Positions 1 through 64,000 are shown, counted from the first letter of the stretch. The stretch is DNA of 64,000 nucleotides from an uncultured bacterium (GCA_963819815.1 CAWFXL010000001.1:1280001-1344000), one strand, 5' to 3'. Made by a program: numbers and translations. Notes: generated by a model from the sequence alone, not told the origin.

Positions 1-1
1 T

Positions 2-970
2 GGTGAAGATCTCTATAATTTCTTTATTAGATGTGGATGGACGAATCTTATCGGGCAGTATTCACAAGGTGGTAAGAAGTATCTCACGTGGCGCCATGGA
101 GCTCTGGTAAAATTAACGATGGATTTTTTTAGGGATGCAAAGCCGGATTTGATTATCTCGGTGATGCCTTTTGTAAATGGAGCTCTTTTAGAAGCTTGCG
201 AAAAACTCGATATTCCCTTTCTAGTTCTCACCAACGATCTTGATACGACTAATTATTTGACCGGAGTTCATCCACCCTATTTTAAAAAGTTCCGCTATAC
301 GCTTGCATTTGATGATCCAGGTCTCTGGGGGAAAATTTCCGAGGCTCAGATACCCAAAGAGCGGGTTATTATCACCGGCTTTCCCCTGCGTCCTGAATTT
401 TATACCCCCAAAAACATCGCAGCATTGAAGGATAAGTTCGAGATACCGTCTAAAAAGCCAGTGGTCATGGTTTTTATGGGAGGTGCAGGCTCCCAATCAA
501 GTTATCGCTATGTCAGACAACTTGCACGACTCGGTATGCCTATGCATATCATTGTATGTTTAGGTCGAAATGAACGACTGAAACGAAATATTAATAAGAT
601 CTTCCTCCCCGAAGGAATTACGATATCAGTTTTTGGGTATACCAACCAAATTGCTGATCTAATGGCCATATCTGATGTATTAATCACGAAACCCGGTCCC
701 AATTCGGTGTGTGAAGCGTTGATGTTACGAGTTCCCATGATTCTTGATAAGACTCAAGGGACGATCTTTTGGGAACAGCTCAATATTGATTTTATGGTTA
801 AACATGGGTTTGCGGAACCTTTAGATGATTATGATTGTCTCAAGGACATACTTCCCAAATACTTTAAGGATAGTGAGTATACCGACACTATAAAAAAAAG
901 GATGGCGGCTTTTTCATGCGAAAGATATGATCAGACTATCGTAAGGGTTGTGAAAAATATGCTTTCATAG
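2..970 (+). CDS. MGDG synthase/UgtP-like diacylglycerol glycosyltransferase (GT28), 5'-truncated by window
   Basis: Frame open from base 2. PDLIIS, TGFPLRPEF, MGGAGS, DLMAISDVLITKPG and E-x2-N motifs. Confidence 0.85.
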   Translation, partial: GEDLYNFFIRCGWTNLIGQYSQGGKKYLTWRHGALVKLTMDFFRDAKPDLIISVMPFVNGALLEACEKLDIPFLVLTNDLDTTNYLTGVHPPYFKKFRYTLAFDDPGLWGKISEAQIPKERVIITGFPLRPEFYTPKNIAALKDKFEIPSKKPVVMVFMGGAGSQSSYRYVRQLARLGMPMHIIVCLGRNERLKRNINKIFLPEGITISVFGYTNQIADLMAISDVLITKPGPNSVCEALMLRVPMILDKTQGTIFWEQLNIDFMVKHGFAEPLDDYDCLKDILPKYFKDSEYTDTIKKRMAAFSCERYDQTIVRVVKNMLS

Positions 971-1000
971 TATACTGGTAGTATAAAAGAAAGGAATTTT

Positions 1001-2071
1001 ATGAAAAAAAGTTACACCATTGCCCTTGTTTCCCTCTTCTTGTTACCCATTGGCCTTTGTGCTGAGCCCCGAGTTCTTTTGCTTGATTTGGGGGGTCTAT
1101 TTTATAAATTTTCAGCATTTTCCTATACCCAAGAACTTGGCCTTGGGAACATAATCTCCTATGCAATACGTGATTTTAAGAATCCAAAAGGATTAGAAAA
1201 AATTATTTTTGGGATGCTTCAATCAATCCCTGAAGATGAAATTCGTCAACATTCTGATGATTTTGACCAGACTGTCTGGTATAAAAAATTACTGGCAAAG
1301 GGATCGGCTGAAAAAATAGAAGCCCCACATATAACTCCTACAAGAAGCACATCTGGAAAAGAGCTTCCGTACCTAATTAGTGCGTATCAAGCAGGCCATA
1401 TCTCGGATAAGGCCGCCATGGCTCTCGCCTATAAAAAGCTTGAAGAGCTCAAGGCACAGGGATATGGTCAGGGACACTTCTTGGCGAGTGATCGCGAGGC
1501 ATATCTTGTGGCGGAAGCGATTCGACTCATATTTACTCCAGAGGTTAATGCTGCAATGAATAGTGAGCTTACAGATGGCGTTAAACTTCTTCAGGAGTTA
1601 GCTTCGCAAAATAATGAAGATGGGACCAAGAAGTTTGTTTTGGCTGCCCTTTCAAATGCGGATAAGCGGGCTGCGCGTATTCTCGAAGTGCGCTTTAAAA
1701 AGAGTGTTTTTAGCAAGTTCCAGCATCTTTTTTATTCGGGCGATTTAGGCACCATTAAGCCAAATGATGAGGCATACATGCTTACATTTGAAGAGCTTAA
1801 TAAGTTGCCAGAGTTCAGGGAGCATCCCTTAACCCTTGATGATATCGTATTTATGGACGATCAACCTGAAAATATTATTGCTGCAAAGCGCGTTGGTATT
1901 CAGAATGCAATTCTCTATAAAAACGCTGAACAAGCGCGAGAAGAACTCGTAAAGCTTGGAGTACTAGCTCCAAAAGTTGAGATTCCGAGCTCTATTACCC
2001 TTACAAATTCTTTGGTCGCAGGAGGCGTAGTCCTTAGCGGAGCATATCTTGCGTACCAGTACTGTAGTTAG
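1001..2071 (+). CDS. HAD-superfamily hydrolase with signal peptide and C-terminal hydrophobic anchor
   Basis: LLDLGG motif I, LSN, IKP and FMDDQPENI motifs. Confidence 0.75.
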   Translation: MKKSYTIALVSLFLLPIGLCAEPRVLLLDLGGLFYKFSAFSYTQELGLGNIISYAIRDFKNPKGLEKIIFGMLQSIPEDEIRQHSDDFDQTVWYKKLLAKGSAEKIEAPHITPTRSTSGKELPYLISAYQAGHISDKAAMALAYKKLEELKAQGYGQGHFLASDREAYLVAEAIRLIFTPEVNAAMNSELTDGVKLLQELASQNNEDGTKKFVLAALSNADKRAARILEVRFKKSVFSKFQHLFYSGDLGTIKPNDEAYMLTFEELNKLPEFREHPLTLDDIVFMDDQPENIIAAKRVGIQNAILYKNAEQAREELVKLGVLAPKVEIPSSITLTNSLVAGGVVLSGAYLAYQYCS

Positions 2072-2187
2072 TTAAGCTTCCCTGATTTCTAAGGACTAAG
2101 TCATACTCTTTTCTTTTTGTGAGAGGGGAAAGATAATCTGTTTTTGCTTATGTACTGAGCAAACACATTACTTATCCACCCATGAAC

Positions 2188-3501
2188 TCATACTTCGGTT
2201 AGCTGTAACGCAATGTTTTTTATACGGTCTTTGATGGTCTGATGAATGTGTTCATCCGAAGGGTTCCTAAGGATGATATCTATCGAATCAATAGCATCGT
2301 AGGTCTGCTCTTCAGTTATATTCCTTGCTGCACAGGCAAGAGTACCGAGTCGAATGCCGCTTGTAATGAGCGGCTTTTGAGGGTCAAAGGGTATCGCACT
2401 TCGACTGACTAAAATACCGACTTTTTCTAAGAGTGCTTCGGCTGCTCGTCCTGTGGTATCAAGGTTAGTAAGATCGATAACAAATAGATGGCAATCTGTG
2501 CCTCCAGATACGATACGATATCCACGCTTTTCAAATGCTCGAGTCATGAACTTAGCAAGAGCAATACTTTTCTTCATATACTCAACAAAATCTGCTCTTG
2601 AGGCAAGATGGAAAGCGACTCCTTTAGCCGCAATATTATTCATTGAGGGCCCGCCCTGGGTGCCCGGAAAAACAGCCCTATCGACCCGTTCTTGGTGTAT
2701 TTTTTTGCATAAAATGAAACCTCCACGTGGTCCACGAAGTGTTTTGTGGGTAGTTCCTGTGACAAAGTCTGCGTAAGGAAAAGGGCTTGGAAATATTTCT
2801 GCTGCAATGAGTCCTGCGGTATGAGCAATGTCTACAAGAAGGTACGCATTCACCGATTGAGCTATTTTTTGAAACTTCTCAAGGTCTATGAGGCGACTAT
2901 AGGAAGAGCCGCCGGTAATGATGAGTTTTGGTTTGTGAAATTGGGCAAGGTTATTAAGAGCTTCGTAATCGATATACTCGGTTTTAGGATCCACGGTGTA
3001 CGCGATGCTTTTGTAGAACATGCCAGAAAAGCTTACCGGGTGTCCATGAGTTAAATGGCCTCCACAGGATAAGCTCAATCCCATGAGGATATCTCCAGGT
3101 TCTAGTACTGATGAAAGCACTGCCATATTTGCTTGAGAACCTGAATGAGGCTGAACATTTGCATGTTCTCCGCGGAAAAGGGCCTTGCAGCGCTCTACAG
3201 TTAGAGTCTCTACTTCGTCGCTTGCCGAGCATCCTGGGTAGTACCTTTTACCAGGGTACCCTTCAGCGTAGACATTGGTTAATACAGACCCAAGGACTTC
3301 ACGAACTGCATCATAAGCATAATTCTCTGACGCAATGAAGTTTAGGGATTCTCGTTGGGCCTGCACTTCTTCGAAGATATATGATGAGATTTGTGGATCA
3401 AGGGTGTGCAATAAGTTTTTATAATCTTTGCCATCTTTGTTAAGAAAAGGATGGTTATCTAAGAAGTGCAACGTATCATCAGTCATAGAATACCTTTTCA
3501 T
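2188..3501 (-). CDS. glyA: Serine hydroxymethyltransferase
   Basis: IASENY, YAEGYPGKRYY, GGHLTHG, TTHKTLRGPRGG. Confidence 0.97.
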   Translation of the reverse strand: MKRYSMTDDTLHFLDNHPFLNKDGKDYKNLLHTLDPQISSYIFEEVQAQRESLNFIASENYAYDAVREVLGSVLTNVYAEGYPGKRYYPGCSASDEVETLTVERCKALFRGEHANVQPHSGSQANMAVLSSVLEPGDILMGLSLSCGGHLTHGHPVSFSGMFYKSIAYTVDPKTEYIDYEALNNLAQFHKPKLIITGGSSYSRLIDLEKFQKIAQSVNAYLLVDIAHTAGLIAAEIFPSPFPYADFVTGTTHKTLRGPRGGFILCKKIHQERVDRAVFPGTQGGPSMNNIAAKGVAFHLASRADFVEYMKKSIALAKFMTRAFEKRGYRIVSGGTDCHLFVIDLTNLDTTGRAAEALLEKVGILVSRSAIPFDPQKPLITSGIRLGTLACAARNITEEQTYDAIDSIDIILRNPSDEHIHQTIKDRIKNIALQLTEV

Positions 3502-3859
3502 ACCAAGATGCGATTATTTTATTCCAGACTAGGATATTTTGATGCGAAGGAGCTGTCAAGTGAGTAAAAAACCAGTGAGGACAGGCGATTGGCCAAAAAG
3601 GTCAATTGGAGGCGTTCTTGCGCCTTCTAAGCTATGAATGAGCCTTCTATGAAGCCCTTTCTAATCGATAGGCTCATTTTTTGTTTTTTCTTTAAAATGA
3701 AGAACAGATCCTGTTGGGAGCCAAGAAAGCCGCAGGGAGAGAATTGTATAAGAAATGCTAGGCGAGGATAATAACTCTCATACTGGAGATTGATTCTTTT
3801 TTTATATTGATTATACTGAAAAAAAGTTTGAAAATCTTACTTTTAACAAAGGAACGGCC

Positions 3860-4432
3860 GTGGTATTAGCTGGAGATTTGCGTAAGGGAACTAAGATACT
3901 CTTTAGAGGTGAGCCGTATTCGGTTACTGAATATCAGCACGTAAAGCCTGGTAAGGGTGGTGCCTTTATGCGTACCAAAATGAAAAACCTTATCTCTGGC
4001 AATATACATGAAGAAACCTTTCGTTCCGAGGAAAAACTAGAATCTCCCGACTTAGAATTTAAAGATATGCTCTACCTCTATGAGCAGGACGGGCTTTACG
4101 AGTTTCTCGATCAAGAATCGTATGAACAGATAGCATTTAGCAAGGACCAGATAAGTGAGGTCCTTGATTATCTTAAAGAGCAAACAGCCTATAGTGTACT
4201 TTATTTTAATGAGAAACCGATTACGGTGACCCCTCCATTGTTTATGGAACTTGCGGTGAAAGAGACTCCGCCTGGAGTGCGCGGTGATACGGCACAAGGT
4301 GGTGCTACGAAACCTGCAACCTTAGAAACAGGTCTGGTGATACAGGTGCCTCTATTTGTGAATGAAGGTAATATCATTAAAATAGATACCCGCGAGGGTA
4401 AATATATAGAACGGGTCGATGCTAAAAAATAA
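3860..4432 (+). CDS. efp: Elongation factor P
   Basis: HVKPGKGGAF, PGVRGDT, KPATLETG. Confidence 0.97.
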   Translation: MVLAGDLRKGTKILFRGEPYSVTEYQHVKPGKGGAFMRTKMKNLISGNIHEETFRSEEKLESPDLEFKDMLYLYEQDGLYEFLDQESYEQIAFSKDQISEVLDYLKEQTAYSVLYFNEKPITVTPPLFMELAVKETPPGVRGDTAQGGATKPATLETGLVIQVPLFVNEGNIIKIDTREGKYIERVDAKK

Positions 4433-4434
4433 TC

Positions 4435-4959
4435 ATGTGCATGAATAGCGATATGCGCGACGAGAGTGGTAGCGAGCAGATGCCAGAGTTTAGCGAGAGT
4501 TATTCAGATCTTCTTTGTTCAGACCTTACCGTCACAGAGCAGCGTTCTTTAATTTTCCAAGTGCTCTATGCAGTTGATGCCTTTGATTATGAAGTTTCCC
4601 TAGAGTCTATAGTTGATAATCTTTCTCGAGGGTTTGGTGTTATTATACCCCAGGATAGTATTGTTTTTAAAACAGCCCTGGCAGTCTCTTCAGACCGTGC
4701 GGTCCTTGATGTGCAGATTACGCCTCTCATAGAAAATTGGCGATTTGACCGACTTGGCATAGCAACAAAGCTTATTCTTCGCTTTGCCGTCTGGGAATTG
4801 CAGCATTCAAGCACTGACGCAGCCGTGATTATAAATGAAGCCGTCGAGCTCGCTAAATGTTTTGCAGAAAAAGATGCCTATAAGTTCATTAATGGAATCC
4901 TTGATGAATTTCTTAAAAGCCGCGGCATTGAAAAAGATTCTCTCTTGACCAAACAATAG
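4435..4959 (+). CDS. nusB: Transcription antitermination factor NusB
   Basis: VIINEAVELAK and FINGILD; follows efp. Confidence 0.93.
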   Translation: MCMNSDMRDESGSEQMPEFSESYSDLLCSDLTVTEQRSLIFQVLYAVDAFDYEVSLESIVDNLSRGFGVIIPQDSIVFKTALAVSSDRAVLDVQITPLIENWRFDRLGIATKLILRFAVWELQHSSTDAAVIINEAVELAKCFAEKDAYKFINGILDEFLKSRGIEKDSLLTKQ

Positions 4960-5013
4960 CTGATTTTTCCATGCCTAATTAAGTGCAAGAACGCTTGAAT
5001 TATGAAGAGAAGA

Positions 5014-5046
5014 CAAATGGGGATAGATAGTATCTATCCCCATTTG
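5014..5046 (-). terminator. Intrinsic terminator of rpsA-ndk, between convergent nusB and ndk
   Basis: Perfect 16-bp inverted repeat caaatggggatagata-g-tatctatccccatttg just after the ndk stop. Confidence 0.75.
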
Positions 5047-5049
5047 AGA

Positions 5050-5457
5050 TTACATATTTGGAAAGAAGAAAGGAACTTCAACTCGCGCAGTTTCAGGAGC
5101 ATCAGAACCATGGGTTGTATTGCTTCCTATGGAGATGCCAAACATTTTACGGATGGTTCCTATGGCGGCCGCTGTAGGGTTTGTTGCTCCCATGAGATCG
5201 CGCCAGTCTTTAATAGCATTCTCTTTTTCAAGCACCATAACGATAACCGGTCCTTTGGTCATGCTTTCAACAAGCTCACCGTAGAAGGGTCTCTCTTTAT
5301 GTACAGCATAGAACTTTTCAGCCTCAGTTTTTGAGAGGTGAACTTTTTTCATGCCGGCGATTGAGAACTTATTCAATTCTATAATCGAAATAATCATACC
5401 GCTTTGTCCAAGCGCTACGGCATCCGGTTTAATAATGGCAAGCGTTCTTTCAACCAT
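5050..5457 (-). CDS. ndk: Nucleoside diphosphate kinase
   Basis: ERTLAIIKPDAV, HKERPF, NTTHGSD. Confidence 0.97.
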   Translation of the reverse strand: MVERTLAIIKPDAVALGQSGMIISIIELNKFSIAGMKKVHLSKTEAEKFYAVHKERPFYGELVESMTKGPVIVMVLEKENAIKDWRDLMGATNPTAAAIGTIRKMFGISIGSNTTHGSDAPETARVEVPFFFPNM

Positions 5458-5483
5458 GAAAGGCTCCTTTGTTATTCAGCACG

Positions 5484-7313
5484 TTATTCATCATCTGAAG
5501 AGCCTTCTTTTGACTCATCTTGTTTTCGTGCAGCATGCTTCTCAAGCTCAAGCTGAAGCTGTGATTTTTGCTTAGGAGCAGCTGGAGCTGCAGCCGTTTC
5601 AGGCTTCTTGCGAGCAATAGTAGGAGCTTTTTCTTTTTTACTCTTTTCTTTAGCAGCTGCTGAAGCAGCAACTTCTTCATCGCTACGCAGACTCAAGCCA
5701 AGCTTATGCTCTTCAGGACTTACTTTGATGACTTTAAAGGTTCTGGATTCTCCAATTTTAAGGATGTCCTCTACCTTCTCTGCATCTCCGCCAAGTTCAG
5801 AAACGTGCACAAGTCCTTCTATGCCAGAAGGAAGTTTTACGAAAGCACCAAAGTTAGTTATTTTACTCACTTCGCCCTCGACAGAAGAACCTACAGGGTA
5901 TTTCTCCACAATGTCTTCCCAAGGATTTGGAGTGAGTTGCTTGATGCCCAAGGAGATCTTCTTACTCTCTTTATTGATGCCGGTAATTACCGCTTCTACA
6001 AGATCACCTTTTTTATAGCGATCTGCAGGATGTTCAATATGCTCAGTCCATGAGAAGTCTGAGATATGCACAAGGCCATCAATCCCTGGAGCTAATTGAA
6101 TAAAGATACCAAACTCAGTTACGTTGCTTACTTTGCCCGTAATCTTCTGTCCGACTTCATATTTTTCGCTGATGGCATCCCAAGGATTTTGTTCAAGCTG
6201 TTTCACGCTTAAGGACATGCGACGATTTTCTTTATCAAGTGACACAATAAGTGCTTCTACTTTGTCACCAACCTTGTAGTATTTATGAAGATCGGTAATA
6301 CGATCAATCCATGATACTTCTGAGATATGGATAAGTCCTTCAACCCCAGGTACTACTTCAACAAAAAGCCCATAATCGGTGATACTTGATATAGTACCTT
6401 TAACTTTTGAGCCTATTTTGATTGACTCATCAATAGCTTCCCATGGATTTTCAGCAAGTTGCTTCATGCCCAATGAGATCTTTTCATGCTCTTTATCAAA
6501 CGAAAGAATCTTAACGGTTACCTTATCGCCAATTTTAACGAGCTCACTAGGGTGTCCGATGCGTCCCCAGGTCATATCGGTAATGTGAAGAAGTCCGTCA
6601 ACGCCTCCAATGTCGATAAATACCCCGTATTTGGTGATATTTTTAACCGTTCCTTGAACGACTGAACCAACATCAAGTGTTTCAAGTACTTTTTTGCGAC
6701 TTTCAGTACGCTCTTCATTCAAATATTTACGACGGGAAATGATCACATTGCCCCGTTTTTGATTAACTTTGATAATATGGGCAACAATGTTTTGGCCAAC
6801 GAACTGATCAAAATCAGCAACACGTTGGGTATCGACTTGTGATCCCGGTAAGAATGCAGGGATACCAATATCAACACTTAAGCCACCCTTAACTTTATGG
6901 GTAACCATACCTTCAACAGGCTTATTTTCATTGTAGAGCTTCATGATAGAGCTCCACGCTTTGAGCGCTTTCGCTTTCTCATAGGAGAGCATGACAGTGC
7001 CTACATGGTTCTCAAGCTCATCGAGCATAACTTCTAGGGTCGAACCGGGCTTTAATGCTTTGAGCTCATGTTGGGTAAATTCATACCCAGGGATAAGGCC
7101 ATCTGATTTGTAGCCGATATTTATAAGAACCCCATCAGAGTCAACCTTCAGGACGGTTCCTGAGATGATTGCTCCTTGGCGGAATGAATCTGCTATGCCT
7201 TCATAGAGGGAAGCAAGGTCTTTTTTTTGTGCCTCATTGAGGGTAAATCCAGTATCCTCAAGAGGTTGTTCTACGGTGCGAAATTGCGACGAGCGCAACA
7301 TCTCTTTTGCCAT
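5484..7313 (-). CDS. rpsA: 30S ribosomal protein S1
   Basis: Six S1 repeats (YGVFIDIGGVDGLLHITD etc.). Confidence 0.97.
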   Translation of the reverse strand: MAKEMLRSSQFRTVEQPLEDTGFTLNEAQKKDLASLYEGIADSFRQGAIISGTVLKVDSDGVLINIGYKSDGLIPGYEFTQHELKALKPGSTLEVMLDELENHVGTVMLSYEKAKALKAWSSIMKLYNENKPVEGMVTHKVKGGLSVDIGIPAFLPGSQVDTQRVADFDQFVGQNIVAHIIKVNQKRGNVIISRRKYLNEERTESRKKVLETLDVGSVVQGTVKNITKYGVFIDIGGVDGLLHITDMTWGRIGHPSELVKIGDKVTVKILSFDKEHEKISLGMKQLAENPWEAIDESIKIGSKVKGTISSITDYGLFVEVVPGVEGLIHISEVSWIDRITDLHKYYKVGDKVEALIVSLDKENRRMSLSVKQLEQNPWDAISEKYEVGQKITGKVSNVTEFGIFIQLAPGIDGLVHISDFSWTEHIEHPADRYKKGDLVEAVITGINKESKKISLGIKQLTPNPWEDIVEKYPVGSSVEGEVSKITNFGAFVKLPSGIEGLVHVSELGGDAEKVEDILKIGESRTFKVIKVSPEEHKLGLSLRSDEEVAASAAAKEKSKKEKAPTIARKKPETAAAPAAPKQKSQLQLELEKHAARKQDESKEGSSDDE

Positions 7314-7557
7314 GTATATATGCTCCTAGAGTATAGTTACCGATGAGAACCATAGGTAAGGTTGTAGGGTTTAACTGATACAATACTAGATCACTATACT
7401 ACGATTCTGCCTTTTTATCAATATGGGCCCACAAGTGGGCAAAAAAAGACTGCCATGGGCTATGGAAAATATCTATCTGCAAAGCTTTAGGTGCACACGG
7501 TTGGGTTAAGTTAGGATGGAACCGACCTTTTCTAAATCAAAGATACAAGAACACTCT

Positions 7558-8413
7558 TCAACAGTTGTCAGTCTCTTCGATCTCATCTGGTTCAACCTTC
7601 ATACCTAACTTTTGAGCGAGCCCCTTGTTGGATGGGAAACAGATAAAAAACTTGTTAGAAACTTCATTAAAGTAAGTTACTTCATATTCACTAAAGAATT
7701 GGGGACATCTCTCTAAGAAAAAATTGATAAATACAAGATCCCTCAGTATCCAGTTTCTAAGTTCCAACAAACTGCTGCTCGTTTTTCTTGCAGGTTGAGC
7801 GAATGAACATTCAATGTGTTGTAAAAGATTATCACTATAAGCTAAAATGCCACCCAAAGGGTTTTTAGCACTATTTGTTTTCCAAAGAGGCCGGTATGCG
7901 CCTACGGGATACCTTTGACTTTTGAGCGTAAGCTGTCTTGCAAGAACTCGTATCATTTCTGGGTCGGCATCTTTTAACCTGTCTAGATTGTCGTGAGCAA
8001 AGTACGGATGATCAAGCGTAAACCAGGAAGGAAAGTCCCACCGGTTTCTTACATTTGCTACAAAATCAGCAGTAAGTTTGATCCTATCATATTCTTTTTT
8101 TTCTACATCACTTAAACGTTTTCTATTTAAACTCAATAGATCGTGCGAAGCGGCTTCTAAATGCGCTGGCAACACCCTCATTGTCTATGGGATGTTGAAG
8201 AAGTGACATCACTACTTCCCTTACATCGGCCAGTCTCACAGTTACTGGCAGTTGTTTTCTCTTTTCCATCCAAGTACTATGATCAATTGCACTTTCAAGG
8301 TAACCCGGGGGTGTAACTGCCGTTTCTTCTTTGACCATTGTCATAGCCGATTCAGAGCCAAAGATATTTGAGTTAACAAGTAATAAAGCGGATAGAACTA
8401 AGTGCTGTTTCAT
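7558..8413 (-). pseudogene. Frameshifted member of the tandem secreted paralog family (ORFs 8123-8413 and 7558-8181)
   Basis: N-terminus MKQHLVLSALLL..IFGSE matches the family. The expected continuation LEAASHDL (cf. IDAACEDL) is in another frame, shifting near 8160. Confidence 0.65.
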
Positions 8414-8493
8414 ACCTAACCTTCTTTTGTTCAAAGATTTTCGATCAAGTATAATTTTTCTAAAGGGTTCTGCAACAGGACGTGGTCTAAAAC

Positions 8494-9021
8494 TCACGTC
8501 AATCCCGTATAAATTAAGCAGACAACTGCCACACCTAGAAATAGAGTGCATGTTTGATAATCATCAATGATAGAGTATCTTGGTTGTAATGCTCTAATTA
8601 AATCAGTCTTTAGATTATTGCTTATTGGAAGTGGGCGTCCTCTATTTATTTTCGCCACAAGGGCAATTCTTATCAGTGTTGAGACATCCTCTACGCCCTT
8701 GGAACTTAACTCAGATTGATTGTGAAGCCATAAATCTGCAAGGTCTTCACATGCAGCATCAATAATATGATCTTTTGGTGCATCGTTGCTATTAAGAAGT
8801 GAAAGAAATAGAATCCTTGCATGAGTCAATCGGATATCTGCCGAGATTGTTTGTCTCATTTCCAACCAAGCTTGAGGAGTCTCTTTATTATAATTTGCAT
8901 AACTTGCGACTCTAGCAGGGGAGACTGGTTCAACGGTCTGATGTGCTGTGGTAGTGTGTTCAGATCCAAAAATACTCGAGCTCCCAAGGAGCACTACCGT
9001 TAGAATGAGATGTTTTTTCAT
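8494..9021 (-). CDS. Tandem-family secreted/membrane protein
   Basis: MKKHLILTVVLLGSSSIFGSE and ASYANY; C-terminal TM; ATGA overlap with the upstream paralog. Confidence 0.8.
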   Translation of the reverse strand: MKKHLILTVVLLGSSSIFGSEHTTTAHQTVEPVSPARVASYANYNKETPQAWLEMRQTISADIRLTHARILFLSLLNSNDAPKDHIIDAACEDLADLWLHNQSELSSKGVEDVSTLIRIALVAKINRGRPLPISNNLKTDLIRALQPRYSIIDDYQTCTLFLGVAVVCLIYTGLT

Positions 9022-9626
9022 AATAGATGAAGATGAAAGCCTGTCATGTACCCAAGCAAGCCGAGAGCTACCAGAATTGAAAAGGCGGTGCAGCAATTGT
9101 CTGCTTTGATTTCACGTTTATGCTCTGCTTTAGCGACAGTAGGGGTTCCGGTTTGTAGTAACATTCTACTTAGTTCAGCTTTTTGATTGTCCGCTAGAGG
9201 AGCTCCCCCTGCCTTTAATTTAAAAGCAACCATTGTTAACATTCCAAATTCCTTAAATTCCTTGTCCCCGAATTGTTCGTCCTTGAATGCCTCGTCATTT
9301 GAGTATTCATTAGTCACTAATAGACGATATACACCTATAAGGTCTTCAAGAGCAGCATCAAGAATATGATTGGGCACACTGTTGCTATGAAGAAGAGAAG
9401 TGAGGAGAGCTGCTTTTGCTTCAGCCATTCGTGTAACCACTAGGACCGCTTCTCTCTTTTTCAACCAAGTTTGAAGAGTATCTTTGCTATAATTTGCATA
9501 ATTTGCGGTTCTAGCAAAAGTGGCTGGCACAACAAGGTTGCGCGTTTTAGGTTTAGTAGCCGACTCAGATCCGAAAGCATATGGGCTTCCTAGGAGCACT
9601 ATTGCTAGAATAAGACGTTTTTTCAT
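9018..9626 (-). CDS. Tandem-family secreted/membrane protein
   Basis: MKKRLILAIVLLGSPYAFGSE, ANYANYSK, LDAALEDL; C-terminal TM. Confidence 0.8.
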   Translation of the reverse strand: MKKRLILAIVLLGSPYAFGSESATKPKTRNLVVPATFARTANYANYSKDTLQTWLKKREAVLVVTRMAEAKAALLTSLLHSNSVPNHILDAALEDLIGVYRLLVTNEYSNDEAFKDEQFGDKEFKEFGMLTMVAFKLKAGGAPLADNQKAELSRMLLQTGTPTVAKAEHKREIKADNCCTAFSILVALGLLGYMTGFHLHLL

Positions 9627-9816
9627 GGATAATCCTCAATTCAAAATGATTTCTTTGGGGCTGCATGGAACAAAATGCCTGTTTTTGCTTGTGCAGCTTT
9701 CGATCAAGTATAATTATTCTAAAAAGTACTGCAATGGGCACCTTTTAGTCAGATGCCCGTTGGTATTAGTCGAACGTTTAGTGTTCTGATCAAGAGTAAT
9801 TGTTCTCAAGAGTGCT

Positions 9817-9850
9817 TCAATTGGCACACCTCAAGAAGTGTGCCAATTGA
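9817..9850. terminator. 13-bp hairpin downstream of paralog 9867-10511
   Basis: tcaattggcacac-N8-gtgtgccaattga. Confidence 0.6.
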
Positions 9851-9866
9851 GTTAGCTAAAGATGTT

Positions 9867-10511
9867 CTAGTACTGGCGTAAGAGCGTATCTTGAAACTTA
9901 TAATAAATGAATTGCCATAGTATAGCGCTTGCCAAAGCTACATACAATCCATGCCCGATCTCATGATACATCAGATCGTATTCGCTGAGGTTATGTGTTG
10001 CCATCCAAATTGCAAAGCTGGCAACATAGACGCCAATGGTCGTTTCTCGCAGTGTTAACTTTCTATTAGACAACTGGGACTGTAATAATGAATTTACCTG
10101 AGCCTTTTGATCCTCCGTTAGAGGAAGCCCTGCCTGTGCTATCCTAGCGACTTCCGTTAGCCTGCTAAATTCTCTTACTTCCGCGTCATTTAGCTTAGAG
10201 TTATCAGTGATTCCGAGATGATATAAACCCGTAAGGTCTTCAATTAGTGCATCAAGAACATGCTTTGGTGCATTATTGCTTCGAAGAAAAGAAGTGATTA
10301 GAATCTTTGCCTCAGCCAATCGAATAGCTACAGGTACTGTATCTCTCGTTTCCAACCAAGCTTGTCGAGTCTCTTTGCTGTAATTTGCATAACTTGCGAT
10401 TCTATTGTCAGCTACTTGTTCAACGTTTTGACGTGCTGCAGTGGCCGATTCCGCTCCGAAAATACTTGAGCTCCCAAGGAGCGCTGTAGCTATAATAAGA
10501 TGCTTCTTCAT
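9867..10511 (-). CDS. Tandem-family secreted/membrane protein
   Basis: MKKHLIIATALLGSSSIFGAE; start chosen from the AAGGA RBS and family alignment. Confidence 0.8.
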   Translation of the reverse strand: MKKHLIIATALLGSSSIFGAESATAARQNVEQVADNRIASYANYSKETRQAWLETRDTVPVAIRLAEAKILITSFLRSNNAPKHVLDALIEDLTGLYHLGITDNSKLNDAEVREFSRLTEVARIAQAGLPLTEDQKAQVNSLLQSQLSNRKLTLRETTIGVYVASFAIWMATHNLSEYDLMYHEIGHGLYVALASAILWQFIYYKFQDTLLRQY

Positions 10512-10557
10512 AATAATCCTTAATGTAGAATGATTTCTTTTTGAACTTAATATAGCA

Positions 10558-10586
10558 AGTATAATAATTCTAACTGAAAGTGTCAA
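10558..10586 (-). promoter_or_regulatory. Sigma70 promoter, with related copies at 8448-8475, 9707-9734, 11384-11412 and 11627-11655
   Basis: TTGACA-17 bp-TATACT. Confidence 0.75.
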
Positions 10587-10730
10587 ATTCTCATTTATGA
10601 CAGCCTGGCGATCGTTTTTTGTCTGTGTTTGATCGGTGTTTTCATTAAAAATAAACCCTGTCTTCTTGACTAAAAAATTCAGGAAACCTTTGAAAGAGGA
10701 AGGTAATGATTACAGAGTCACTAAGCACCG

Positions 10731-10761
10731 CAATGGGTACCTGATTAAAAGGTACCCATTG
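10731..10761. terminator. 12-bp hairpin downstream of paralog 10767-11336
   Basis: caatgggtacct-N7-aggtacccattg. Confidence 0.6.
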
Positions 10762-10766
10762 TGATG

Positions 10767-11336
10767 TCAGCTTAACCTAATAGTTATAGGTGATACCAAT
10801 GCTGCAAAACTCAAGAGTCCAAAGATGGCCAAAGGCAGCACCACCAAAGGAACCATAGTTTGCATCAAACTAAGGCAACCATTTCTATTAGACGACCCGA
10901 GTTGTAATATTCTATTTGCCTCAGTCTCTTGATCATCCGTTAGAGGAAGCCCTGCCCGTACGCTCCTAGCAACTCTCGTTAGCCTGTTGAATTCCATTGC
11001 GTCCTCCTCGTCATTGAGCTTGGAGTTGTCGGTGATTGAGAGTTGATATAAACCTGTAAGATCTTCAAGTACAGCATCAAGAAGATGGTTTGGCGCAACA
11101 TCGCTGCGAAGAAGAGAGGCGAGTAAAATATTTGCCTCAGCCAATCGAATAGCTACAGGTACTGTATCTCTCGTTTCCAACCAAGCTTGTCGAGTCTCTT
11201 TGCTGTAATTTGCATAACTTGCGAATCTGGCGGCAGGGACTTGTTTAACCGTTTGACGTCTCTTAGTAGCCGATTCCGAGCCGAAAATACTTGAGCTCCC
11301 TAGGAGCACCGTAGCTATAATAAGATGTTTCTTCAT
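10767..11336 (-). CDS. Tandem-family secreted/membrane protein
   Basis: MKKHLIIATVLLGSSSIFGSE; C-terminal TM. Confidence 0.8.
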   Translation of the reverse strand: MKKHLIIATVLLGSSSIFGSESATKRRQTVKQVPAARFASYANYSKETRQAWLETRDTVPVAIRLAEANILLASLLRSDVAPNHLLDAVLEDLTGLYQLSITDNSKLNDEEDAMEFNRLTRVARSVRAGLPLTDDQETEANRILQLGSSNRNGCLSLMQTMVPLVVLPLAIFGLLSFAALVSPITIRLS

Positions 11337-11974
11337 AACTAATCCTTCATGTAGAATGTTTTCTTTTTGAACTAACCATTGCAAGCATAATAATACTATC
11401 TGAAAGTGTCAAAATCTTTATTTGCGACAGTCATTCAATCGTCTGTTGCCTGCATTTGATCGGTGTTTTTATTAAAGGCAAGCCCCCTTCGTCTTGGCTA
11501 GAAAATTCAGGAAATCTTTGAAAGAAGAAATTAATAATTACTGTAGACCTCTCCAAATCCCGCCAATTTTCATAAGTAAACCTTCCCAGTTTTCAATTGA
11601 TTTCTATATATTTCCAAATATAGCCAAGTATAATAATTCTATCTGAGGTGGCCAATTTTTTTTAATAATTACCACAGGCTTGACCTGGTGGTTGCATGTG
11701 GCTTATGTATCCATCTGATCGGAATTTGCATGAAAATGAGGAGGTGGGCTTTTCGTAGTTTTTCCTTGACGACAGGTCATTCGTAACCAGCAGTTCTTAA
11801 ATCTTAGTATACTTTTTTGTAATTTTCTGTATCCTGAAAATGTGTATAGTCTCTCAGGCATTCTCAGTTCACTTTGCGATACATCGATCAAAAAGAACAT
11901 TCTGGGGGATTTCCCACGTATAATGCTCCGTGATACTCGTATTGTGAAATATAAATGAGCTTGTCCTCTTTACT

Positions 11975-13630
11975 ATGGATGTTATGCCGAATACTTTTAA
12001 AGAATTACCCTTAGCTGCTCCTATTCAGCAAATATTAGATGATCTAGGATTTACCGAACCAACAGATATACAGAAAAAAGCGCTTCCGGTGCTCATGGAG
12101 TCTAAAAAGATAGATTTCCATGGTCAAGCGCAGACGGGGACCGGGAAAACGCTTGCCTTTGGCCTTCCTTTGCTTCATCGTATTGATGTGGCCAAGAAGG
12201 TTCCCCAGGCACTTATTGTGGCTCCTACTCGTGAGCTTGCCGTCCAAATAAAGGAAAGTATTGCCCCTTTTGCACGAGCTATGGATATTCGTCTTGAAGC
12301 CATTTACGGTGGTGTTTCTATGGAAGCACAAACGCAAGCATTACGACGAGGATGCCATATTGTCGTAGGGACTCCTGGACGTCTAAATGACCATCTGAGA
12401 CGAGGAATCCTTAAAATCAGCACCGTACGTACGCTGGTCCTCGATGAAGCAGATATTATGCTTGATATGGGGTTTAAAGAGGAAGTAGATGAAATTTTAA
12501 GCTACGCTCCTTCTGATCGTGAGATATGGCTGTTTTCAGCTACTATTAAATCCGGTATCGCAACGATTATGAAGACTCACATGCGAGATCCTATTACGGT
12601 CAAAGTGGGTAAAAAGCAAGCAACAGTTCCCTTAACAAAGCAATACTTTTGCATGGTGCCAAGTAGGACCCGATTACAGGTACTGAGCAGGTTTATAGAA
12701 TGCGCGACAGACTTCTATGGCTTTATTTTCTGCCAAACAAAGATTCTTACAAGTGAAGTTGCAGAAAAGCTTATTAAACTTGGATACAATGTAGGCGCCT
12801 TACATGGAGATATGAGCCAGTTACAACGTAATCTGGTTATCAAAAAGTTTAAGAATAAAGAGATTACCATTCTTGTTGCAACCGACGTTGCAGCCCGTGG
12901 AATCGATGTTGCAAATCTTACGCACGTGATAAACTATTCCTTGCCTGAAGATCATGAAAGCTATATTCATAGAGTAGGGCGAACGGGACGTGCCGGAAAA
13001 GATGGTATCGCTATTACGTTGCTCTCAAAGACTGAGCTTCGTTCAATTCAACATATTCAACAAAAGTTTCAGATATCAATAGAACCTCTTGATGTGCCTG
13101 ATCGGGAAACCATTGTTAAAGCGCGACTTGAAGAAACTTCAAGATATCTTGCAAAAATCAGTGAGCACGTTTCTCCTGAAACGATGAGCAGCTCGGACCA
13201 TCAACTTGAGAAGTTGGTCAGTGAACTTTCTCCTGATGAGCAACGTGTAGTACTTGTAAGAGTTCTCCATGATAAATTCCTTAGTTCACTCGGTAATGAT
13301 GATGTGAACTTTACCCCCTCAAGTAAAGTATCTATGCCTGATGATCTTCAAGAGCTCTTTATGAATGTGGGTACAGACGATGGAGTAACTCGTGATCAGA
13401 TACTTTCGTGTCTTACCGGAACTGGATTAGTTCAGGCAGATCAGATCATGAAAATACGTGTCATTAATCGACGCACCTTTGTTCAGCTACCGGCTTCATG
13501 TATGAGACCGCTTATCAATGCCTTACGTGATGTTGTTCTTGGAGGTAGAAGAGTTCGTGCAAGTGTTATTGAAGAAGAACAAAGTCATATGCGTCCGCGA
13601 AGACGTCATCCAGGTAAGCGAAATTATTGA
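11975..13630 (+). CDS. DEAD-box RNA helicase (DeaD/CshA-like) with C-terminal DbpA-type RNA-binding domain
   Basis: AQTGTGKT, PTRELA, DEAD, SAT, HRVGRTGRAG. Confidence 0.95.
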   Translation: MDVMPNTFKELPLAAPIQQILDDLGFTEPTDIQKKALPVLMESKKIDFHGQAQTGTGKTLAFGLPLLHRIDVAKKVPQALIVAPTRELAVQIKESIAPFARAMDIRLEAIYGGVSMEAQTQALRRGCHIVVGTPGRLNDHLRRGILKISTVRTLVLDEADIMLDMGFKEEVDEILSYAPSDREIWLFSATIKSGIATIMKTHMRDPITVKVGKKQATVPLTKQYFCMVPSRTRLQVLSRFIECATDFYGFIFCQTKILTSEVAEKLIKLGYNVGALHGDMSQLQRNLVIKKFKNKEITILVATDVAARGIDVANLTHVINYSLPEDHESYIHRVGRTGRAGKDGIAITLLSKTELRSIQHIQQKFQISIEPLDVPDRETIVKARLEETSRYLAKISEHVSPETMSSSDHQLEKLVSELSPDEQRVVLVRVLHDKFLSSLGNDDVNFTPSSKVSMPDDLQELFMNVGTDDGVTRDQILSCLTGTGLVQADQIMKIRVINRRTFVQLPASCMRPLINALRDVVLGGRRVRASVIEEEQSHMRPRRRHPGKRNY

Positions 13631-14421
13631 GTGAGTGGAGCAGTATGATCACGACATATCTTGAATGTCTGGGACTCGCTTTAGGTCTTATGGGATGTGC
13701 CTTCTTGGTTTCTTTGCTTACTCGTACAAATACCGTGGTCGATATATTTTGGGGCCTTGGGTTTATTGCCATCACCTGGTATTCACTGATCGCTAACGGT
13801 TTATATCTTCCTCGACATTTTCTCGTAACAGTACTCGTTACTCTGTGGGGACTTCGTTTGTCAGGCTATATACTCTACAGAAACTGGGGTAAAGGTGAAG
13901 ATCCTCGCTATACTGCACTTGCAAAACAGTGGGGTCCTTGGGTGTATCTACAGAGTTTTTTGCGGATATTTATGCTCCAGGGAATACTCCTATGGCTTAT
14001 CTCATTCTCGATTATTGCCATTATGACCAATTCAACCGCGGGATCATTTAGTTTTCGTGATTTTGTTGCGGTTTTATTATGGTGTATCGGTTTTGCTTGT
14101 GAAGTTATTGGTGATTGGCAACTGCAGCGATTCCTCAGGGATCCACTTCATAAGGACCACATTATGGATAGAGGTATATGGCGTCTTACGCGCCATCCTA
14201 ACTATTTTGGGGAGCTTGTTATGTGGTGGTCGATGTGGTTACTTGCTTTGCCCGTAGGATATGCAGCACTTACGATTATAAGTCCTCTTACTATAACGGC
14301 TATCATTCTTTTCTTTTCACTGCCGATTACCGAGAAGCAGCTGGCAACAAATCCCGAGTATGAAGCATACAAAAAACGAACGAATGCTCTGCTTCCATGG
14401 ACGCCAAAGAGATTACTCTAA
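13627..14421 (+). CDS. DUF1295 / steroid 5-alpha reductase-like membrane protein
   Basis: VDIFWG, GEDPRY, DWQL, RHPNYFGE. Confidence 0.9.
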   Translation: MSEWSSMITTYLECLGLALGLMGCAFLVSLLTRTNTVVDIFWGLGFIAITWYSLIANGLYLPRHFLVTVLVTLWGLRLSGYILYRNWGKGEDPRYTALAKQWGPWVYLQSFLRIFMLQGILLWLISFSIIAIMTNSTAGSFSFRDFVAVLLWCIGFACEVIGDWQLQRFLRDPLHKDHIMDRGIWRLTRHPNYFGELVMWWSMWLLALPVGYAALTIISPLTITAIILFFSLPITEKQLATNPEYEAYKKRTNALLPWTPKRLL

Positions 14422-14436
14422 GCGATCTCCAATAAA

Positions 14437-15060
14437 CTACCGCTGTTTAAGAACCTTCAAGACGTGCTGGCTCCAGTCTTCCATGAGTGGGTAAAAAGTT
14501 TCACACTCTTTGAGTGAATACAAGAAACCACTTTTCAATTCTGACCGTATTGAGATATTTTCTGAAGTACCTTCTATAAGAAGCACTAGTCCTAAATGAA
14601 CTTTGCCTACAGCGTTGCAATCATCATTTAAGATTCCTAGTGGTTTGACAGTATAGGTGCCTTCATAGTTCACTTCCTCATTAAATTCTCGTTGAGCCCA
14701 GCCCATAATATCGGTAGCGGAGAGATCTTCTTTGCGTACATGCCCGCCAATGCCGAGGGAGTACTTGTTTTTAAGGCGCTGTTCGGATGCATGAGCTTGG
14801 CGCTGCATGAGGAAATACCTGCCCCCATGAGTGAAGACTAGATAGGGAATAATCTGCTTGTAGGTAAGATCGGTCTCCATAAGGGAGCGAGGATGAAATT
14901 CTTGGTGTTGCGTAATCACTTGAAGAAGGTCATCAAAAGATGAAGCAGTAAGTCCGTGCCAGGCAGGTCGATTTTCAAAGAGTTTGTCTCGTTTTACGAC
15001 GAGAATAAGCTCATCAGGGGTTGCAAAAGGTGTTGTTGGTTGTTGCGATTGTTGTTGCAT
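14437..15060 (-). CDS. NUDIX-family phosphoesterase (COG4112-like)
   Basis: KQIIPY, SLGIGGH, REFNEEV, VGKVHLG. Confidence 0.85.
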   Translation of the reverse strand: MQQQSQQPTTPFATPDELILVVKRDKLFENRPAWHGLTASSFDDLLQVITQHQEFHPRSLMETDLTYKQIIPYLVFTHGGRYFLMQRQAHASEQRLKNKYSLGIGGHVRKEDLSATDIMGWAQREFNEEVNYEGTYTVKPLGILNDDCNAVGKVHLGLVLLIEGTSENISIRSELKSGFLYSLKECETFYPLMEDWSQHVLKVLKQR

Positions 15061-15275
15061 AAGAAACTCCTTGAGAAAACTGAGATGCTTTTTAGCATAG
15101 CTTGATCTTCAAGAAAAGATAGGATTTCCATGCTGCAGCGAGTGTGCCCATTAAACTTATACCATTCGTATCCAGTAAGCGAGTCGGAAAGATTTCCTTT
15201 TTTGTATCGGAACTTGCCTCACTAAGAATGCTTCTTTAAAGATATGTCGTACCAATGCTTATCGCTTTGTTACTG

Positions 15276-15935
15276 TTAGGGAAATTCCTTAATACCTAGC
15301 GTTTGCCAATCATGGTCAAAAAGTGCCATGCCCTTAGTTGTGAGCGGATGATCAAGCATTTTTTGAAATATGTTAACCGGTATGGTCGCGCAGTGAGCGC
15401 CTGCTAGAGCCACTTCATGAATATGTAAGGTGGATCGCAGTGAGGCTGCGAGTATCTGTGTTTCATAAGAATAAGTATCTACTATCTGCCTCAAATCATG
15501 AATCAGTTCAATACCATCAGAATCGATATCTTCTAACCTTCCGATAAAAGGGGAGATATATTTTACCTGCAACTTTGCCATGCATAAGCCCTGTACTGCA
15601 GAGAAAAGAAGAGTAATATTTAACGGTACTCCTTCATGTACAAGTTTGTTAATGAGTGGGAGATACTCAGGAGAGCACGGAACTTTTACCACAATATTAG
15701 GTGCTAACGCTGCAATTTCATGAGCTTGGGTATAGATAGCGTGTGGATCCTTTTCTGTAATTTCGACACTGACATCGCACGGAGAGAGTAGGGAGGCAAT
15801 TTTTTTGATGAGTTCACTAATATTACCCCCTTCTTTACTTAGATGGGTAGGATTTGTGGTGACGCCATCAAGGAGGCCCGTCTCTTTTGCCTCTGCCAGA
15901 GCCTTATAGTTTGCAGTATCTAGGAAAAACTTCAT
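15276..15935 (-). CDS. tal: Transaldolase / fructose-6-phosphate aldolase family
   Basis: FFLDTAN, GVTTNP, VVKVP, ISPFIGR, HPLT. Confidence 0.92.
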   Translation of the reverse strand: MKFFLDTANYKALAEAKETGLLDGVTTNPTHLSKEGGNISELIKKIASLLSPCDVSVEITEKDPHAIYTQAHEIAALAPNIVVKVPCSPEYLPLINKLVHEGVPLNITLLFSAVQGLCMAKLQVKYISPFIGRLEDIDSDGIELIHDLRQIVDTYSYETQILAASLRSTLHIHEVALAGAHCATIPVNIFQKMLDHPLTTKGMALFDHDWQTLGIKEFP

Positions 15936-16032
15936 GGTGCATCTCTTGGTATTTGTGTACCTTTACGCTACCACAAAGACTTTTGAGCATGCAACAGTTT
16001 GGCTACTTTTCTGTAGCTTTACCGCCAGAGAT

Positions 16033-18477
16033 TTATTTTTTCAGCATAAAGTTAATCGTTCTATCGGGTACAAATATGATACGATCAATCTCTGCAGTCT
16101 CAAGCCATTTTGCGATCGCATGTCGAGCTTCATGCTCAATATCATTTTGACTTGATCCTTTTGGTACGCTGATCGTTGCACGATGTTTCGCATTAACTTG
16201 TACAGAAATATTTGTGGTAGTAGTGGCAGTGATCTTTGGATCATGGCTTGGCCATGCGCACTCTTCAATTTTCTTGCCAAGAAGTACCTCTAAAAGTTCA
16301 CTTGCCATGTGCGGTGCCATCGAAGAAAGAAGTGTTGCAATGATCTCAATGCTCTTTCTGCTAAACTTCATCTGCTTATCAGTTGCATCATGGGAGAATT
16401 CCATAAATGCAGATATTGCCGTATTCGGTTTATACCGATCAACGCGCTCTTGGAAATCTTTAATAAGCAGGTGAACTCGTTGAGTTGTGTTAATATCTTC
16501 TTGTTGCTTGTCTGAAAGAACAACGCCTTCGGTGGTAAGGTAGTTCCACAACCTATTTAAGAAGCGCTTAATACCCTCAAGTCCAGTGTCTTGCCATTCA
16601 CAATCAAGCTCAGGAGGTCCCATGAAAAGGATATAGAGGCGAAGAACATCAGAACCGTATTGTTGTACGATCTCATCGGGATTAACTACATTGCCCTTAG
16701 ATTTAGACATTTTTTCAACATGCCCGGAGAGCTCTGAATATCTGTTAACCATGCCCTGGTTAAAAAGGTGAGTAAAGGGCTCATCAAAGGGAAGGAAGCC
16801 AAGGTCATAGAGTACTTTGACATAAAAGCGTGCATATAATAAGTGCAAAATCGCATGCTCTACACCGCCAACATACAGGTCTACGGGTAACCAATACTCC
16901 ATATCTTTCTCATCAAAAGGCTTTGATGAAAGATCTGGATGTGGGTACCTTAAAAAATACCAGCAGGATCCCGCCCACTGAGGCATCGTATTAGTTTCTC
17001 GTTTTGCAGAGCCTTTACATTGAGGGCAGGTAACGTTGACCCACTCTTTAATTGCGGCAAGTGGAGATTCACCAGTTCCTGTCGGTTTATAGTTTTCCAC
17101 ATAGGGAAGCTCAACGGGAAGATCAGCCTCAGGTACCGGTACGATACCACAGCATATGCAATGAATAAGTGGTATAGGTTCGCCCCAATAGCGCTGGCGA
17201 GAGAATATCCAATCTCGTAATTTATAAGCAGTTGTACGCGATCCAAGATTGTTTTGCTCTAAATACTCGATCACTGCCTGTTTAGCTTGGGTGTGAAGCT
17301 CAAGACCACTAAATGTACCACTATGTATAAGTGTTCCATCACCCTCATAGGCTTCTTTAGAAATGCCTTCCTTAGGCATCGAGGGAGAGGTCACTACTTG
17401 TACGATCGGAATATCATAGAGCTTCGCAAACTCAAAGTCACGGGCATCATGTCCCGGTACACCCATCACCATTCCCGTACCATACTCCTTAAGAACGTAG
17501 TTAGCAAGAAAGAGGGGAATCGGTTTGTTAGTAAGAGGATTGATAGCATAGGTACCCGCAAAGAATCCAGTTTTTTGTGCCATATTTGCAAGGCGGTCGG
17601 TACCGGTCATTGAGATAAACTGTTCCTGATACTCAGTTGCTAACTTCAAACGGTCGGGAGTAACAAGCCTCAGGGCAAGATCATGGTCAGGAGCAATCAC
17701 AAGAAACGTTACCCCACATATGGTACCTGGCGTAGTCGTATAGATCGGAAGCTCTACGATGTCATCACCGACCTGTGCTTTAAATAGAATTTGAGCACCT
17801 TCACTTTTACCGATCCAGTTTTTTTGCATGAGCTTTACTTTTTCAGGCCAATCAAGACGATCAAGGCCTTCAAGTAACTTTTCTGCATAGTCGGTGATCT
17901 TAAGTACCCATTGTCGAACATTGCGTTGCTCAATTTTTGAGCCGCACCGATCACAGGTTCCATCTACCACCTCTTCATTTGCAAGACCGGTAAGACAAGA
18001 AGTACACCAGTTAATAGGCATGACCGCTTCATACGCTAATCCGGCCTTAAACATTTGAAGGAATATCCATTGTGTCCATTTATAATAGGAAGGATCGGTC
18101 GTATTGAGTTCTTTAGACCAGTCATAGATAGCAGCAACTTCTTTAAGCTGCTCTTTAAAGTGAGCAATATTTTCAGCGGTGCTTACTGCTGGATTGAGTC
18201 CTTTTTTAATCGCATCATTTTCAGCAGGCAATCCAAATGCATCCCACCCCATAGGATGAAGTACATTATAGCCTTGAAGCCATTTAATACGAGCATATAC
18301 ATCTGAGAGCACATAGCCTCGCCAATGGCCTACGTGCAACCCTGATCCTGAAGGATAGGGGAACATATCAAGACAATAATATTTTTTGCCCGAGCCAGCT
18401 TGTTTGCTTTGTGCTATCGGGTGAGTAGCCCAGATTTTTTGCCACTTTTTTTCTATATCTTGTACTTTGTACTGCAT
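16033..18477 (-). CDS. leuS: Leucine--tRNA ligase (start may be 18507)
   Basis: [30 protein letters not shown]. Confidence 0.97.
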
Positions 18478-18493
18478 ATGTATTCCTAGTGCA

Positions 18494-19219
18494 TTACGTA
18501 ATATCATAACTGATACGTACGTGCCCGCTTTTGTTTCTCAGTTTCACAATGGTTAGTGTACCAATATCTGTAGTTTTTGCATGCGTACCTCCGCAGGGGA
18601 TGGGATAGTACCCTTCTATGATCATCGCTCGTGCCTGTTGGCCCTGAGCTACAGTTTCAGGAACATATCCAGCTAAGCTCTTGAGTTCTTCGTAGCCCAT
18701 CATTTTGATGGTCACCGGAAGTCTTTGTTGTACGAGTCGGTTTACTTCGTCTTGAAGGTGCTTTTGCAGTGTTGCACGCTCTTCTTCGCTAAGAGTTCCT
18801 GCGTACTCACAGTAGGCTCCTTCTTGAAAGTGGTAACCACGAGTCGCTGGAAAGCCAAAACCACAGTTTCGTAGAGCGATATCGATGATATGGCCTGCCG
18901 TATGATTCCTGCTATTGAATTCGCGACGTACCTTATCGAGTGCTAGTAATACTTGGTCATGAGGTGCACAGGTTCCCGAGATCGATCCGCTATGGGATAC
19001 GATGCCATCGGCGAATCTTACCTCTTTCACGCTGATTATTCCGCTTGGCCCGGTGATGGTACCTTGATCATACGGTTGGCCGCCCCCTTGAGGATAAAAA
19101 ATCGTCGAATCAAGGATAACAGAGCAGCTCCCATCTGGCTGGGCAATAACGTCAAGGACGGTTGCTGTATCCTGAAGAAGCTCCCCGTGATCTAAATAGC
19201 GTAAGATGGTTGGTTTCAT
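18494..19219 (-). CDS. alaX: AlaX-type trans-editing protein
   Basis: [23 protein letters not shown]. Confidence 0.9.
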
Positions 19220-19231
19220 CGTTCTTCCTTC

Positions 19232-19657
19232 TTACCGATATAATGATAGTCGCTTGGTTAAAGGGTCGATCATCTCTTTTTTTCCAAAGAGTGCAACTGC
19301 ATAATACACATGTTCTGTAGTGGCTTTAGTGCGCTCAAGTTGTTCGGCATAGGTTCCACCGGTCATTGTTTCTATAAAGTCAGCATGCAAAAGGCCGTGC
19401 TCCTTGGCTGCTGATACTAACTTAGTTAAGTCGCCTTGAGAGCCGCGAAGCACGATTAAAGATAGCCCGGAGATGGATGGAAGCACAGTGTTGTTGGCAT
19501 CAATAAAGGGAATAAAGCTCATAAACTTCTTCTGTTCTTCAGTTGCTTGGGCTGCGATGCTTAAGGCAACATGGGAAGCTGCGTTAAGTGCAACTCCAAT
19601 ATCAATTGTTTTATTAATAGCTATGACAAATTTATAGTCACTATATACGTTAACCAT
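19232..19657 (-). CDS. DUF2000 (PTH2-like fold) protein
   Basis: GVALNAASH and VALFGKKEMIDPLTKRLSLY pattern. Confidence 0.8.
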   Translation of the reverse strand: MVNVYSDYKFVIAINKTIDIGVALNAASHVALSIAAQATEEQKKFMSFIPFIDANNTVLPSISGLSLIVLRGSQGDLTKLVSAAKEHGLLHADFIETMTGGTYAEQLERTKATTEHVYYAVALFGKKEMIDPLTKRLSLYR

Positions 19658-19728
19658 GAATAACCCCTTAGGAAGGTGTTGAGATCTGTGTTATAAACAA
19701 AAAAATGAGGGTGAATACGTAGAAATAG

Positions 19729-19812
19729 TTAGGCCGGGTGGCCCAGGAGGAGGAACAGAACTGAATGGTGAGTGGTAAGACTTTGATATCCTACGCTAGT
19801 ATTAATGTTCAT
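19729..19812 (-). CDS. Putative 27-aa leader peptide MNINTSVGYQSLTTHHSVLFLLLGHPA
   Basis: uORF ahead of DUF2000-alaX-leuS, translated by hand. Confidence 0.5.
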   Translation of the reverse strand: MNINTSVGYQSLTTHHSVLFLLLGHPA

Positions 19813-19956
19813 ATAAGAAAGGATATCAGATTTTGCTTTGCAAAACAAGTGCAGAAATAACATGATATGTTTGCATGGTGAGAGAATCTCTGTTAACGGC
19901 TTCTGGGAGTTTGTTCATGATAGATGGTTAGGTGATTATATCGATCATGTTTGTAG

Positions 19957-20814
19957 TTAGTCGAAATCAGTTGGTGGGTATTCACCAACTACGAGCCATT
20001 CAAGCATGCCTCGGCTGTGAAGTAAGGCAGTATAAGCTTTCTCAACAAGGATCAAGACCCGCATAGCATACTTTTTATTACTATCACCTTCTATGTTTTC
20101 TGGATCCCATTGGGTTAAAAGATCTATATACGCTCTTTGAATGTCTGCTTGCGTATACTGTTTATCAAGTCCTAATATATACCTGAAGACGTCTTCGGCC
20201 GTTGTGGCGCTCTGAAAGGTACGAGCAGGAACAAGTACTTTACGTATCTGATCATCAGTAAGTCTTAAAAGCTCGTCTACTAGTAAGCTATTCTGCAAAT
20301 TCCAGTAGCGTAGTCGACCAAAAGCGGCGAGCGGATTGCCTGATGTCATTATTGCGTTATATGCCTTAACAGTTTTTTCAGGGAGCTTGTTTGAAAACTC
20401 AAATATTAGTTCACTGGGCCCAAGTAACCTTTGCCTTGCAGAGATCGTGATAACTAATGGATCTGTATCGGACTGCTTTACCTCTTCCCATTTACTGCGA
20501 AGCATTTCAGGGAGTAATTCTCCGTTTTTGACGCTATATCCCATGATTTGTCCATAGCCAGAAAAAGTAATGGCACTTCCTAGTAGGAATATATCTTTAG
20601 AACCTATGTATGCAATATCCCCAGGGCTAATAATGCGGGATATTTCCCCAGATCGATGAGCATGATACGTAACCTTTAGGGGTATGCTGACATAGGTACC
20701 AATTAAATCGTTATGAATTATTACTTGAGATTTTGGATGCTCCTCCATCCCATGTAATGAGAACAAGCTTCCTGTAATAAACATGGTATGAAGAGAGATT
20801 CGTAGAAAGCCCAT
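19957..20814 (-). CDS. Secreted protein with one J-domain-like module (HPD to DPE)
   Basis: YILGL..ADIQRAY..L..QWDPEN..VEKAY; signal peptide. Confidence 0.75.
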   Translation of the reverse strand: MGFLRISLHTMFITGSLFSLHGMEEHPKSQVIIHNDLIGTYVSIPLKVTYHAHRSGEISRIISPGDIAYIGSKDIFLLGSAITFSGYGQIMGYSVKNGELLPEMLRSKWEEVKQSDTDPLVITISARQRLLGPSELIFEFSNKLPEKTVKAYNAIMTSGNPLAAFGRLRYWNLQNSLLVDELLRLTDDQIRKVLVPARTFQSATTAEDVFRYILGLDKQYTQADIQRAYIDLLTQWDPENIEGDSNKKYAMRVLILVEKAYTALLHSRGMLEWLVVGEYPPTDFD

Positions 20815-20989
20815 ACGTGCTCCAAAGTCATTTTTTTATAAATTATTCTATATGTAATAATGATAAAAAACTTTATGAATAAAAGTCAAGGGTTGACGGG
20901 CTCTTTACTCTCAGATTGAAATGTTCCGCATAGACAATTTGAGGTATCTCATACGAGGGACTTAGTACCTCGATAAGAGCGAGCTTTGA

Positions 20990-22150
20990 TTACTGTGTCA
21001 GCGCTTTGCTTCTTCTAGCTTGCAGTAATATGGTATGGGCTTTTTCAATAAGAGCGAAGACCCTTTTTGCATACTTTTTATTACTAGCGCCTTCTATATT
21101 TTTTGGATCCCATTGGGTTGCAAGTTTGGCATAAGCCTTTTCAACGTCAGGTGCCTTATAATCTTCATTAAGCCCTAAAATATACATGAAGGCATGCTCA
21201 GCCGTTAGAGCATGCGCGGAGCTACTTGCAGGAATAAGCTCAATAGGTAACTGATCCTCTGATATTTCTAACAGCTTATCAGCATCTAAGGTTTTCATGA
21301 TTGCTACGACCTCTGAGTCTCGGTAACGAGCAAAGGCTTCCAGCGGGCTGAGGGCCTGCATTAAAGCAGTATAAGCTTTTTCAACGAGGGCCAAGACCCT
21401 TTCGGCGAACTTTTTATGGGTATCGTCAATGGTGTTTTTTGGATCCCACTGAACTAAGAGTTCGATATAAGCTCTTTGAATATCTTCTTGGGTATAGTTT
21501 TTATCAAGCCCCAACATATACCTGAATACATCTCCAGCAGTTGTAGCATTCTGTATTCTACTAGCAGGCACAAGTTCTTTGTGTATCTGATCATCGGGAA
21601 GGTTTAAGAGTTGATCTACTTGTAAGATATTTTCTAACCTCCAGTAGCGTAACCGTCCAAAAGCTTCCAGGGGATTGCCCGATGCCATTATACTGTCGTA
21701 TTTCTTAGTAATAGCTTCAGGAAGTTTGTTTGAAAAATCCAACGTTAATTCACTGGGCCCCGTTAATGATTGCTTTGCAGAGAGGGTTATCACAAAGGGA
21801 TCTGTGTCAGAGTGCTTTACAATATCCCATTTACTGCGAAACATATGAGGGAATAATCCTGTATCTTTGATGCTGTGTCCCACGATTTGTCCATAGCCTG
21901 AAAAGGCAATTGTGCTTCCTGGTAAGAATATGTCGCTCATACCTATATATGCAACTTCCTCAGGGCTAACGATGCGAGAAATTTTCTTATTCGGAAGCTC
22001 ATAATAGGTAACCTTCAGAGGTACGCTGTAATATTTACCGATTAGGGCATTATTAACGATCACTTGGAATTTAGGTAGATCCATCGCTTTTAGGGAAAAC
22101 AAACTGCCTGCTATACATATCGTATGAAGAGAAATTCTTAAAAGGTCCAT
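20990..22150 (-). CDS. Secreted protein with two J-domain-like modules (HPD to DPK)
   Basis: Paralog of 19957-20814 with an internal repeat. Confidence 0.75.
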   Translation of the reverse strand: MDLLRISLHTICIAGSLFSLKAMDLPKFQVIVNNALIGKYYSVPLKVTYYELPNKKISRIVSPEEVAYIGMSDIFLPGSTIAFSGYGQIVGHSIKDTGLFPHMFRSKWDIVKHSDTDPFVITLSAKQSLTGPSELTLDFSNKLPEAITKKYDSIMASGNPLEAFGRLRYWRLENILQVDQLLNLPDDQIHKELVPASRIQNATTAGDVFRYMLGLDKNYTQEDIQRAYIELLVQWDPKNTIDDTHKKFAERVLALVEKAYTALMQALSPLEAFARYRDSEVVAIMKTLDADKLLEISEDQLPIELIPASSSAHALTAEHAFMYILGLNEDYKAPDVEKAYAKLATQWDPKNIEGASNKKYAKRVFALIEKAHTILLQARRSKALTQ

Positions 22151-22434
22151 AATAACTCCCAGGTTATTTTTTATACTTAATTTTTACTATGTGTATGTAA
22201 TATTAAAAAATAAATCATATAATTGTCAAGGGTTGGGGGGGTACATTCCAGCTTTAAAAGCAAGACTCAGATGTGTTTGAGCACCAATCATGCCATGTGT
22301 CGCTCTATTTGTGAGTCTATGAGAACAAGAAAGGAAGGACCTCTAAGAATAGCCAAAAGTTGATATTCGTCCTAATGTCGATACAATAAACAGAAAAAGA
22401 ATCTACGAGATATCAGTAATGGGGAGAAAATATT

Positions 22435-23925
22435 ATGATACTAGTACGCATACTTGGGCTGTGTGGTCTTGCATTTAATATGTGTGCTATGAACCTACAA
22501 CTTGAGAAGGCAGTTATTCTTCCTCAAGAGCAACAAAAAGAATTACATCGCCAGCTGATGCAAGCTTCAAAAGTGGGAAATGCCTCTCTTATACGAGAGC
22601 TCCTTAACCAGGGAGCGCCATTACTAAAAAAAGATAAGGTGACGTATGTGCACGATGAGCGAGAGGCTGTCGATCTATTCTTTACCTATACAGCATTTGA
22701 TTGGGCTGCAGTATATGGGCATACTGAATGTATGGATGTTTTGCTTGATAGACTTGAAGATGCTACCCCACCGGCCTCGCGACAGGTAAACTATAATCAC
22801 CTCAAATCTTTAAAAGAGAAACGCACAGCTATAGTACCCCTTTTTCAAAGAGATCAAAGAAGTCTGGCTGCACTACGTACGTGTATCTCAAATATTCGGC
22901 GCTATATGAGTACCATCACAGTGCACGGATTTGCTGACCCTGAATGGTATGTGCTTGAACGGATAGTAAGTAGACTCGAGCAGCAGCTTTCACTTAATCT
23001 TGTACTCAGCTCTTGTTTGGCTAGCGACGATTCTTTACGTCAGGTATTACTGTCTGCGGGGGCAGAACAGGTTACGGATTCACCCCCAAGTGATTGTAGA
23101 ATACAGGAACATCTTGATAGGCTCGTGTCTTTTGCCGTCCTAGAAGGAAATCCAGAGCTTTTGCCGGCGCTTATTCGCAAAAAAGCGAACGTTAATGCTG
23201 AGACTGGCTGCGGAAACTTAACCCCATTGCAGGTTGCAGCGATGAGGGAAGAGATGTATATGGCAAGATTATTGCTTGATGCTGGAGCATCTGTTAACTA
23301 TGTAAGTACTACTAACGACTGTACTCCCCTTCAGCTTGCTTGTCTCTATAGATCATTTCGTACAGCGCTACTGCTTCTTGAGTCTGGTGCTCAAATGTGG
23401 GAAACGGAAGATCATATGGCACCCGCACTTCGTAATGCCATCGACTTTCCCTCCTATCTTAAGGTGGTGTTGCTAGCAAGTATACAAAGATATGCCCCCA
23501 CAAGAGAAGACGCCAAAAGGGCTCTTCAAAATATTGCAGAGGTTCTCTTATTTTCTAGTGCACTGGAAACTCCAAAGTTACAAACAATTGGACAGGAACA
23601 GGAGCAGCTCTTAATGAAAGAGAACATGAGAGATCTTGCAGTAATCTTTCTCTATCACTTTCATCGCAATGATCTTCTTGCCTTGTGGAGAGAAATTATA
23701 GAGGTAAAATCGCACATTTTGTGCGATGAAATGCTTATAGCACAACTGAATCAGTACATAGGGGCTCTTTTGAAGAGTGATGAAATCAAAAAGTTTGCCT
23801 GCCTCAGTCTTTTAAAACGGCTTGCTCAAGAGGGCGATCACTTATACGTGACTAACCAATTGGCAATTGAAGAGGGTTCTGTTCCATTCTTATATATATA
23901 TCAATGCTTGACCAAAAATAGCTAA
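22435..23925 (+). CDS. Ankyrin repeat protein with signal peptide
   Basis: TPLQVAA..LLLDAGASVN and TPLQLAC..LLLESGA. Confidence 0.85.
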   Translation: MILVRILGLCGLAFNMCAMNLQLEKAVILPQEQQKELHRQLMQASKVGNASLIRELLNQGAPLLKKDKVTYVHDEREAVDLFFTYTAFDWAAVYGHTECMDVLLDRLEDATPPASRQVNYNHLKSLKEKRTAIVPLFQRDQRSLAALRTCISNIRRYMSTITVHGFADPEWYVLERIVSRLEQQLSLNLVLSSCLASDDSLRQVLLSAGAEQVTDSPPSDCRIQEHLDRLVSFAVLEGNPELLPALIRKKANVNAETGCGNLTPLQVAAMREEMYMARLLLDAGASVNYVSTTNDCTPLQLACLYRSFRTALLLLESGAQMWETEDHMAPALRNAIDFPSYLKVVLLASIQRYAPTREDAKRALQNIAEVLLFSSALETPKLQTIGQEQEQLLMKENMRDLAVIFLYHFHRNDLLALWREIIEVKSHILCDEMLIAQLNQYIGALLKSDEIKKFACLSLLKRLAQEGDHLYVTNQLAIEEGSVPFLYIYQCLTKNS

Positions 23926-24141
23926 GGCCACCTAACTCGATCAGTATACTTTAGCCAACCACTCTCAGAAATGCCATTTGAGACATATTTGAGGAGCAAG
24001 AACTGTGTTGTCCAATAAATATGCCAATATTTCGGCTCACTTCTAACCAATGAGAATTTTTTCAAAAAAATAAAACCATTGACTTTTCCGATCAATACAT
24101 GTTACTTTGCAAGTAATAAGGGGATTTCGAAAGGACAATCT

Positions 24142-25797
24142 ATGGTCACATTTAAGGATCTTCCCTTAACTAAAGAACTGCTCGATATATTAGAGAAGCA
24201 GGGCTTTACTATTCCTACAGAAATTCAAGCGAAAGCTATTCCTCTTCTCTTATCAACAAAAAAGATAGATTTTCATGGCCAAGCACAGACAGGAACAGGG
24301 AAAACTTTAGCTTTTGGAATACCCTTATGTGAGAAAATTGATCGAAATAAAAAAAATACACAGGCATTGATTATAGCGCCAACGCGAGAACTTGCAGTAC
24401 AGATTTATGAAAGCCTTGAAAAGATAGCCTCTCATCTTGGTATATCTATGGCAGTCATTTATGGTGGGGTCTCAATTGACGATCAGATGAGAAATCTTAA
24501 GCGGGGAGCCCAAATAGTAGTAGGAACTCCTGGCCGGATTAATGACCATATGCGCAGAAAGACCCTTGATCTGAGCAAGATAGAAACACTTATTTTAGAT
24601 GAAGCAGACATTATGCTTGATATGGGGTTTAAGGAAGAAATTGATGAAATTATGAGGCACCTTCCTCAAGATAGACAAATATGGCTCTTCTCAGCGACAG
24701 TTAAACCCGGCATTGCGCAAATCATGAAAAGACACATGAAAGATACGGTATCGGTACGGGTGAGTCCATCAGCTGTAGCAGCATCACAGACTAAACAATA
24801 TTATTGCATCGTGCCATCGCGTGCACGAGTTCATGCCATAACACGATTTATACAGTCGGTAGGGGACTTTTATGGATTTATTTTTTGTCAGACGAAGATT
24901 CTTGCGAGTGAAGTTGCTGATGAGCTTACAAAAAGTGGGTACAATGTTGCTGCATTGCATGGAGATTTGAGTCAGCAGCAAAGGAATCGTGTGATAAAAA
25001 AATTTAGAAAAGGTGAAACGACTATTCTTGTAGCGACCGATGTTGCAGCACGTGGTATCGATATTCCTGATATTACTCATGTAATTAATTATTCGATGCC
25101 TGAAGACCTTGAAAGCTATGTACACCGAGTAGGACGCACCGGACGGGCTGGCAAAGAAGGTATTGCCATTACTTTTATCAACAGAGCTGAGCAACGAATT
25201 GTTAAGCAAGTTGAGAAACGCTTTGGTGCAATTATTGAACCGATAGATGTTCCTTCTGCTGAAGATGTTATTCAAAAACATCTTCAGGAAATACCGGCGT
25301 ACTTTGAAAAAGATGAAAAGATATCTGAAAAGGCTGCCCTTGAAAAGCTCATAGAGCCTTTATCGGTAGAAAAGCTTAAGCAGGTGACGGTGCGATTATT
25401 ATATGATAGATTTCTTTCAAAGCTTGATCTTGAAGAGATACCGTACACTCATGTGGAGGAGCCTGATCATGAGCAATTTCAGGAGATCTTTATAAATAGA
25501 GGCAGCGAGGATGGGATAACATCTGAAGATATACGTACGTTTGTTCTGCAAGTTCCAACGGTAAAGCCTGATCAGATTCAAAAAATTCGTGTGATAAAAA
25601 AGCGCAGCTTTGTACGACTTTCCTCAGATTGTAGCCCTGACCTAGTAAGTGCATTGCGTGGAAAAAAATTACATGGACAACCGGTCATCGTGAATGTAAC
25701 CTGTATGGTAAGCGATCGTAGTCAAGAATGGCGGACGCGAGAACGTGACCAACGCCGGGGCGGTGGTCGCCGTCAGAGAAGAAGGCCCCCAAAATAA
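24142..25797 (+). CDS. DEAD-box RNA helicase, paralog of 11975-13630
   Basis: Full DEAD motif set; ATG after an AAGGA RBS. Confidence 0.95.
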   Translation: MVTFKDLPLTKELLDILEKQGFTIPTEIQAKAIPLLLSTKKIDFHGQAQTGTGKTLAFGIPLCEKIDRNKKNTQALIIAPTRELAVQIYESLEKIASHLGISMAVIYGGVSIDDQMRNLKRGAQIVVGTPGRINDHMRRKTLDLSKIETLILDEADIMLDMGFKEEIDEIMRHLPQDRQIWLFSATVKPGIAQIMKRHMKDTVSVRVSPSAVAASQTKQYYCIVPSRARVHAITRFIQSVGDFYGFIFCQTKILASEVADELTKSGYNVAALHGDLSQQQRNRVIKKFRKGETTILVATDVAARGIDIPDITHVINYSMPEDLESYVHRVGRTGRAGKEGIAITFINRAEQRIVKQVEKRFGAIIEPIDVPSAEDVIQKHLQEIPAYFEKDEKISEKAALEKLIEPLSVEKLKQVTVRLLYDRFLSKLDLEEIPYTHVEEPDHEQFQEIFINRGSEDGITSEDIRTFVLQVPTVKPDQIQKIRVIKKRSFVRLSSDCSPDLVSALRGKKLHGQPVIVNVTCMVSDRSQEWRTRERDQRRGGGRRQRRRPPK

Positions 25798-25799
25798 GG

Positions 25800-26312
25800 A
25801 TGGCTATGCTTAAAAAACTACTTATTGTTATGTGTCTATTTGTACCTACTATCTCTGCTGATTGGATAGATGATCTGAGTCTTTTTGTTGATACAGGAAC
25901 TCTTGATCAGTTGAAAGCTGAAAATGTGGTGCAAACCTATATTGACACTGATGAGCGTGAAATACAGCGAATTGAAAAAAAGGCTGCAGCAAATGATGAA
26001 GAAGGCTTTTGGGCAACTCTGCGAGGAGGCACGTTTCAGCTTCAATGGGCAGCGGCAAAAGCAAGTTTGCGGTATCATAAGAAGGTGCTTATCTTTATAA
26101 AAGGTCTTCCTAAAAATGAGCGCGATCGTACGAATCTAATTGAAAACTTACATACTCTTAAAAAGCTTGAAGAAGAGCTTGCTGAGTTAAAGAAAGACTA
26201 TAAGAAAGCTTCGGGAATGGGCGAATCATTGAAAGTTGCCGGTTTCATCGGTGCTAAAGAAGTTCAGATTAAAGCTCGAAAAGCATTTATTAAAGGTTCA
26301 TTCATTATTTGA
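25800..26312 (+). CDS. Hypothetical secreted helical protein
   Basis: Signal peptide; directly downstream of the helicase. Confidence 0.65.
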   Translation: MAMLKKLLIVMCLFVPTISADWIDDLSLFVDTGTLDQLKAENVVQTYIDTDEREIQRIEKKAAANDEEGFWATLRGGTFQLQWAAAKASLRYHKKVLIFIKGLPKNERDRTNLIENLHTLKKLEEELAELKKDYKKASGMGESLKVAGFIGAKEVQIKARKAFIKGSFII

Positions 26313-26362
26313 TCGGGTCTAATTTAACGGTAATGGCCCTTTATCCTATTTTCTTATAAATA

Positions 26363-26393
26363 AGAGAGTAAGCCTACTATTGGCTTACTCTCT
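26363..26393. terminator. Terminator between convergent genes
   Basis: agagagtaagcc-N7-ggcttactctct. Confidence 0.7.
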
Positions 26394-26401
26394 CATCTAG
26401 G

Positions 26402-27184
26402 TTAAATATAATCAAGTTGGTTTCTCAGGCGCTTAAGGCCATGCCAGGTACACAGAATGGTGAACAAAAACAGCATTACTACGCATACCCAATAGTTTAA
26501 TGAGCCTTCTAGTCCGAGTACTGCAGCACGCGCTCCTTCCATAACATAAATCATGGGATTAATGAGGCTTACATAGGCAAGCATAGGACTAAACAGATAT
26601 AACACCTTCCATGAATACTGGAATCCACCTAGGAACCAAAGTGGATATACAAAACGCATCCAGACACTACCAATTTGCTCCATACCTTTTACACGGCTTG
26701 TTACCCAGAGGGTGAATGCTGCATAAAATACATTAGAGAGCATGAGAATGAGCAAAAACTTTCCATAACTGAGCTTGGAAAGATCGAGGGAATTCCATGC
26801 AAGGAGCTTACTTATGGGTAGGACCAGGATGCCCATTGTGGCTGTATTAATCGTGTAATAAACCATCTTCTCGATAAATACAAGATAGGAAGGCATTGGT
26901 AAGGTAAGGTAGTACGAGGTGATATCACCGCCCTCAAAATCACTTATGAGGTTAGTAACGCTTGCATAGAGCTCAAAGAGCCCAGCGCTTACCACAAGAC
27001 TTGCCACCAAAAATCCGGTATAGTCTGCAGCCAAACCAAATGCAGGCATAAGGTAGGTGGTGACAAGTACCATGGTGACTATCCAGATAAATAGATCAAT
27101 CAGTTTATCCCAAATTGTTTGGGTAAAGATCTCAAGATCGGTTCTTAAGAGTTTCCACATCAGTGGTAAATAGGGACGTATCAT
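26402..27184 (-). CDS. ABC-2 type exporter permease
   Basis: Multiple TMs and NPMIYVMEGAR; overlaps the ATPase gene. Confidence 0.88.
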   Translation of the reverse strand: MIRPYLPLMWKLLRTDLEIFTQTIWDKLIDLFIWIVTMVLVTTYLMPAFGLAADYTGFLVASLVVSAGLFELYASVTNLISDFEGGDITSYYLTLPMPSYLVFIEKMVYYTINTATMGILVLPISKLLAWNSLDLSKLSYGKFLLILMLSNVFYAAFTLWVTSRVKGMEQIGSVWMRFVYPLWFLGGFQYSWKVLYLFSPMLAYVSLINPMIYVMEGARAAVLGLEGSLNYWVCVVMLFLFTILCTWHGLKRLRNQLDYI

Positions 27185-27924
27185 AGAGGGTCCTTTTTTT
27201 CACGTGTTAATTCTAGAAACACATCTTCTAAGCGGCCTTTTTCAAAAGATCGCATAAGGTTTGAAGGGGTATCAATAAGCTTTACCTCTCCCGCATGCAG
27301 TACTACTACTCTATCAGAGAGTCGTTCTGCTTCTTCAAGGTAATGCGTAGTAAGCAAGATGCTTACACCTTCAGCCTTAATCTGTTCTATGTAATGCCAT
27401 AGTTGATTGCGAATATCAGGATCAAGGGCAACTGTTGGCTCATCGAGAATGATCAGCTTTGGAGAATGTATGAGGGTGCGAGCAAGCATAAAACGCTGCT
27501 TCCAACCACCTGATAATTCATCCGATTTTGCATCGAGGTATTCATTAATACCAAGTTGCTGATTAAGCTCAACAAGGCGTTTCTCAATCTGCTCCCGAGA
27601 CATGCCATAATATTCACCCGCATATTCCAGATTCTTTCGCACGGTTAATAGCGGATTCAAATTAGGCTTTTGTGGACAGTATCCTATAATCTGCCGGTAA
27701 GCAGGTAGGTTCCCATAAATTGAGCGTTCTTGATACAGCATATCGCCTTTGCTCGGCGGATGAAGTGTGGCGACAATCGTTGAGAGCGTTGTTTTTCCAG
27801 CACCATTTACGCCAAGCAAACTGACGAGCTCGCCAGCATAGAGGTCAAAAGAGACACCTTTGAGAGCTTCTTTTGAGCCAAACTTTTTTCGTATGTCACA
27901 GATTCTTATTAATGGGGTACTCAT
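27181..27924 (-). CDS. ABC exporter ATP-binding protein (DrrA-like)
   Basis: GVNGAGKTT, LSGG, ILDEPT, TTHY. Confidence 0.93.
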   Translation of the reverse strand: MSTPLIRICDIRKKFGSKEALKGVSFDLYAGELVSLLGVNGAGKTTLSTIVATLHPPSKGDMLYQERSIYGNLPAYRQIIGYCPQKPNLNPLLTVRKNLEYAGEYYGMSREQIEKRLVELNQQLGINEYLDAKSDELSGGWKQRFMLARTLIHSPKLIILDEPTVALDPDIRNQLWHYIEQIKAEGVSILLTTHYLEEAERLSDRVVVLHAGEVKLIDTPSNLMRSFEKGRLEDVFLELTREKKDPL

Positions 27925-28056
27925 GGGTACACATCCTTTTCTTGCCAACAAGATGGCGATTTTAGAGTAGGTAAAGATAACAAAAAGGGAGTGGGGGAAG
28001 TCTGAGAAAAGCGATGCAGAAGTGGAAAATAATCTGAAGAGAGAATTGAGCCAATA

Positions 28057-28110
28057 CTACAAAGCTTTAGACGGCTTCGGTACGATTAACATAACATTCA
28101 TCATTATCAT
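28057..28110 (-). CDS. Putative 17-aa leader peptide MIMMNVMLIVPKPSKAL
   Basis: AAGGAG RBS; lies between the promoter and the ABC operon. Confidence 0.6.
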   Translation of the reverse strand: MIMMNVMLIVPKPSKAL

Positions 28111-28151
28111 GGCTCTAACTCCTTTAAAAGAGAGTAATACTTACTAGTTTA

Positions 28152-28180
28152 ATTATAGCTTGCTTTAGGTATGAGGTCAA
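28152..28180 (-). promoter_or_regulatory. Sigma70 promoter for the leader peptide/ABC operon
   Basis: TTGACC-17 bp-TATAAT. Confidence 0.7.
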
Positions 28181-28387
28181 GGTAAAAATGCTCACTGGCT
28201 GATGCTGCTTCCTAGCGGGCATATAGAATAACTTTATGCCGGGGTTGGTCTATGAACAATGTATGTCGTTAAGCGTGTTTAGTGCAGTGGCTCTAGCAAG
28301 TGCTGAATAAGCCCCCAGAAGCATTGTAAGCCAGTACTAGAGGACCATGTGTTTGCATCATCTTCAATTTGCTGGTATAATTATTAA

Positions 28388-29596
28388 ATGAAAATAATTA
28401 CTGGAGAAAGTTCTATGAAAAGTTTCTATCTATCCTTTAAAGAAACCCATTTTACCTGGCTGCTCTTTATTTTTTCTAGTTTGAGTACACCTGCTTATTC
28501 GATGGTGTCCTGTGCCCTATTAAAGCAAGCTACGGATAAAGCTACCATTAAGTTGATTATCATAGGCGACGGACATAATCTTGCATGTGATACTGTAGAT
28601 AAAATTATTGATCTTATTGAGACTACAGAACAATCACAGCCGGTACATTGTATCGTTGAGGCTCCTGATCTTTCAGATCCACGAAATCTACTCTGTTTTG
28701 AAGGAGCACCGACGGTGAACAAGATTGTTTCTTATGCTCAACAGTCTACCTCTGGTGACAAACTTCGTGTTATTAGAGCGGATAAACGGAGTCATGAAGA
28801 AAGATTAGCGGGAAGCTGTCTAAACGATATCATTCTTTTCGCAAATTCTGTGAGTCGGGGGGAACTACAAGAAAATCAGATTACTTCTTTCATCGAAAAG
28901 TCCATAGAAGATGCTTCATTAAGTTGGGAAACGATTGATGATTTTTACAGGGCTCTTGAAAATAACTATGCATATGTAACTTCTTTAAAAGTACGCTTTC
29001 AAAAGCAACAACCAGCTCTTGCGGATTTTATTGATGCTTCCATGAAAACTTTTCTTCAAGCCCGGGCTGAAATAATGAGTATGCTCGATGGATCTCGTTT
29101 ACCATTGCGAGCAGCCATTTGGAAGCTCTTTAAAGATTGTAACACACTTGAAAAACTTGATGATCGCCAGCGCATGATAAGAGTCCTATTTACCGGACTT
29201 AGCGATCCGATTCTCGAATTAGCATATATTGAACAGTTTCTCATTCTTTCTCAAGGTGGCATGAAATATATCATTTTCGTCGTTGGGCATGCCCATCTTG
29301 CACCTCTCCTTAAGCTGTGCAATACATTGCACATGCAGGAACTTGTCAAAATAACACGACTTGAAGAGCGAGAGCCGAGAACTTATTATGTATCGAAGAG
29401 TGTTTCGAGTGCCGATGTTAGTCAGTGCATTATAAGTTCGCTTAAGGATTTACTTGTTGAAGAGTGTTTTTGCAGAGGATGTTTAAAAAAGGAAGCTTTG
29501 CAAAGATGCTCAGCTTGTAAGAAAGTGTGCTATTGCTCAGTTTCATGTCAATCCAAAGATTGGCAGGATCACAAGAAAACCTGTAAGCAGTTATAG
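28388..29596 (+). CDS. Secreted protein with C-terminal MYND zinc finger
   Basis: CRGC..CSACKKVCYCSVSCQSKDWQDHKKTC. Confidence 0.88.
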   Translation: MKIITGESSMKSFYLSFKETHFTWLLFIFSSLSTPAYSMVSCALLKQATDKATIKLIIIGDGHNLACDTVDKIIDLIETTEQSQPVHCIVEAPDLSDPRNLLCFEGAPTVNKIVSYAQQSTSGDKLRVIRADKRSHEERLAGSCLNDIILFANSVSRGELQENQITSFIEKSIEDASLSWETIDDFYRALENNYAYVTSLKVRFQKQQPALADFIDASMKTFLQARAEIMSMLDGSRLPLRAAIWKLFKDCNTLEKLDDRQRMIRVLFTGLSDPILELAYIEQFLILSQGGMKYIIFVVGHAHLAPLLKLCNTLHMQELVKITRLEEREPRTYYVSKSVSSADVSQCIISSLKDLLVEECFCRGCLKKEALQRCSACKKVCYCSVSCQSKDWQDHKKTCKQL

Positions 29597-29971
29597 GCTC
29601 AGCAAGCTCTGTAAAAAAGATATCTGCTGGTCATCAAGAAAAGACTTGTAATCTAGAGTTAGTAACACCATATAGTCGCTTTTCAACAAGGCAAGTATGA
29701 GGCGTCAAGACCGGAGCCGCACGTGTGGGTTTAGGAGTACTTGAAAGCAGTGACTATTTTCTCACTTAGACTGTACAATCCAATGTCGATTCTGGAACAT
29801 GTGCAGCACATTCAAAAAAGAGACCTATTTAGATTCACGGGTATATGATGCAGGCGTGTTGTATATGCACAAAAAGTTGACGCTACAAAGGACGAGCGCT
29901 ACACTTGCCTTGTGTATGTGTCCTAAGCACTGAAGTTTAGTCGACATTCTTACAAATCAAAGGAGGTTGGG

Positions 29972-31915
29972 ATGTGCGGCCTGATCTTTTGTATCATTAT
30001 TCTCTCAAATAAAATAAAGCAATTTCTTGTAACTCGATCTACAGGTGAGTATTCTGTAACTCCTAGTGTGAAGTCTTATGTCTGTAGCAAACTACACCCA
30101 CTTGTAGGTGTATTCTTGCTTGTTTGCTTACCACTTTCAGGTTCTGCGATGGTGCTCGATAGACAGACACCTCAGAATGAGAATGTTGCGGTAACTACTG
30201 AGCTAGAAGCTAGTGCTGTTCAGTCCAACTATGCGCTTATGCAACCTGTACTCGTAAGTAAACTTGGAGAAGGCGAGCTTAGCGTAGCACATGATGATGC
30301 ATGTTTGGTAGCAAAGTTCTTATTGTATCTTGATCGTGCAGGGGATCGTAAGCATTATCTTCTCGATCCAGTTAAACTACAGAAACTTCTCTACTATGTG
30401 CAAGGGTATGCGTTAGCAATCTATGGCAAAACTCTTTTTGCACAGCAAATGGTTCGTCATAATCATGGTGCCTTAGAGTGGGATGTGTTTCAGCATTTTA
30501 AGGGCCAAAGTTTCATACCAGATGACCAAGTTGCCGCATTAGGATATGATGCAAGTCAATACAATCACGCGTTTAAAGCGCATGTAGGAAGTGTTTTTGA
30601 AATGAAAAAGATGTGTGAAACATGGAAGCTTGTTGAGCAGCATCACCAAGAAGCGCCATACCTTATGGCTCAACAAGGACAAGTAATAAACTCAGATTCC
30701 TTGAGAGCATTTTTTAGTGATCCAAAGGAGGTAATAAAATATTGTGTTGGTCGTTTAATAACAGCAGCAGATAGCTCAGAAATTGCCGAGCTTATCAGAT
30801 ATATGCGAGAGTATATTTCCTATGGTCAGTTTGACAAAAAGCAGCTCTTAGAAATCGAACGTTATCTGTTGAGATCAAAAGATCAACTTGAGCGGGTATA
30901 TGCGCGGTATGAAGCTTCTGCTACGATTGCGTGGCGCGGCCAAACACCGCTGCAGACACTGTTGGGCCATTTCTTTTTTCCAGTACACTGTGAGTATGGT
31001 GCTGAGCCAATAGCTTTACTACAAATACGTGAGCCAATGCAATTAAGAATTGCTCTCTCAGCATCCCATGGGCATATACTTGCGCAATCCTATTGTGTTG
31101 AAATTCTCTCTTTATATGAAACAAATTCCCCCCCTTTTATAGAGGCGGTGGTACGGTATTTTGGAGAGACAGCTGCGAGTACTCATCAACTGTGCCTTGA
31201 AAACCCTTCGGATGGTTCAATGCCTTTTTATCTGTGTGGGCTTTATTGCATGTCTCGTAATAAGCTCAGTGGAGCACTTGCTCATTTTAAAAAAGGATTT
31301 GAGAGGGGAGATCCTTGGTGCAGATACCGCTATATTCTTATGATGCGTAACGCAGAAAAAAAACGGGAAGCGATGGCACGACAACCAAACATCCAAGAGC
31401 GCAAGGCATTAGCTTTAGAAGAATTACTTCAAGCGCGTATACTAGGTGATGTTAGCTTACGCATGGCGCATTATGTAAAGGCCGGTACACAGGGTATGGC
31501 CGAAGGATATCATTCAGCAGCGATTCTTGCCCGCGCACAAGGTGATGCAGTGACTGCTCGAAACTATTTCCTACTTGCAGCAAGAAATCATCTATTAAGC
31601 GACTTTGAAGAAGAAGCTTCAGTTCTGATTTCTCAAAATTGCATCGATAAAGCGAAGGTGGTCTATGAAACTATGGCGAAAGCTGGCGATGAAGCCGGAT
31701 TAATGCGTCTTGCAGCACTCTATATGAGAAATGAATGTATAGATGAAGCAAACAAGTTCTATGAAAAAGCTGGGTTGCGAGGATTGGAACAGATGGTCAT
31801 TAATGCAGTTCCTTGTAGTGAAGAGTTCATTCGATTGTCTGCGCGATGCCACACGTATAAACAAGATAGATTTAATGAACTGTTAACTCTTAGTAAAGGA
31901 GATCGGATCTCATGA
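29972..31915 (+). CDS. Panacea (SocA/DUF4065) domain fused to Sel1/TPR-like repeats
   Basis: VAKFLL..KLQKLLYYVQGYALAIYGKTLF..HG; C-terminal ARNYFLLAA and ANKFYEKAG repeats. Confidence 0.8.
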   Translation: MCGLIFCIIILSNKIKQFLVTRSTGEYSVTPSVKSYVCSKLHPLVGVFLLVCLPLSGSAMVLDRQTPQNENVAVTTELEASAVQSNYALMQPVLVSKLGEGELSVAHDDACLVAKFLLYLDRAGDRKHYLLDPVKLQKLLYYVQGYALAIYGKTLFAQQMVRHNHGALEWDVFQHFKGQSFIPDDQVAALGYDASQYNHAFKAHVGSVFEMKKMCETWKLVEQHHQEAPYLMAQQGQVINSDSLRAFFSDPKEVIKYCVGRLITAADSSEIAELIRYMREYISYGQFDKKQLLEIERYLLRSKDQLERVYARYEASATIAWRGQTPLQTLLGHFFFPVHCEYGAEPIALLQIREPMQLRIALSASHGHILAQSYCVEILSLYETNSPPFIEAVVRYFGETAASTHQLCLENPSDGSMPFYLCGLYCMSRNKLSGALAHFKKGFERGDPWCRYRYILMMRNAEKKREAMARQPNIQERKALALEELLQARILGDVSLRMAHYVKAGTQGMAEGYHSAAILARAQGDAVTARNYFLLAARNHLLSDFEEEASVLISQNCIDKAKVVYETMAKAGDEAGLMRLAALYMRNECIDEANKFYEKAGLRGLEQMVINAVPCSEEFIRLSARCHTYKQDRFNELLTLSKGDRIS

Positions 31916-32655
31916 AGCTCATTACATTCATATTGAGTATTTTTTGTTTACAGCATACTGTTGCGGGTACCTTGCAACTTATAGTATTTGAACCTGGTGA
32001 ATCATCCACTGTAATTATTTCATCATCGGGTACGATGGACTATCAACCACCATGCCTCATTAATCCAAATTTCATGGCGTCCTCGGAGCTCAGAAAAAAG
32101 GAGTTTATTGGACAGGTTGTTTCTTTTCTTGTGCAGTGTGCCATTCCCACAAACAATGATAAAGTCATCATTTGTGTAACAGATTCACAAGAGCTCAGCT
32201 ATAATTGTGCCATTGATATTCATAGTGGACTCATACAGCATGGTATACAGCCAGCTATTTATTTATTGGGATCAGAAGAATTATATAGCGAGACCTATAG
32301 AGGATTTCTCAAAGACTCAGATGCTGAAGTTAGTATTATTCCTTATAATCCTGCTATTGAACCGATGAGATTATCGCCAGTTGGCTTGGAAAAATCGCAG
32401 GGATCCATGGGTAGTTTTAGCATCATACGTATCGAAGTGCCATCTGCAATGGAGAAGGTATATATTGTTTTTGCTCAGGGAAGTGTTGAACGGGTATCTG
32501 CTTACCAGGTGGCGAGTATGGCGTATGCTGCCGGTCAATCGGAAGTGCATGAAGATCTTATGGTTCAAGAGGTTGGGGAATATATGTCCCCAGTGATGAG
32601 TCTTGAAGAGGTGTATGAATCGGAAGTCCAATTAAAAGAGAGAGTGATGGTTTAG
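31912..32655 (+). CDS. Degenerate (metal-ligand-free) MBL-fold paralog of the downstream gene
   Basis: Aligns by eye to the N-terminal half of 32668-34143; ATGA overlap with the upstream gene. Confidence 0.65.
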   Translation: MKLITFILSIFCLQHTVAGTLQLIVFEPGESSTVIISSSGTMDYQPPCLINPNFMASSELRKKEFIGQVVSFLVQCAIPTNNDKVIICVTDSQELSYNCAIDIHSGLIQHGIQPAIYLLGSEELYSETYRGFLKDSDAEVSIIPYNPAIEPMRLSPVGLEKSQGSMGSFSIIRIEVPSAMEKVYIVFAQGSVERVSAYQVASMAYAAGQSEVHEDLMVQEVGEYMSPVMSLEEVYESEVQLKERVMV

Positions 32656-32667
32656 AAGTCTAAAGTA

Positions 32668-34143
32668 ATGAGGAAGGTGTTTATGAATGTACGAATACTC
32701 TTTTTAATGCTCAGTATTATTTTTGAAGTAATTGGCGGTGAGAAGAAAATTTCTGTTACTAGCTTTGATGTTGCACAGGGTAATGGTGGACTTGTGGTAT
32801 GTTATGACCCTGAGGAAAATATTTCACCATGGCTTGTAGATGCGGGATGTAATTTCCTTAAGGCGACAAAGGGCAAGGCTTATACAAAAAAAGAAACTGT
32901 GAGCGAGATTGTTGCCGCAATTGACGCTGCCTGTACGGCAACAGGCATTGATGACTTTTATATTACGGTGAGCCATCCTGATATAGATCATTATAACCTT
33001 ATTCCTGATATTGTATCTGAGTGTATGAAAAAAGGCCGTGTGCCTAAAAAAATCGTGTTGGGAGGTATAGAAGAACTCTATGGAGCGGACTTTAGAGAGT
33101 TTTTGAATGAACAGCGAGATCTGCTAAGAAAAGCGGGCGCTGAAGAGGAAGAAGTAGAAGAGTTAATTCAATTTCCAACTCAGGATGGTAATACAACAAA
33201 TATTATAGAGTTAGCAGTTGGAAAGAATCTGCGCTATGAAATTCTTCCCGCACTTCAAGCTACAACTGTACCTGAGAAGAATGCTGGCAGTCTGGTAGTG
33301 CGTGCAGTCTACGGAACCCCATCATTTACGTTTTCAGGAGATGCAACAGGTGAAACTGAACAGCATATTATGAAGCATGAGCCTGAACTGACTATCACAG
33401 CTCTTTCTTTAGGTCATCATGGAGCCTCTACAGAAGGAAGCAACAGCTTACAATGGTTACGCCGGTTACAGCCGCAAATGGTTGTGGCTAGCTCAGGCAA
33501 GTCAAGCGGGTATAGACATCCTCAGAATTTGATTGTGAATCGTGCATCGGATGAACTGCCAGCGCATAAGGGTTGCTATAGAGCCGTGTTTGCGGGTTCT
33601 GAGACTAAAGGCGCAGACGAGGCCTCCTTCAAAGGATTCTCATCAAAGACGAGTTATGGGTTTCAGGTAACAAATAAACCTGTGTATGGGACCCTAGATC
33701 AAGGAAGCCTTACCTTTGAATGGGGACTTTATGATACCGATGTTAGGTTTGTACCTACCGCACATCAACAAGAATATAGGGATCAAAAAAGCTGTGTTTT
33801 AGCAACCTTAACGAAAGTGCCTAGAAGCAACATAGTATCTCCTAAAAACTTGACACACTTGAATCTTTCAAAGCTTGGTCTAGATGATGCAAAACCGAGT
33901 GACCTCGAATTTATTACAAAGCTGTTTGTGCTGCTAACTGAACAAAGCTCTAAAGTGCTTGAAAAGTTTCTCTTACATGACAATGCTATTCATCTTCCTG
34001 AAACTATAGTAGCGCTCATAGTTCCATTTATAACTAAGGAAGATACGGTTCTTGAGTTACTTGACATGAGTGAGAACAAAGGCCTACAAGAAGAAGAGAA
34101 AAAACTTTTAAAAGAATCTGCATTTTGCACCGTTCTTGCCTAG
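32668..34143 (+). CDS. ComEC/Rec2-like MBL hydrolase with C-terminal LRRs
   Basis: FDVAQG, LVDAG, SHPDIDH, SGDA, HHGAS, YRHP; LTHLNLS, LEKFLLHDN, LELLDMSEN. Confidence 0.88.
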   Translation: MRKVFMNVRILFLMLSIIFEVIGGEKKISVTSFDVAQGNGGLVVCYDPEENISPWLVDAGCNFLKATKGKAYTKKETVSEIVAAIDAACTATGIDDFYITVSHPDIDHYNLIPDIVSECMKKGRVPKKIVLGGIEELYGADFREFLNEQRDLLRKAGAEEEEVEELIQFPTQDGNTTNIIELAVGKNLRYEILPALQATTVPEKNAGSLVVRAVYGTPSFTFSGDATGETEQHIMKHEPELTITALSLGHHGASTEGSNSLQWLRRLQPQMVVASSGKSSGYRHPQNLIVNRASDELPAHKGCYRAVFAGSETKGADEASFKGFSSKTSYGFQVTNKPVYGTLDQGSLTFEWGLYDTDVRFVPTAHQQEYRDQKSCVLATLTKVPRSNIVSPKNLTHLNLSKLGLDDAKPSDLEFITKLFVLLTEQSSKVLEKFLLHDNAIHLPETIVALIVPFITKEDTVLELLDMSENKGLQEEEKKLLKESAFCTVLA

Positions 34144-34288
34144 AAAAGAGCGTGATTGTATGATGGAGAAAAAATATTAAGCGGATGCTCGACTTTTTGA
34201 GAGAATGGTGATCTTTGCTGTCTGGAACTGTGTTGTTCATATTGGTGAATAAGCTCATCTAAAAAAAGGCTTACGACTTAGTCTTAAC

Positions 34289-35995
34289 TTAGAAATAGGC
34301 ATTAATGCCTACATACCATTCAGTTTCTTTTGGCACATTTCTTCCCGAGAATACCGTACTTGCTCCCCCAAAAACCTGAAGCCAACGCCAGAGCTCAATG
34401 AATGCCTCACCGCGTACCTTATGGCTGGTCGCGTTCGTATTTTTTCTGATAAGGTGAGCATCGAGCGGTTGCGTTACGCCAAGGCAATCGATTGCCTTGG
34501 ATGTACAAAAGTTCAGATGGTCGCATGTTTTATGGTAATTCTCATAACCAATTACGCCACCAAATCCATGACAGTTTGGCGGTGTGAAGAGCATGTCGAC
34601 ATGCAGAAGATAATAACTCCAGTGTACGTTAGCACGAACTGGTGTGCCAATATTTTTAATCTGGGCGCCTACAAAAGATGCTGCGACACATTCGCTCGCT
34701 CGAAGAACCCCATACCCTGTTATATCACCTCGTAGTGCTGCCCATCGGCAGGGTTTCCAGATTGCTTGTGCGCCAGCTTTTAACTCATAGTGACCATTAT
34801 TGCCAAGAGATGGCCTAAATACAAACTGTGGCTTATTGGAGCGTTTTGCCGTAGGCCAGCGAACTCCCGCATACCCTTCAACATAGAAACAGGGTGAAAA
34901 AAAATGACCTGTGTAGAATTCAGTATCAAGATCGCCAGCGCCTGACAGGCTTTGTGATGAAAAGGAGATGCCGCAGTTAGTAAAAATATCTTCTGCTTCT
35001 GGAGCAATACAGACAAGTACCTCCTCGACTTGAGCTTGAATGACTCGTGCTTCTTGTGTCGTTGTCGTACCTACAACGGATGGCACAATAAAGAGCATAG
35101 CTTGATGTGCCGAATCATTGCCAAGGGGAGTATACACAACAGATGAAGCAAAACGTCCCCTTCCTTGATCGGGAAGATTTGAGCCATCTGCATTAAGAAC
35201 AGGTAAGGCTTGGGCTGTTGCTTCAGGAATCGCCCAAGGCCCGAGTGGTAGTGAACCGCTGGTACTCTCAAGTGCTGATACTGGTGTACCTGATTGATTG
35301 GTAATATTTTGCTTAGAGATGCTTATGGGATTATTGGGAGGAAAGTCGGTATCTGCATAATTGACAATAGGGAGTGAGGCGGTAGGGCAGGGTTTACAGG
35401 TATAAGGTAACTTGGTAAGGAAATCAAGGCGGTAGGCAAAACTTTTTACTGCTGCACCATCAACCGTTTCTATGCGTTCTCCTAAAAACTCATCTATCGT
35501 TTCTCCGCCGAGGTCACTCATCCCATTTCCATGACTTGGTAGACGTTTAATACGGATTTTTTTTGCAGGGATTGAAGCACGTACCCCAAGCCTCCAGCAC
35601 TCATGAAAGCAGTGTTGCACATCTAGCCCTACAACGGCACCTTTTTCTTCATAGCGTATCCTCGGTCCTAGAATTGAGGTCGCTAGGAGAGGGTTGAGTG
35701 TGAATGTGCTAGCTGTTACAGTGCTATTCGCAAATGCTTCTTGGGGATTAAAGTTCGCTTTATTGAAAAAGAGCGTTGAAAGGGGAACATCACAACCATT
35801 ATGATTGTAGGCCTGTTTGGCCGACCGTTCATAACCGCCAACCCAGATATTTATGAGCCACGAGTCATTGCGCGAAATGTCAGTATAGGGTTTATTAAGT
35901 GGCCCTCTGCGCAAATCTAGGGGTGTTTCAAGTTGGCGTGCTTGTGCTGAGAAGTAGATTGCCAATACGGTACATATGCGTAGTGAGCGTGTCAT
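34289..35995 (-). CDS. Hypothetical exported, probably outer-membrane beta-barrel protein (start may be up to 36055)
   Basis: Signal peptide; alternating beta strands ending WYVGINAYF. Confidence 0.6.
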   Translation of the reverse strand: MTRSLRICTVLAIYFSAQARQLETPLDLRRGPLNKPYTDISRNDSWLINIWVGGYERSAKQAYNHNGCDVPLSTLFFNKANFNPQEAFANSTVTASTFTLNPLLATSILGPRIRYEEKGAVVGLDVQHCFHECWRLGVRASIPAKKIRIKRLPSHGNGMSDLGGETIDEFLGERIETVDGAAVKSFAYRLDFLTKLPYTCKPCPTASLPIVNYADTDFPPNNPISISKQNITNQSGTPVSALESTSGSLPLGPWAIPEATAQALPVLNADGSNLPDQGRGRFASSVVYTPLGNDSAHQAMLFIVPSVVGTTTTQEARVIQAQVEEVLVCIAPEAEDIFTNCGISFSSQSLSGAGDLDTEFYTGHFFSPCFYVEGYAGVRWPTAKRSNKPQFVFRPSLGNNGHYELKAGAQAIWKPCRWAALRGDITGYGVLRASECVAASFVGAQIKNIGTPVRANVHWSYYLLHVDMLFTPPNCHGFGGVIGYENYHKTCDHLNFCTSKAIDCLGVTQPLDAHLIRKNTNATSHKVRGEAFIELWRWLQVFGGASTVFSGRNVPKETEWYVGINAYF

Positions 35996-36164
35996 GACTG
36001 CCCTTGGTAGATCACAGATCTTCAATTGAATGCGTTCTTTTAACATTCGCTTCATTCTAGAAAATCAATTCTCTGGTGTCAAGGTTGCATGAGGCTTTTA
36101 GCAGAGTAATGCCGTTGAAGGAGCTCTTTCTGTACGTTAATTAAGATGATTAAGCAAAGAATGC

Positions 36165-36902
36165 TTACTCGTCGCTATCGTTGATCATCGACCAGATGAT
36201 AAGCCGCAGATTTTCAGGAAGGCCTCTGAATGGTTCTATATGAAAAGTGCTTGTGCTAAATGATTTTTTGGTATGACTCAATGCCTTGAGCCAGGTGTAG
36301 TAATGAAGATGCCTATGTAACTCTTTGAGGGCAGGCAAAGCTAGATCTTTCTTTTCTTCAATTTTCATCAGAGTCCCGGACGTGCCCTCTTTAAGGCTGG
36401 CAGTGAACCGTTCGTTTTGCGAAAGCTCTTCGGGGATATGGCTGAGAGAAAAATCATTTTTCGGATCTTTCGCCCGGGTAAAGAGATCATATAATACCGA
36501 TTTAATGTAGGTGTGTGTGGTTTCATTAGCAAGGAGGGTATTAAGAGTATGTGCCGCTTGAACACAGTTTTTCCCAATGATCTGATAGAGAGCCAAAGCG
36601 GTTGAACAGGCAGATGTCGCAGTTCCCTCTTGAGTACGTCCTAGGCTAAGAGGATTTTGTAAGGAATCATAGCCCTTCGGGCCAATATGAGCCGACGCCT
36701 CTCTGTTTTGAGCAAGGTCAAGTTCAGCTAGGAGCTTTAGGAGCTCTCTCTTAGACTCTGAGTTGTTCAATTTCCCCTGGGAATGTTGATACAAGGGGAC
36801 ATTGCTTTGTTGCGTCTTTTTGCTGTCTAGCGCATGTGTTCGGTTCATTAGCCCGATTAGTGCGACTGAGAGCAAAAAAAGTTTGATTGGAGTGTTTACC
36901 AT
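36165..36902 (-). CDS. Secreted hypothetical protein with C-terminal F-box-like motif
   Basis: Signal peptide; ends PFRGLPENLRLIIWSMI. Confidence 0.6.
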   Translation of the reverse strand: MVNTPIKLFLLSVALIGLMNRTHALDSKKTQQSNVPLYQHSQGKLNNSESKRELLKLLAELDLAQNREASAHIGPKGYDSLQNPLSLGRTQEGTATSACSTALALYQIIGKNCVQAAHTLNTLLANETTHTYIKSVLYDLFTRAKDPKNDFSLSHIPEELSQNERFTASLKEGTSGTLMKIEEKKDLALPALKELHRHLHYYTWLKALSHTKKSFSTSTFHIEPFRGLPENLRLIIWSMINDSDE

Positions 36903-37121
36903 AGTACCTCCCTTTTGATATTTTTGGCCACAGTAATTCTAGTATAGGAGGAAAATTAAAAAAATCAACTGCCTTGGTGGTGCTGGAGGATCGGTGGCTG
37001 CCATTTAAAGCACGCAAATCGGCTTTTTGAGCACTATTTATTGAATTTCTATTAGAAATAGCAGTAGTAATTCTTCTGGTTTTTGCTATACTTATCAAAA
37101 AGAATCCGATAGGGACCGCCC

Positions 37122-39077
37122 ATGAAACCGATTTTTAAGCTCCATGCACCATTTCCTCCTTCTGGGGACCAGCCTCAGGCTATAAAGAAGCTTGTAGAGC
37201 AACGCAATGGTATTTCTACTTTGCTGGGGGTTACTGGCTCAGGAAAAACGTTTACTGTTGCCAATGTTATTGCGCAGCAGCAGAAGCCGGTGCTTGTCTT
37301 ATCTCCCAATAAAACTTTGGCTGCTCAGCTGTATGAGGAGTTTTCACTCTTTTTCCCCGAAAATAAAGTTTGTTACTTTGTCAGCTATTATGACTATTAT
37401 AAACCAGAATCATATCTACCTGCCCAGGATGTCTATATTGCGAAGGAAACTCAGATCAACAGTGAACTCGATAGACTGAGGGTTGAAACAACAGCTTCGC
37501 TGATTAATAGACCTGATACTATTGTTATTGCTTCAGTATCCTGTATCTATGGTTTGGGTGACCCTACTGATTATCGAGATTTAGCAGTACCACTTGCAGT
37601 CGGCCAAGAGATCACTCGATCAGACCTACTAAGACAGTTGGTTTTTATTCAGTATCAACGCAATGATATCGAGAAAATGGCAGGCACTTTTCAGGTGATC
37701 GGTAATACGATAGAAGTGCAACTTCCTTATCAAAAGGAGAAGCTGCGTATTGAGCATTTTGGTAAAAAGATCGAGCGTATTCAATGGGTTGATCGTATGC
37801 ACAATACGGTTCTTATGGAGCTTGATAACACTTTGATATTTCCTGCAAAGCATTTTGTGACGACCCAGGAGAAGAAAGATCGTGCCGTCGACAGTATACA
37901 GCGAGAACTCGAGATGTGGCTTCCAGAAGTGACGAATCCTCTTTATAAAGAGCGAATAAAAGCTCGTGTGTCGCATGATATAGAGATGATACAAGAGAGA
38001 GGCCATTGCCCTGGTATTGAGAACTACTCGGCCCATTTTGAAGGACGGCTTCCGGGGGATCGTCCCTTCTGCTTATTTGATTTCTTTGGGGATGATTTTT
38101 TGCTTGTGATTGATGAATCGCATATAGCTGTGCCCCAGCTACGAGGGATGTATGCGGGTGACAGAAGCAGAAAGAAAACACTTATTGATTTTGGATTTAG
38201 GCTGCCCTCAGCTGCTGATAATAGGCCCCTCAAGTTTGAAGAGACGGAGACATTTTTTAAAGATGTGATCTTTGTTTCGGCAACACCAAGTGAATACGAA
38301 ATTCAGCATAGTCAGCCAGTGGTGGAGCAGATAATTAGACCCACGGGGCTCGTTGATCCTGAAGTGTCTATACATCCACGAGAAAATCAAATTAATCACT
38401 TAATCGCTCAAATAAAACAGACAAAAGAAAAAGGTTTCCGCTCAATTGTGACTGTACTGACTAAAAAGCTTGCAGAAGAGTTTGCACACTTTCTTGAGGA
38501 GCAGCGTATTAAAGTCTGTTATCTGCATAGTGATATTAAAACACCTGAACGTACTGAGCTTCTGCATAAGCTCCGGTTAGGAGTCTTTGATGTGATTGTG
38601 GGGGTTAACCTTCTACGAGAGGGCTTGGATCTTCCTGAAGTGGCTCTTGTAGCAATTATGGATGCTGATATAGAGAGTTTCTTGCGCGACAAGAGGTCAT
38701 TAATTCAGATAATTGGTCGCGCTGCGCGCAATACAGAATCTCAGGTTATTCTGTATGCTGATCGGGTAACCCAATCAGTAAGGGGGGCGCTTGATGAGAC
38801 TTCTCGGAGGCGTACTGCACAACTTGCCTATAATATTCAGCATGGTATCACTGCGGCCAGTGTAAAAAGGGATGTGACAAAAAGCATTTCTGGCATTCAG
38901 CAGGCAATCGCAGCTGCATCAAAGCTTAAGCCAAGAAAACAGCTTGGGAATCAAGAAGATATCGATGTTAAACTAAAAGAGCTTGAAAAGCGTATGCATA
39001 AAGCGGCTGAAAACTTTGAGTTTGAAGAGGCAATTGCTTTACGTGATGAGTGGTTTGAGCTTAAAAAGCGTCTTTAA
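37122..39077 (+). CDS. uvrB: Excinuclease ABC subunit B
   Basis: GVTGSGKT, FVSYYDYY, DESH, FGFRLPSA; C-terminal UVR domain. Confidence 0.97.
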   Translation: MKPIFKLHAPFPPSGDQPQAIKKLVEQRNGISTLLGVTGSGKTFTVANVIAQQQKPVLVLSPNKTLAAQLYEEFSLFFPENKVCYFVSYYDYYKPESYLPAQDVYIAKETQINSELDRLRVETTASLINRPDTIVIASVSCIYGLGDPTDYRDLAVPLAVGQEITRSDLLRQLVFIQYQRNDIEKMAGTFQVIGNTIEVQLPYQKEKLRIEHFGKKIERIQWVDRMHNTVLMELDNTLIFPAKHFVTTQEKKDRAVDSIQRELEMWLPEVTNPLYKERIKARVSHDIEMIQERGHCPGIENYSAHFEGRLPGDRPFCLFDFFGDDFLLVIDESHIAVPQLRGMYAGDRSRKKTLIDFGFRLPSAADNRPLKFEETETFFKDVIFVSATPSEYEIQHSQPVVEQIIRPTGLVDPEVSIHPRENQINHLIAQIKQTKEKGFRSIVTVLTKKLAEEFAHFLEEQRIKVCYLHSDIKTPERTELLHKLRLGVFDVIVGVNLLREGLDLPEVALVAIMDADIESFLRDKRSLIQIIGRAARNTESQVILYADRVTQSVRGALDETSRRRTAQLAYNIQHGITAASVKRDVTKSISGIQQAIAAASKLKPRKQLGNQEDIDVKLKELEKRMHKAAENFEFEEAIALRDEWFELKKRL

Positions 39078-39134
39078 CAAGAGAGGCCCAGGAAGCATCC
39101 TAGGCCTTATATCTTTTTGATGAGTAGAAATCTA

Positions 39135-39665
39135 CTATTCAGCTACTACAGGATAAGTTTCAGAAGCGCGTGGATACATACGTCCTTGTCGTGCGTAAGG
39201 AGCACGTTGAGTGCGTGGAGCTTCTACTTGTGGAGCCTGCATGCTAGTGGTCCGAACAACTGGTGCAGGACGAGAAGGAGCTTCTTTTGGCTCATGAGGG
39301 TGAAGTGAATATTTGCCACCTTCACTTACTACTTGACGATCTCCACCTGTGCAGGTTGCTACAACTTCTTGTAGTCGTTTGTTTTCAGCTTTGCATGCGG
39401 TAACAGCTTGGTTACATTCATCGACCAGACGGCGATTTGATTCATTCAAACGGTCTATTTCTGAAGCATTGTCCGGTTTTCCAGCAACTGATGCGAGCTG
39501 TGCAGTTCCTGCTTCAAGTTGAGTTTTAAGCTCAGCTACACGTCTTTCAGCTGAGTCTACCGCAGCTTGTTGGTTGTCGAGAGCTGCTCTTGTAGATTCA
39601 AATGATGAGTCTGCAAATACTGATGGAATAGAAAGTAATAATACTACTAATAAAGTGCGTTTCAT
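39135..39665 (-). CDS. Hypothetical secreted coiled-coil protein
   Basis: Signal peptide, heptad pattern, GGGGAG RBS. Confidence 0.7.
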   Translation of the reverse strand: MKRTLLVVLLLSIPSVFADSSFESTRAALDNQQAAVDSAERRVAELKTQLEAGTAQLASVAGKPDNASEIDRLNESNRRLVDECNQAVTACKAENKRLQEVVATCTGGDRQVVSEGGKYSLHPHEPKEAPSRPAPVVRTTSMQAPQVEAPRTQRAPYARQGRMYPRASETYPVVAE

Positions 39666-40066
39666 AGGAATCTCCCCCTTGGTTATAACGCTGATTTAAC
39701 ATATCTATTCTTAGACTACTGGTAAATGATTTGAATTTGCAATATTTTATTAAAATTTATTAATAGAAATAAATATTGTCGGGGTGAGCATGGCGATGAA
39801 TTTTGCCAGTGCATGCAAGAGATGCCTCACTCTGATCCCTCTTGTGACGATATAGCCCATTTAGTCTTATTGTGTAGTGTGTTTTGATCAATTAATTATA
39901 TAGAGAGAATGGTTTCGAAGGAGTCCTTTGGTAAGAGTCGCAGAGTTAGTTGCCCAGGAATTTCCCTTTTAAAGTCACTATAATGGCCAAAACAGGGGCC
40001 TTTTGATCTTGAGGGGATTTAGCGTAGGCTAAGAGATATACCTCCAATAATAAGGAATAAAAATCT

Positions 40067-41512
40067 ATGAAGAGATATTATGGCCTACTCTATATCGGTC
40101 TCAGCTTAACTAGCTGTATTACCAAGTGTGATAAGGAATTGATCCTTAGACAGGCAAAAAAGAATCATCTTGTTGATTATGGGTATGCATCACAGTTAAG
40201 CAAGGGTGATATTGGCGAGCTTTTCCTAGCACAGGATTCTAAGGACTCTCGACGTATTCAGATCAAATCAGTGAACCAAATGGTTGTGGGAGATGATACT
40301 GAGCTACGGGGGGCTAGTTGTGGCTATCATGCCTTCCGCAATGGGGCCCTAACTGCCCAAGGACTTATTAACAAAGATGGAAAACGTGCAGTCCTCAAAT
40401 CACTTTCTTCGCAGAGTCATGCAAATGAGCTTTTTGGAACAAAATTGGCCCCTTGGCGTCTTGAAATTGGTAAGATTCGCAATGAATCAACAGCGCGTAG
40501 AGTTGGTCGAGAAATGATTTTCAGCTCCCTTGCATTATCTAAAGAGGGTGCGGATGCAGATTTTGATCTATTTATGGAATGTACTGGAAGCATTACGCTT
40601 CCTACGTTTGAGCATCCTGAAATCTGGGAAGATGGATTTCATTACAAGGCAACAAAAAAGGAAATCTACGCGGCGATTATTGAGAGGTGTAATAAGCTTG
40701 CTGTACAGGGTAACAGGCAGTTAAAAGATAAAGTTAAGACTTTTACGAATCGCGCGACGCTTGATGCATACTTTAAGGGAGATCTGAAGATAGATTTTAA
40801 GATAGATTTTGAAGGACGATGTTATCGGATGGATTCTCCTGATACTGTGATCGCAAGAGTTTCTCAAGAAAAAAATGGAAGTTGGGTGCAGACTGATGAG
40901 ATGCAAAAGCTTGTGAAAGCTCAGCGCGGTAATGGCATTCTTGCGAATGAGCCTACGCTTTTAGTTGCTACGTATGGTGAATATCATGGTGGTTGTAATG
41001 AGCATGCAGTTGCTTCTGAAGAATTAGTACAGCTCTATTCTTTGATTCGCAAAACAAAACAAGATTGTATAGGGGTTGTACTCGTTTATCTTCCGGGTGG
41101 AAGTAGATCTACAAGACCAACTAACACGTTTATAGGAAGAATGTACTCCTATGTTGGCTCATTTTTTGAGCATGCAAAAAAAATCCAATCGGGGCAAGAC
41201 AATGGCCATTGGATAACTCTTGTGGTGAGCAGAGTTAAGGGCAATGTTCGTTATTATGTTCTTGACTCATTGGGTAATTCAAACCGACTTCGCAGTGAGC
41301 GAATAAATGAAATTATCGACGCATTTGATGGGAAGAAAAACTTACCAGGATATGACTGGACCGTTGATCAAATCTCACAGCAATACAAAGGTAAGGTGAA
41401 GTCACAAAGTAATGCAGGATATAGCTGGACGAAAATTGGTCTGGGGTTGGTTGCTGCAGGTCTCGTCTCTTATGGAGCATATGCACTCTATACTCATCAA
41501 AAAAAGAAATAG
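40067..41512 (+). CDS. Putative papain-fold cysteine protease (Josephin/DUB-like) with C-terminal TM
   Basis: Q..SCGYHAFRN, GHWITL, YYVLDSL. Confidence 0.6.
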   Translation: MKRYYGLLYIGLSLTSCITKCDKELILRQAKKNHLVDYGYASQLSKGDIGELFLAQDSKDSRRIQIKSVNQMVVGDDTELRGASCGYHAFRNGALTAQGLINKDGKRAVLKSLSSQSHANELFGTKLAPWRLEIGKIRNESTARRVGREMIFSSLALSKEGADADFDLFMECTGSITLPTFEHPEIWEDGFHYKATKKEIYAAIIERCNKLAVQGNRQLKDKVKTFTNRATLDAYFKGDLKIDFKIDFEGRCYRMDSPDTVIARVSQEKNGSWVQTDEMQKLVKAQRGNGILANEPTLLVATYGEYHGGCNEHAVASEELVQLYSLIRKTKQDCIGVVLVYLPGGSRSTRPTNTFIGRMYSYVGSFFEHAKKIQSGQDNGHWITLVVSRVKGNVRYYVLDSLGNSNRLRSERINEIIDAFDGKKNLPGYDWTVDQISQQYKGKVKSQSNAGYSWTKIGLGLVAAGLVSYGAYALYTHQKKK

Positions 41513-41545
41513 AATCCCTTAAAAGCTTTTTGTGAGAGATTACTG

Positions 41546-41587
41546 AAGAAGAGCCACCTGTTTCATGAGGAACATGTGGCTCTTCTT
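41546..41587 (+). terminator. Intrinsic terminator
   Basis: aagaagagccac...gtggctcttctt. Confidence 0.65.
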
Positions 41588-41673
41588 AATTTAGGCAAAA
41601 ACAGAAAGAACTTGTATTGCTTATAATATTATATATACTCCCGTATATTTTCTAGGAAGGAATTGAGGGAGAT

Positions 41674-42993
41674 ATGATATACGTAAGGCTCTTTGGTATT
41701 GTGATCGTATTAAGCATAGGATCAAGCTTATGTGCGATGCAAAAAACTTTGAAAGACTTGGCACTAGAGGCTATTCTGCATGATAATACGGGCGGTCTCG
41801 CTTTAGCAGTTGAGGAAAAAGAAAATGGAGTATACAATCATCCTTTTGAGATACGGCAACTGGTAAAGCTCAGGCATCTTAATGAAAACTTAACAGGTTT
41901 TTGGCAAACTATTCCCACAGCAATTCCTTTGTTTAAACGAACGGACAGGCATATATTAAGAGGACTTTCATTTTTGGGCACCTCAAAGTATGCCATGTCA
42001 GCCACAAAAAAAGGTTTGCTGCACGTATGGGATACTGAAGAGATAAAGTACGACGATGGCGGCAAAGCGGTTCCGGTAGCTGTTCACAGGACAGGTCATG
42101 ATGAATTATCGTCAATGGCGGTAAGCGTTGATGGAAAGTACTTTGCAACGGTGAGCGGTTCCCAAGTAGACCTGTGGATGGTAGGCATGTCGATTGCGCT
42201 ACCCTTTGGTTTGAGAGGGTCATGTAAGCACCCAAGAAGAATCTGTATGGTGTCATTTAATGGGCCGGATGCTGCTATGGTCACGGGAGATATCGAAGGG
42301 TACATGTATATTTGGAATCCTAACGATTTTGAAAATCCCGAGAAGGTTATTGAACCATATATTCGCTTTAATGGTCCTGATTGTGACTCATTTAAGAGAG
42401 TTCTTGCCTTACGCCTCTGTTCAGATGGGAAAACTTTCTTATCTGCTGGCTATACTCCCGTCGGTGACTGTATGCTACCTGTGATAAGAATCTCAGAACG
42501 AGCTACTGGAATGTGTACAAAGGAAATAGTGCTTGATTGTAAGACGATTATAGGTAAGGTTTCATTTATAGATGATACTCATGCTCTTACAAGTTTTACC
42601 AGTGGGGACCTTCTAATGACCGATATAGCTCTTGGAACCACCCGAACAGTTCATTTTGAAGATCTCTCTCTTGAAACAAGTGTTTTTAGTGACGATGGGC
42701 GTCATTTATTAACTGTAGGTAAGGATCATAGGGCGATACTTTGGCAATGGGGGAAAGATTATACATATGAGAAGATCAAAGAGTTTAAAGGTGATGGACT
42801 GATAATGAATCATTGTGCATTCAGAGCGGATGGAAATGTTTTCCTCGTGGGAAGTAGTATTGGTGCTCTTGATATGTGGTCAGTAACACAAGAATATAAT
42901 CGGTTGACTTTGGAAATGGCACAGTGCCTTACAAACATTACCAATTTGGTCACCCATCTGAAGGCCTATCAAAAGGTTAGTTTGAACGGATAA
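41674..42993 (+). CDS. WD40-repeat protein with signal peptide
   Basis: LHVWD, VFSDDGRHLLTVGKDHRAILW and similar repeats. Confidence 0.82.
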   Translation: MIYVRLFGIVIVLSIGSSLCAMQKTLKDLALEAILHDNTGGLALAVEEKENGVYNHPFEIRQLVKLRHLNENLTGFWQTIPTAIPLFKRTDRHILRGLSFLGTSKYAMSATKKGLLHVWDTEEIKYDDGGKAVPVAVHRTGHDELSSMAVSVDGKYFATVSGSQVDLWMVGMSIALPFGLRGSCKHPRRICMVSFNGPDAAMVTGDIEGYMYIWNPNDFENPEKVIEPYIRFNGPDCDSFKRVLALRLCSDGKTFLSAGYTPVGDCMLPVIRISERATGMCTKEIVLDCKTIIGKVSFIDDTHALTSFTSGDLLMTDIALGTTRTVHFEDLSLETSVFSDDGRHLLTVGKDHRAILWQWGKDYTYEKIKEFKGDGLIMNHCAFRADGNVFLVGSSIGALDMWSVTQEYNRLTLEMAQCLTNITNLVTHLKAYQKVSLNG

Positions 42994-43252
42994 AAAGAAA
43001 TTTAAAAAAATATTATTAAATTATTGACAAAAGTGGTCTGATTTGGGTAGGCTAGTAGTAGATGGTGGCAAAAGAGCTGCCTTAAAAATAGCTGTGGTGT
43101 GTAGGCTTTCCGGAGGTACTATTGTTTTTTCGGTTAAACAAAAGCAAACGCATTACAGCTTTTTGGTATCATATATTTTGGTTGAGTTCTTGAGAGGACT
43201 CGACTGATATTTTTTTAACAGCATGCCGATAGTGGTGTGCAAGGAGAATCGT

Positions 43253-43459
43253 ATGAAGAAGATGCTATGTATGGTTGCTGGGTTACTTACCGTAATTGGG
43301 GCGATCAATTGGGGTCTTGTAGGTCTTTTTGATGTTAACCTTGTCCAAAAGTTAGTTGGAACAATGCCTCAGGTCGAAAAAATTATCTATATCCTTATAG
43401 GGATAGCAGGTCTTGTGTCTGGTGCATTCTTGTTTCAAGATCATGGTCACAAAGACTAA
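43253..43459 (+). CDS. DUF378 membrane protein
   Basis: IGAINWGLVGLF..IYILIGIAG. Confidence 0.9.
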   Translation: MKKMLCMVAGLLTVIGAINWGLVGLFDVNLVQKLVGTMPQVEKIIYILIGIAGLVSGAFLFQDHGHKD

Positions 43460-43485
43460 TTCAGCAGCTCACTAATAATGAATAG

Positions 43486-43510
43486 AGCCCGCTCATTGCG
43501 GGCTTTCTTC
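43486..43510 (+). terminator. Intrinsic terminator
   Basis: agcccgc-tcatt-gcgggct followed by ttctt. Confidence 0.75.
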
Positions 43511-43573
43511 ATTTCTAATAATTCTTGCATTTCATCTTAAAAAAGCCTTACCCTAGATAATAGGGGAGGAATT

Positions 43574-44473
43574 ATGAGGCATACGATTGCGATAATCGGT
43601 GTTGGTGCAGTTGGCTCTGCAGTGGCGAATGCGATTATCGGTCTTAATATTTCAGCAGATCTTATTTTACTCGATAAAGATGAAGTCCGGTGCGCAGGGG
43701 AGGTTCGTGATCTTTCTGATTCGCTCGGTTTTTCATTAACGTCGCGTGTTATTCAGGGAACGTATGATGAGATCAAGAAGGCCCATATCGTTATTATGTG
43801 TGCGGGTAGGCCTCAAAAACCTGGCGAAAGCCGGCTTGCGCTTCTTGAAACCAATAAAGGCATTCTCGATGATGTGCTTGGAAAGCTTGCTGGGTTACGC
43901 AAGGATGCTGTTGTTATTATGGTAGCAAATCCGTTGGATGTTTTGACGTTTTGCACGCTCAAACAGCTTGATATACCTCGTAAACAGGTTTTTGGGACTG
44001 GTACATATGTAGATTCTCAGCGACTTAAACAATTATTAGGTTCTGAGCTCTCGATTTCAGAAAGGTCTATTGAGGCCTTTGTCCTTGGTGAACATGGAGA
44101 TTCGCAGGTTGTTGCCTGGTCAGCTACACGTATAGCAGGGAATCCAGTAGAGCAATTTGGGATTACTCCATTACGACAGATAGAACTTGGAAATCGAGTG
44201 AAACAGATAGCGTATGAAATTATCGATGCTAAAGGAGCAGCAGTTTTTGGCATTGCAGCGACAGTTGCCCGTTTGTGTGAAATGATATTGTATAATACGC
44301 GCCAAATAGTGCCTGTTTCATGGTATCATGAAGAATTTGGGGTATGTATGAGCTTGCCCATGCTCCTTACGGAGAAAGGGATTGAAAAAACAACTCAGTT
44401 TGCTTTTACAAAAAAAGAGCTTGAAGAGCTTGAAAAATCTGCTGAGATCTTACGTGCCTACCAGAAAATCTAA
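43574..44473 (+). CDS. ldh: L-lactate/malate dehydrogenase family
   Basis: GVGAVG, QKPGESRL, ANPLD, GEHGDS. Confidence 0.9.
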   Translation: MRHTIAIIGVGAVGSAVANAIIGLNISADLILLDKDEVRCAGEVRDLSDSLGFSLTSRVIQGTYDEIKKAHIVIMCAGRPQKPGESRLALLETNKGILDDVLGKLAGLRKDAVVIMVANPLDVLTFCTLKQLDIPRKQVFGTGTYVDSQRLKQLLGSELSISERSIEAFVLGEHGDSQVVAWSATRIAGNPVEQFGITPLRQIELGNRVKQIAYEIIDAKGAAVFGIAATVARLCEMILYNTRQIVPVSWYHEEFGVCMSLPMLLTEKGIEKTTQFAFTKKELEELEKSAEILRAYQKI

Positions 44474-44548
44474 TGCTAAATTAATTGTATACACGTAATC
44501 TCCAACTCTCTTGTTAAAGAAGACATGAAATGTGCACTATTATTCTTT

Positions 44549-45520
44549 TCAATGATTTACCCCACATTTCTTAAGAAAATCAAGGATATCGCGCCGAATT
44601 GTTTGCCAAAATGTTTCAAGCTCTGCATCAGTGCCTTGGAAGTAGGGATCTGCAAGGGATGGGTCTGAGCGCAATACCCATGAATGATCCATAAAGCTTA
44701 TATGACGAGAACCAGCATATACCTTTACCGTATGACCACTCTTTGTTAATTGATCGAGCGTTCCCATTTCTTTTTGGTACGCTGTTCTCTCTTCAGATAG
44801 GCATAGTAACAAGGGAAAGTTCATATGACACGGATAATCAAACTCGCCGTCAATAAAAACAATACACTCTTTCACCTGCTCAGTAGGAGCGCTGTGTGGA
44901 AGTAGATAGGTTGCCTCGGGTCTAAACACGCCCGATAGCCTCTGAGAAAGCATCAGTAATGCGTTACCACCCATGGAATGGCCTATAAGGCCAATCTTGT
45001 TGCATGTTATTTTGTTTTCAAAGAGGGTGCTTTGGTGGTGTTCTATCCAATTGAAAATAAAGAGGAGATTATCTATAATTCGCGCATGTTTAGAGAAAGA
45101 TCTTCCTCTAAGGAATGCTGGTATCTTAGTATCGGTATCGAGTTGATGTTGTGGTGAGACAACTATATATCCATGGGATGCTAACTCTTCAGCTATCATT
45201 GCATAATCGGTTGCGGCGACAAAATTGCCATGATTAAGGAAAATAAGTGGATGCTTGCCGGGTGCTAGCTCTGAAAGGGGCGATGGCTTACTGTATCCCT
45301 GAACTACTAAAGGAGGAAATTTCTTGGGGGCACGCGGTTCTAATACTTTGTTCTGAGGGATATGCTCTCCTTGTGCAGTTGGAAAGTATATATGCAGAGG
45401 GATAGGTCGGCCCTGAGGGTAAGGAGCTTCACATCTTGTAGTATCAAATAGCTCAATGCGGTATAAGCCGACTGTGTTGCTACCGGTAGGTTGTAATAAG
45501 GTCAATCTATCTGTTTTCAT
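44549..45520 (-). CDS. Alpha/beta hydrolase (PAF-acetylhydrolase-like)
   Basis: HG, ELASHGYIVV, GHSMGG, HISFMD. Confidence 0.82.
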   Translation of the reverse strand: MKTDRLTLLQPTGSNTVGLYRIELFDTTRCEAPYPQGRPIPLHIYFPTAQGEHIPQNKVLEPRAPKKFPPLVVQGYSKPSPLSELAPGKHPLIFLNHGNFVAATDYAMIAEELASHGYIVVSPQHQLDTDTKIPAFLRGRSFSKHARIIDNLLFIFNWIEHHQSTLFENKITCNKIGLIGHSMGGNALLMLSQRLSGVFRPEATYLLPHSAPTEQVKECIVFIDGEFDYPCHMNFPLLLCLSEERTAYQKEMGTLDQLTKSGHTVKVYAGSRHISFMDHSWVLRSDPSLADPYFQGTDAELETFWQTIRRDILDFLKKCGVNH

Positions 45521-45584
45521 AGCCTACTTCCCTGTGCATAGAGGGTTTCCTTGGCATGTGTATTGGTTCGGCTCATGCTAACTA

Positions 45585-46214
45585 TCAAGAGCCAAACTTA
45601 GCCTTCATCTTTGAGTATTTAATCGGGCTATCCATACTAGTAGCTCCACCACATTCCTGGTCTTGGACGGTATGAGAAATAATCTTAAACTGATGCTTAC
45701 TTAGTAGATCTCGGTAGCTCTGTGCGCTCAGTGATGCATGGTAGAGCTTTTCGCCACCACTCTCTCCCCACATCTCATCCTCTTGATGGCCAGAGGTAAA
45801 CATCAAGATGCCCTGTGGACTAAGATGCTCGGCAAAAACTCGAAACATGCTTTTTTGATAATCCTGGCTTACATGAAATAAACTATGCCAGACGATAATG
45901 CCATCAAAGGTCTCACCAAGAGCGAGACTTCGCATGTCTGCATGTATGAATCTGCTTTCAGGAAGCCTTTCGCGTGCAAGTGCAATGAGCTTCTGACTGC
46001 CTTCAACTCCAGTTACCTGAAGTCCGCGACTAATTAAGTATTGTGTAATGGGCTCACCCATGCCACAGCCTACATCAAGAATATGAGCGCCAGGTTTTAA
46101 GAGGGAAATGAATTTGTCAAGATAGGGCTTCTCAAAAAGTTCTCGAGATCGATGTTCATCAAACCAGTCAGCGATCTTATCGTATGTTTTAAAGACATCA
46201 TTTTTGTTTGCCAT
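45585..46214 (-). CDS. Class I SAM-dependent methyltransferase (possible C-terminal frameshift)
   Basis: ILDVGCGMG, ADMR, WHSLFH, LYHASL. Confidence 0.88.
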   Translation of the reverse strand: MANKNDVFKTYDKIADWFDEHRSRELFEKPYLDKFISLLKPGAHILDVGCGMGEPITQYLISRGLQVTGVEGSQKLIALARERLPESRFIHADMRSLALGETFDGIIVWHSLFHVSQDYQKSMFRVFAEHLSPQGILMFTSGHQEDEMWGESGGEKLYHASLSAQSYRDLLSKHQFKIISHTVQDQECGGATSMDSPIKYSKMKAKFGS

Positions 46215-46262
46215 AGGTACCACCTTGCGATAATTTTTAGATTCTTGAGTAAGCTTAGCCGA

Positions 46263-46754
46263 TCATCTATTTCTTCCGATATACCATCGGTAGAGGTAAC
46301 TGCTTGCTACTCCCAAGAAATACCCAGAAAACAATACGGTTACAGGAGCTTCGAAAAAGATATACGAGTAAGCCAAATCAGGATGGGTTGCCTTAAGGTA
46401 CCCAAAAGCATACTTTATGCAAAAGAAGAGCATCAAGGTGATAAAGGTAGTGTACGTTCCGGCAATCTCGATAGATCGGTGGTTAATCACTTTTATAGGA
46501 ATTCTCTGAGTTAAGAAATAACCCACAATGCATCCGCAGATCAAAGATATAAACGTAAGCACTACAGAGGTATCTGATAGATTCAATCGATAGAGTAACC
46601 CAAAAATAAGAACCGGTGTAATAAGCAATCTCGGTACATATACCACACGCTTGTGCATGGCCAGAATACCAATAATGAGAAGATAGCAAAGCACCACCCA
46701 GACCCATACTGGAGTACCTTGAAATGCTGAAAGAACAGATTGAATTGGACTCAT
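46263..46754 (-). CDS. Hypothetical multi-TM membrane protein
   Basis: TPVWVW start and about 5 hydrophobic segments. Confidence 0.75.
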   Translation of the reverse strand: MSPIQSVLSAFQGTPVWVWVVLCYLLIIGILAMHKRVVYVPRLLITPVLIFGLLYRLNLSDTSVVLTFISLICGCIVGYFLTQRIPIKVINHRSIEIAGTYTTFITLMLFFCIKYAFGYLKATHPDLAYSYIFFEAPVTVLFSGYFLGVASSYLYRWYIGRNR

Positions 46755-46935
46755 ACGTTACCTTACCTGTATAGGTATCCTTCTTAAATGCCGTCACCTA
46801 AGTATAGCATAAGCAGAAAGGCTCGTCATGGTCTTTCCTGCTTTACACTTTGGCATGCTGGCCTATACTTTGCAAGTAACAAGGTCTTTGTTGTACATGA
46901 GGATTAATTTTTCTGCAACGTGAGCTGGAGTATTT

Positions 46936-47502
46936 ATGGATGAGCCTTTATACGATATAAGCCGAGTAAATCCTCGGATTATTCTTGATATTAAATACGC
47001 AACAGCGGATAATTTTGTCGGAAAGCCAGTCTACACATGTGCTAAGGCATATCTCAGAAAGTCCGTTGCCCTGAAGCTTGACCATGTGCAACAGAAGCTT
47101 GAAAAAAAAGGTTTAGGCCTCAAAATCTGGGATGCATATCGGCCGTTTTACGTACAGCAGCTTTTGTGGGATATTGTTCCCGATGAACGCTATGTTGCGG
47201 ATCCTAAGAAAGGATCGGTTCATAATCGAGGTGCTGCTGTTGACTTGACGCTGGTAGATGCTCAAGGGTGTGAGCTTGCTATGCCGACTGCTTTTGATGA
47301 TTTTACTAAAAAAGCTCATCATGATTACGAAGATCTCCCTCAGGAAGTACTTGCTAACCGCAAACTCCTTATTGCTGTCATGGTAGCTGAAGGATTTACT
47401 CCGCTAGCAACTGAGTGGTGGCACTATAACGATAGCGCCGCTGAGGCCTATCCTCTTTCATCTACAACTTTTGAGGAGCTTGCTGCTCAAGACCCTTCTT
47501 AA
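46936..47502 (+). CDS. ddpX: D-Ala-D-Ala dipeptidase (VanX/M15D)
   Basis: DAYRP, SVHNRGAAVD, EWWH. Confidence 0.93.
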   Translation: MDEPLYDISRVNPRIILDIKYATADNFVGKPVYTCAKAYLRKSVALKLDHVQQKLEKKGLGLKIWDAYRPFYVQQLLWDIVPDERYVADPKKGSVHNRGAAVDLTLVDAQGCELAMPTAFDDFTKKAHHDYEDLPQEVLANRKLLIAVMVAEGFTPLATEWWHYNDSAAEAYPLSSTTFEELAAQDPS

Positions 47503-48904
47503 CTTGGTCTGAAAGGCTGGCAAGATTCGATTCCCCTTCAATTCGGGATACTTCTTTACCATTTTTTATGAGTAAGAATGCGGGAATAAGATTAATATCA
47601 TAGAGCTCAATAAGGCTATAGAGCTTATCTTTGTCGATTTTGTAGACATTAAGAGCTTCCTTATAGTTCTCTGTTATCGTGGTAAGAGGACCTTCCATTT
47701 TCCTGCAGGAGGGGCATCCGGGTGCATAAAATTCAAGAAGCACCGGCTTTGGTTCCATAAGTACCCGCCCAAATTCGCTTAGGGTAGTGATATACTTAAT
47801 AGACGGATGAGGTATGACCGGAGGGGTATAGGTATTTGAAGAAAGCAATGGACGCAACGTGCTATCAAAACCCCATTTTGAAAGCCAGGAAAGGGCATCC
47901 ATACCAGCTTTAGTACCATCGCCAGCAATTGTAGCAATCTGGCGATACGTTGGGTCAGAGACTGTTCCTGCTGCCATGATACCTTCTAGGGCAGTGTTTT
48001 GACTACGTGAGCACTCTTTAAGGGTTACGCATCCATCTTTGGTAATATCTATCTTACCTTTGAAAAGCTCAATATTTGGCGTAAGTCCTGTTGACAAGAA
48101 GATGCAGCTCGTCGGGAACGGGCTTGTTTCATGAGTAACTGTATCATAGAGCATAATATGAGTTATTCCTTTTTCATCTCCTACTATTTCTTTCACTTCT
48201 TTATTATAGAGTAGCGATATAGCTTCGAGTCCTTTGATCTTTTCTTGCATGCTTTCATGTGCGGTCATACGTGGACCAGGTACGATGAGTGTACTATGAC
48301 GTGCTTCAGGTAAGAGCTGCAGAGCACGTTGAATTGCTATGTCTCCCCCTCCAATAATCACCGCATCCTTGCCACGCGCATATGAGCCATCGCATAGTCC
48401 GCAAGAGAAAAGCCCTTTACCCCAATAGGTCTGTTCTCCCTCAATACCAAGCATTGCTTGAGTTGAGCCAGTGGCTATTATAACGGTTAATGCATAGACA
48501 TGGGTGCCATTGTTAAGAGTGAGTTTGTATGGCCATGAGGTTACATCGAGATCGTCAACCATGAGAGGGACTATCAGCGTGCCAAATTCACGTGCTTGAT
48601 GTTCTAATTTCTCCATGGCTGCTGCTCCACTGAGTTTTTCAAGGCCAGGCCAGTTTTCAACTACTTGGGCTTCGGCTAATTCGCCTCCAGGTTTCGGCCC
48701 TTGGAATACTACAGGTTGATATCCTGATCGTGCAGGGGGTAGAGCGGCAGCTAGTCCTGTTGGACCTCCACCAATAATAGCCACAGCAACTAGAGGAATC
48801 TTATGTGAGATCGAGGCAGGGATCTCTGACGAATCAATAGGCGCAAAAAGGGTCGAATATCCAAGGAATGAGACTAAGATTAACTTTCCTAGTGAAGACT
48901 TCAT
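47462..48904 (-). CDS. trxB: Thioredoxin reductase-thioredoxin fusion
   Basis: GGGPTG, IIATG, CGLCDG, GGGD; C-terminal thioredoxin domain with CPSC. Confidence 0.85.
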   Translation of the reverse strand: MKSSLGKLILVSFLGYSTLFAPIDSSEIPASISHKIPLVAVAIIGGGPTGLAAALPPARSGYQPVVFQGPKPGGELAEAQVVENWPGLEKLSGAAAMEKLEHQAREFGTLIVPLMVDDLDVTSWPYKLTLNNGTHVYALTVIIATGSTQAMLGIEGEQTYWGKGLFSCGLCDGSYARGKDAVIIGGGDIAIQRALQLLPEARHSTLIVPGPRMTAHESMQEKIKGLEAISLLYNKEVKEIVGDEKGITHIMLYDTVTHETSPFPTSCIFLSTGLTPNIELFKGKIDITKDGCVTLKECSRSQNTALEGIMAAGTVSDPTYRQIATIAGDGTKAGMDALSWLSKWGFDSTLRPLLSSNTYTPPVIPHPSIKYITTLSEFGRVLMEPKPVLLEFYAPGCPSCRKMEGPLTTITENYKEALNVYKIDKDKLYSLIELYDINLIPAFLLIKNGKEVSRIEGESNLASLSDQVKKGLEQQAPQKL

Positions 48905-48913
48905 GATGCCACC

Positions 48914-49228
48914 TTATTGTATCGTTTTACATAAAGCATGTAATGATTTTTCCATCACGGGAATACTTTTTTCTAGTTCTGCAATCTCTTTCTTCAGTTC
49001 AGAAATTCGCTCCGGTCGAGAATGAAGTGATTTCTGCTCATACTCAGGAGTATTGCGATTTTCTTCAAGTAATATGAGCTCTTCCTTGGTCTTACGTAGA
49101 TGTGCTTGAGTCATTTCAAGTCTTTTCTGCGCAAATGCACATTTAGTACTTGGACTCAGATTCATGTGATCTGCGTGGACCAGGTGTGCTAGAGAGAATA
49201 TGCCTATAAGCATGACTAGTTTCTTCAT
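48914..49228 (-). CDS. Hypothetical secreted coiled-coil protein
   Basis: Signal peptide ending VHA. Confidence 0.65.
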   Translation of the reverse strand: MKKLVMLIGIFSLAHLVHADHMNLSPSTKCAFAQKRLEMTQAHLRKTKEELILLEENRNTPEYEQKSLHSRPERISELKKEIAELEKSIPVMEKSLHALCKTIQ

Positions 49229-49408
49229 CAGATATACCCTTTTTTTATATTGGCTTGCCTTAATCTTATCTTAGCAAATAGCACATGATAAATTCAATAG
49301 TTTTTCAGATTGGCATTAATGCGTAAATAAGTGAGATCTTGTGGGCATTATCTGATGGTATATACTAGACTTATAACATGCATGAACATTATTCCTCGGA
49401 GGGGTCAT

Positions 49409-51490
49409 ATGCTGAAAGCATTCTATGTGGTAGGAGCTGTGCTCTTATTCTTTATCTGTGCCTATATTCTTCTTAATAGAATGAGCAGTTCAATCATAGC
49501 TCGCCCCTGCGTTTCTCAATTGCCTCAAATTCACGAGCTCTTTCCCACTACCAAAGTAGGCGTTGAGGATATGGTTACTGCTACTATTGCTCGCACCCAG
49601 AAGTTTCTTGATCAAATATACCCTATAGATGACAACGCAAGGACTTTTGATAATACGGTTGTTCCGTTTGATAAGGCTTATGAGGAACTTTCTATAACCC
49701 AATCTGCTATGTATATCCTCTCTGTGGGGAGTTCTGATGAAAAATTAAGAAAGGCAGCAGAAAAAGGATATTCTCGCCTTGAGGAGTATGCAATTGATAC
49801 CCTCTTATTAAATGAGAAATTATTTCGAGCTATTCTTGCTTATCAACAAAGATTAGAAACAGAAAAGCATGAATCGCTCAGTCCTGAGCGACTCTATTTT
49901 TTGGATAAGATTCTTAAGGAGTTTAAAAGGAGTGGTCTACAGCTTGAAAAAGAGAAGCAAGATCGTGTAAGAGCACTAAAAAAAGAGTTATCCGATCTAC
50001 AGATAGCCTTTGATACGAATATATCTGCCTCACGACGAAATATAGAGGTTTCAAAGGATGAATTGAAAGGGCTTGATGATGCTTTTATTAATTCTTTTAA
50101 GCGCTCAGAGAATGGATCCTATATTCTTACCGTTGATCAATCCCTTGTTTCGCGGGTCCTTGAACGATGTCTTGTAGAGAATACGCGGAAGAATCTCTAT
50201 CATGCGTATATGCAAAGGGCCTACCCTGAAAATGAGAAGGTATTAGAGCAGATAATAGCAGTAAGTGATGAGCTCGCAAAAATTCTAGGGTATACAAGCT
50301 CTGCACAGTATATATTAGAGAATCAGATGGCCAAGAACCCTGAAAGAGTCGATGGGTTTCTTGATATTATGCTTAAAAGGGCCTATCCAAAAGCGCAAAA
50401 AGAGTTGGAGCTTTTCTTAAAAGATCTTCCACCCTCAGTCACTCTAAAAGATGGCAAGATTCAACCTTGGGATGTTCCCTTAGTTTACGAATGGTATAAG
50501 AGGAAACATTTCCAAGTAGATGAAACAAAAATTGCTGAGTATTTTCCCCTAGATTATACCCTGCCCGCTCTTCTTAAGGTCTATGAAGAGTTTTTTGGTA
50601 TCTGCTTTACAAATATGAAGAAGATGCATCTGTGGTATGACGATTTGCAGGCGTATGCTGTATATAAGAAGGGGCATTATCGAGGTATGATAATTCTTGA
50701 TTTATTTCCAAGACCACATAAATATACTCATGCAGGCTATGTGAGAATCGTTCCTGCACTTGAAGAGCCAGATGGCCGCATACTGCCAGGTGTAGGGGTA
50801 CTTTTTCTCAATTTTACCGCTTCAAAGCCAGGTCAGCCCACCTTGCTTAAGCGTTCTGAAGTTCGAACTTTTTTCCACGAATTTGGCCATGCCATTCACT
50901 CACTTCTTGGAGCCACTGAATTTGCAACTACTTCAGGAACTGCTACAAAGCAAGACTTTGTTGAGATGCCATCACAGATGCTTGAGCAGTGGTTGTGGGA
51001 TCCTCAGATTCTTAAGGCAGTAAGTTCCCACGTAACAACCAAGGAGCCATTGCCGGATGAGATTATTAAAAATTGTATCGCCAGCAAGCATGTGGGAACA
51101 GGGGATTCGATGCTGAGACAAATATCTTTTGCAAGACTTTCTCTTGATTACTATCTTGGGGGGCAGAAGCCAGTTGAGGCCCTATGGCGCTCAGTAACTG
51201 AAAAAATCCGTCCCTACATCGTTTCCGATCCACTTAATAAAGGGTATTGTTCCTTTGTGCATCTTTCAGGCTATGGTCCGAACTACTATGGGTACCTCTG
51301 GTCGGAGGTATTTGCTTTAGATCTGTTTGCGCAGATTAAGCAACATGGGCTACGAAACCCTGAGATTGGCGCAAAATACGTAAATGAAGTGTTAAGTAAG
51401 GGTGGCGGTACTGATCCTGAAGAACTGTTGAGAACGTTCCTCGGGCGTGAGCCTTCTACTGATGCCTTCTTTAAGGACTTAGGCCTTTAG
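49409..51490 (+). CDS. M3-family oligopeptidase (thimet/OpdA-like)
   Basis: FHEFGHAIH, DFVEMPSQMLE, YYGYLWS. Confidence 0.93.
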   Translation: MLKAFYVVGAVLLFFICAYILLNRMSSSIIARPCVSQLPQIHELFPTTKVGVEDMVTATIARTQKFLDQIYPIDDNARTFDNTVVPFDKAYEELSITQSAMYILSVGSSDEKLRKAAEKGYSRLEEYAIDTLLLNEKLFRAILAYQQRLETEKHESLSPERLYFLDKILKEFKRSGLQLEKEKQDRVRALKKELSDLQIAFDTNISASRRNIEVSKDELKGLDDAFINSFKRSENGSYILTVDQSLVSRVLERCLVENTRKNLYHAYMQRAYPENEKVLEQIIAVSDELAKILGYTSSAQYILENQMAKNPERVDGFLDIMLKRAYPKAQKELELFLKDLPPSVTLKDGKIQPWDVPLVYEWYKRKHFQVDETKIAEYFPLDYTLPALLKVYEEFFGICFTNMKKMHLWYDDLQAYAVYKKGHYRGMIILDLFPRPHKYTHAGYVRIVPALEEPDGRILPGVGVLFLNFTASKPGQPTLLKRSEVRTFFHEFGHAIHSLLGATEFATTSGTATKQDFVEMPSQMLEQWLWDPQILKAVSSHVTTKEPLPDEIIKNCIASKHVGTGDSMLRQISFARLSLDYYLGGQKPVEALWRSVTEKIRPYIVSDPLNKGYCSFVHLSGYGPNYYGYLWSEVFALDLFAQIKQHGLRNPEIGAKYVNEVLSKGGGTDPEELLRTFLGREPSTDAFFKDLGL

Positions 51491-51541
51491 ATTAAGGCTT
51501 GTGCATCATTGAAAGATTTAGGCTTTATGAAAGGTGTTGCG

Positions 51542-51820
51542 ATGAACAGTCTCTTTAAGCAGAGAGTGCTTGAGGTCGTATACTCAATACCTGAAGGAAC
51601 CACCTTAAGCTACAAAGAGGTGGCAGAGCGTGCAGGTAGTCCCCGAGCTTTTAGAGCTGTCGGGACTATTATGAAACAAAATAATAATCCTGCTATCCCA
51701 TGCCACAGAGTTATCTGCTCTGATGGGTCGCCTGGTGGCTATAACCGAGGCGTTGAGAAAAAGAAGGTACTCTTAGAGGCTGAACGAAAAAAGGCACTAA
51801 GTGCAACGTTAGAGCTTTAG
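51542..51820 (+). CDS. MGMT-family O6-alkylguanine DNA-binding/repair protein
   Basis: RAVG, PCHRV. Confidence 0.9.
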   Translation: MNSLFKQRVLEVVYSIPEGTTLSYKEVAERAGSPRAFRAVGTIMKQNNNPAIPCHRVICSDGSPGGYNRGVEKKKVLLEAERKKALSATLEL

Positions 51821-51996
51821 TTGCAGTCGCAACGGGTAAATCCTACGCGAGGTAATTTTCGGTAGCCACCATGAATTGAGTAGGCGAGCGCACCATCTGA
51901 GTCAAACCTAAAGTCCGGTTTTGGTTGGCAGCTTAGTGTAGCATTGAGCAGTAAGATCATGATGCCTAAGATACTTTTGTACGAGATCATTTTCAC
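51817..51996 (-). CDS. Small 59-aa secreted/lipoprotein, not in the ORF track
   Basis: AAAGGA RBS and GTG start; MKMISYKSILGIMILLLNATLSCQPK...RCDCN. Confidence 0.55.
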   Translation of the reverse strand: MKMISYKSILGIMILLLNATLSCQPKPDFRFDSDGALAYSIHGGYRKLPRVGFTRCDCN

Positions 51997-52010
51997 CGTG
52001 TGTCCTTTCT

Positions 52011-53639
52011 TTAAACGGGTAGTTCTGGTAATACTTCCGCAGCTGCTGCAGAAGGTCTTGGTACATTGTACATCGTTGCAAGTGAAACAACTACTTGTGG
52101 GATATACACATTCTTTGTAACTCTTTTTTTCATGAAGGTTCCTTTTTGGTAAAAGATGAGTGGAACCTGGGTATCATAAGCGAATTCGCTACTATGAGAG
52201 GTGCCTGTTGTGTACGCATCGAGCATAACATAGGGGCTGATAGCATAGAAAATCTGGCCACTGCGTCCTTTATACAATTGTCGTTGCATGTATTTATCAA
52301 GATCATAGGCTTCAAAGGTTTGCTTCCGAAGTTCTTCGAAAGTCCAAGTCCTTCGAATACCAGGGAGGCTCTGTATATAGTTCTTAATCAGCTCATAGAT
52401 GGTTTGTTGCATCGCTTCAGTTAATGAGGATAGAATCCATTGATTCAGGTACAGTTGCGGTTCTTTAAAATGTTGCACTATTCCTTTGATACCGCATTTA
52501 TTTTCGATGAGCAGATTAATATGTTCGACGATAGTGGGATAGTTAAGGCGGCGAGCTAACGAGAATCCCTGGTTATTAAGAATCTCTGGGATAGGGGGTG
52601 CTCCATGATCTGCCGTGAGCACAAAGAGGACCTCCTCTTTGGGTACCTTTGCATATACCTGTGTCATAAACTCTTTGAGCTGGTGATCGACATGGTACAG
52701 CAGATCTATAACATCTTTACTTTGAGGGCCAAAAGTATGACTTGTTTTATCAAGAGTACTTAAGCTCAGGTACACGATTAAACGGTCAGTCTCTTTTCCC
52801 GTGTAGTGGGTATTGATGCAGGAAAGACCAAGATCAAGAAGGAGCTGATTCGATTCGGGTGTTTTTGAAAAGATTGATTTGTAATCGTTTGGCTCAATCG
52901 GCAGAGTTTTTCCAACTAACGATTCTTCCAGTGAGCTGTAGCGGTAATTGTCAATCTCTTTGAATGCATAGGCAGGACTTGAGGAATCAAAAAAAGGTTT
53001 CCAAGTGACTTCAGTTTTTTTTGCAAGGTTCCTTTCCTTATTGAACTCGATGACCCAACTAGGTAGTTTCTCAAAGTAAGCTTTGCTCGACGTGAATGCA
53101 CCCGTTTTGCTATCAAGCCAGAGGGGTTTGCCTAATTTGCCTGCGAGCATGATTGAAGCTCTACTCTTAAGTGATAAAGCCCATACTTCATTCCGAGCAT
53201 GGGGATATGAATGCATCATACATTGATCTGCGAACGTATCGGCTAAGAGGTTTTTTGAAGATTTTCCATTGCAATATAAGCTCCCATCGGGGGCAAATAC
53301 CGCTGATTGAGGCCTATCATCGCTATCGCATCGAACTTTCTTCCCTTCTACATCGTACCACAGGTTATTGATAACACCATGGAAGCTTGCATAGGTTCCT
53401 GTCGATAGGAGCGCATGCCCGGGAGCAGTAGCTGGCATGCTTTGATCGTAGAAAGCATTTACGTATGAGATGCCTTCTTCTGAGAGAAATTTAAGACCCC
53501 CTGTTAAAAAGGGACTTAATTTCGGGATATAGTGTGCTGAAAATTGATCGATAACAATAAAGACCATGAGACGTGGAGCTTTTGCTTCGACCATGCTGTG
53601 CATGACCGTGATGATACAACCGAGAATATATTTCTTCAT
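52011..53639 (-). CDS. PafA-like alkaline phosphatase/nucleotide pyrophosphatase
   Basis: IVIDQ, TAPGHA, SLKSR, TADHG, TSH. Confidence 0.9.
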   Translation of the reverse strand: MKKYILGCIITVMHSMVEAKAPRLMVFIVIDQFSAHYIPKLSPFLTGGLKFLSEEGISYVNAFYDQSMPATAPGHALLSTGTYASFHGVINNLWYDVEGKKVRCDSDDRPQSAVFAPDGSLYCNGKSSKNLLADTFADQCMMHSYPHARNEVWALSLKSRASIMLAGKLGKPLWLDSKTGAFTSSKAYFEKLPSWVIEFNKERNLAKKTEVTWKPFFDSSSPAYAFKEIDNYRYSSLEESLVGKTLPIEPNDYKSIFSKTPESNQLLLDLGLSCINTHYTGKETDRLIVYLSLSTLDKTSHTFGPQSKDVIDLLYHVDHQLKEFMTQVYAKVPKEEVLFVLTADHGAPPIPEILNNQGFSLARRLNYPTIVEHINLLIENKCGIKGIVQHFKEPQLYLNQWILSSLTEAMQQTIYELIKNYIQSLPGIRRTWTFEELRKQTFEAYDLDKYMQRQLYKGRSGQIFYAISPYVMLDAYTTGTSHSSEFAYDTQVPLIFYQKGTFMKKRVTKNVYIPQVVVSLATMYNVPRPSAAAAEVLPELPV

Positions 53640-53982
53640 GAATTTCCTTTACTACCTGTCTCTTGGTTAGTGTACCATTGTGCTAAAAAGGCAATCAATA
53701 GTTTTGATTTATTGCTCATTGAAATTAGGCGAGGGGCTGGTGGATTAAAGCATTCATTCAGGCGCCTTCAAGCTTTGCAGCAAACCCTTGTGTCACTGGG
53801 CCGCAAGATTGTATGATGTCCTCTGAAAAATATCCCAAAGTTCTGGTTGTGCTAACCTAGGTATTTTGTGTGAATTGTATGAGTGATAGCGCACACGTTT
53901 TTGTGCTTGCCTTGCGATAAAAGTAGCGATCTACGACATTTTTTGGTATGCTTTTCACCTATGGAAGCACTCGGGAGTTTGA

Positions 53983-54507
53983 ATGAAAAAACTGCATAAG
54001 GGAATAGTATTACGCGCGCCATCGGTGCATAGAAGTACCGTCACCTTGTTTGATGACCAATTGGGAAAAATAGAGGGGATCCCTGGTCGTTTTGGAACGC
54101 TATCCCACGGTGCTTTAGTTTCCTATATGCTTCAGAAGAATGGCACGAGTTATTACTTACAAGATATGAGACTTCTTGAAATGCCTCTTTCCTGGGCTCA
54201 AGATAACTTTCTGTTTTTTCATCATGTGCTTGAATTGTGTGATTACTTTGTGCCTTGGGATGTGCATTGTGAAGCCCTTTTTAGATTAGTGTACGTATTG
54301 TACACAAATCCTGAATCGGTAGGTACAAAAGATGCCCAGAAGCTTTTTCTCACCACATTTTTTAAACGGGTTGGTATTCATCCTGAGCAGGGTGATGATA
54401 CCATTGAGGATTGGTTGCAGGCTTGTATAAACGAGCATCCTCAGGTGCTTTTGTTCAGAACTGCAGGATTTTTAAAGACATTGGAAGCTCATGAAGAACC
54501 TGCCTAA
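53983..54507 (+). CDS. recO: Short RecO-like DNA repair protein
   Basis: N-terminal GIVLR..VTLF..GKI OB-fold pattern followed by a helical domain. Confidence 0.6.
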   Translation: MKKLHKGIVLRAPSVHRSTVTLFDDQLGKIEGIPGRFGTLSHGALVSYMLQKNGTSYYLQDMRLLEMPLSWAQDNFLFFHHVLELCDYFVPWDVHCEALFRLVYVLYTNPESVGTKDAQKLFLTTFFKRVGIHPEQGDDTIEDWLQACINEHPQVLLFRTAGFLKTLEAHEEPA

Positions 54508-57500
54508 GTATCTTCTTTTTGTAGTCCTGTTAGGACACATTGGCCCACTGCTTGGCGGGCTCGGTCCTTTTATGTCGATTTTTAATACAAAGTGGGAAGG
54601 CAAAACATTTGTCCAGTTAGTTGAAAATGATATTGAAGAGCTTAAGAAGCGTCAAGAAGCTGCGGAAAAGGCTCATGCTGATTACAAGTCGTTGCTCGAA
54701 ACTACTCAGAAGAATGTAGCAACGCTTAAAGAAACGATGAGTAGGGTTCGGGGAACCGAGCTTGAGTATACCAGCCAATACATGGTTGTTGTTAATAAGA
54801 CGGCACTCGTTCTTTCCGATCTTGTTCAAGTGTATCACGATATTCAGGTACTTTTGCAAGAGCATATGAAGGCACTTGAGGAATATAAGGAAGATCCTGA
54901 GTTTAGTAAAAAGGGGTTACCACTCGAGCAGAAATCGATTTATTCTATCGAAGATTTCCAAAGGATTATGAGCATCGTCTTGCGCTATGATAGTGAGCTG
55001 AATAATCTTACCGAGCGTCGAGAGAAAATTAGTGCGGATATTCTTGCTCTCAAGAAAAACTTGGAGCTTTCAAAACAGAGTCTCGCTGAAAAGAAGCAAG
55101 AACAGAAGGAGCTTAAAGAACAGAAGCCTGAGCCTTTACCAGGACGGCAAAAGTTTACGCTGAAACAGCAGGGGGCGATTCTTGATGCAGAAGACCGGCT
55201 CCTTACCTATACACGAGATCTCACCGAAGCGCGCCTAAAAGAAGCTGACATACGGTTGCAAGTTGTTGAGTTTCAGATTAAAACCACAAAGCTGCAGCTT
55301 GATACCCTCCTGAGGCAAGAGGATCATGTGCGACAAGAATTGCGCATAGACCGAAAAGATATAGAGCTTGCTCAAAGAAAATTGCGCCAGCAGATACAGG
55401 AATCAAGTAGATTACAAGAAGATTACAATCGTCGCATAGAAGGGTTAAATCTTTTACGACAAAGTGAGCTTGACCAAATTGCCCTTGTAAAGCAGCGAGC
55501 TTCTTTGAATGACGAGACGCTCGACAAGATATATGATTGGTCGTTTCGTCCCGTTTCTGTACTAGAATGGAGGGCACTTCTTGAAATCGGGCGTCTTCAT
55601 GATCATATTGCATTTGAAACTGACGTCCTAAAAGAGATCTTTCAGGCGCGCGTTGAGCAAGAAAAGGTGAACGTGACTGCTCAAGAAGTAGCGAGTTCAA
55701 TTATCCAAACTTGGGAGGCGGTAACGAATGGAACTTTTGATGGTTCATCTGATTCTCTCAATAAAGAAATAAAGAAATATGAAAAGCTACTTGCTGACTT
55801 AGAAAGTTCATTATCTTCCCTTGAAGATAAGCATACTGCTGCATCACGTCTTCTTGCTCAAAATAGTGCCGTTGCGGAAGCTATTCAGGCACGGCTTAAA
55901 GAATTTATAAGTCAAAGGGAAACGATCTTCAAGGCCGATCCAGCTATCTATTCTCGTCTTGGGGAGGTGCTTAAGAATGAAGGACAGATCGAAGCTCAAA
56001 AACGTAGTGAGCTCATTACTCAGCTCATTGAGCTCTATACCTCCTTAGCACAACAGCGCACCCTAATTACCAAAAAGATAGATATGATGATTCGAGTACT
56101 GCGCTCAAAAGTGCAAGATAAGCTGGTACCACCATTGTGGAATGGGGTAAAAAGATTTGTTCCCGATCTTGGTCGTTTTGTGACATACCTAGCTACGCCG
56201 GGTAGACTTCATACAAGTATTGAAGATGCACGGAACAGCCTAACTTCCTGGAGCATAGGGTTGCTTACTCACCCGCTCTCATTACTTGTGGTTGTTATGT
56301 ATCTTCTGGCTGTCATAGCTCTCTACACGCTCTTGCGCATGTATCTTCGTGAGAGTGGGATTCTTATTACGCATTTTATGAAGCCGGAATATGGCTTTAT
56401 TTCGGTTATCGCTGGACTGCTTGGGCTCTTAGTACAATTTATTGCTGACCATTTAGAAGGAATTTTTGTATGGTCTATGTTGCTTCTACTGGTAAAATAT
56501 GCAGCGACGACCTATCTTGCAACGCTCTTTTATCTCTTGTCTATTCCGTTTTGGTTGTATTATGTACATCGATTTATCAGATATGCTAAGTCGGTTAATA
56601 CTTCACGTGAATATCCGTTAGCAAGTAAGAAGTATCATGAACGATTTTTCTGGATATTAGCGGTCTTTCTCTCTGCTACCGTTATTCTTGTCTTTTTTAG
56701 AGAAGCGATGGCCCGCGTGTTACCACAATCAGATGCGCCACGAATTTTGCTTGCGATTAACTTTATCGTGTTCCAGGTTTCTTTGATTTTCATGATTAGT
56801 CGTGAGCAGATTCTGCTTCTTATTCCCCGACATACTTCATTGGGAAAATGGATCCAAGAGTTGGTTGATGATTATTACTATCTCTTTTTAATAGGGATTA
56901 TCTTTATTATTGTGATGAGTAATCCCTACATTGGGTTTGGCACTTCGTTTCTGTATCTCATTGGTCGTATCTTACTCATAGTGGTTTTGATTCCTCTTGT
57001 AATTATGCTTGATAATGCGCTGAAATCCTTTTTGAGCTCCTTCTTCTTTTATTCTGATGAGGAAGGCCGTTTGAATGACCGCTTTCCCTATGCACGTACC
57101 TCCTATGGGCTTTTTATTATTGGGAGCTTCCTTTTCTTAAGCATTGCTGCGCTTATTATGGCTGCTAATGTATGGGGACTCAAGATTGGCTACCAAGAAA
57201 TTATCTCCTGGTTGCGCAAGGAATGGTATTCCTATCAAAGTGCGGAAACTGGCGTTAAGGTTGCCGTCAATTTTATTCATTTCATACGGGTCTTTTTCTA
57301 CGTATTTATTGGGGTCCTCATCGCCTTTCTTATTAACAAATTCGTTCTGCGTAGAATGTTTGATTTGCTCATGGTTAATGCTGGTATACAAAGTATATTC
57401 CTATCACTCATACGGTACGTCATCGTATTTGTTGCCATTTTAATTGGACTTCAAAGCATCGGTCTTGGAAGTAATTCGCTCTTCATATTTTTAGGTACCT

Positions 57501-58114
57501 TAGCGGGTCTTGGGGTGGCAGGTAAAGAGGTCATAGCTGACTTTATTGGCTATTTCTTGATCCTTATGCAGCGCCCATTAAAGATCGGTGACTTTGTACG
57601 TATTGGTGGTACCGACGAAAAAGGGGATCTGGAAGGAATTGTTCGTCATCTGAATCTCCGCTCAGTAATCTTGCGTAGAAAAAATAGCGTTACCGTTATC
57701 GTTCCTAACTCATATGTGTTAAGTCGCCCGCTTGCTAACTGGAACTATTACCGCATGTACTTTGCTTTTGATGATATTTTGATTACCGTGCCTTACAGCG
57801 CAGATCCTGATAAGGTTCGTGAGATCTTTTTAAAGGTGCTTGACGATAATTATGAAGTGTTGCGCAATCCGGCACCAGTAGTTAGATTGCAAGCCTTTGC
57901 TGAAAATGGATTTGAATTTATGGTGCGTGGCTATCTGAGTCATGACAAAGTCTATGAACAGCATGATATTGCTTCTAATATCCGTCTTGAGCTTGTGCGT
58001 ATCTTACGCAAGCATGGCTATAAGGTTGCCGTTCCAAGCCGTATACTCAAGTTGGTTAAAGAGGGCAAGGAAGAGTTTGTAGAAGCGGTTCTTGACCAGA
58101 AGAATGACGAATAA
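54491..58114 (+). CDS. Large MscS-family (MscK-like) mechanosensitive channel
   Basis: Coiled-coil N-terminus, many TMs, RPLKIGDFV, VIVPNS. Confidence 0.9.
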   Translation: MKNLPKYLLFVVLLGHIGPLLGGLGPFMSIFNTKWEGKTFVQLVENDIEELKKRQEAAEKAHADYKSLLETTQKNVATLKETMSRVRGTELEYTSQYMVVVNKTALVLSDLVQVYHDIQVLLQEHMKALEEYKEDPEFSKKGLPLEQKSIYSIEDFQRIMSIVLRYDSELNNLTERREKISADILALKKNLELSKQSLAEKKQEQKELKEQKPEPLPGRQKFTLKQQGAILDAEDRLLTYTRDLTEARLKEADIRLQVVEFQIKTTKLQLDTLLRQEDHVRQELRIDRKDIELAQRKLRQQIQESSRLQEDYNRRIEGLNLLRQSELDQIALVKQRASLNDETLDKIYDWSFRPVSVLEWRALLEIGRLHDHIAFETDVLKEIFQARVEQEKVNVTAQEVASSIIQTWEAVTNGTFDGSSDSLNKEIKKYEKLLADLESSLSSLEDKHTAASRLLAQNSAVAEAIQARLKEFISQRETIFKADPAIYSRLGEVLKNEGQIEAQKRSELITQLIELYTSLAQQRTLITKKIDMMIRVLRSKVQDKLVPPLWNGVKRFVPDLGRFVTYLATPGRLHTSIEDARNSLTSWSIGLLTHPLSLLVVVMYLLAVIALYTLLRMYLRESGILITHFMKPEYGFISVIAGLLGLLVQFIADHLEGIFVWSMLLLLVKYAATTYLATLFYLLSIPFWLYYVHRFIRYAKSVNTSREYPLASKKYHERFFWILAVFLSATVILVFFREAMARVLPQSDAPRILLAINFIVFQVSLIFMISREQILLLIPRHTSLGKWIQELVDDYYYLFLIGIIFIIVMSNPYIGFGTSFLYLIGRILLIVVLIPLVIMLDNALKSFLSSFFFYSDEEGRLNDRFPYARTSYGLFIIGSFLFLSIAALIMAANVWGLKIGYQEIISWLRKEWYSYQSAETGVKVAVNFIHFIRVFFYVFIGVLIAFLINKFVLRRMFDLLMVNAGIQSIFLSLIRYVIVFVAILIGLQSIGLGSNSLFIFLGTLAGLGVAGKEVIADFIGYFLILMQRPLKIGDFVRIGGTDEKGDLEGIVRHLNLRSVILRRKNSVTVIVPNSYVLSRPLANWNYYRMYFAFDDILITVPYSADPDKVREIFLKVLDDNYEVLRNPAPVVRLQAFAENGFEFMVRGYLSHDKVYEQHDIASNIRLELVRILRKHGYKVAVPSRILKLVKEGKEEFVEAVLDQKNDE

Positions 58115-58117
58115 TCT

Positions 58118-58882
58118 TTAATCAAGTCTTCCAAGACCCTTTGCTTTGCTTTTATTGAACATGTAATAAAAGAAGATCAGCGAACAGGTCAGATACACAC
58201 CGTTGAGTACAAAACTTTTTATCAGATATTCTGAGGAGTAGGTTCCCGTTTTTAACAGCTGCCTCATGGCCTCAAATATAGGGGTAGTAGGTAGCATGTT
58301 GCTTATCTTTTGTACCGGCACTGGGAGTGCCGAAACTGGATAATATATAGCGCTAAACGGTGAGAAAACGTACCCTATAGTATAGAGATAATCCGTAGCC
58401 TTTGAGCCCCAATAGATCAAAAGGCCACTGATGAAAAAGCCTATGAACCACGCAGACAGGAGTAGGCACATCATAAAGGGAATAATACTCCAGCCAAGAT
58501 CAAACAGAGAAATGCTATATAAGAACCATACTGTAGCACCACTGGTGATGATCACCAAAAAGAGATTAATAATGCCAATCCCGAGCATGGCGCATACCCA
58601 TTCAGCCCAGGTAAGTGGTGTAGAAAAGAGATTGATAATATTTTGGTCTAAGACCTCTTCATAGAGGCACTTGGCCGTTTCTATGTTAATTCTAAAGACG
58701 ATTTGCCAGAGCACAAGCCCGGTAAGCATCATAGCTGCAAGGTTGAGTTCATGCGCAATATTCTGTATCCATATGCTAGTAATACCCCAGATGATGATAT
58801 TAATAAAGGGCCAATAGAGCATATTAAAAAGACGATCAAACCGGGAATAACTAGTAAGTACATGACGACGTATGACGGCCAT
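58118..58882 (-). CDS. ABC-2 type permease
   Basis: TMs; YYPVSALP and FEAMR. Confidence 0.88.
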   Translation of the reverse strand: MAVIRRHVLTSYSRFDRLFNMLYWPFINIIIWGITSIWIQNIAHELNLAAMMLTGLVLWQIVFRINIETAKCLYEEVLDQNIINLFSTPLTWAEWVCAMLGIGIINLFLVIITSGATVWFLYSISLFDLGWSIIPFMMCLLLSAWFIGFFISGLLIYWGSKATDYLYTIGYVFSPFSAIYYPVSALPVPVQKISNMLPTTPIFEAMRQLLKTGTYSSEYLIKSFVLNGVYLTCSLIFFYYMFNKSKAKGLGRLD

Positions 58883-58897
58883 AATACGATGCAGTCT

Positions 58898-59887
58898 TCA
58901 TACTGATTCCTTAGCGATAGAGAGGAAGTAATCATTCAGGTTTGGTGAATGAATGGCAATCTGTGTGTAGGTAATACCTTGTACGGCAAGTCCTGCTAAC
59001 AGTCCCGCAATGCCCTGTTCATCTATTTCTACGATGATGCTCTTTTCAGATGTGTGAAAGATGAGTCCCTGCATCTGAGCATAGGTGGCTAATGCAGAAG
59101 GATGTTCTGTAGTGAAAATGACTCGGGTTCTCGCGACGCTAAATGCAAGGTTGCGTGGTGTATCATTGGCAATAATGTTGCCTTGTTTTATAACGAGTAC
59201 TCGGTCACAGATCTGGGTAACTTCTTCCATGGTATGTGAAGTAAGTAGCAGTGCAATCCCATGTTCTCTTTGTTGTTCCTTAATAAACGTTCTTGCTTCC
59301 AGAGCACTATCGGGATCTAGGGATGCTGTTGGCTCATCTAAGAGAATGATTTTAGGGTGGGACATAAAGGCCTTGGCAAGCATAACGCGGGTCATTTGTC
59401 CTGATGATAGGACGCCTGTCTCTCTATCGGCGAGGTTCCACATACCAAAGAATTTCAGATATTTTTCAATTCGTTGAGCTCGTTCTTGTGAAGGGATACC
59501 ATACAATTGCGCGTAGATATCAAGATTGGTTCGCACCGTGAGTCGTGCGGGAAGTTTTACGTAGCTGCTGGCAAATGATACCTTTTCTAAGATAGCACTT
59601 CGATGCGTAAAAAAGTTCTTCCCAAAATAGGTAATTGTTCCCGAAGTGGGAGTAAGCACGCTCAGGAGCATTTTAATAAGGGTTGTTTTACCTGCACCAT
59701 TGGGGCCAAGGACTCCTAAGGCTTCTCCTTCAATCAGGTTAAAGCTCATTCCATTTACTATGGTAATAACCTTATCTTGCGAAGTAATCGAACGTTTTAC
59801 CGGGAACTGCTTAACGAGATTGTGTACCTCAAGTACTGATGGTCTATTCATATAACTAAGTATAGGCTTTGTCTGATTACTTGTCAT
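58898..59887 (-). CDS. ABC exporter ATP-binding protein (start may be 59851)
   Basis: GPNGAGKTT, LSSGQ, LLDEPT, TSH. Confidence 0.92.
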   Translation of the reverse strand: MTSNQTKPILSYMNRPSVLEVHNLVKQFPVKRSITSQDKVITIVNGMSFNLIEGEALGVLGPNGAGKTTLIKMLLSVLTPTSGTITYFGKNFFTHRSAILEKVSFASSYVKLPARLTVRTNLDIYAQLYGIPSQERAQRIEKYLKFFGMWNLADRETGVLSSGQMTRVMLAKAFMSHPKIILLDEPTASLDPDSALEARTFIKEQQREHGIALLLTSHTMEEVTQICDRVLVIKQGNIIANDTPRNLAFSVARTRVIFTTEHPSALATYAQMQGLIFHTSEKSIIVEIDEQGIAGLLAGLAVQGITYTQIAIHSPNLNDYFLSIAKESV

Positions 59888-60092
59888 TAGGCTAGACTAA
59901 ACTTTTTTCAAGAGTGTTGAAACGGGCTTCTGAGCGGTGTCTTTCTTAGGAGGCTGGCATCATGCTTTTTTACACAAGACACAGTTATTGTTTTACCATT
60001 CATAGCATAGGATTGTCTCGGCGGATATATGGTTATGCTCGATTTTTTATAGAATACTTAATATCTCAAAAGATTGATCAGATTTACGTGAG

Positions 60093-60145
60093 GAGCCGTG
60101 TATGGACCCGTACGCACGGTTCTGTGGAGTGGGGGTACGCCTAAC
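60093..60145 (+). mobile_element. Group II intron domain V relic (with degenerate domain VI)
   Basis: GAGCCGTGT-ATGGACCCGT-AC-GCACGGTTC: AGC triad, AC bulge, 30-nt hairpin. Confidence 0.7.
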
Positions 60146-60274
60146 ACTATTAACTTTTGCATGTAATGTAATTTGGAAAACAAGAATCGGCATAAAATCC
60201 TTACGGTTTTTTTCAATCTATTGATATCAAAAACAATTTTTTACAAGGTCTAAAAAGCCTAATTTGTAAGAAAG

Positions 60275-60301
60275 ACTCCCCGAAATTCATTTCCGGGGAG
60301 T
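60275..60301 (-). terminator. Intrinsic terminator of the ankyrin gene
   Basis: actccccg..cggggagt followed by ctttctt on the minus strand. Confidence 0.7.
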
Positions 60302-60364
60302 GCGTCAAGCTGTAACGTAGTGTATAAATGTTAGTCCTTAGTTCTGCTAGGTACTTAAGATAGG

Positions 60365-61120
60365 CTATGTCTTCTTATTTTCTTTTTCATATGTTCTAAG
60401 GAGCTCAATCATGGACGGTGTCTTTTGGGGATTTTTATCATGATATTTGGCAGTTCCTTCGGCGAGAACTTTTACTCTACTCCCTTTTGAAAGGTTTTCA
60501 AATTTCTCTCCAAAGGATTGTGATTTTTCAAGAAATGATAAGGCAGTATCTCCGTTGATATCCTTTATTGACGAATCAGCCCCCTTTTTAAGTAAAAATT
60601 CGATCATTTCACTATCTCCCTCTCGCGCAGCATGGATTAAGGCGGTTGCTCCCTGCTTATCCCGATAATTTATATCAGCACCCTGTGCTAAAAGAAGTGT
60701 TACCACTTTAAGGTGGTTTGTTGCTGGTGTAGAAAGTACATGAACATCTGAAGGAAGCCCGAGAACATCAACATAGGGTACCGTATGGCCTTTAACGGCT
60801 AGCATTAAAGGAGTCAAGCCTTTATCAGTTGTTTGGTTTGCTTGAGCTTTACTTTTAAGGAGGAATTCTACCATTTTAAAGTTGCCACGATGGGCTGTAT
60901 CCAACAATGCAGACATATTATCCATTTTAGGATCCCTATAGTCAACAGGGACACCCGCTTTTAGTAGTTTTTTTACCGCTTCAACATCATTTGCTGCTGC
61001 CTTTAACACAATGTCTGGTTTTTTGATGTTAGCTTTTAATAGGAGAGTTTGGATGTCACCAAACAGAGTTCCCCCTGTCATGCCAACTAATCCGGTGCAT
61101 AGTATATAAAATTTGTTCAT
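60365..61120 (-). CDS. Ankyrin repeat protein with signal peptide
   Basis: GLTPLMLA, GATALIHAAREG, LLKKGAD. Confidence 0.9.
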   Translation of the reverse strand: MNKFYILCTGLVGMTGGTLFGDIQTLLLKANIKKPDIVLKAAANDVEAVKKLLKAGVPVDYRDPKMDNMSALLDTAHRGNFKMVEFLLKSKAQANQTTDKGLTPLMLAVKGHTVPYVDVLGLPSDVHVLSTPATNHLKVVTLLLAQGADINYRDKQGATALIHAAREGDSEMIEFLLKKGADSSIKDINGDTALSFLEKSQSFGEKFENLSKGSRVKVLAEGTAKYHDKNPQKTPSMIELLRTYEKENKKT

Positions 61121-61212
61121 TTCTGATCCTTTTCTATTTTCACTTTAGTTCTAAGCCCTATCGTCAACGGTGTAAAATTTATTTAATAATTAGACGACAG
61201 ATTAATCTCCTT

Positions 61213-61509
61213 TTATGAACGATTAGTGAGCTTTTCAACCCAATTGGTTACGGTAGCGATGAGCTTTGATTTGTATATTCCCCAGGCTGTCAAAGCAAGC
61301 CCAACAAATCCTATTGCAAGCTTAAAAAAGTCAAAATAGCCTAAGCTAAACAGAAAGAGAAAAGCTCCTGCGGTTAAGGCGAGATACCCCTGGAGTATTG
61401 GACTCCAACCTTCAGCTAGTTTTTGAGCTTTTTTCACAAAATTGGCATCAGGTGCTATCCCATTTGAGGTATGGGGTGTTTCTTCGGTATGTTTTCTATT
61501 AATAGGCAT
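61213..61509 (-). CDS. Hypothetical two-TM protein
   Basis: AAGGAG RBS; two hydrophobic helices. Confidence 0.7.
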   Translation of the reverse strand: MPINRKHTEETPHTSNGIAPDANFVKKAQKLAEGWSPILQGYLALTAGAFLFLFSLGYFDFFKLAIGFVGLALTAWGIYKSKLIATVTNWVEKLTNRS

Positions 61510-61967
61510 TGTATTCTCCTTTATAAGATTGTTACTCTTCTTTGTATGTATTAAGTATAGAAAAAAAGCACCAATAATTGCAATAATATTAATATATTTT
61601 TTTGAAAAAGATTACTCATCGTCTGTTTATTTGTTTCTGTGATAACCACGAAATCCACTAATGATGGGGCTTCGTGGTACTTGTATAGGTTCTTCGCCCA
61701 TTTGGGCGGTTAAGCTTCAGGTTTTAAAAAAGATGGCTCTTTTTGTTGATTATTTAGATACTTTGCACTAATTCAGCCTGAGATTCAAGAAGTTGCCACC
61801 AAGGATTCTCAAAGCAGAGTGATTTCGTAGCAGCTTAGGTCGATTCCATTTTACCTTATGGGGGAGCTTCCTCGGTTGCTTGATGAACCAATATAATTCG
61901 AAAGTGCTATTAGTAGCACCAAATCACCAGTTTTGTTTGGCGTGAGATGCTTTTTTTCTTCAAAGTC

Positions 61968-62534
61968 TTACGATTGGCTGTAGCCTTGAATAACCCAAGG
62001 CCGATCAAAATCAAGATGAGGGTCTTGAATAGGTTTATGATTTACAAGCAATTGCACTTTCTTGAGTTGGATATCAGATTCTCTCAGGGTTTTTAGAAGA
62101 CCTTCAATAATCATGAGCTGTTCATAGGTACTGTGCTCTTTTTTAAGAGGACTGCGATTAAATGATATATAGGCAGTTGTATTATGCATATCAAGAAGGA
62201 CCGACTGTACCGTGACGTTCTTAGTAAGAAGGTGCTCTTCCTCTAAGACTGAAAGCCATCGTGAGACAATCTCTGCTAAGGTGTCTTGTAGATTTCCTGA
62301 GTAAATAACCTCTCTATCTTCTTTTTCAAAGCGCGCTCCATCCCAGTACCAGATTCCAATCTGTTTGTGATGAGCAGCACGATGCTGAAGTCCTTGAGAA
62401 GAGGTTTTGTGTTTGGGTATCTGTATAATGATTAACTTATTATAGAACCCATAAAACAGCATACCGATGCCAAGCATAGCAAAGCTCAGAATGAGAAACT
62501 TTAGAAGTAGCTGGTTATTAGTTTGAATATTCAT
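61968..62534 (-). CDS. GerMN-domain-like membrane-anchored protein
   Basis: AYISFN..EQLMIEGLLKTL..KVQLLVN..HLD; coupled to the amidase gene. Confidence 0.7.
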   Translation of the reverse strand: MNIQTNNQLLLKFLILSFAMLGIGMLFYGFYNKLIIIQIPKHKTSSQGLQHRAAHHKQIGIWYWDGARFEKEDREVIYSGNLQDTLAEIVSRWLSVLEEEHLLTKNVTVQSVLLDMHNTTAYISFNRSPLKKEHSTYEQLMIIEGLLKTLRESDIQLKKVQLLVNHKPIQDPHLDFDRPWVIQGYSQS

Positions 62535-63229
62535 GATGTGGCGATTGCTTTGATTGCTTGAGCTATGAGTGGAACGAGAAGTTTACCTTGATTTTTGTGC
62601 TGTATGCCGATCTCGATGCCCAGTGCTGGTGCCATGATACCCACGAGTGGTTTATAAGGAATTGCCATCGGGGATATGCATTGTATATGATATGTTTTTG
62701 AGGATTCACTGCAGTGCGCATAGGCTAGAGCACCATATTGTTTCGTTTGTGCAAGTGAAAGCTTATACGCTTGGTCATAGGGAAGAAGTTCAAGGCCAGG
62801 ACCTTTCTTTACCGCAAAATCGGTTGCAGGATCATAGAGGAGGGTATACCAGTAAAGGCTAGGAGTCTCTGTAGTCTGTTGAAAAAAGTTAAGACTTATA
62901 TAGAGGTTGACCCCCAGGCGATTTGCAAAAGTGATATTTTGAAAGGGCTCAACCGCTTCTCCAGCAAACCGCGTGAGTATAACCCGACATCTGTGAGGTT
63001 CGGTTTCTAAGAGCTGCTTCAGCTCTTCAGCGCATTGCATGGTAAGTGACCGTTCATAGGTGTCATCAATCACTCTTCCTGGATTGCGGGTATCTCCTGC
63101 AGGATCGATCATGACAGTAAAAGGGGGCTTTTCAGGCACTAAGTGAGGACGAAGTGTCTCTGAAAAGAACGACCAGGGGAGCACCTCAAGGAAGATTGTG
63201 CAAGCTATGAGGAGGAAGGATTTTGTCAT
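62531..63229 (-). CDS. Amidase_3 (N-acetylmuramoyl-L-Ala amidase)-like protein with degenerate active site
   Basis: VMIDPAG, ER, ILTR, FAN, PALGIEIG. Confidence 0.75.
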   Translation of the reverse strand: MTKSFLLIACTIFLEVLPWSFFSETLRPHLVPEKPPFTVMIDPAGDTRNPGRVIDDTYERSLTMQCAEELKQLLETEPHRCRVILTRFAGEAVEPFQNITFANRLGVNLYISLNFFQQTTETPSLYWYTLLYDPATDFAVKKGPGLELLPYDQAYKLSLAQTKQYGALAYAHCSESSKTYHIQCISPMAIPYKPLVGIMAPALGIEIGIQHKNQGKLLVPLIAQAIKAIATS

Positions 63230-63378
63230 GATTTCTAAGTATGATGATTCCAATAGTACCAATATTAGCATACGTTTCGTACGTTGAAAGGTCAAGAAGC
63301 AAAGAATCTTTGAAGCTTTTCAGATTGCCCAAGAGGGTATGAGTGAGTACACTAGGAGTACTACACCAAAGGAGCTCG

Positions 63379-64000
63379 ATGAATAGAATTCGATTATTTC
63401 TTGTATCATGTCTTATGTTTATGGGGTCTCACACGTATTCGATGTATAAGGATCCCGAATTCCCGGTTGTTGTTGAGAATACTCTGACAAGAAAGATTCT
63501 AGTATCTTGGGTACTACCTTCAGGAAAGAAATACACGAAAGTTATTGTTCCGACTAAGAAAGGTGAGATAACGACCTTCGAGCGATTGGGTGTCGATGCT
63601 CAAGTACGTTTTGAAGTGTATGGTACCTTCCTGGGCTGGACGGCAACTCCCATCGAGGTAGATAAGGCTGAACTCTTAAAGCAGGCCTATAAAGCTGGCA
63701 TAGGAGATGATGAGGCATTGTGCATAACCGTTTCTCAGTCGACGCTGTTTTTGAGGGTTGTCTTTTCAAATATCCCCTGGAAAAAAAATGGGCTCGAACC
63801 AAACTCGCTACTTAAGTATTTTCCCGTTTTTGATTCCTACCCTGAATTGAGAAAAATTCTCTCAGAAGAAAAGATACTTGGCTTTGTCTCGTATAAGGCT
63901 TGTCTGTATTCTCAAGATGATGGAACACTCATGGCGACGGCAGAAGATATCTATAGATACATACTTTCAGTTGAACATGACTATGATCAAACTGCACTAA
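63379..64000 (+). CDS. Third member of the secreted J-like family, 3'-truncated by window
   Basis: AAGGAG RBS; frame open to the window end; MNRIRLFLVSC..TAEDIYRYILSVEHDYDQ. Confidence 0.75.
   Translation, partial: MNRIRLFLVSCLMFMGSHTYSMYKDPEFPVVVENTLTRKILVSWVLPSGKKYTKVIVPTKKGEITTFERLGVDAQVRFEVYGTFLGWTATPIEVDKAELLKQAYKAGIGDDEALCITVSQSTLFLRVVFSNIPWKKNGLEPNSLLKYFPVFDSYPELRKILSEEKILGFVSYKACLYSQDDGTLMATAEDIYRYILSVEHDYDQTAL

Follow-up and report, generated by a model that had tools for sequence, protein, structure and literature searches.

The locus comprises three open reading frames, all on the + strand and one behind another within positions 29972-34143 of the 64,000-nt stretch analyzed here (the window): gene 1 (29972..31915, 647 aa), gene 2 (31912..32655, 247 aa) and gene 3 (32668..34143, 491 aa). 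Direct reading of the sequence places an ATGA overlap between genes 1 and 2 at 31912-31915 and a gap of 12 nt (32656-32667) between genes 2 and 3, confirming the coupled, co-oriented arrangement described in a first-pass annotation; the hydrophobic N-terminal segments that it noticed in all three proteins were likewise recovered with a hydropathy heuristic. The source genome is that of a Dependentiae (Babeliales) bacterium, a protist-associated, intracellular organism. Other ORFs of the window encode signal-bearing, eukaryote-like proteins with MYND, Ank, DnaJ and WD40 domains.

Gene 1, whose ATG is preceded by the SD-like AAAGGAGG, encodes a putatively exported protein with a Panacea domain, a conserved middle region and a TPR/Sel1-like solenoid. 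Alignment and a hydropathy scan place its signal-like segment at residues ~44-60 (30101..30151); the segment is conserved and ends in PLSGSA, with a putative cleavage site before the following M. The Panacea domain (PF13274, residues 136-229, 30377..30658) matches Pfam SocA_Panacea at E 8.7e-9 and 36.7 bits (cut-off 25.7), and reaches 40.5 bits in a whole-genome scan, where it is the sole Panacea match. For gene 1 alone the TPR signal is weak (Pfam TPR_2, E 0.015); the family profile matches PDB entries for consensus TPR (E 7.8e-25), the Sel1 protein 8sxq (E 7.8e-17) and AlgK (E 6.7e-5), so that both parts of the domain assignment made at first pass hold. The family numbers 54 representative proteins at E ≤ 1e-30 among 1.84 billion searched, and TPR Pfam families are detected in up to 10 of 58 family rows.

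Gene 3 encodes a putatively exported, stand-alone ComEC-type MBL with an RI-type LRR tail. An alternative ATG at 32683, preceded by GAGGAAGG, would yield 486 aa, and database versions of the protein have 478-486 aa. The protein matches NCBIfam ComEC_Rec2 (TIGR00361) at E 1.2e-16 and 60 bits (cut-off 190), with the match confined to model positions 441-648, the C-terminal MBL part; as a single protein it has no Pfam match, and thus neither a Competence (PF03772) domain nor an LRR hit. The best PDB fold match of its AF2 model (pLDDT 88.4) is the beta-lactamase-like nuclease domain of Moorella glycerini ComEC (9ic4; E 5.4e-15, TM 0.76 on the target), which is also the best match of the family profile (E 2.5e-23). 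The metal-binding motif H103-P-D105-I-D107-H108 (32974..32991) lies in conserved columns and aligns to HPDADH of 9ic4; across the family alignment, S102-H103-x-D105-x-D107-H108, D225 and H250-H251 show no or almost no variation. The ComEC domain is described as a nuclease whose activity depends on Mn2+ and involves H-x-D-x-D-H, D700 and H725 (PMC12455585). The sequence of gene 3 thus suggests an active hydrolase of the ComEC type, the likeliest activity being that of a metal-dependent nuclease or phosphodiesterase. RI-type LRRs occupy residues ~373-480 (33784..34107), visible as alternating helix and strand in the AF2 model and in the family profile, positions ~350-460 of which match the LRRs of RI and NLR proteins (4per, E 8.4e-16; 3tsr, E 2.1e-13; NLRP LRRs). 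Intact ligands and an LRR tail had both been read from the sequence at first pass, and rightly so. One paralog has ankyrin repeats as its tail, and the family combines a constant enzyme part with a variable, eukaryote-like repeat tail.

Gene 2 had been taken for a ligand-free copy of the MBL domain of gene 3. The loss of ligands is borne out, while the copy does not extend to the whole domain. BLASTP aligns genes 2 and 3 at E 4e-7, with 29% identity across 95 aa, and the HPDIDH of gene 3 falls on DSQELS of gene 2; hhalign matches residues 20-134 of gene 2 to 27-147 of the gene 3 family (82% probability, E 1e-5). The similarity is thus real but restricted to the N-terminal lobe. The GDA and HHG stretches of the gene 3 family are missing from gene 2, which is not a complete MBL sandwich. 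By hhalign, AF2 secondary structure and pLDDT, residues 20-146 (31969..32349) form an ordered beta-alpha N-lobe module behind the signal-like N-terminus, and residues 147-247 are modelled with pLDDT <50. Gene 3 family rows guided this model, so that the fold searches, although in agreement, do not count as independent evidence: VIA Z scores are a middling 7-8.5, and Foldseek returned nothing at E ≤ 0.001. From these alignments, the N-lobe of gene 2 is homologous to MBL, and we read the gene as having arisen recently and locally from the N-lobe of gene 3; among the relatives searched it occurs only in the window's genome (G000) and its closest relative (G001). Such a narrow distribution, the loss of the catalytic motifs, a C-lobe that is missing or disordered, and the lack of a usable look-alike in the ESM Atlas would all fit a gene without function, a decaying remnant of a partial gene 3 duplication that is open by chance, and we give this possibility appreciable weight without favoring it. 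It sits less well with the intact 247-codon frame, the signal-like N-terminus, the SD-like AAAGGAG upstream and the ATGA coupling to gene 1. Moreover, the frame is maintained in G001 via two compensating in-frame indels, and dN/dS between G000 and G001 is 0.18, a value resting on small numbers (6 synonymous and 4 non-synonymous differences in only 115 codons).

We then compared the neighborhoods of related genes. Of the nine gene-1-like genes whose surroundings were available for comparison, eight have a gene-3-like neighbor, in G000, G001, the congener G006 and the MAGs L043 and L106. The G001 pair is split between two contig ends. Four of the five gene-1-like copies in G006 are paired (three pairs overlap by 11-17 nt, and one pair is pseudogenised) and the remaining copy is solo; the gap is 6 nt in L043 and 4 nt in L106. 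Given that L043 is a Paracaedibacteraceae (alphaproteobacterial) MAG, the pair also exists in another phylum. The G006 paralogs remain paired despite a protein sequence difference of 70-76%, and distances within the two families are correlated (Mantel r 0.89, permutation p 0.0014, 7 pairs). Gene 2, in contrast, is missing from the four G006 pairs and from those of L043 and L106. Thus, genes 1 and 3 do co-occur elsewhere, but a system conserved as three genes, two of them encoding cognate regulators, as envisaged in the first-pass annotation, is not supported: the conserved unit is two genes, 1 and 3. The literature that we searched contained no description of this conserved pair and its predicted heterodimer. 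Gene-3-like loci without a gene-1-like neighbor within ~6 kb are found in G002, G003, G005, G012, L069, L071, L094 and L105; gene 1 is therefore not a general requirement of the enzyme.

Complex prediction, which had been proposed as a check, supports an association of the two proteins. The gene 1-gene 3 model gave a median ipSAE of 0.85 (runs 0.77, 0.85 and 0.86) against 0.00 for the best of three controls, with contact agreement of at least 79% and partner pLDDT of at least 87. The tool's mark is passed by 116 of 157 solved complexes and 2 of 215 mismatched pairs, counts that hold only roughly here because our own alignments were fed to the prediction. All confident contacts of gene 1 with gene 3 fall in residues 343-630 (30998..31861), and the solenoid is predicted to sit against the helical face of gene 3's N-lobe, the lobe that gene 2 has kept. 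The contacts do not fall on the listed catalytic residues, so a simple active-site plug is not indicated. In both families, columns at the predicted interface vary more than the remaining ones (mean column entropy 3.11 vs. 2.69 and 2.89 vs. 2.43), and conservation therefore lends the interface no independent support. Since gene 2 lacks catalysis but retains the predicted binding face for gene 1, it may be a decoy or modulator.

The interface also bears on the toxin-antitoxin reading, in which genes 1, 2 and 3 would be the antitoxin, an accessory and the toxin of a cytoplasmic PanA/SocA-type or anti-phage module. That reading rests on the Panacea domain, none of whose residues 136-229 is among the confident contacts (residues that the tool leaves unnamed being uncertain); in our assessment it is not supported. 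In the Panacea class, as we understand it, both proteins act in the cytoplasm and carry no export signal, whereas here export-type hydrophobic N-termini are found by the hydropathy heuristic on all three proteins and on most family members (37 of 58 gene-1-family rows and 36 of 40 gene-3-family rows). The domain does exceed its Pfam cut-off, the pair is conserved and adjacent, and gene 1 resembles PanA/SocA antitoxins in being encoded beside a potentially harmful enzyme that it is predicted to bind directly. Yet gene 1 is predicted to be exported, is about four times longer, makes its contacts from the TPR part and scores 14.7 bits against the SocA_antitoxin equivalog NF047745, below the cut-off of 190. 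Pfam detects no Panacea in 31 of the 58 family rows, among them the L043 and L106 proteins, whose genes are nevertheless paired with an MBL gene; the domain is an optional N-terminal add-on of gene 1. PADLOC-DB 2.0 produced no convincing match, with no family for genes 1 and 2 and a single weak hit for gene 3, to the candidate model PDC-M48B (E 9.6e-4, 16.6 bits), and no gene-1 relative was found in the viral contigs searched. The Panacea study reports pairing with many unrelated toxin domains and accessory third genes in a minority of loci, which would suit this reading, and takes as its criterion that a neighboring partner gene be conserved in at least two species; a partner adjoins gene-1-type genes in at least two species, with gene 2 intervening in the window. 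In the main text of that study, however, the words "lactamase," "signal peptide" and "TPR" do not appear (PMC8832971). All this makes a cytoplasmic module of this kind very improbable. Of the two options left by the first-pass annotation, an exported effector set is a better fit than a defence module.

Another explanation would be a periplasmic nuclease that processes DNA or scavenges nucleotides with no host targeting, gene 3 supplying in trans the nuclease domain missing from the ComEC of this lineage and gene 1 serving as a periplasmic scaffold or inhibitor. Each of the 21 Babeliales genomes searched has its ComEC "Competence" match in a frame just ~345-445 aa long, with roughly the first half of the model aligned; the G000 ORF has 413 aa, is devoid of the MBL part and lies at another genomic site than gene 3, which matches only itself in that genome. 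The nearest solved relatives of gene 3 are ComEC nuclease domains, with which it has in common the H-x-D-x-D-H, GDA and HHG motifs as well as, by prediction, an extracytoplasmic location. Unlike ComEC, gene 3 has neither an OB fold nor a competence channel, is predicted to be soluble and exported, carries an LRR tail and is accompanied by a TPR partner gene of its own. Its distribution is patchy, with gene-3-like genes in 7 of 41 relatives' genomes (G000 included) as opposed to short ComEC in 21 of 21, and G006 and G003 each hold an expanded family of at least four diverged copies. The eukaryote-like LRR or ankyrin tails, as well as the faster evolution of gene 3 than of gene 1 (dN/dS between G000 and G001, 0.42 vs. 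0.27), also speak against a periplasmic role, and we consider this explanation unlikely.

Alternatively, gene 3 could be an exported toxin directed at bacteria sharing the host cell, gene 1 its immunity protein and the diverged paralog pairs a polymorphic repertoire. Tight gene coupling, the cognate-looking co-divergence of the pairs, the presence of several diverged pairs in one genome, a common compartment for both proteins and the tight complex predicted are what such a system would display. Typical immunity proteins are, however, far smaller than gene 1 and its relatives (~430-650 aa), and neither a delivery system nor a polymorphic-toxin N-terminal domain is found nearby. In addition, the varying part of gene 3 is its repeat tail, the enzyme being constant, and catalytic residues are not named in the predicted contacts. 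We therefore hold this alternative to be quite doubtful.

The data support a functionally linked, exported pair, and the best reading of genes 1 and 3 is a Sec-exported enzyme with its escort or regulator in a protist-associated intracellular bacterium, which we consider somewhat better than an even prospect, whereas a toxin-antitoxin or defence module acting in the cytoplasm is improbable. The source genome has at least four secretin-domain genes, and TM6 genomes are reported to encode type II secretion components (PMC4776705). For a cultivated Dependentiae, signal peptides are reported on 44% of CDS, a set that includes nucleases and 78% of that bacterium's ankyrin proteins (PMC6561590). In the exported-pair model, gene 3 would be the enzyme, directed to a host component by its RI-type LRR tail (ankyrin in one paralog), and gene 1 its dedicated partner, the solenoid and conserved middle region of which would clamp three outer N-lobe helices and the LRR start of gene 3. 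Assembly would follow export, and the two proteins may leave the cell together via a secretin-based pathway. As escort or regulator, gene 1 could be a holding inhibitor, a stabiliser or a targeting subunit. A helical solenoid wrapping its partner, as predicted for gene 1, is also seen in type III class II chaperones and AlgK-type periplasmic Sel1/TPR scaffolds; the analogy with these TPR/Sel1 partner proteins is functional, a resemblance in kind only, with no specific chaperone-family homology.

A similar design recurs in Pce/CbpE of Streptococcus pneumoniae (1wra, 2bib), the second-best fold match of gene 3 (E 5.8e-11), in which a secreted MBL catalytic module likewise precedes C-terminal repeats that direct the enzyme to its target. 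The repeats of Pce are choline-binding rather than RI-type LRRs, its motif is presumably HxHxDH and not HxDxDH, and we know of no partner gene for it. Pce/CbpE is stated to be the nearest structural neighbor of the ComEC domain (PMC12455585). Within the same phylum, secreted proteins of Chromulinavorax destructans show the same combination of signal peptide and eukaryote-like domain, and its secreted nucleases are proposed to break down host polymers; the proteins described in that account are single ones, (PMC6561590), whereas here two genes are conserved as a unit and their products are predicted to form a heterodimer. What emerges is a putatively secreted nuclease-type enzyme and a putatively secreted repeat protein predicted to clamp it, a pair kept in distant bacteria.

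The locus comprises three co-oriented ORFs on the plus strand, gene 1 (29972-31915, 647 aa), gene 2 (31912-32655, 247 aa) and gene 3 (32668-34143, 491 aa); as the first-pass annotation stated, genes 1 and 2 overlap by ATGA and a 12-nt gap lies ahead of gene 3. Gene 1 is preceded by AAAGGAGG, and gene 2 by AAAGGAG, which lies within the 3′ end of gene 1. The second ATG, at 32683 and preceded by GAGGAAGG, may be the true start of gene 3, whose database versions measure 478-486 aa. Upstream of gene 1, a 375-nt spacer follows an ORF with a MYND zinc finger and a signal-like N terminus (28388-29596). Downstream, an ORF of 588 aa (34289-36055, minus strand) converges on gene 3; it has a signal-like N terminus and a C-terminal Phe, showed no match to Pfam or NCBIfam, and may encode an outer-membrane protein. 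A promoter and terminator scan stayed at chance level (12 versus 10.7 expected, and 8 versus 3.7 expected).

Many ORFs in the window pair an N-terminal hydrophobic segment, often ending in A-M-[DEN], with a eukaryote-like domain. Together with the MYND ORF, the ankyrin ORFs (22435-23925 and 60365-61120), the DnaJ ORF (20990-22150) and the WD40 ORF (41674-42993), all with signal-like N termini, are likely exported host-interaction proteins. On the minus strand at 8494-11384, four paralogous ORFs lie in tandem (8494-9096, 9018-9626, 9867-10586 and 10767-11384), each about 200-240 aa long; they have a common N terminus of the type MKKHLI..LLGSSSIFGSESATK and no Pfam match, and look like an array of a small secreted-protein family. 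The window corresponds to G000:C1:1280001-1344000 of a 1.64-Mb genome in 2 contigs (G000), which carries four or more genes with secretin domains. Three of about 800-940 aa lie inside 7.5 kb at G000:C1:1178086-1185459, outside the window, and an additional secretin locus is found near 22 kb.

Residues 28-292 of gene 3 match only the C-terminal metallo-beta-lactamase (MBL) part of the NCBIfam ComEC_Rec2 model (E 1.2e-16), with a score of 60 bits, below the cut-off of 190. Two alignments, one of 12 and one of 40 relatives, show little or no variation at S102, H103, D107, H108, D225, H250 and H251, and little at D105. The solved structures that best match the family profile are beta-lactamase-like domains of ComEC (9ic4, E 2.5e-23), and the HPDADH, later Asp and HHG of 9ic4 line up with the matching positions of gene 3. 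A fold search with an AF2 model built from the 40-row alignment (pLDDT 88.4, pTM 0.88) returned first 9ic4 (E 5.4e-15), then Pce, a secreted pneumococcal phosphorylcholine esterase, and then RNase Z/J-type nucleases. Excerpts of PMC12455585 describe the ComEC domain as an Mn2+-dependent nuclease whose activity is nearly abolished by mutation of H598, D602, H603 or D700, and whose nearest structural neighbour is Pce. The last 110 residues of gene 3 are RI-type LRRs (4per, E 8.4e-16 with the family profile), and one paralog in the congener G006 has ankyrin repeats at its C terminus. Given these profile and fold matches, the conserved motifs and the LRR or ankyrin tails, gene 3 is predicted to be an exported, stand-alone hydrolase of the ComEC type whose eukaryote-like tail varies, and not a ComEC.

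Gene 3 could alternatively be a ComEC nuclease acting in trans, an explanation consistent with the finding that the Competence-domain genes are short and lack the MBL part in all 21 of 21 Babeliales genomes; arguing against it, gene 3 is patchily distributed, multi-copy, and fitted with eukaryote-like tails. The ComEC-like gene of G000 (G000:C1:1165552-1165944; locus L110, ORF 1447-2688, minus strand) lies outside the window and encodes 413 aa covering positions 10-143 of 270 of the Competence model, with no MBL part. Seven of the 21 Babeliales genomes have a weak second match elsewhere to the other half of this model, and these matches suggest that ComEC may be split in Babeliales. In a related genome, G003, a 247-aa gene-3-like ORF (L036:5825-6568, the same gene as L064:5929-6672) ends soon after the HHG motif in a region with ankyrin-repeat genes; having kept HxDxDH, it is a truncated MBL, unlike gene 2 in kind. 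Viral contigs yielded three weak relatives of gene 3.

Gene 1 carries the sole Panacea domain of the genome, placed by Pfam at residues 136-229. When a profile of six gene 1 relatives was searched against 1.84 billion representatives, 54 proteins were found at E<=1e-30, some matching the whole profile and others beginning only at the middle region; below these 54 came short stand-alone Panacea proteins. We built a 58-row alignment from gene 1, the database protein P0011, 53 profile-search matches and three locus translations, leaving out short fragments, proteins of more than 1000 aa and stand-alone Panacea proteins. Pfam detected Panacea in 27 of the 58 rows and its TPR families in 10 at most, and the alignment profile matched solved TPR and Sel1 proteins with E as low as 7.8e-25. 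Most full-length rows have a signal-like hydrophobic start (37 of 58, many of the others being evident fragments). In the ESM Atlas, residues 235-647 returned only Sel1/TPR look-alikes at 0.83-0.84, which serve as leads only. A metagenome scan with a 6-row gene 1 alignment gave only two loci, one of them a near-identical relative, and no relative of gene 1 was found in viral contigs. One row without Panacea, P0027, has a Pfam core-histone match (E 3.8e-6) ahead of its middle and TPR region, a putative further eukaryote-like N-terminal add-on within this family.

Among 41 related genomes, gene-3-like genes are present in seven and full-length gene-1-like genes in three, and across 261 genomes of the order, gene 1 matches extend beyond the TPR region only in G000, its closest relative G001, and G006. 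In G006, four gene-1-like genes lie directly upstream of gene-3-like genes, with three overlaps of 11-17 nt; in one pair, both genes are interrupted by stop codons, a fifth gene-1-like gene stands alone, and the paralogs are 70-76% diverged. Scanning the genomes of 185,579 species for the gene 3 family gave 67 loci, whose six-frame ORFs, compared with the gene 1 profile, revealed partners in two loci besides G006. In a Paracaedibacteraceae MAG (L043), a gene for a 589-aa partner (profile positions 281-617, E 7.5e-45) ends 6 nt ahead of a 564-aa MBL-LRR gene, and in L106 the gene for a 430-aa partner (E 6e-12) ends 4 nt ahead of a 498-aa MBL-LRR gene; a Panacea domain was found in neither partner. 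P0011 is 50% identical to gene 1 and a second database protein, P0003, is 58% identical to gene 3; the longest contig of both is 8127 nt, suggesting a possible further gene pair. Pairwise distances in the two families are correlated over seven pairs (Mantel r 0.89, p 0.0014), a count that assumes P0011 and P0003 to be a pair.

Gene-3-like genes with no gene-1-like neighbour within about 6 kb occur in G002, G003, G005, G012, L069, L071, L094 and L105. A gene 3 ortholog of 87% identity is in a Candidatus Dependentiae MAG. Given that gene-1-like genes are mostly paired and many gene-3-like genes are alone, we conclude that gene 1 depends on gene 3, and not gene 3 on gene 1. On a short contig (L109), an open frame of 69 aa shares an ATGA overlap with the end of a gene-1-like gene; compared with the gene 3 profile, it revealed no similarity (E 0.24). 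In L043, direct repeats 7192 nt apart (L043:1-300 and 7193-7492, 84% identity over 300 nt) enclose the gene pair and an ATPase gene, and each runs on into a near-duplicate 177-180-aa ORF, an arrangement that hints at a mobile or duplicated cassette. That the genes form a cytoplasmic Panacea toxin-antitoxin or defence module is the least likely explanation, because both families have export-type signal segments, the gene 1-gene 3 partnership is independent of Panacea, gene 1 falls outside the SocA equivalog, and PADLOC returned no convincing match.

We co-folded gene 1 residues 105-647 (58-row alignment) with gene 3 residues 27-480 (40 rows). The pair gave ipSAE values of 0.77, 0.85 and 0.86 (median 0.85), with contact agreement of at least 79% and partner pLDDT of at least 87, while all three controls gave 0.00. 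Of 157 solved complexes, 116 reach the mark for such complex scores, as do 2 of 215 mismatched pairs; these counts apply only roughly here, since the alignments were user-supplied. Confident contacts of gene 1 all fall at residues 343-630, outside the Panacea domain. Those of gene 3 comprise 46, 69-96, 113-125 and 144-156, corresponding to three N-lobe helices in the AF2 model, as well as 327-328, 364-366, and 382-394 at the start of the LRRs. The catalytic residues are not among them, residue 113 lying five residues past H108. In both families the interface columns are more variable, and not more conserved, than the rest, a pattern that would fit cognate-specific surfaces and lends the modelled interface no independent support. 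The two proteins might also be read as an exported toxin and its immunity protein.

Gene 2 is related to gene 3 by BLASTP (E 4e-7, 29% over 95 aa), with DSQELS in place of HPDIDH, and its residues 20-134 align with residues 27-147 of the gene 3 family at 82% probability (hhalign, E 1e-5); the GDA and HHG stretches are absent from gene 2 in the multiple alignment. In its AF2 model, for which gene 3 relatives served as a guide, only residues 20-146 are ordered, in the beta-beta-beta-alpha-beta-alpha-beta-alpha succession of the MBL N-lobe, and residues 147-247 have pLDDT <50. With this model, Foldseek gave no match at E<=0.001, and VIA-align returned mostly MBL proteins, but also STAS proteins, in a middling range (Z 7-8.5); the ESM Atlas held no usable match. 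The gene 3 segment retained in gene 2 (27-147) contains most of the 38 of 53 gene 3 contact residues that lie at or before 160, and the two proteins are identical at 10 of 30 aligned contact positions versus 17 of 89 elsewhere, a likeness that is suggestive only. The first-pass annotation proposed a candidate three-gene system, whose conservation as a set of three we reject: of 41 genomes queried with gene 2, only G000 and G001 gave a match, and among the proteins of 135-433 aa in a collection of 5.8 billion, the search recovered only gene 2 itself. Over 115 readable codons, the G001 copy is 97% identical; it differs by 6 synonymous and 4 non-synonymous substitutions and by two in-frame indels that compensate each other. 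Because of this restriction to two genomes and its N-lobe-only homology to gene 3, gene 2 is probably a young, lineage-specific derivative of the gene 3 N-lobe.

We consider it somewhat probable that genes 1 and 3 form a Sec-exported enzyme-partner pair, in which a nuclease or phosphodiesterase directed at the host (gene 3) would be clamped by a TPR protein (gene 1) acting as its escort or regulator, possibly leaving the cell together with gene 3 via the secretin pathway. Passages of PMC6561590 report signal peptides on 44% of the CDS of one cultivated member of the Dependentiae, nucleases, proteases and 78% of its ankyrin proteins included, and TM6 genomes encode components of type II secretion according to passages of PMC4776705. 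A more elaborate scenario, which we regard as rather doubtful, is a hitherto undescribed two-protein effector exported by bacteria that infect protists: a dedicated TPR clamp protein would hold a nuclease derived from ComEC, whose LRR or ankyrin tail would target the host, the pair would have moved between Dependentiae and Paracaedibacteraceae, and the clamp would have gained its Panacea domain in the Dependentiae branch. Gene 2 would then be a catalytically dead decoy which, having kept the surface that binds the clamp, adjusts how the active enzyme is released. If true, this would be the first case of a Panacea antitoxin domain acting outside the cytoplasm.

The pairing of genes 1 and 3 is not described in the Panacea, ComEC domain or Dependentiae genome papers found by our literature search; the main text of PMC8832971 does not contain “lactamase,” “signal peptide” or “TPR,” and its supplementary cluster tables could list such a pair. 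We rate the finding as the pairing of a secreted enzyme and its cognate partner, plus two unusual reuses of known domains. Dependentiae are widespread, almost unstudied protist parasites, and to our knowledge signal peptides and eukaryote-like repeats are the only grounds on which their effectors have been inferred. The locus offers a concrete, testable enzyme-plus-partner unit with a high-scoring predicted interface and defined catalytic residues, for which natural variants exist with and without Panacea and with different targeting tails. The ComEC nuclease domain appears here to be reused as a free exported enzyme, and Panacea, a domain known from toxin-antitoxin pairs of the cytoplasm, to sit in an exported protein of several domains. 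Should binding and regulation be confirmed, the known range of both domains would widen.
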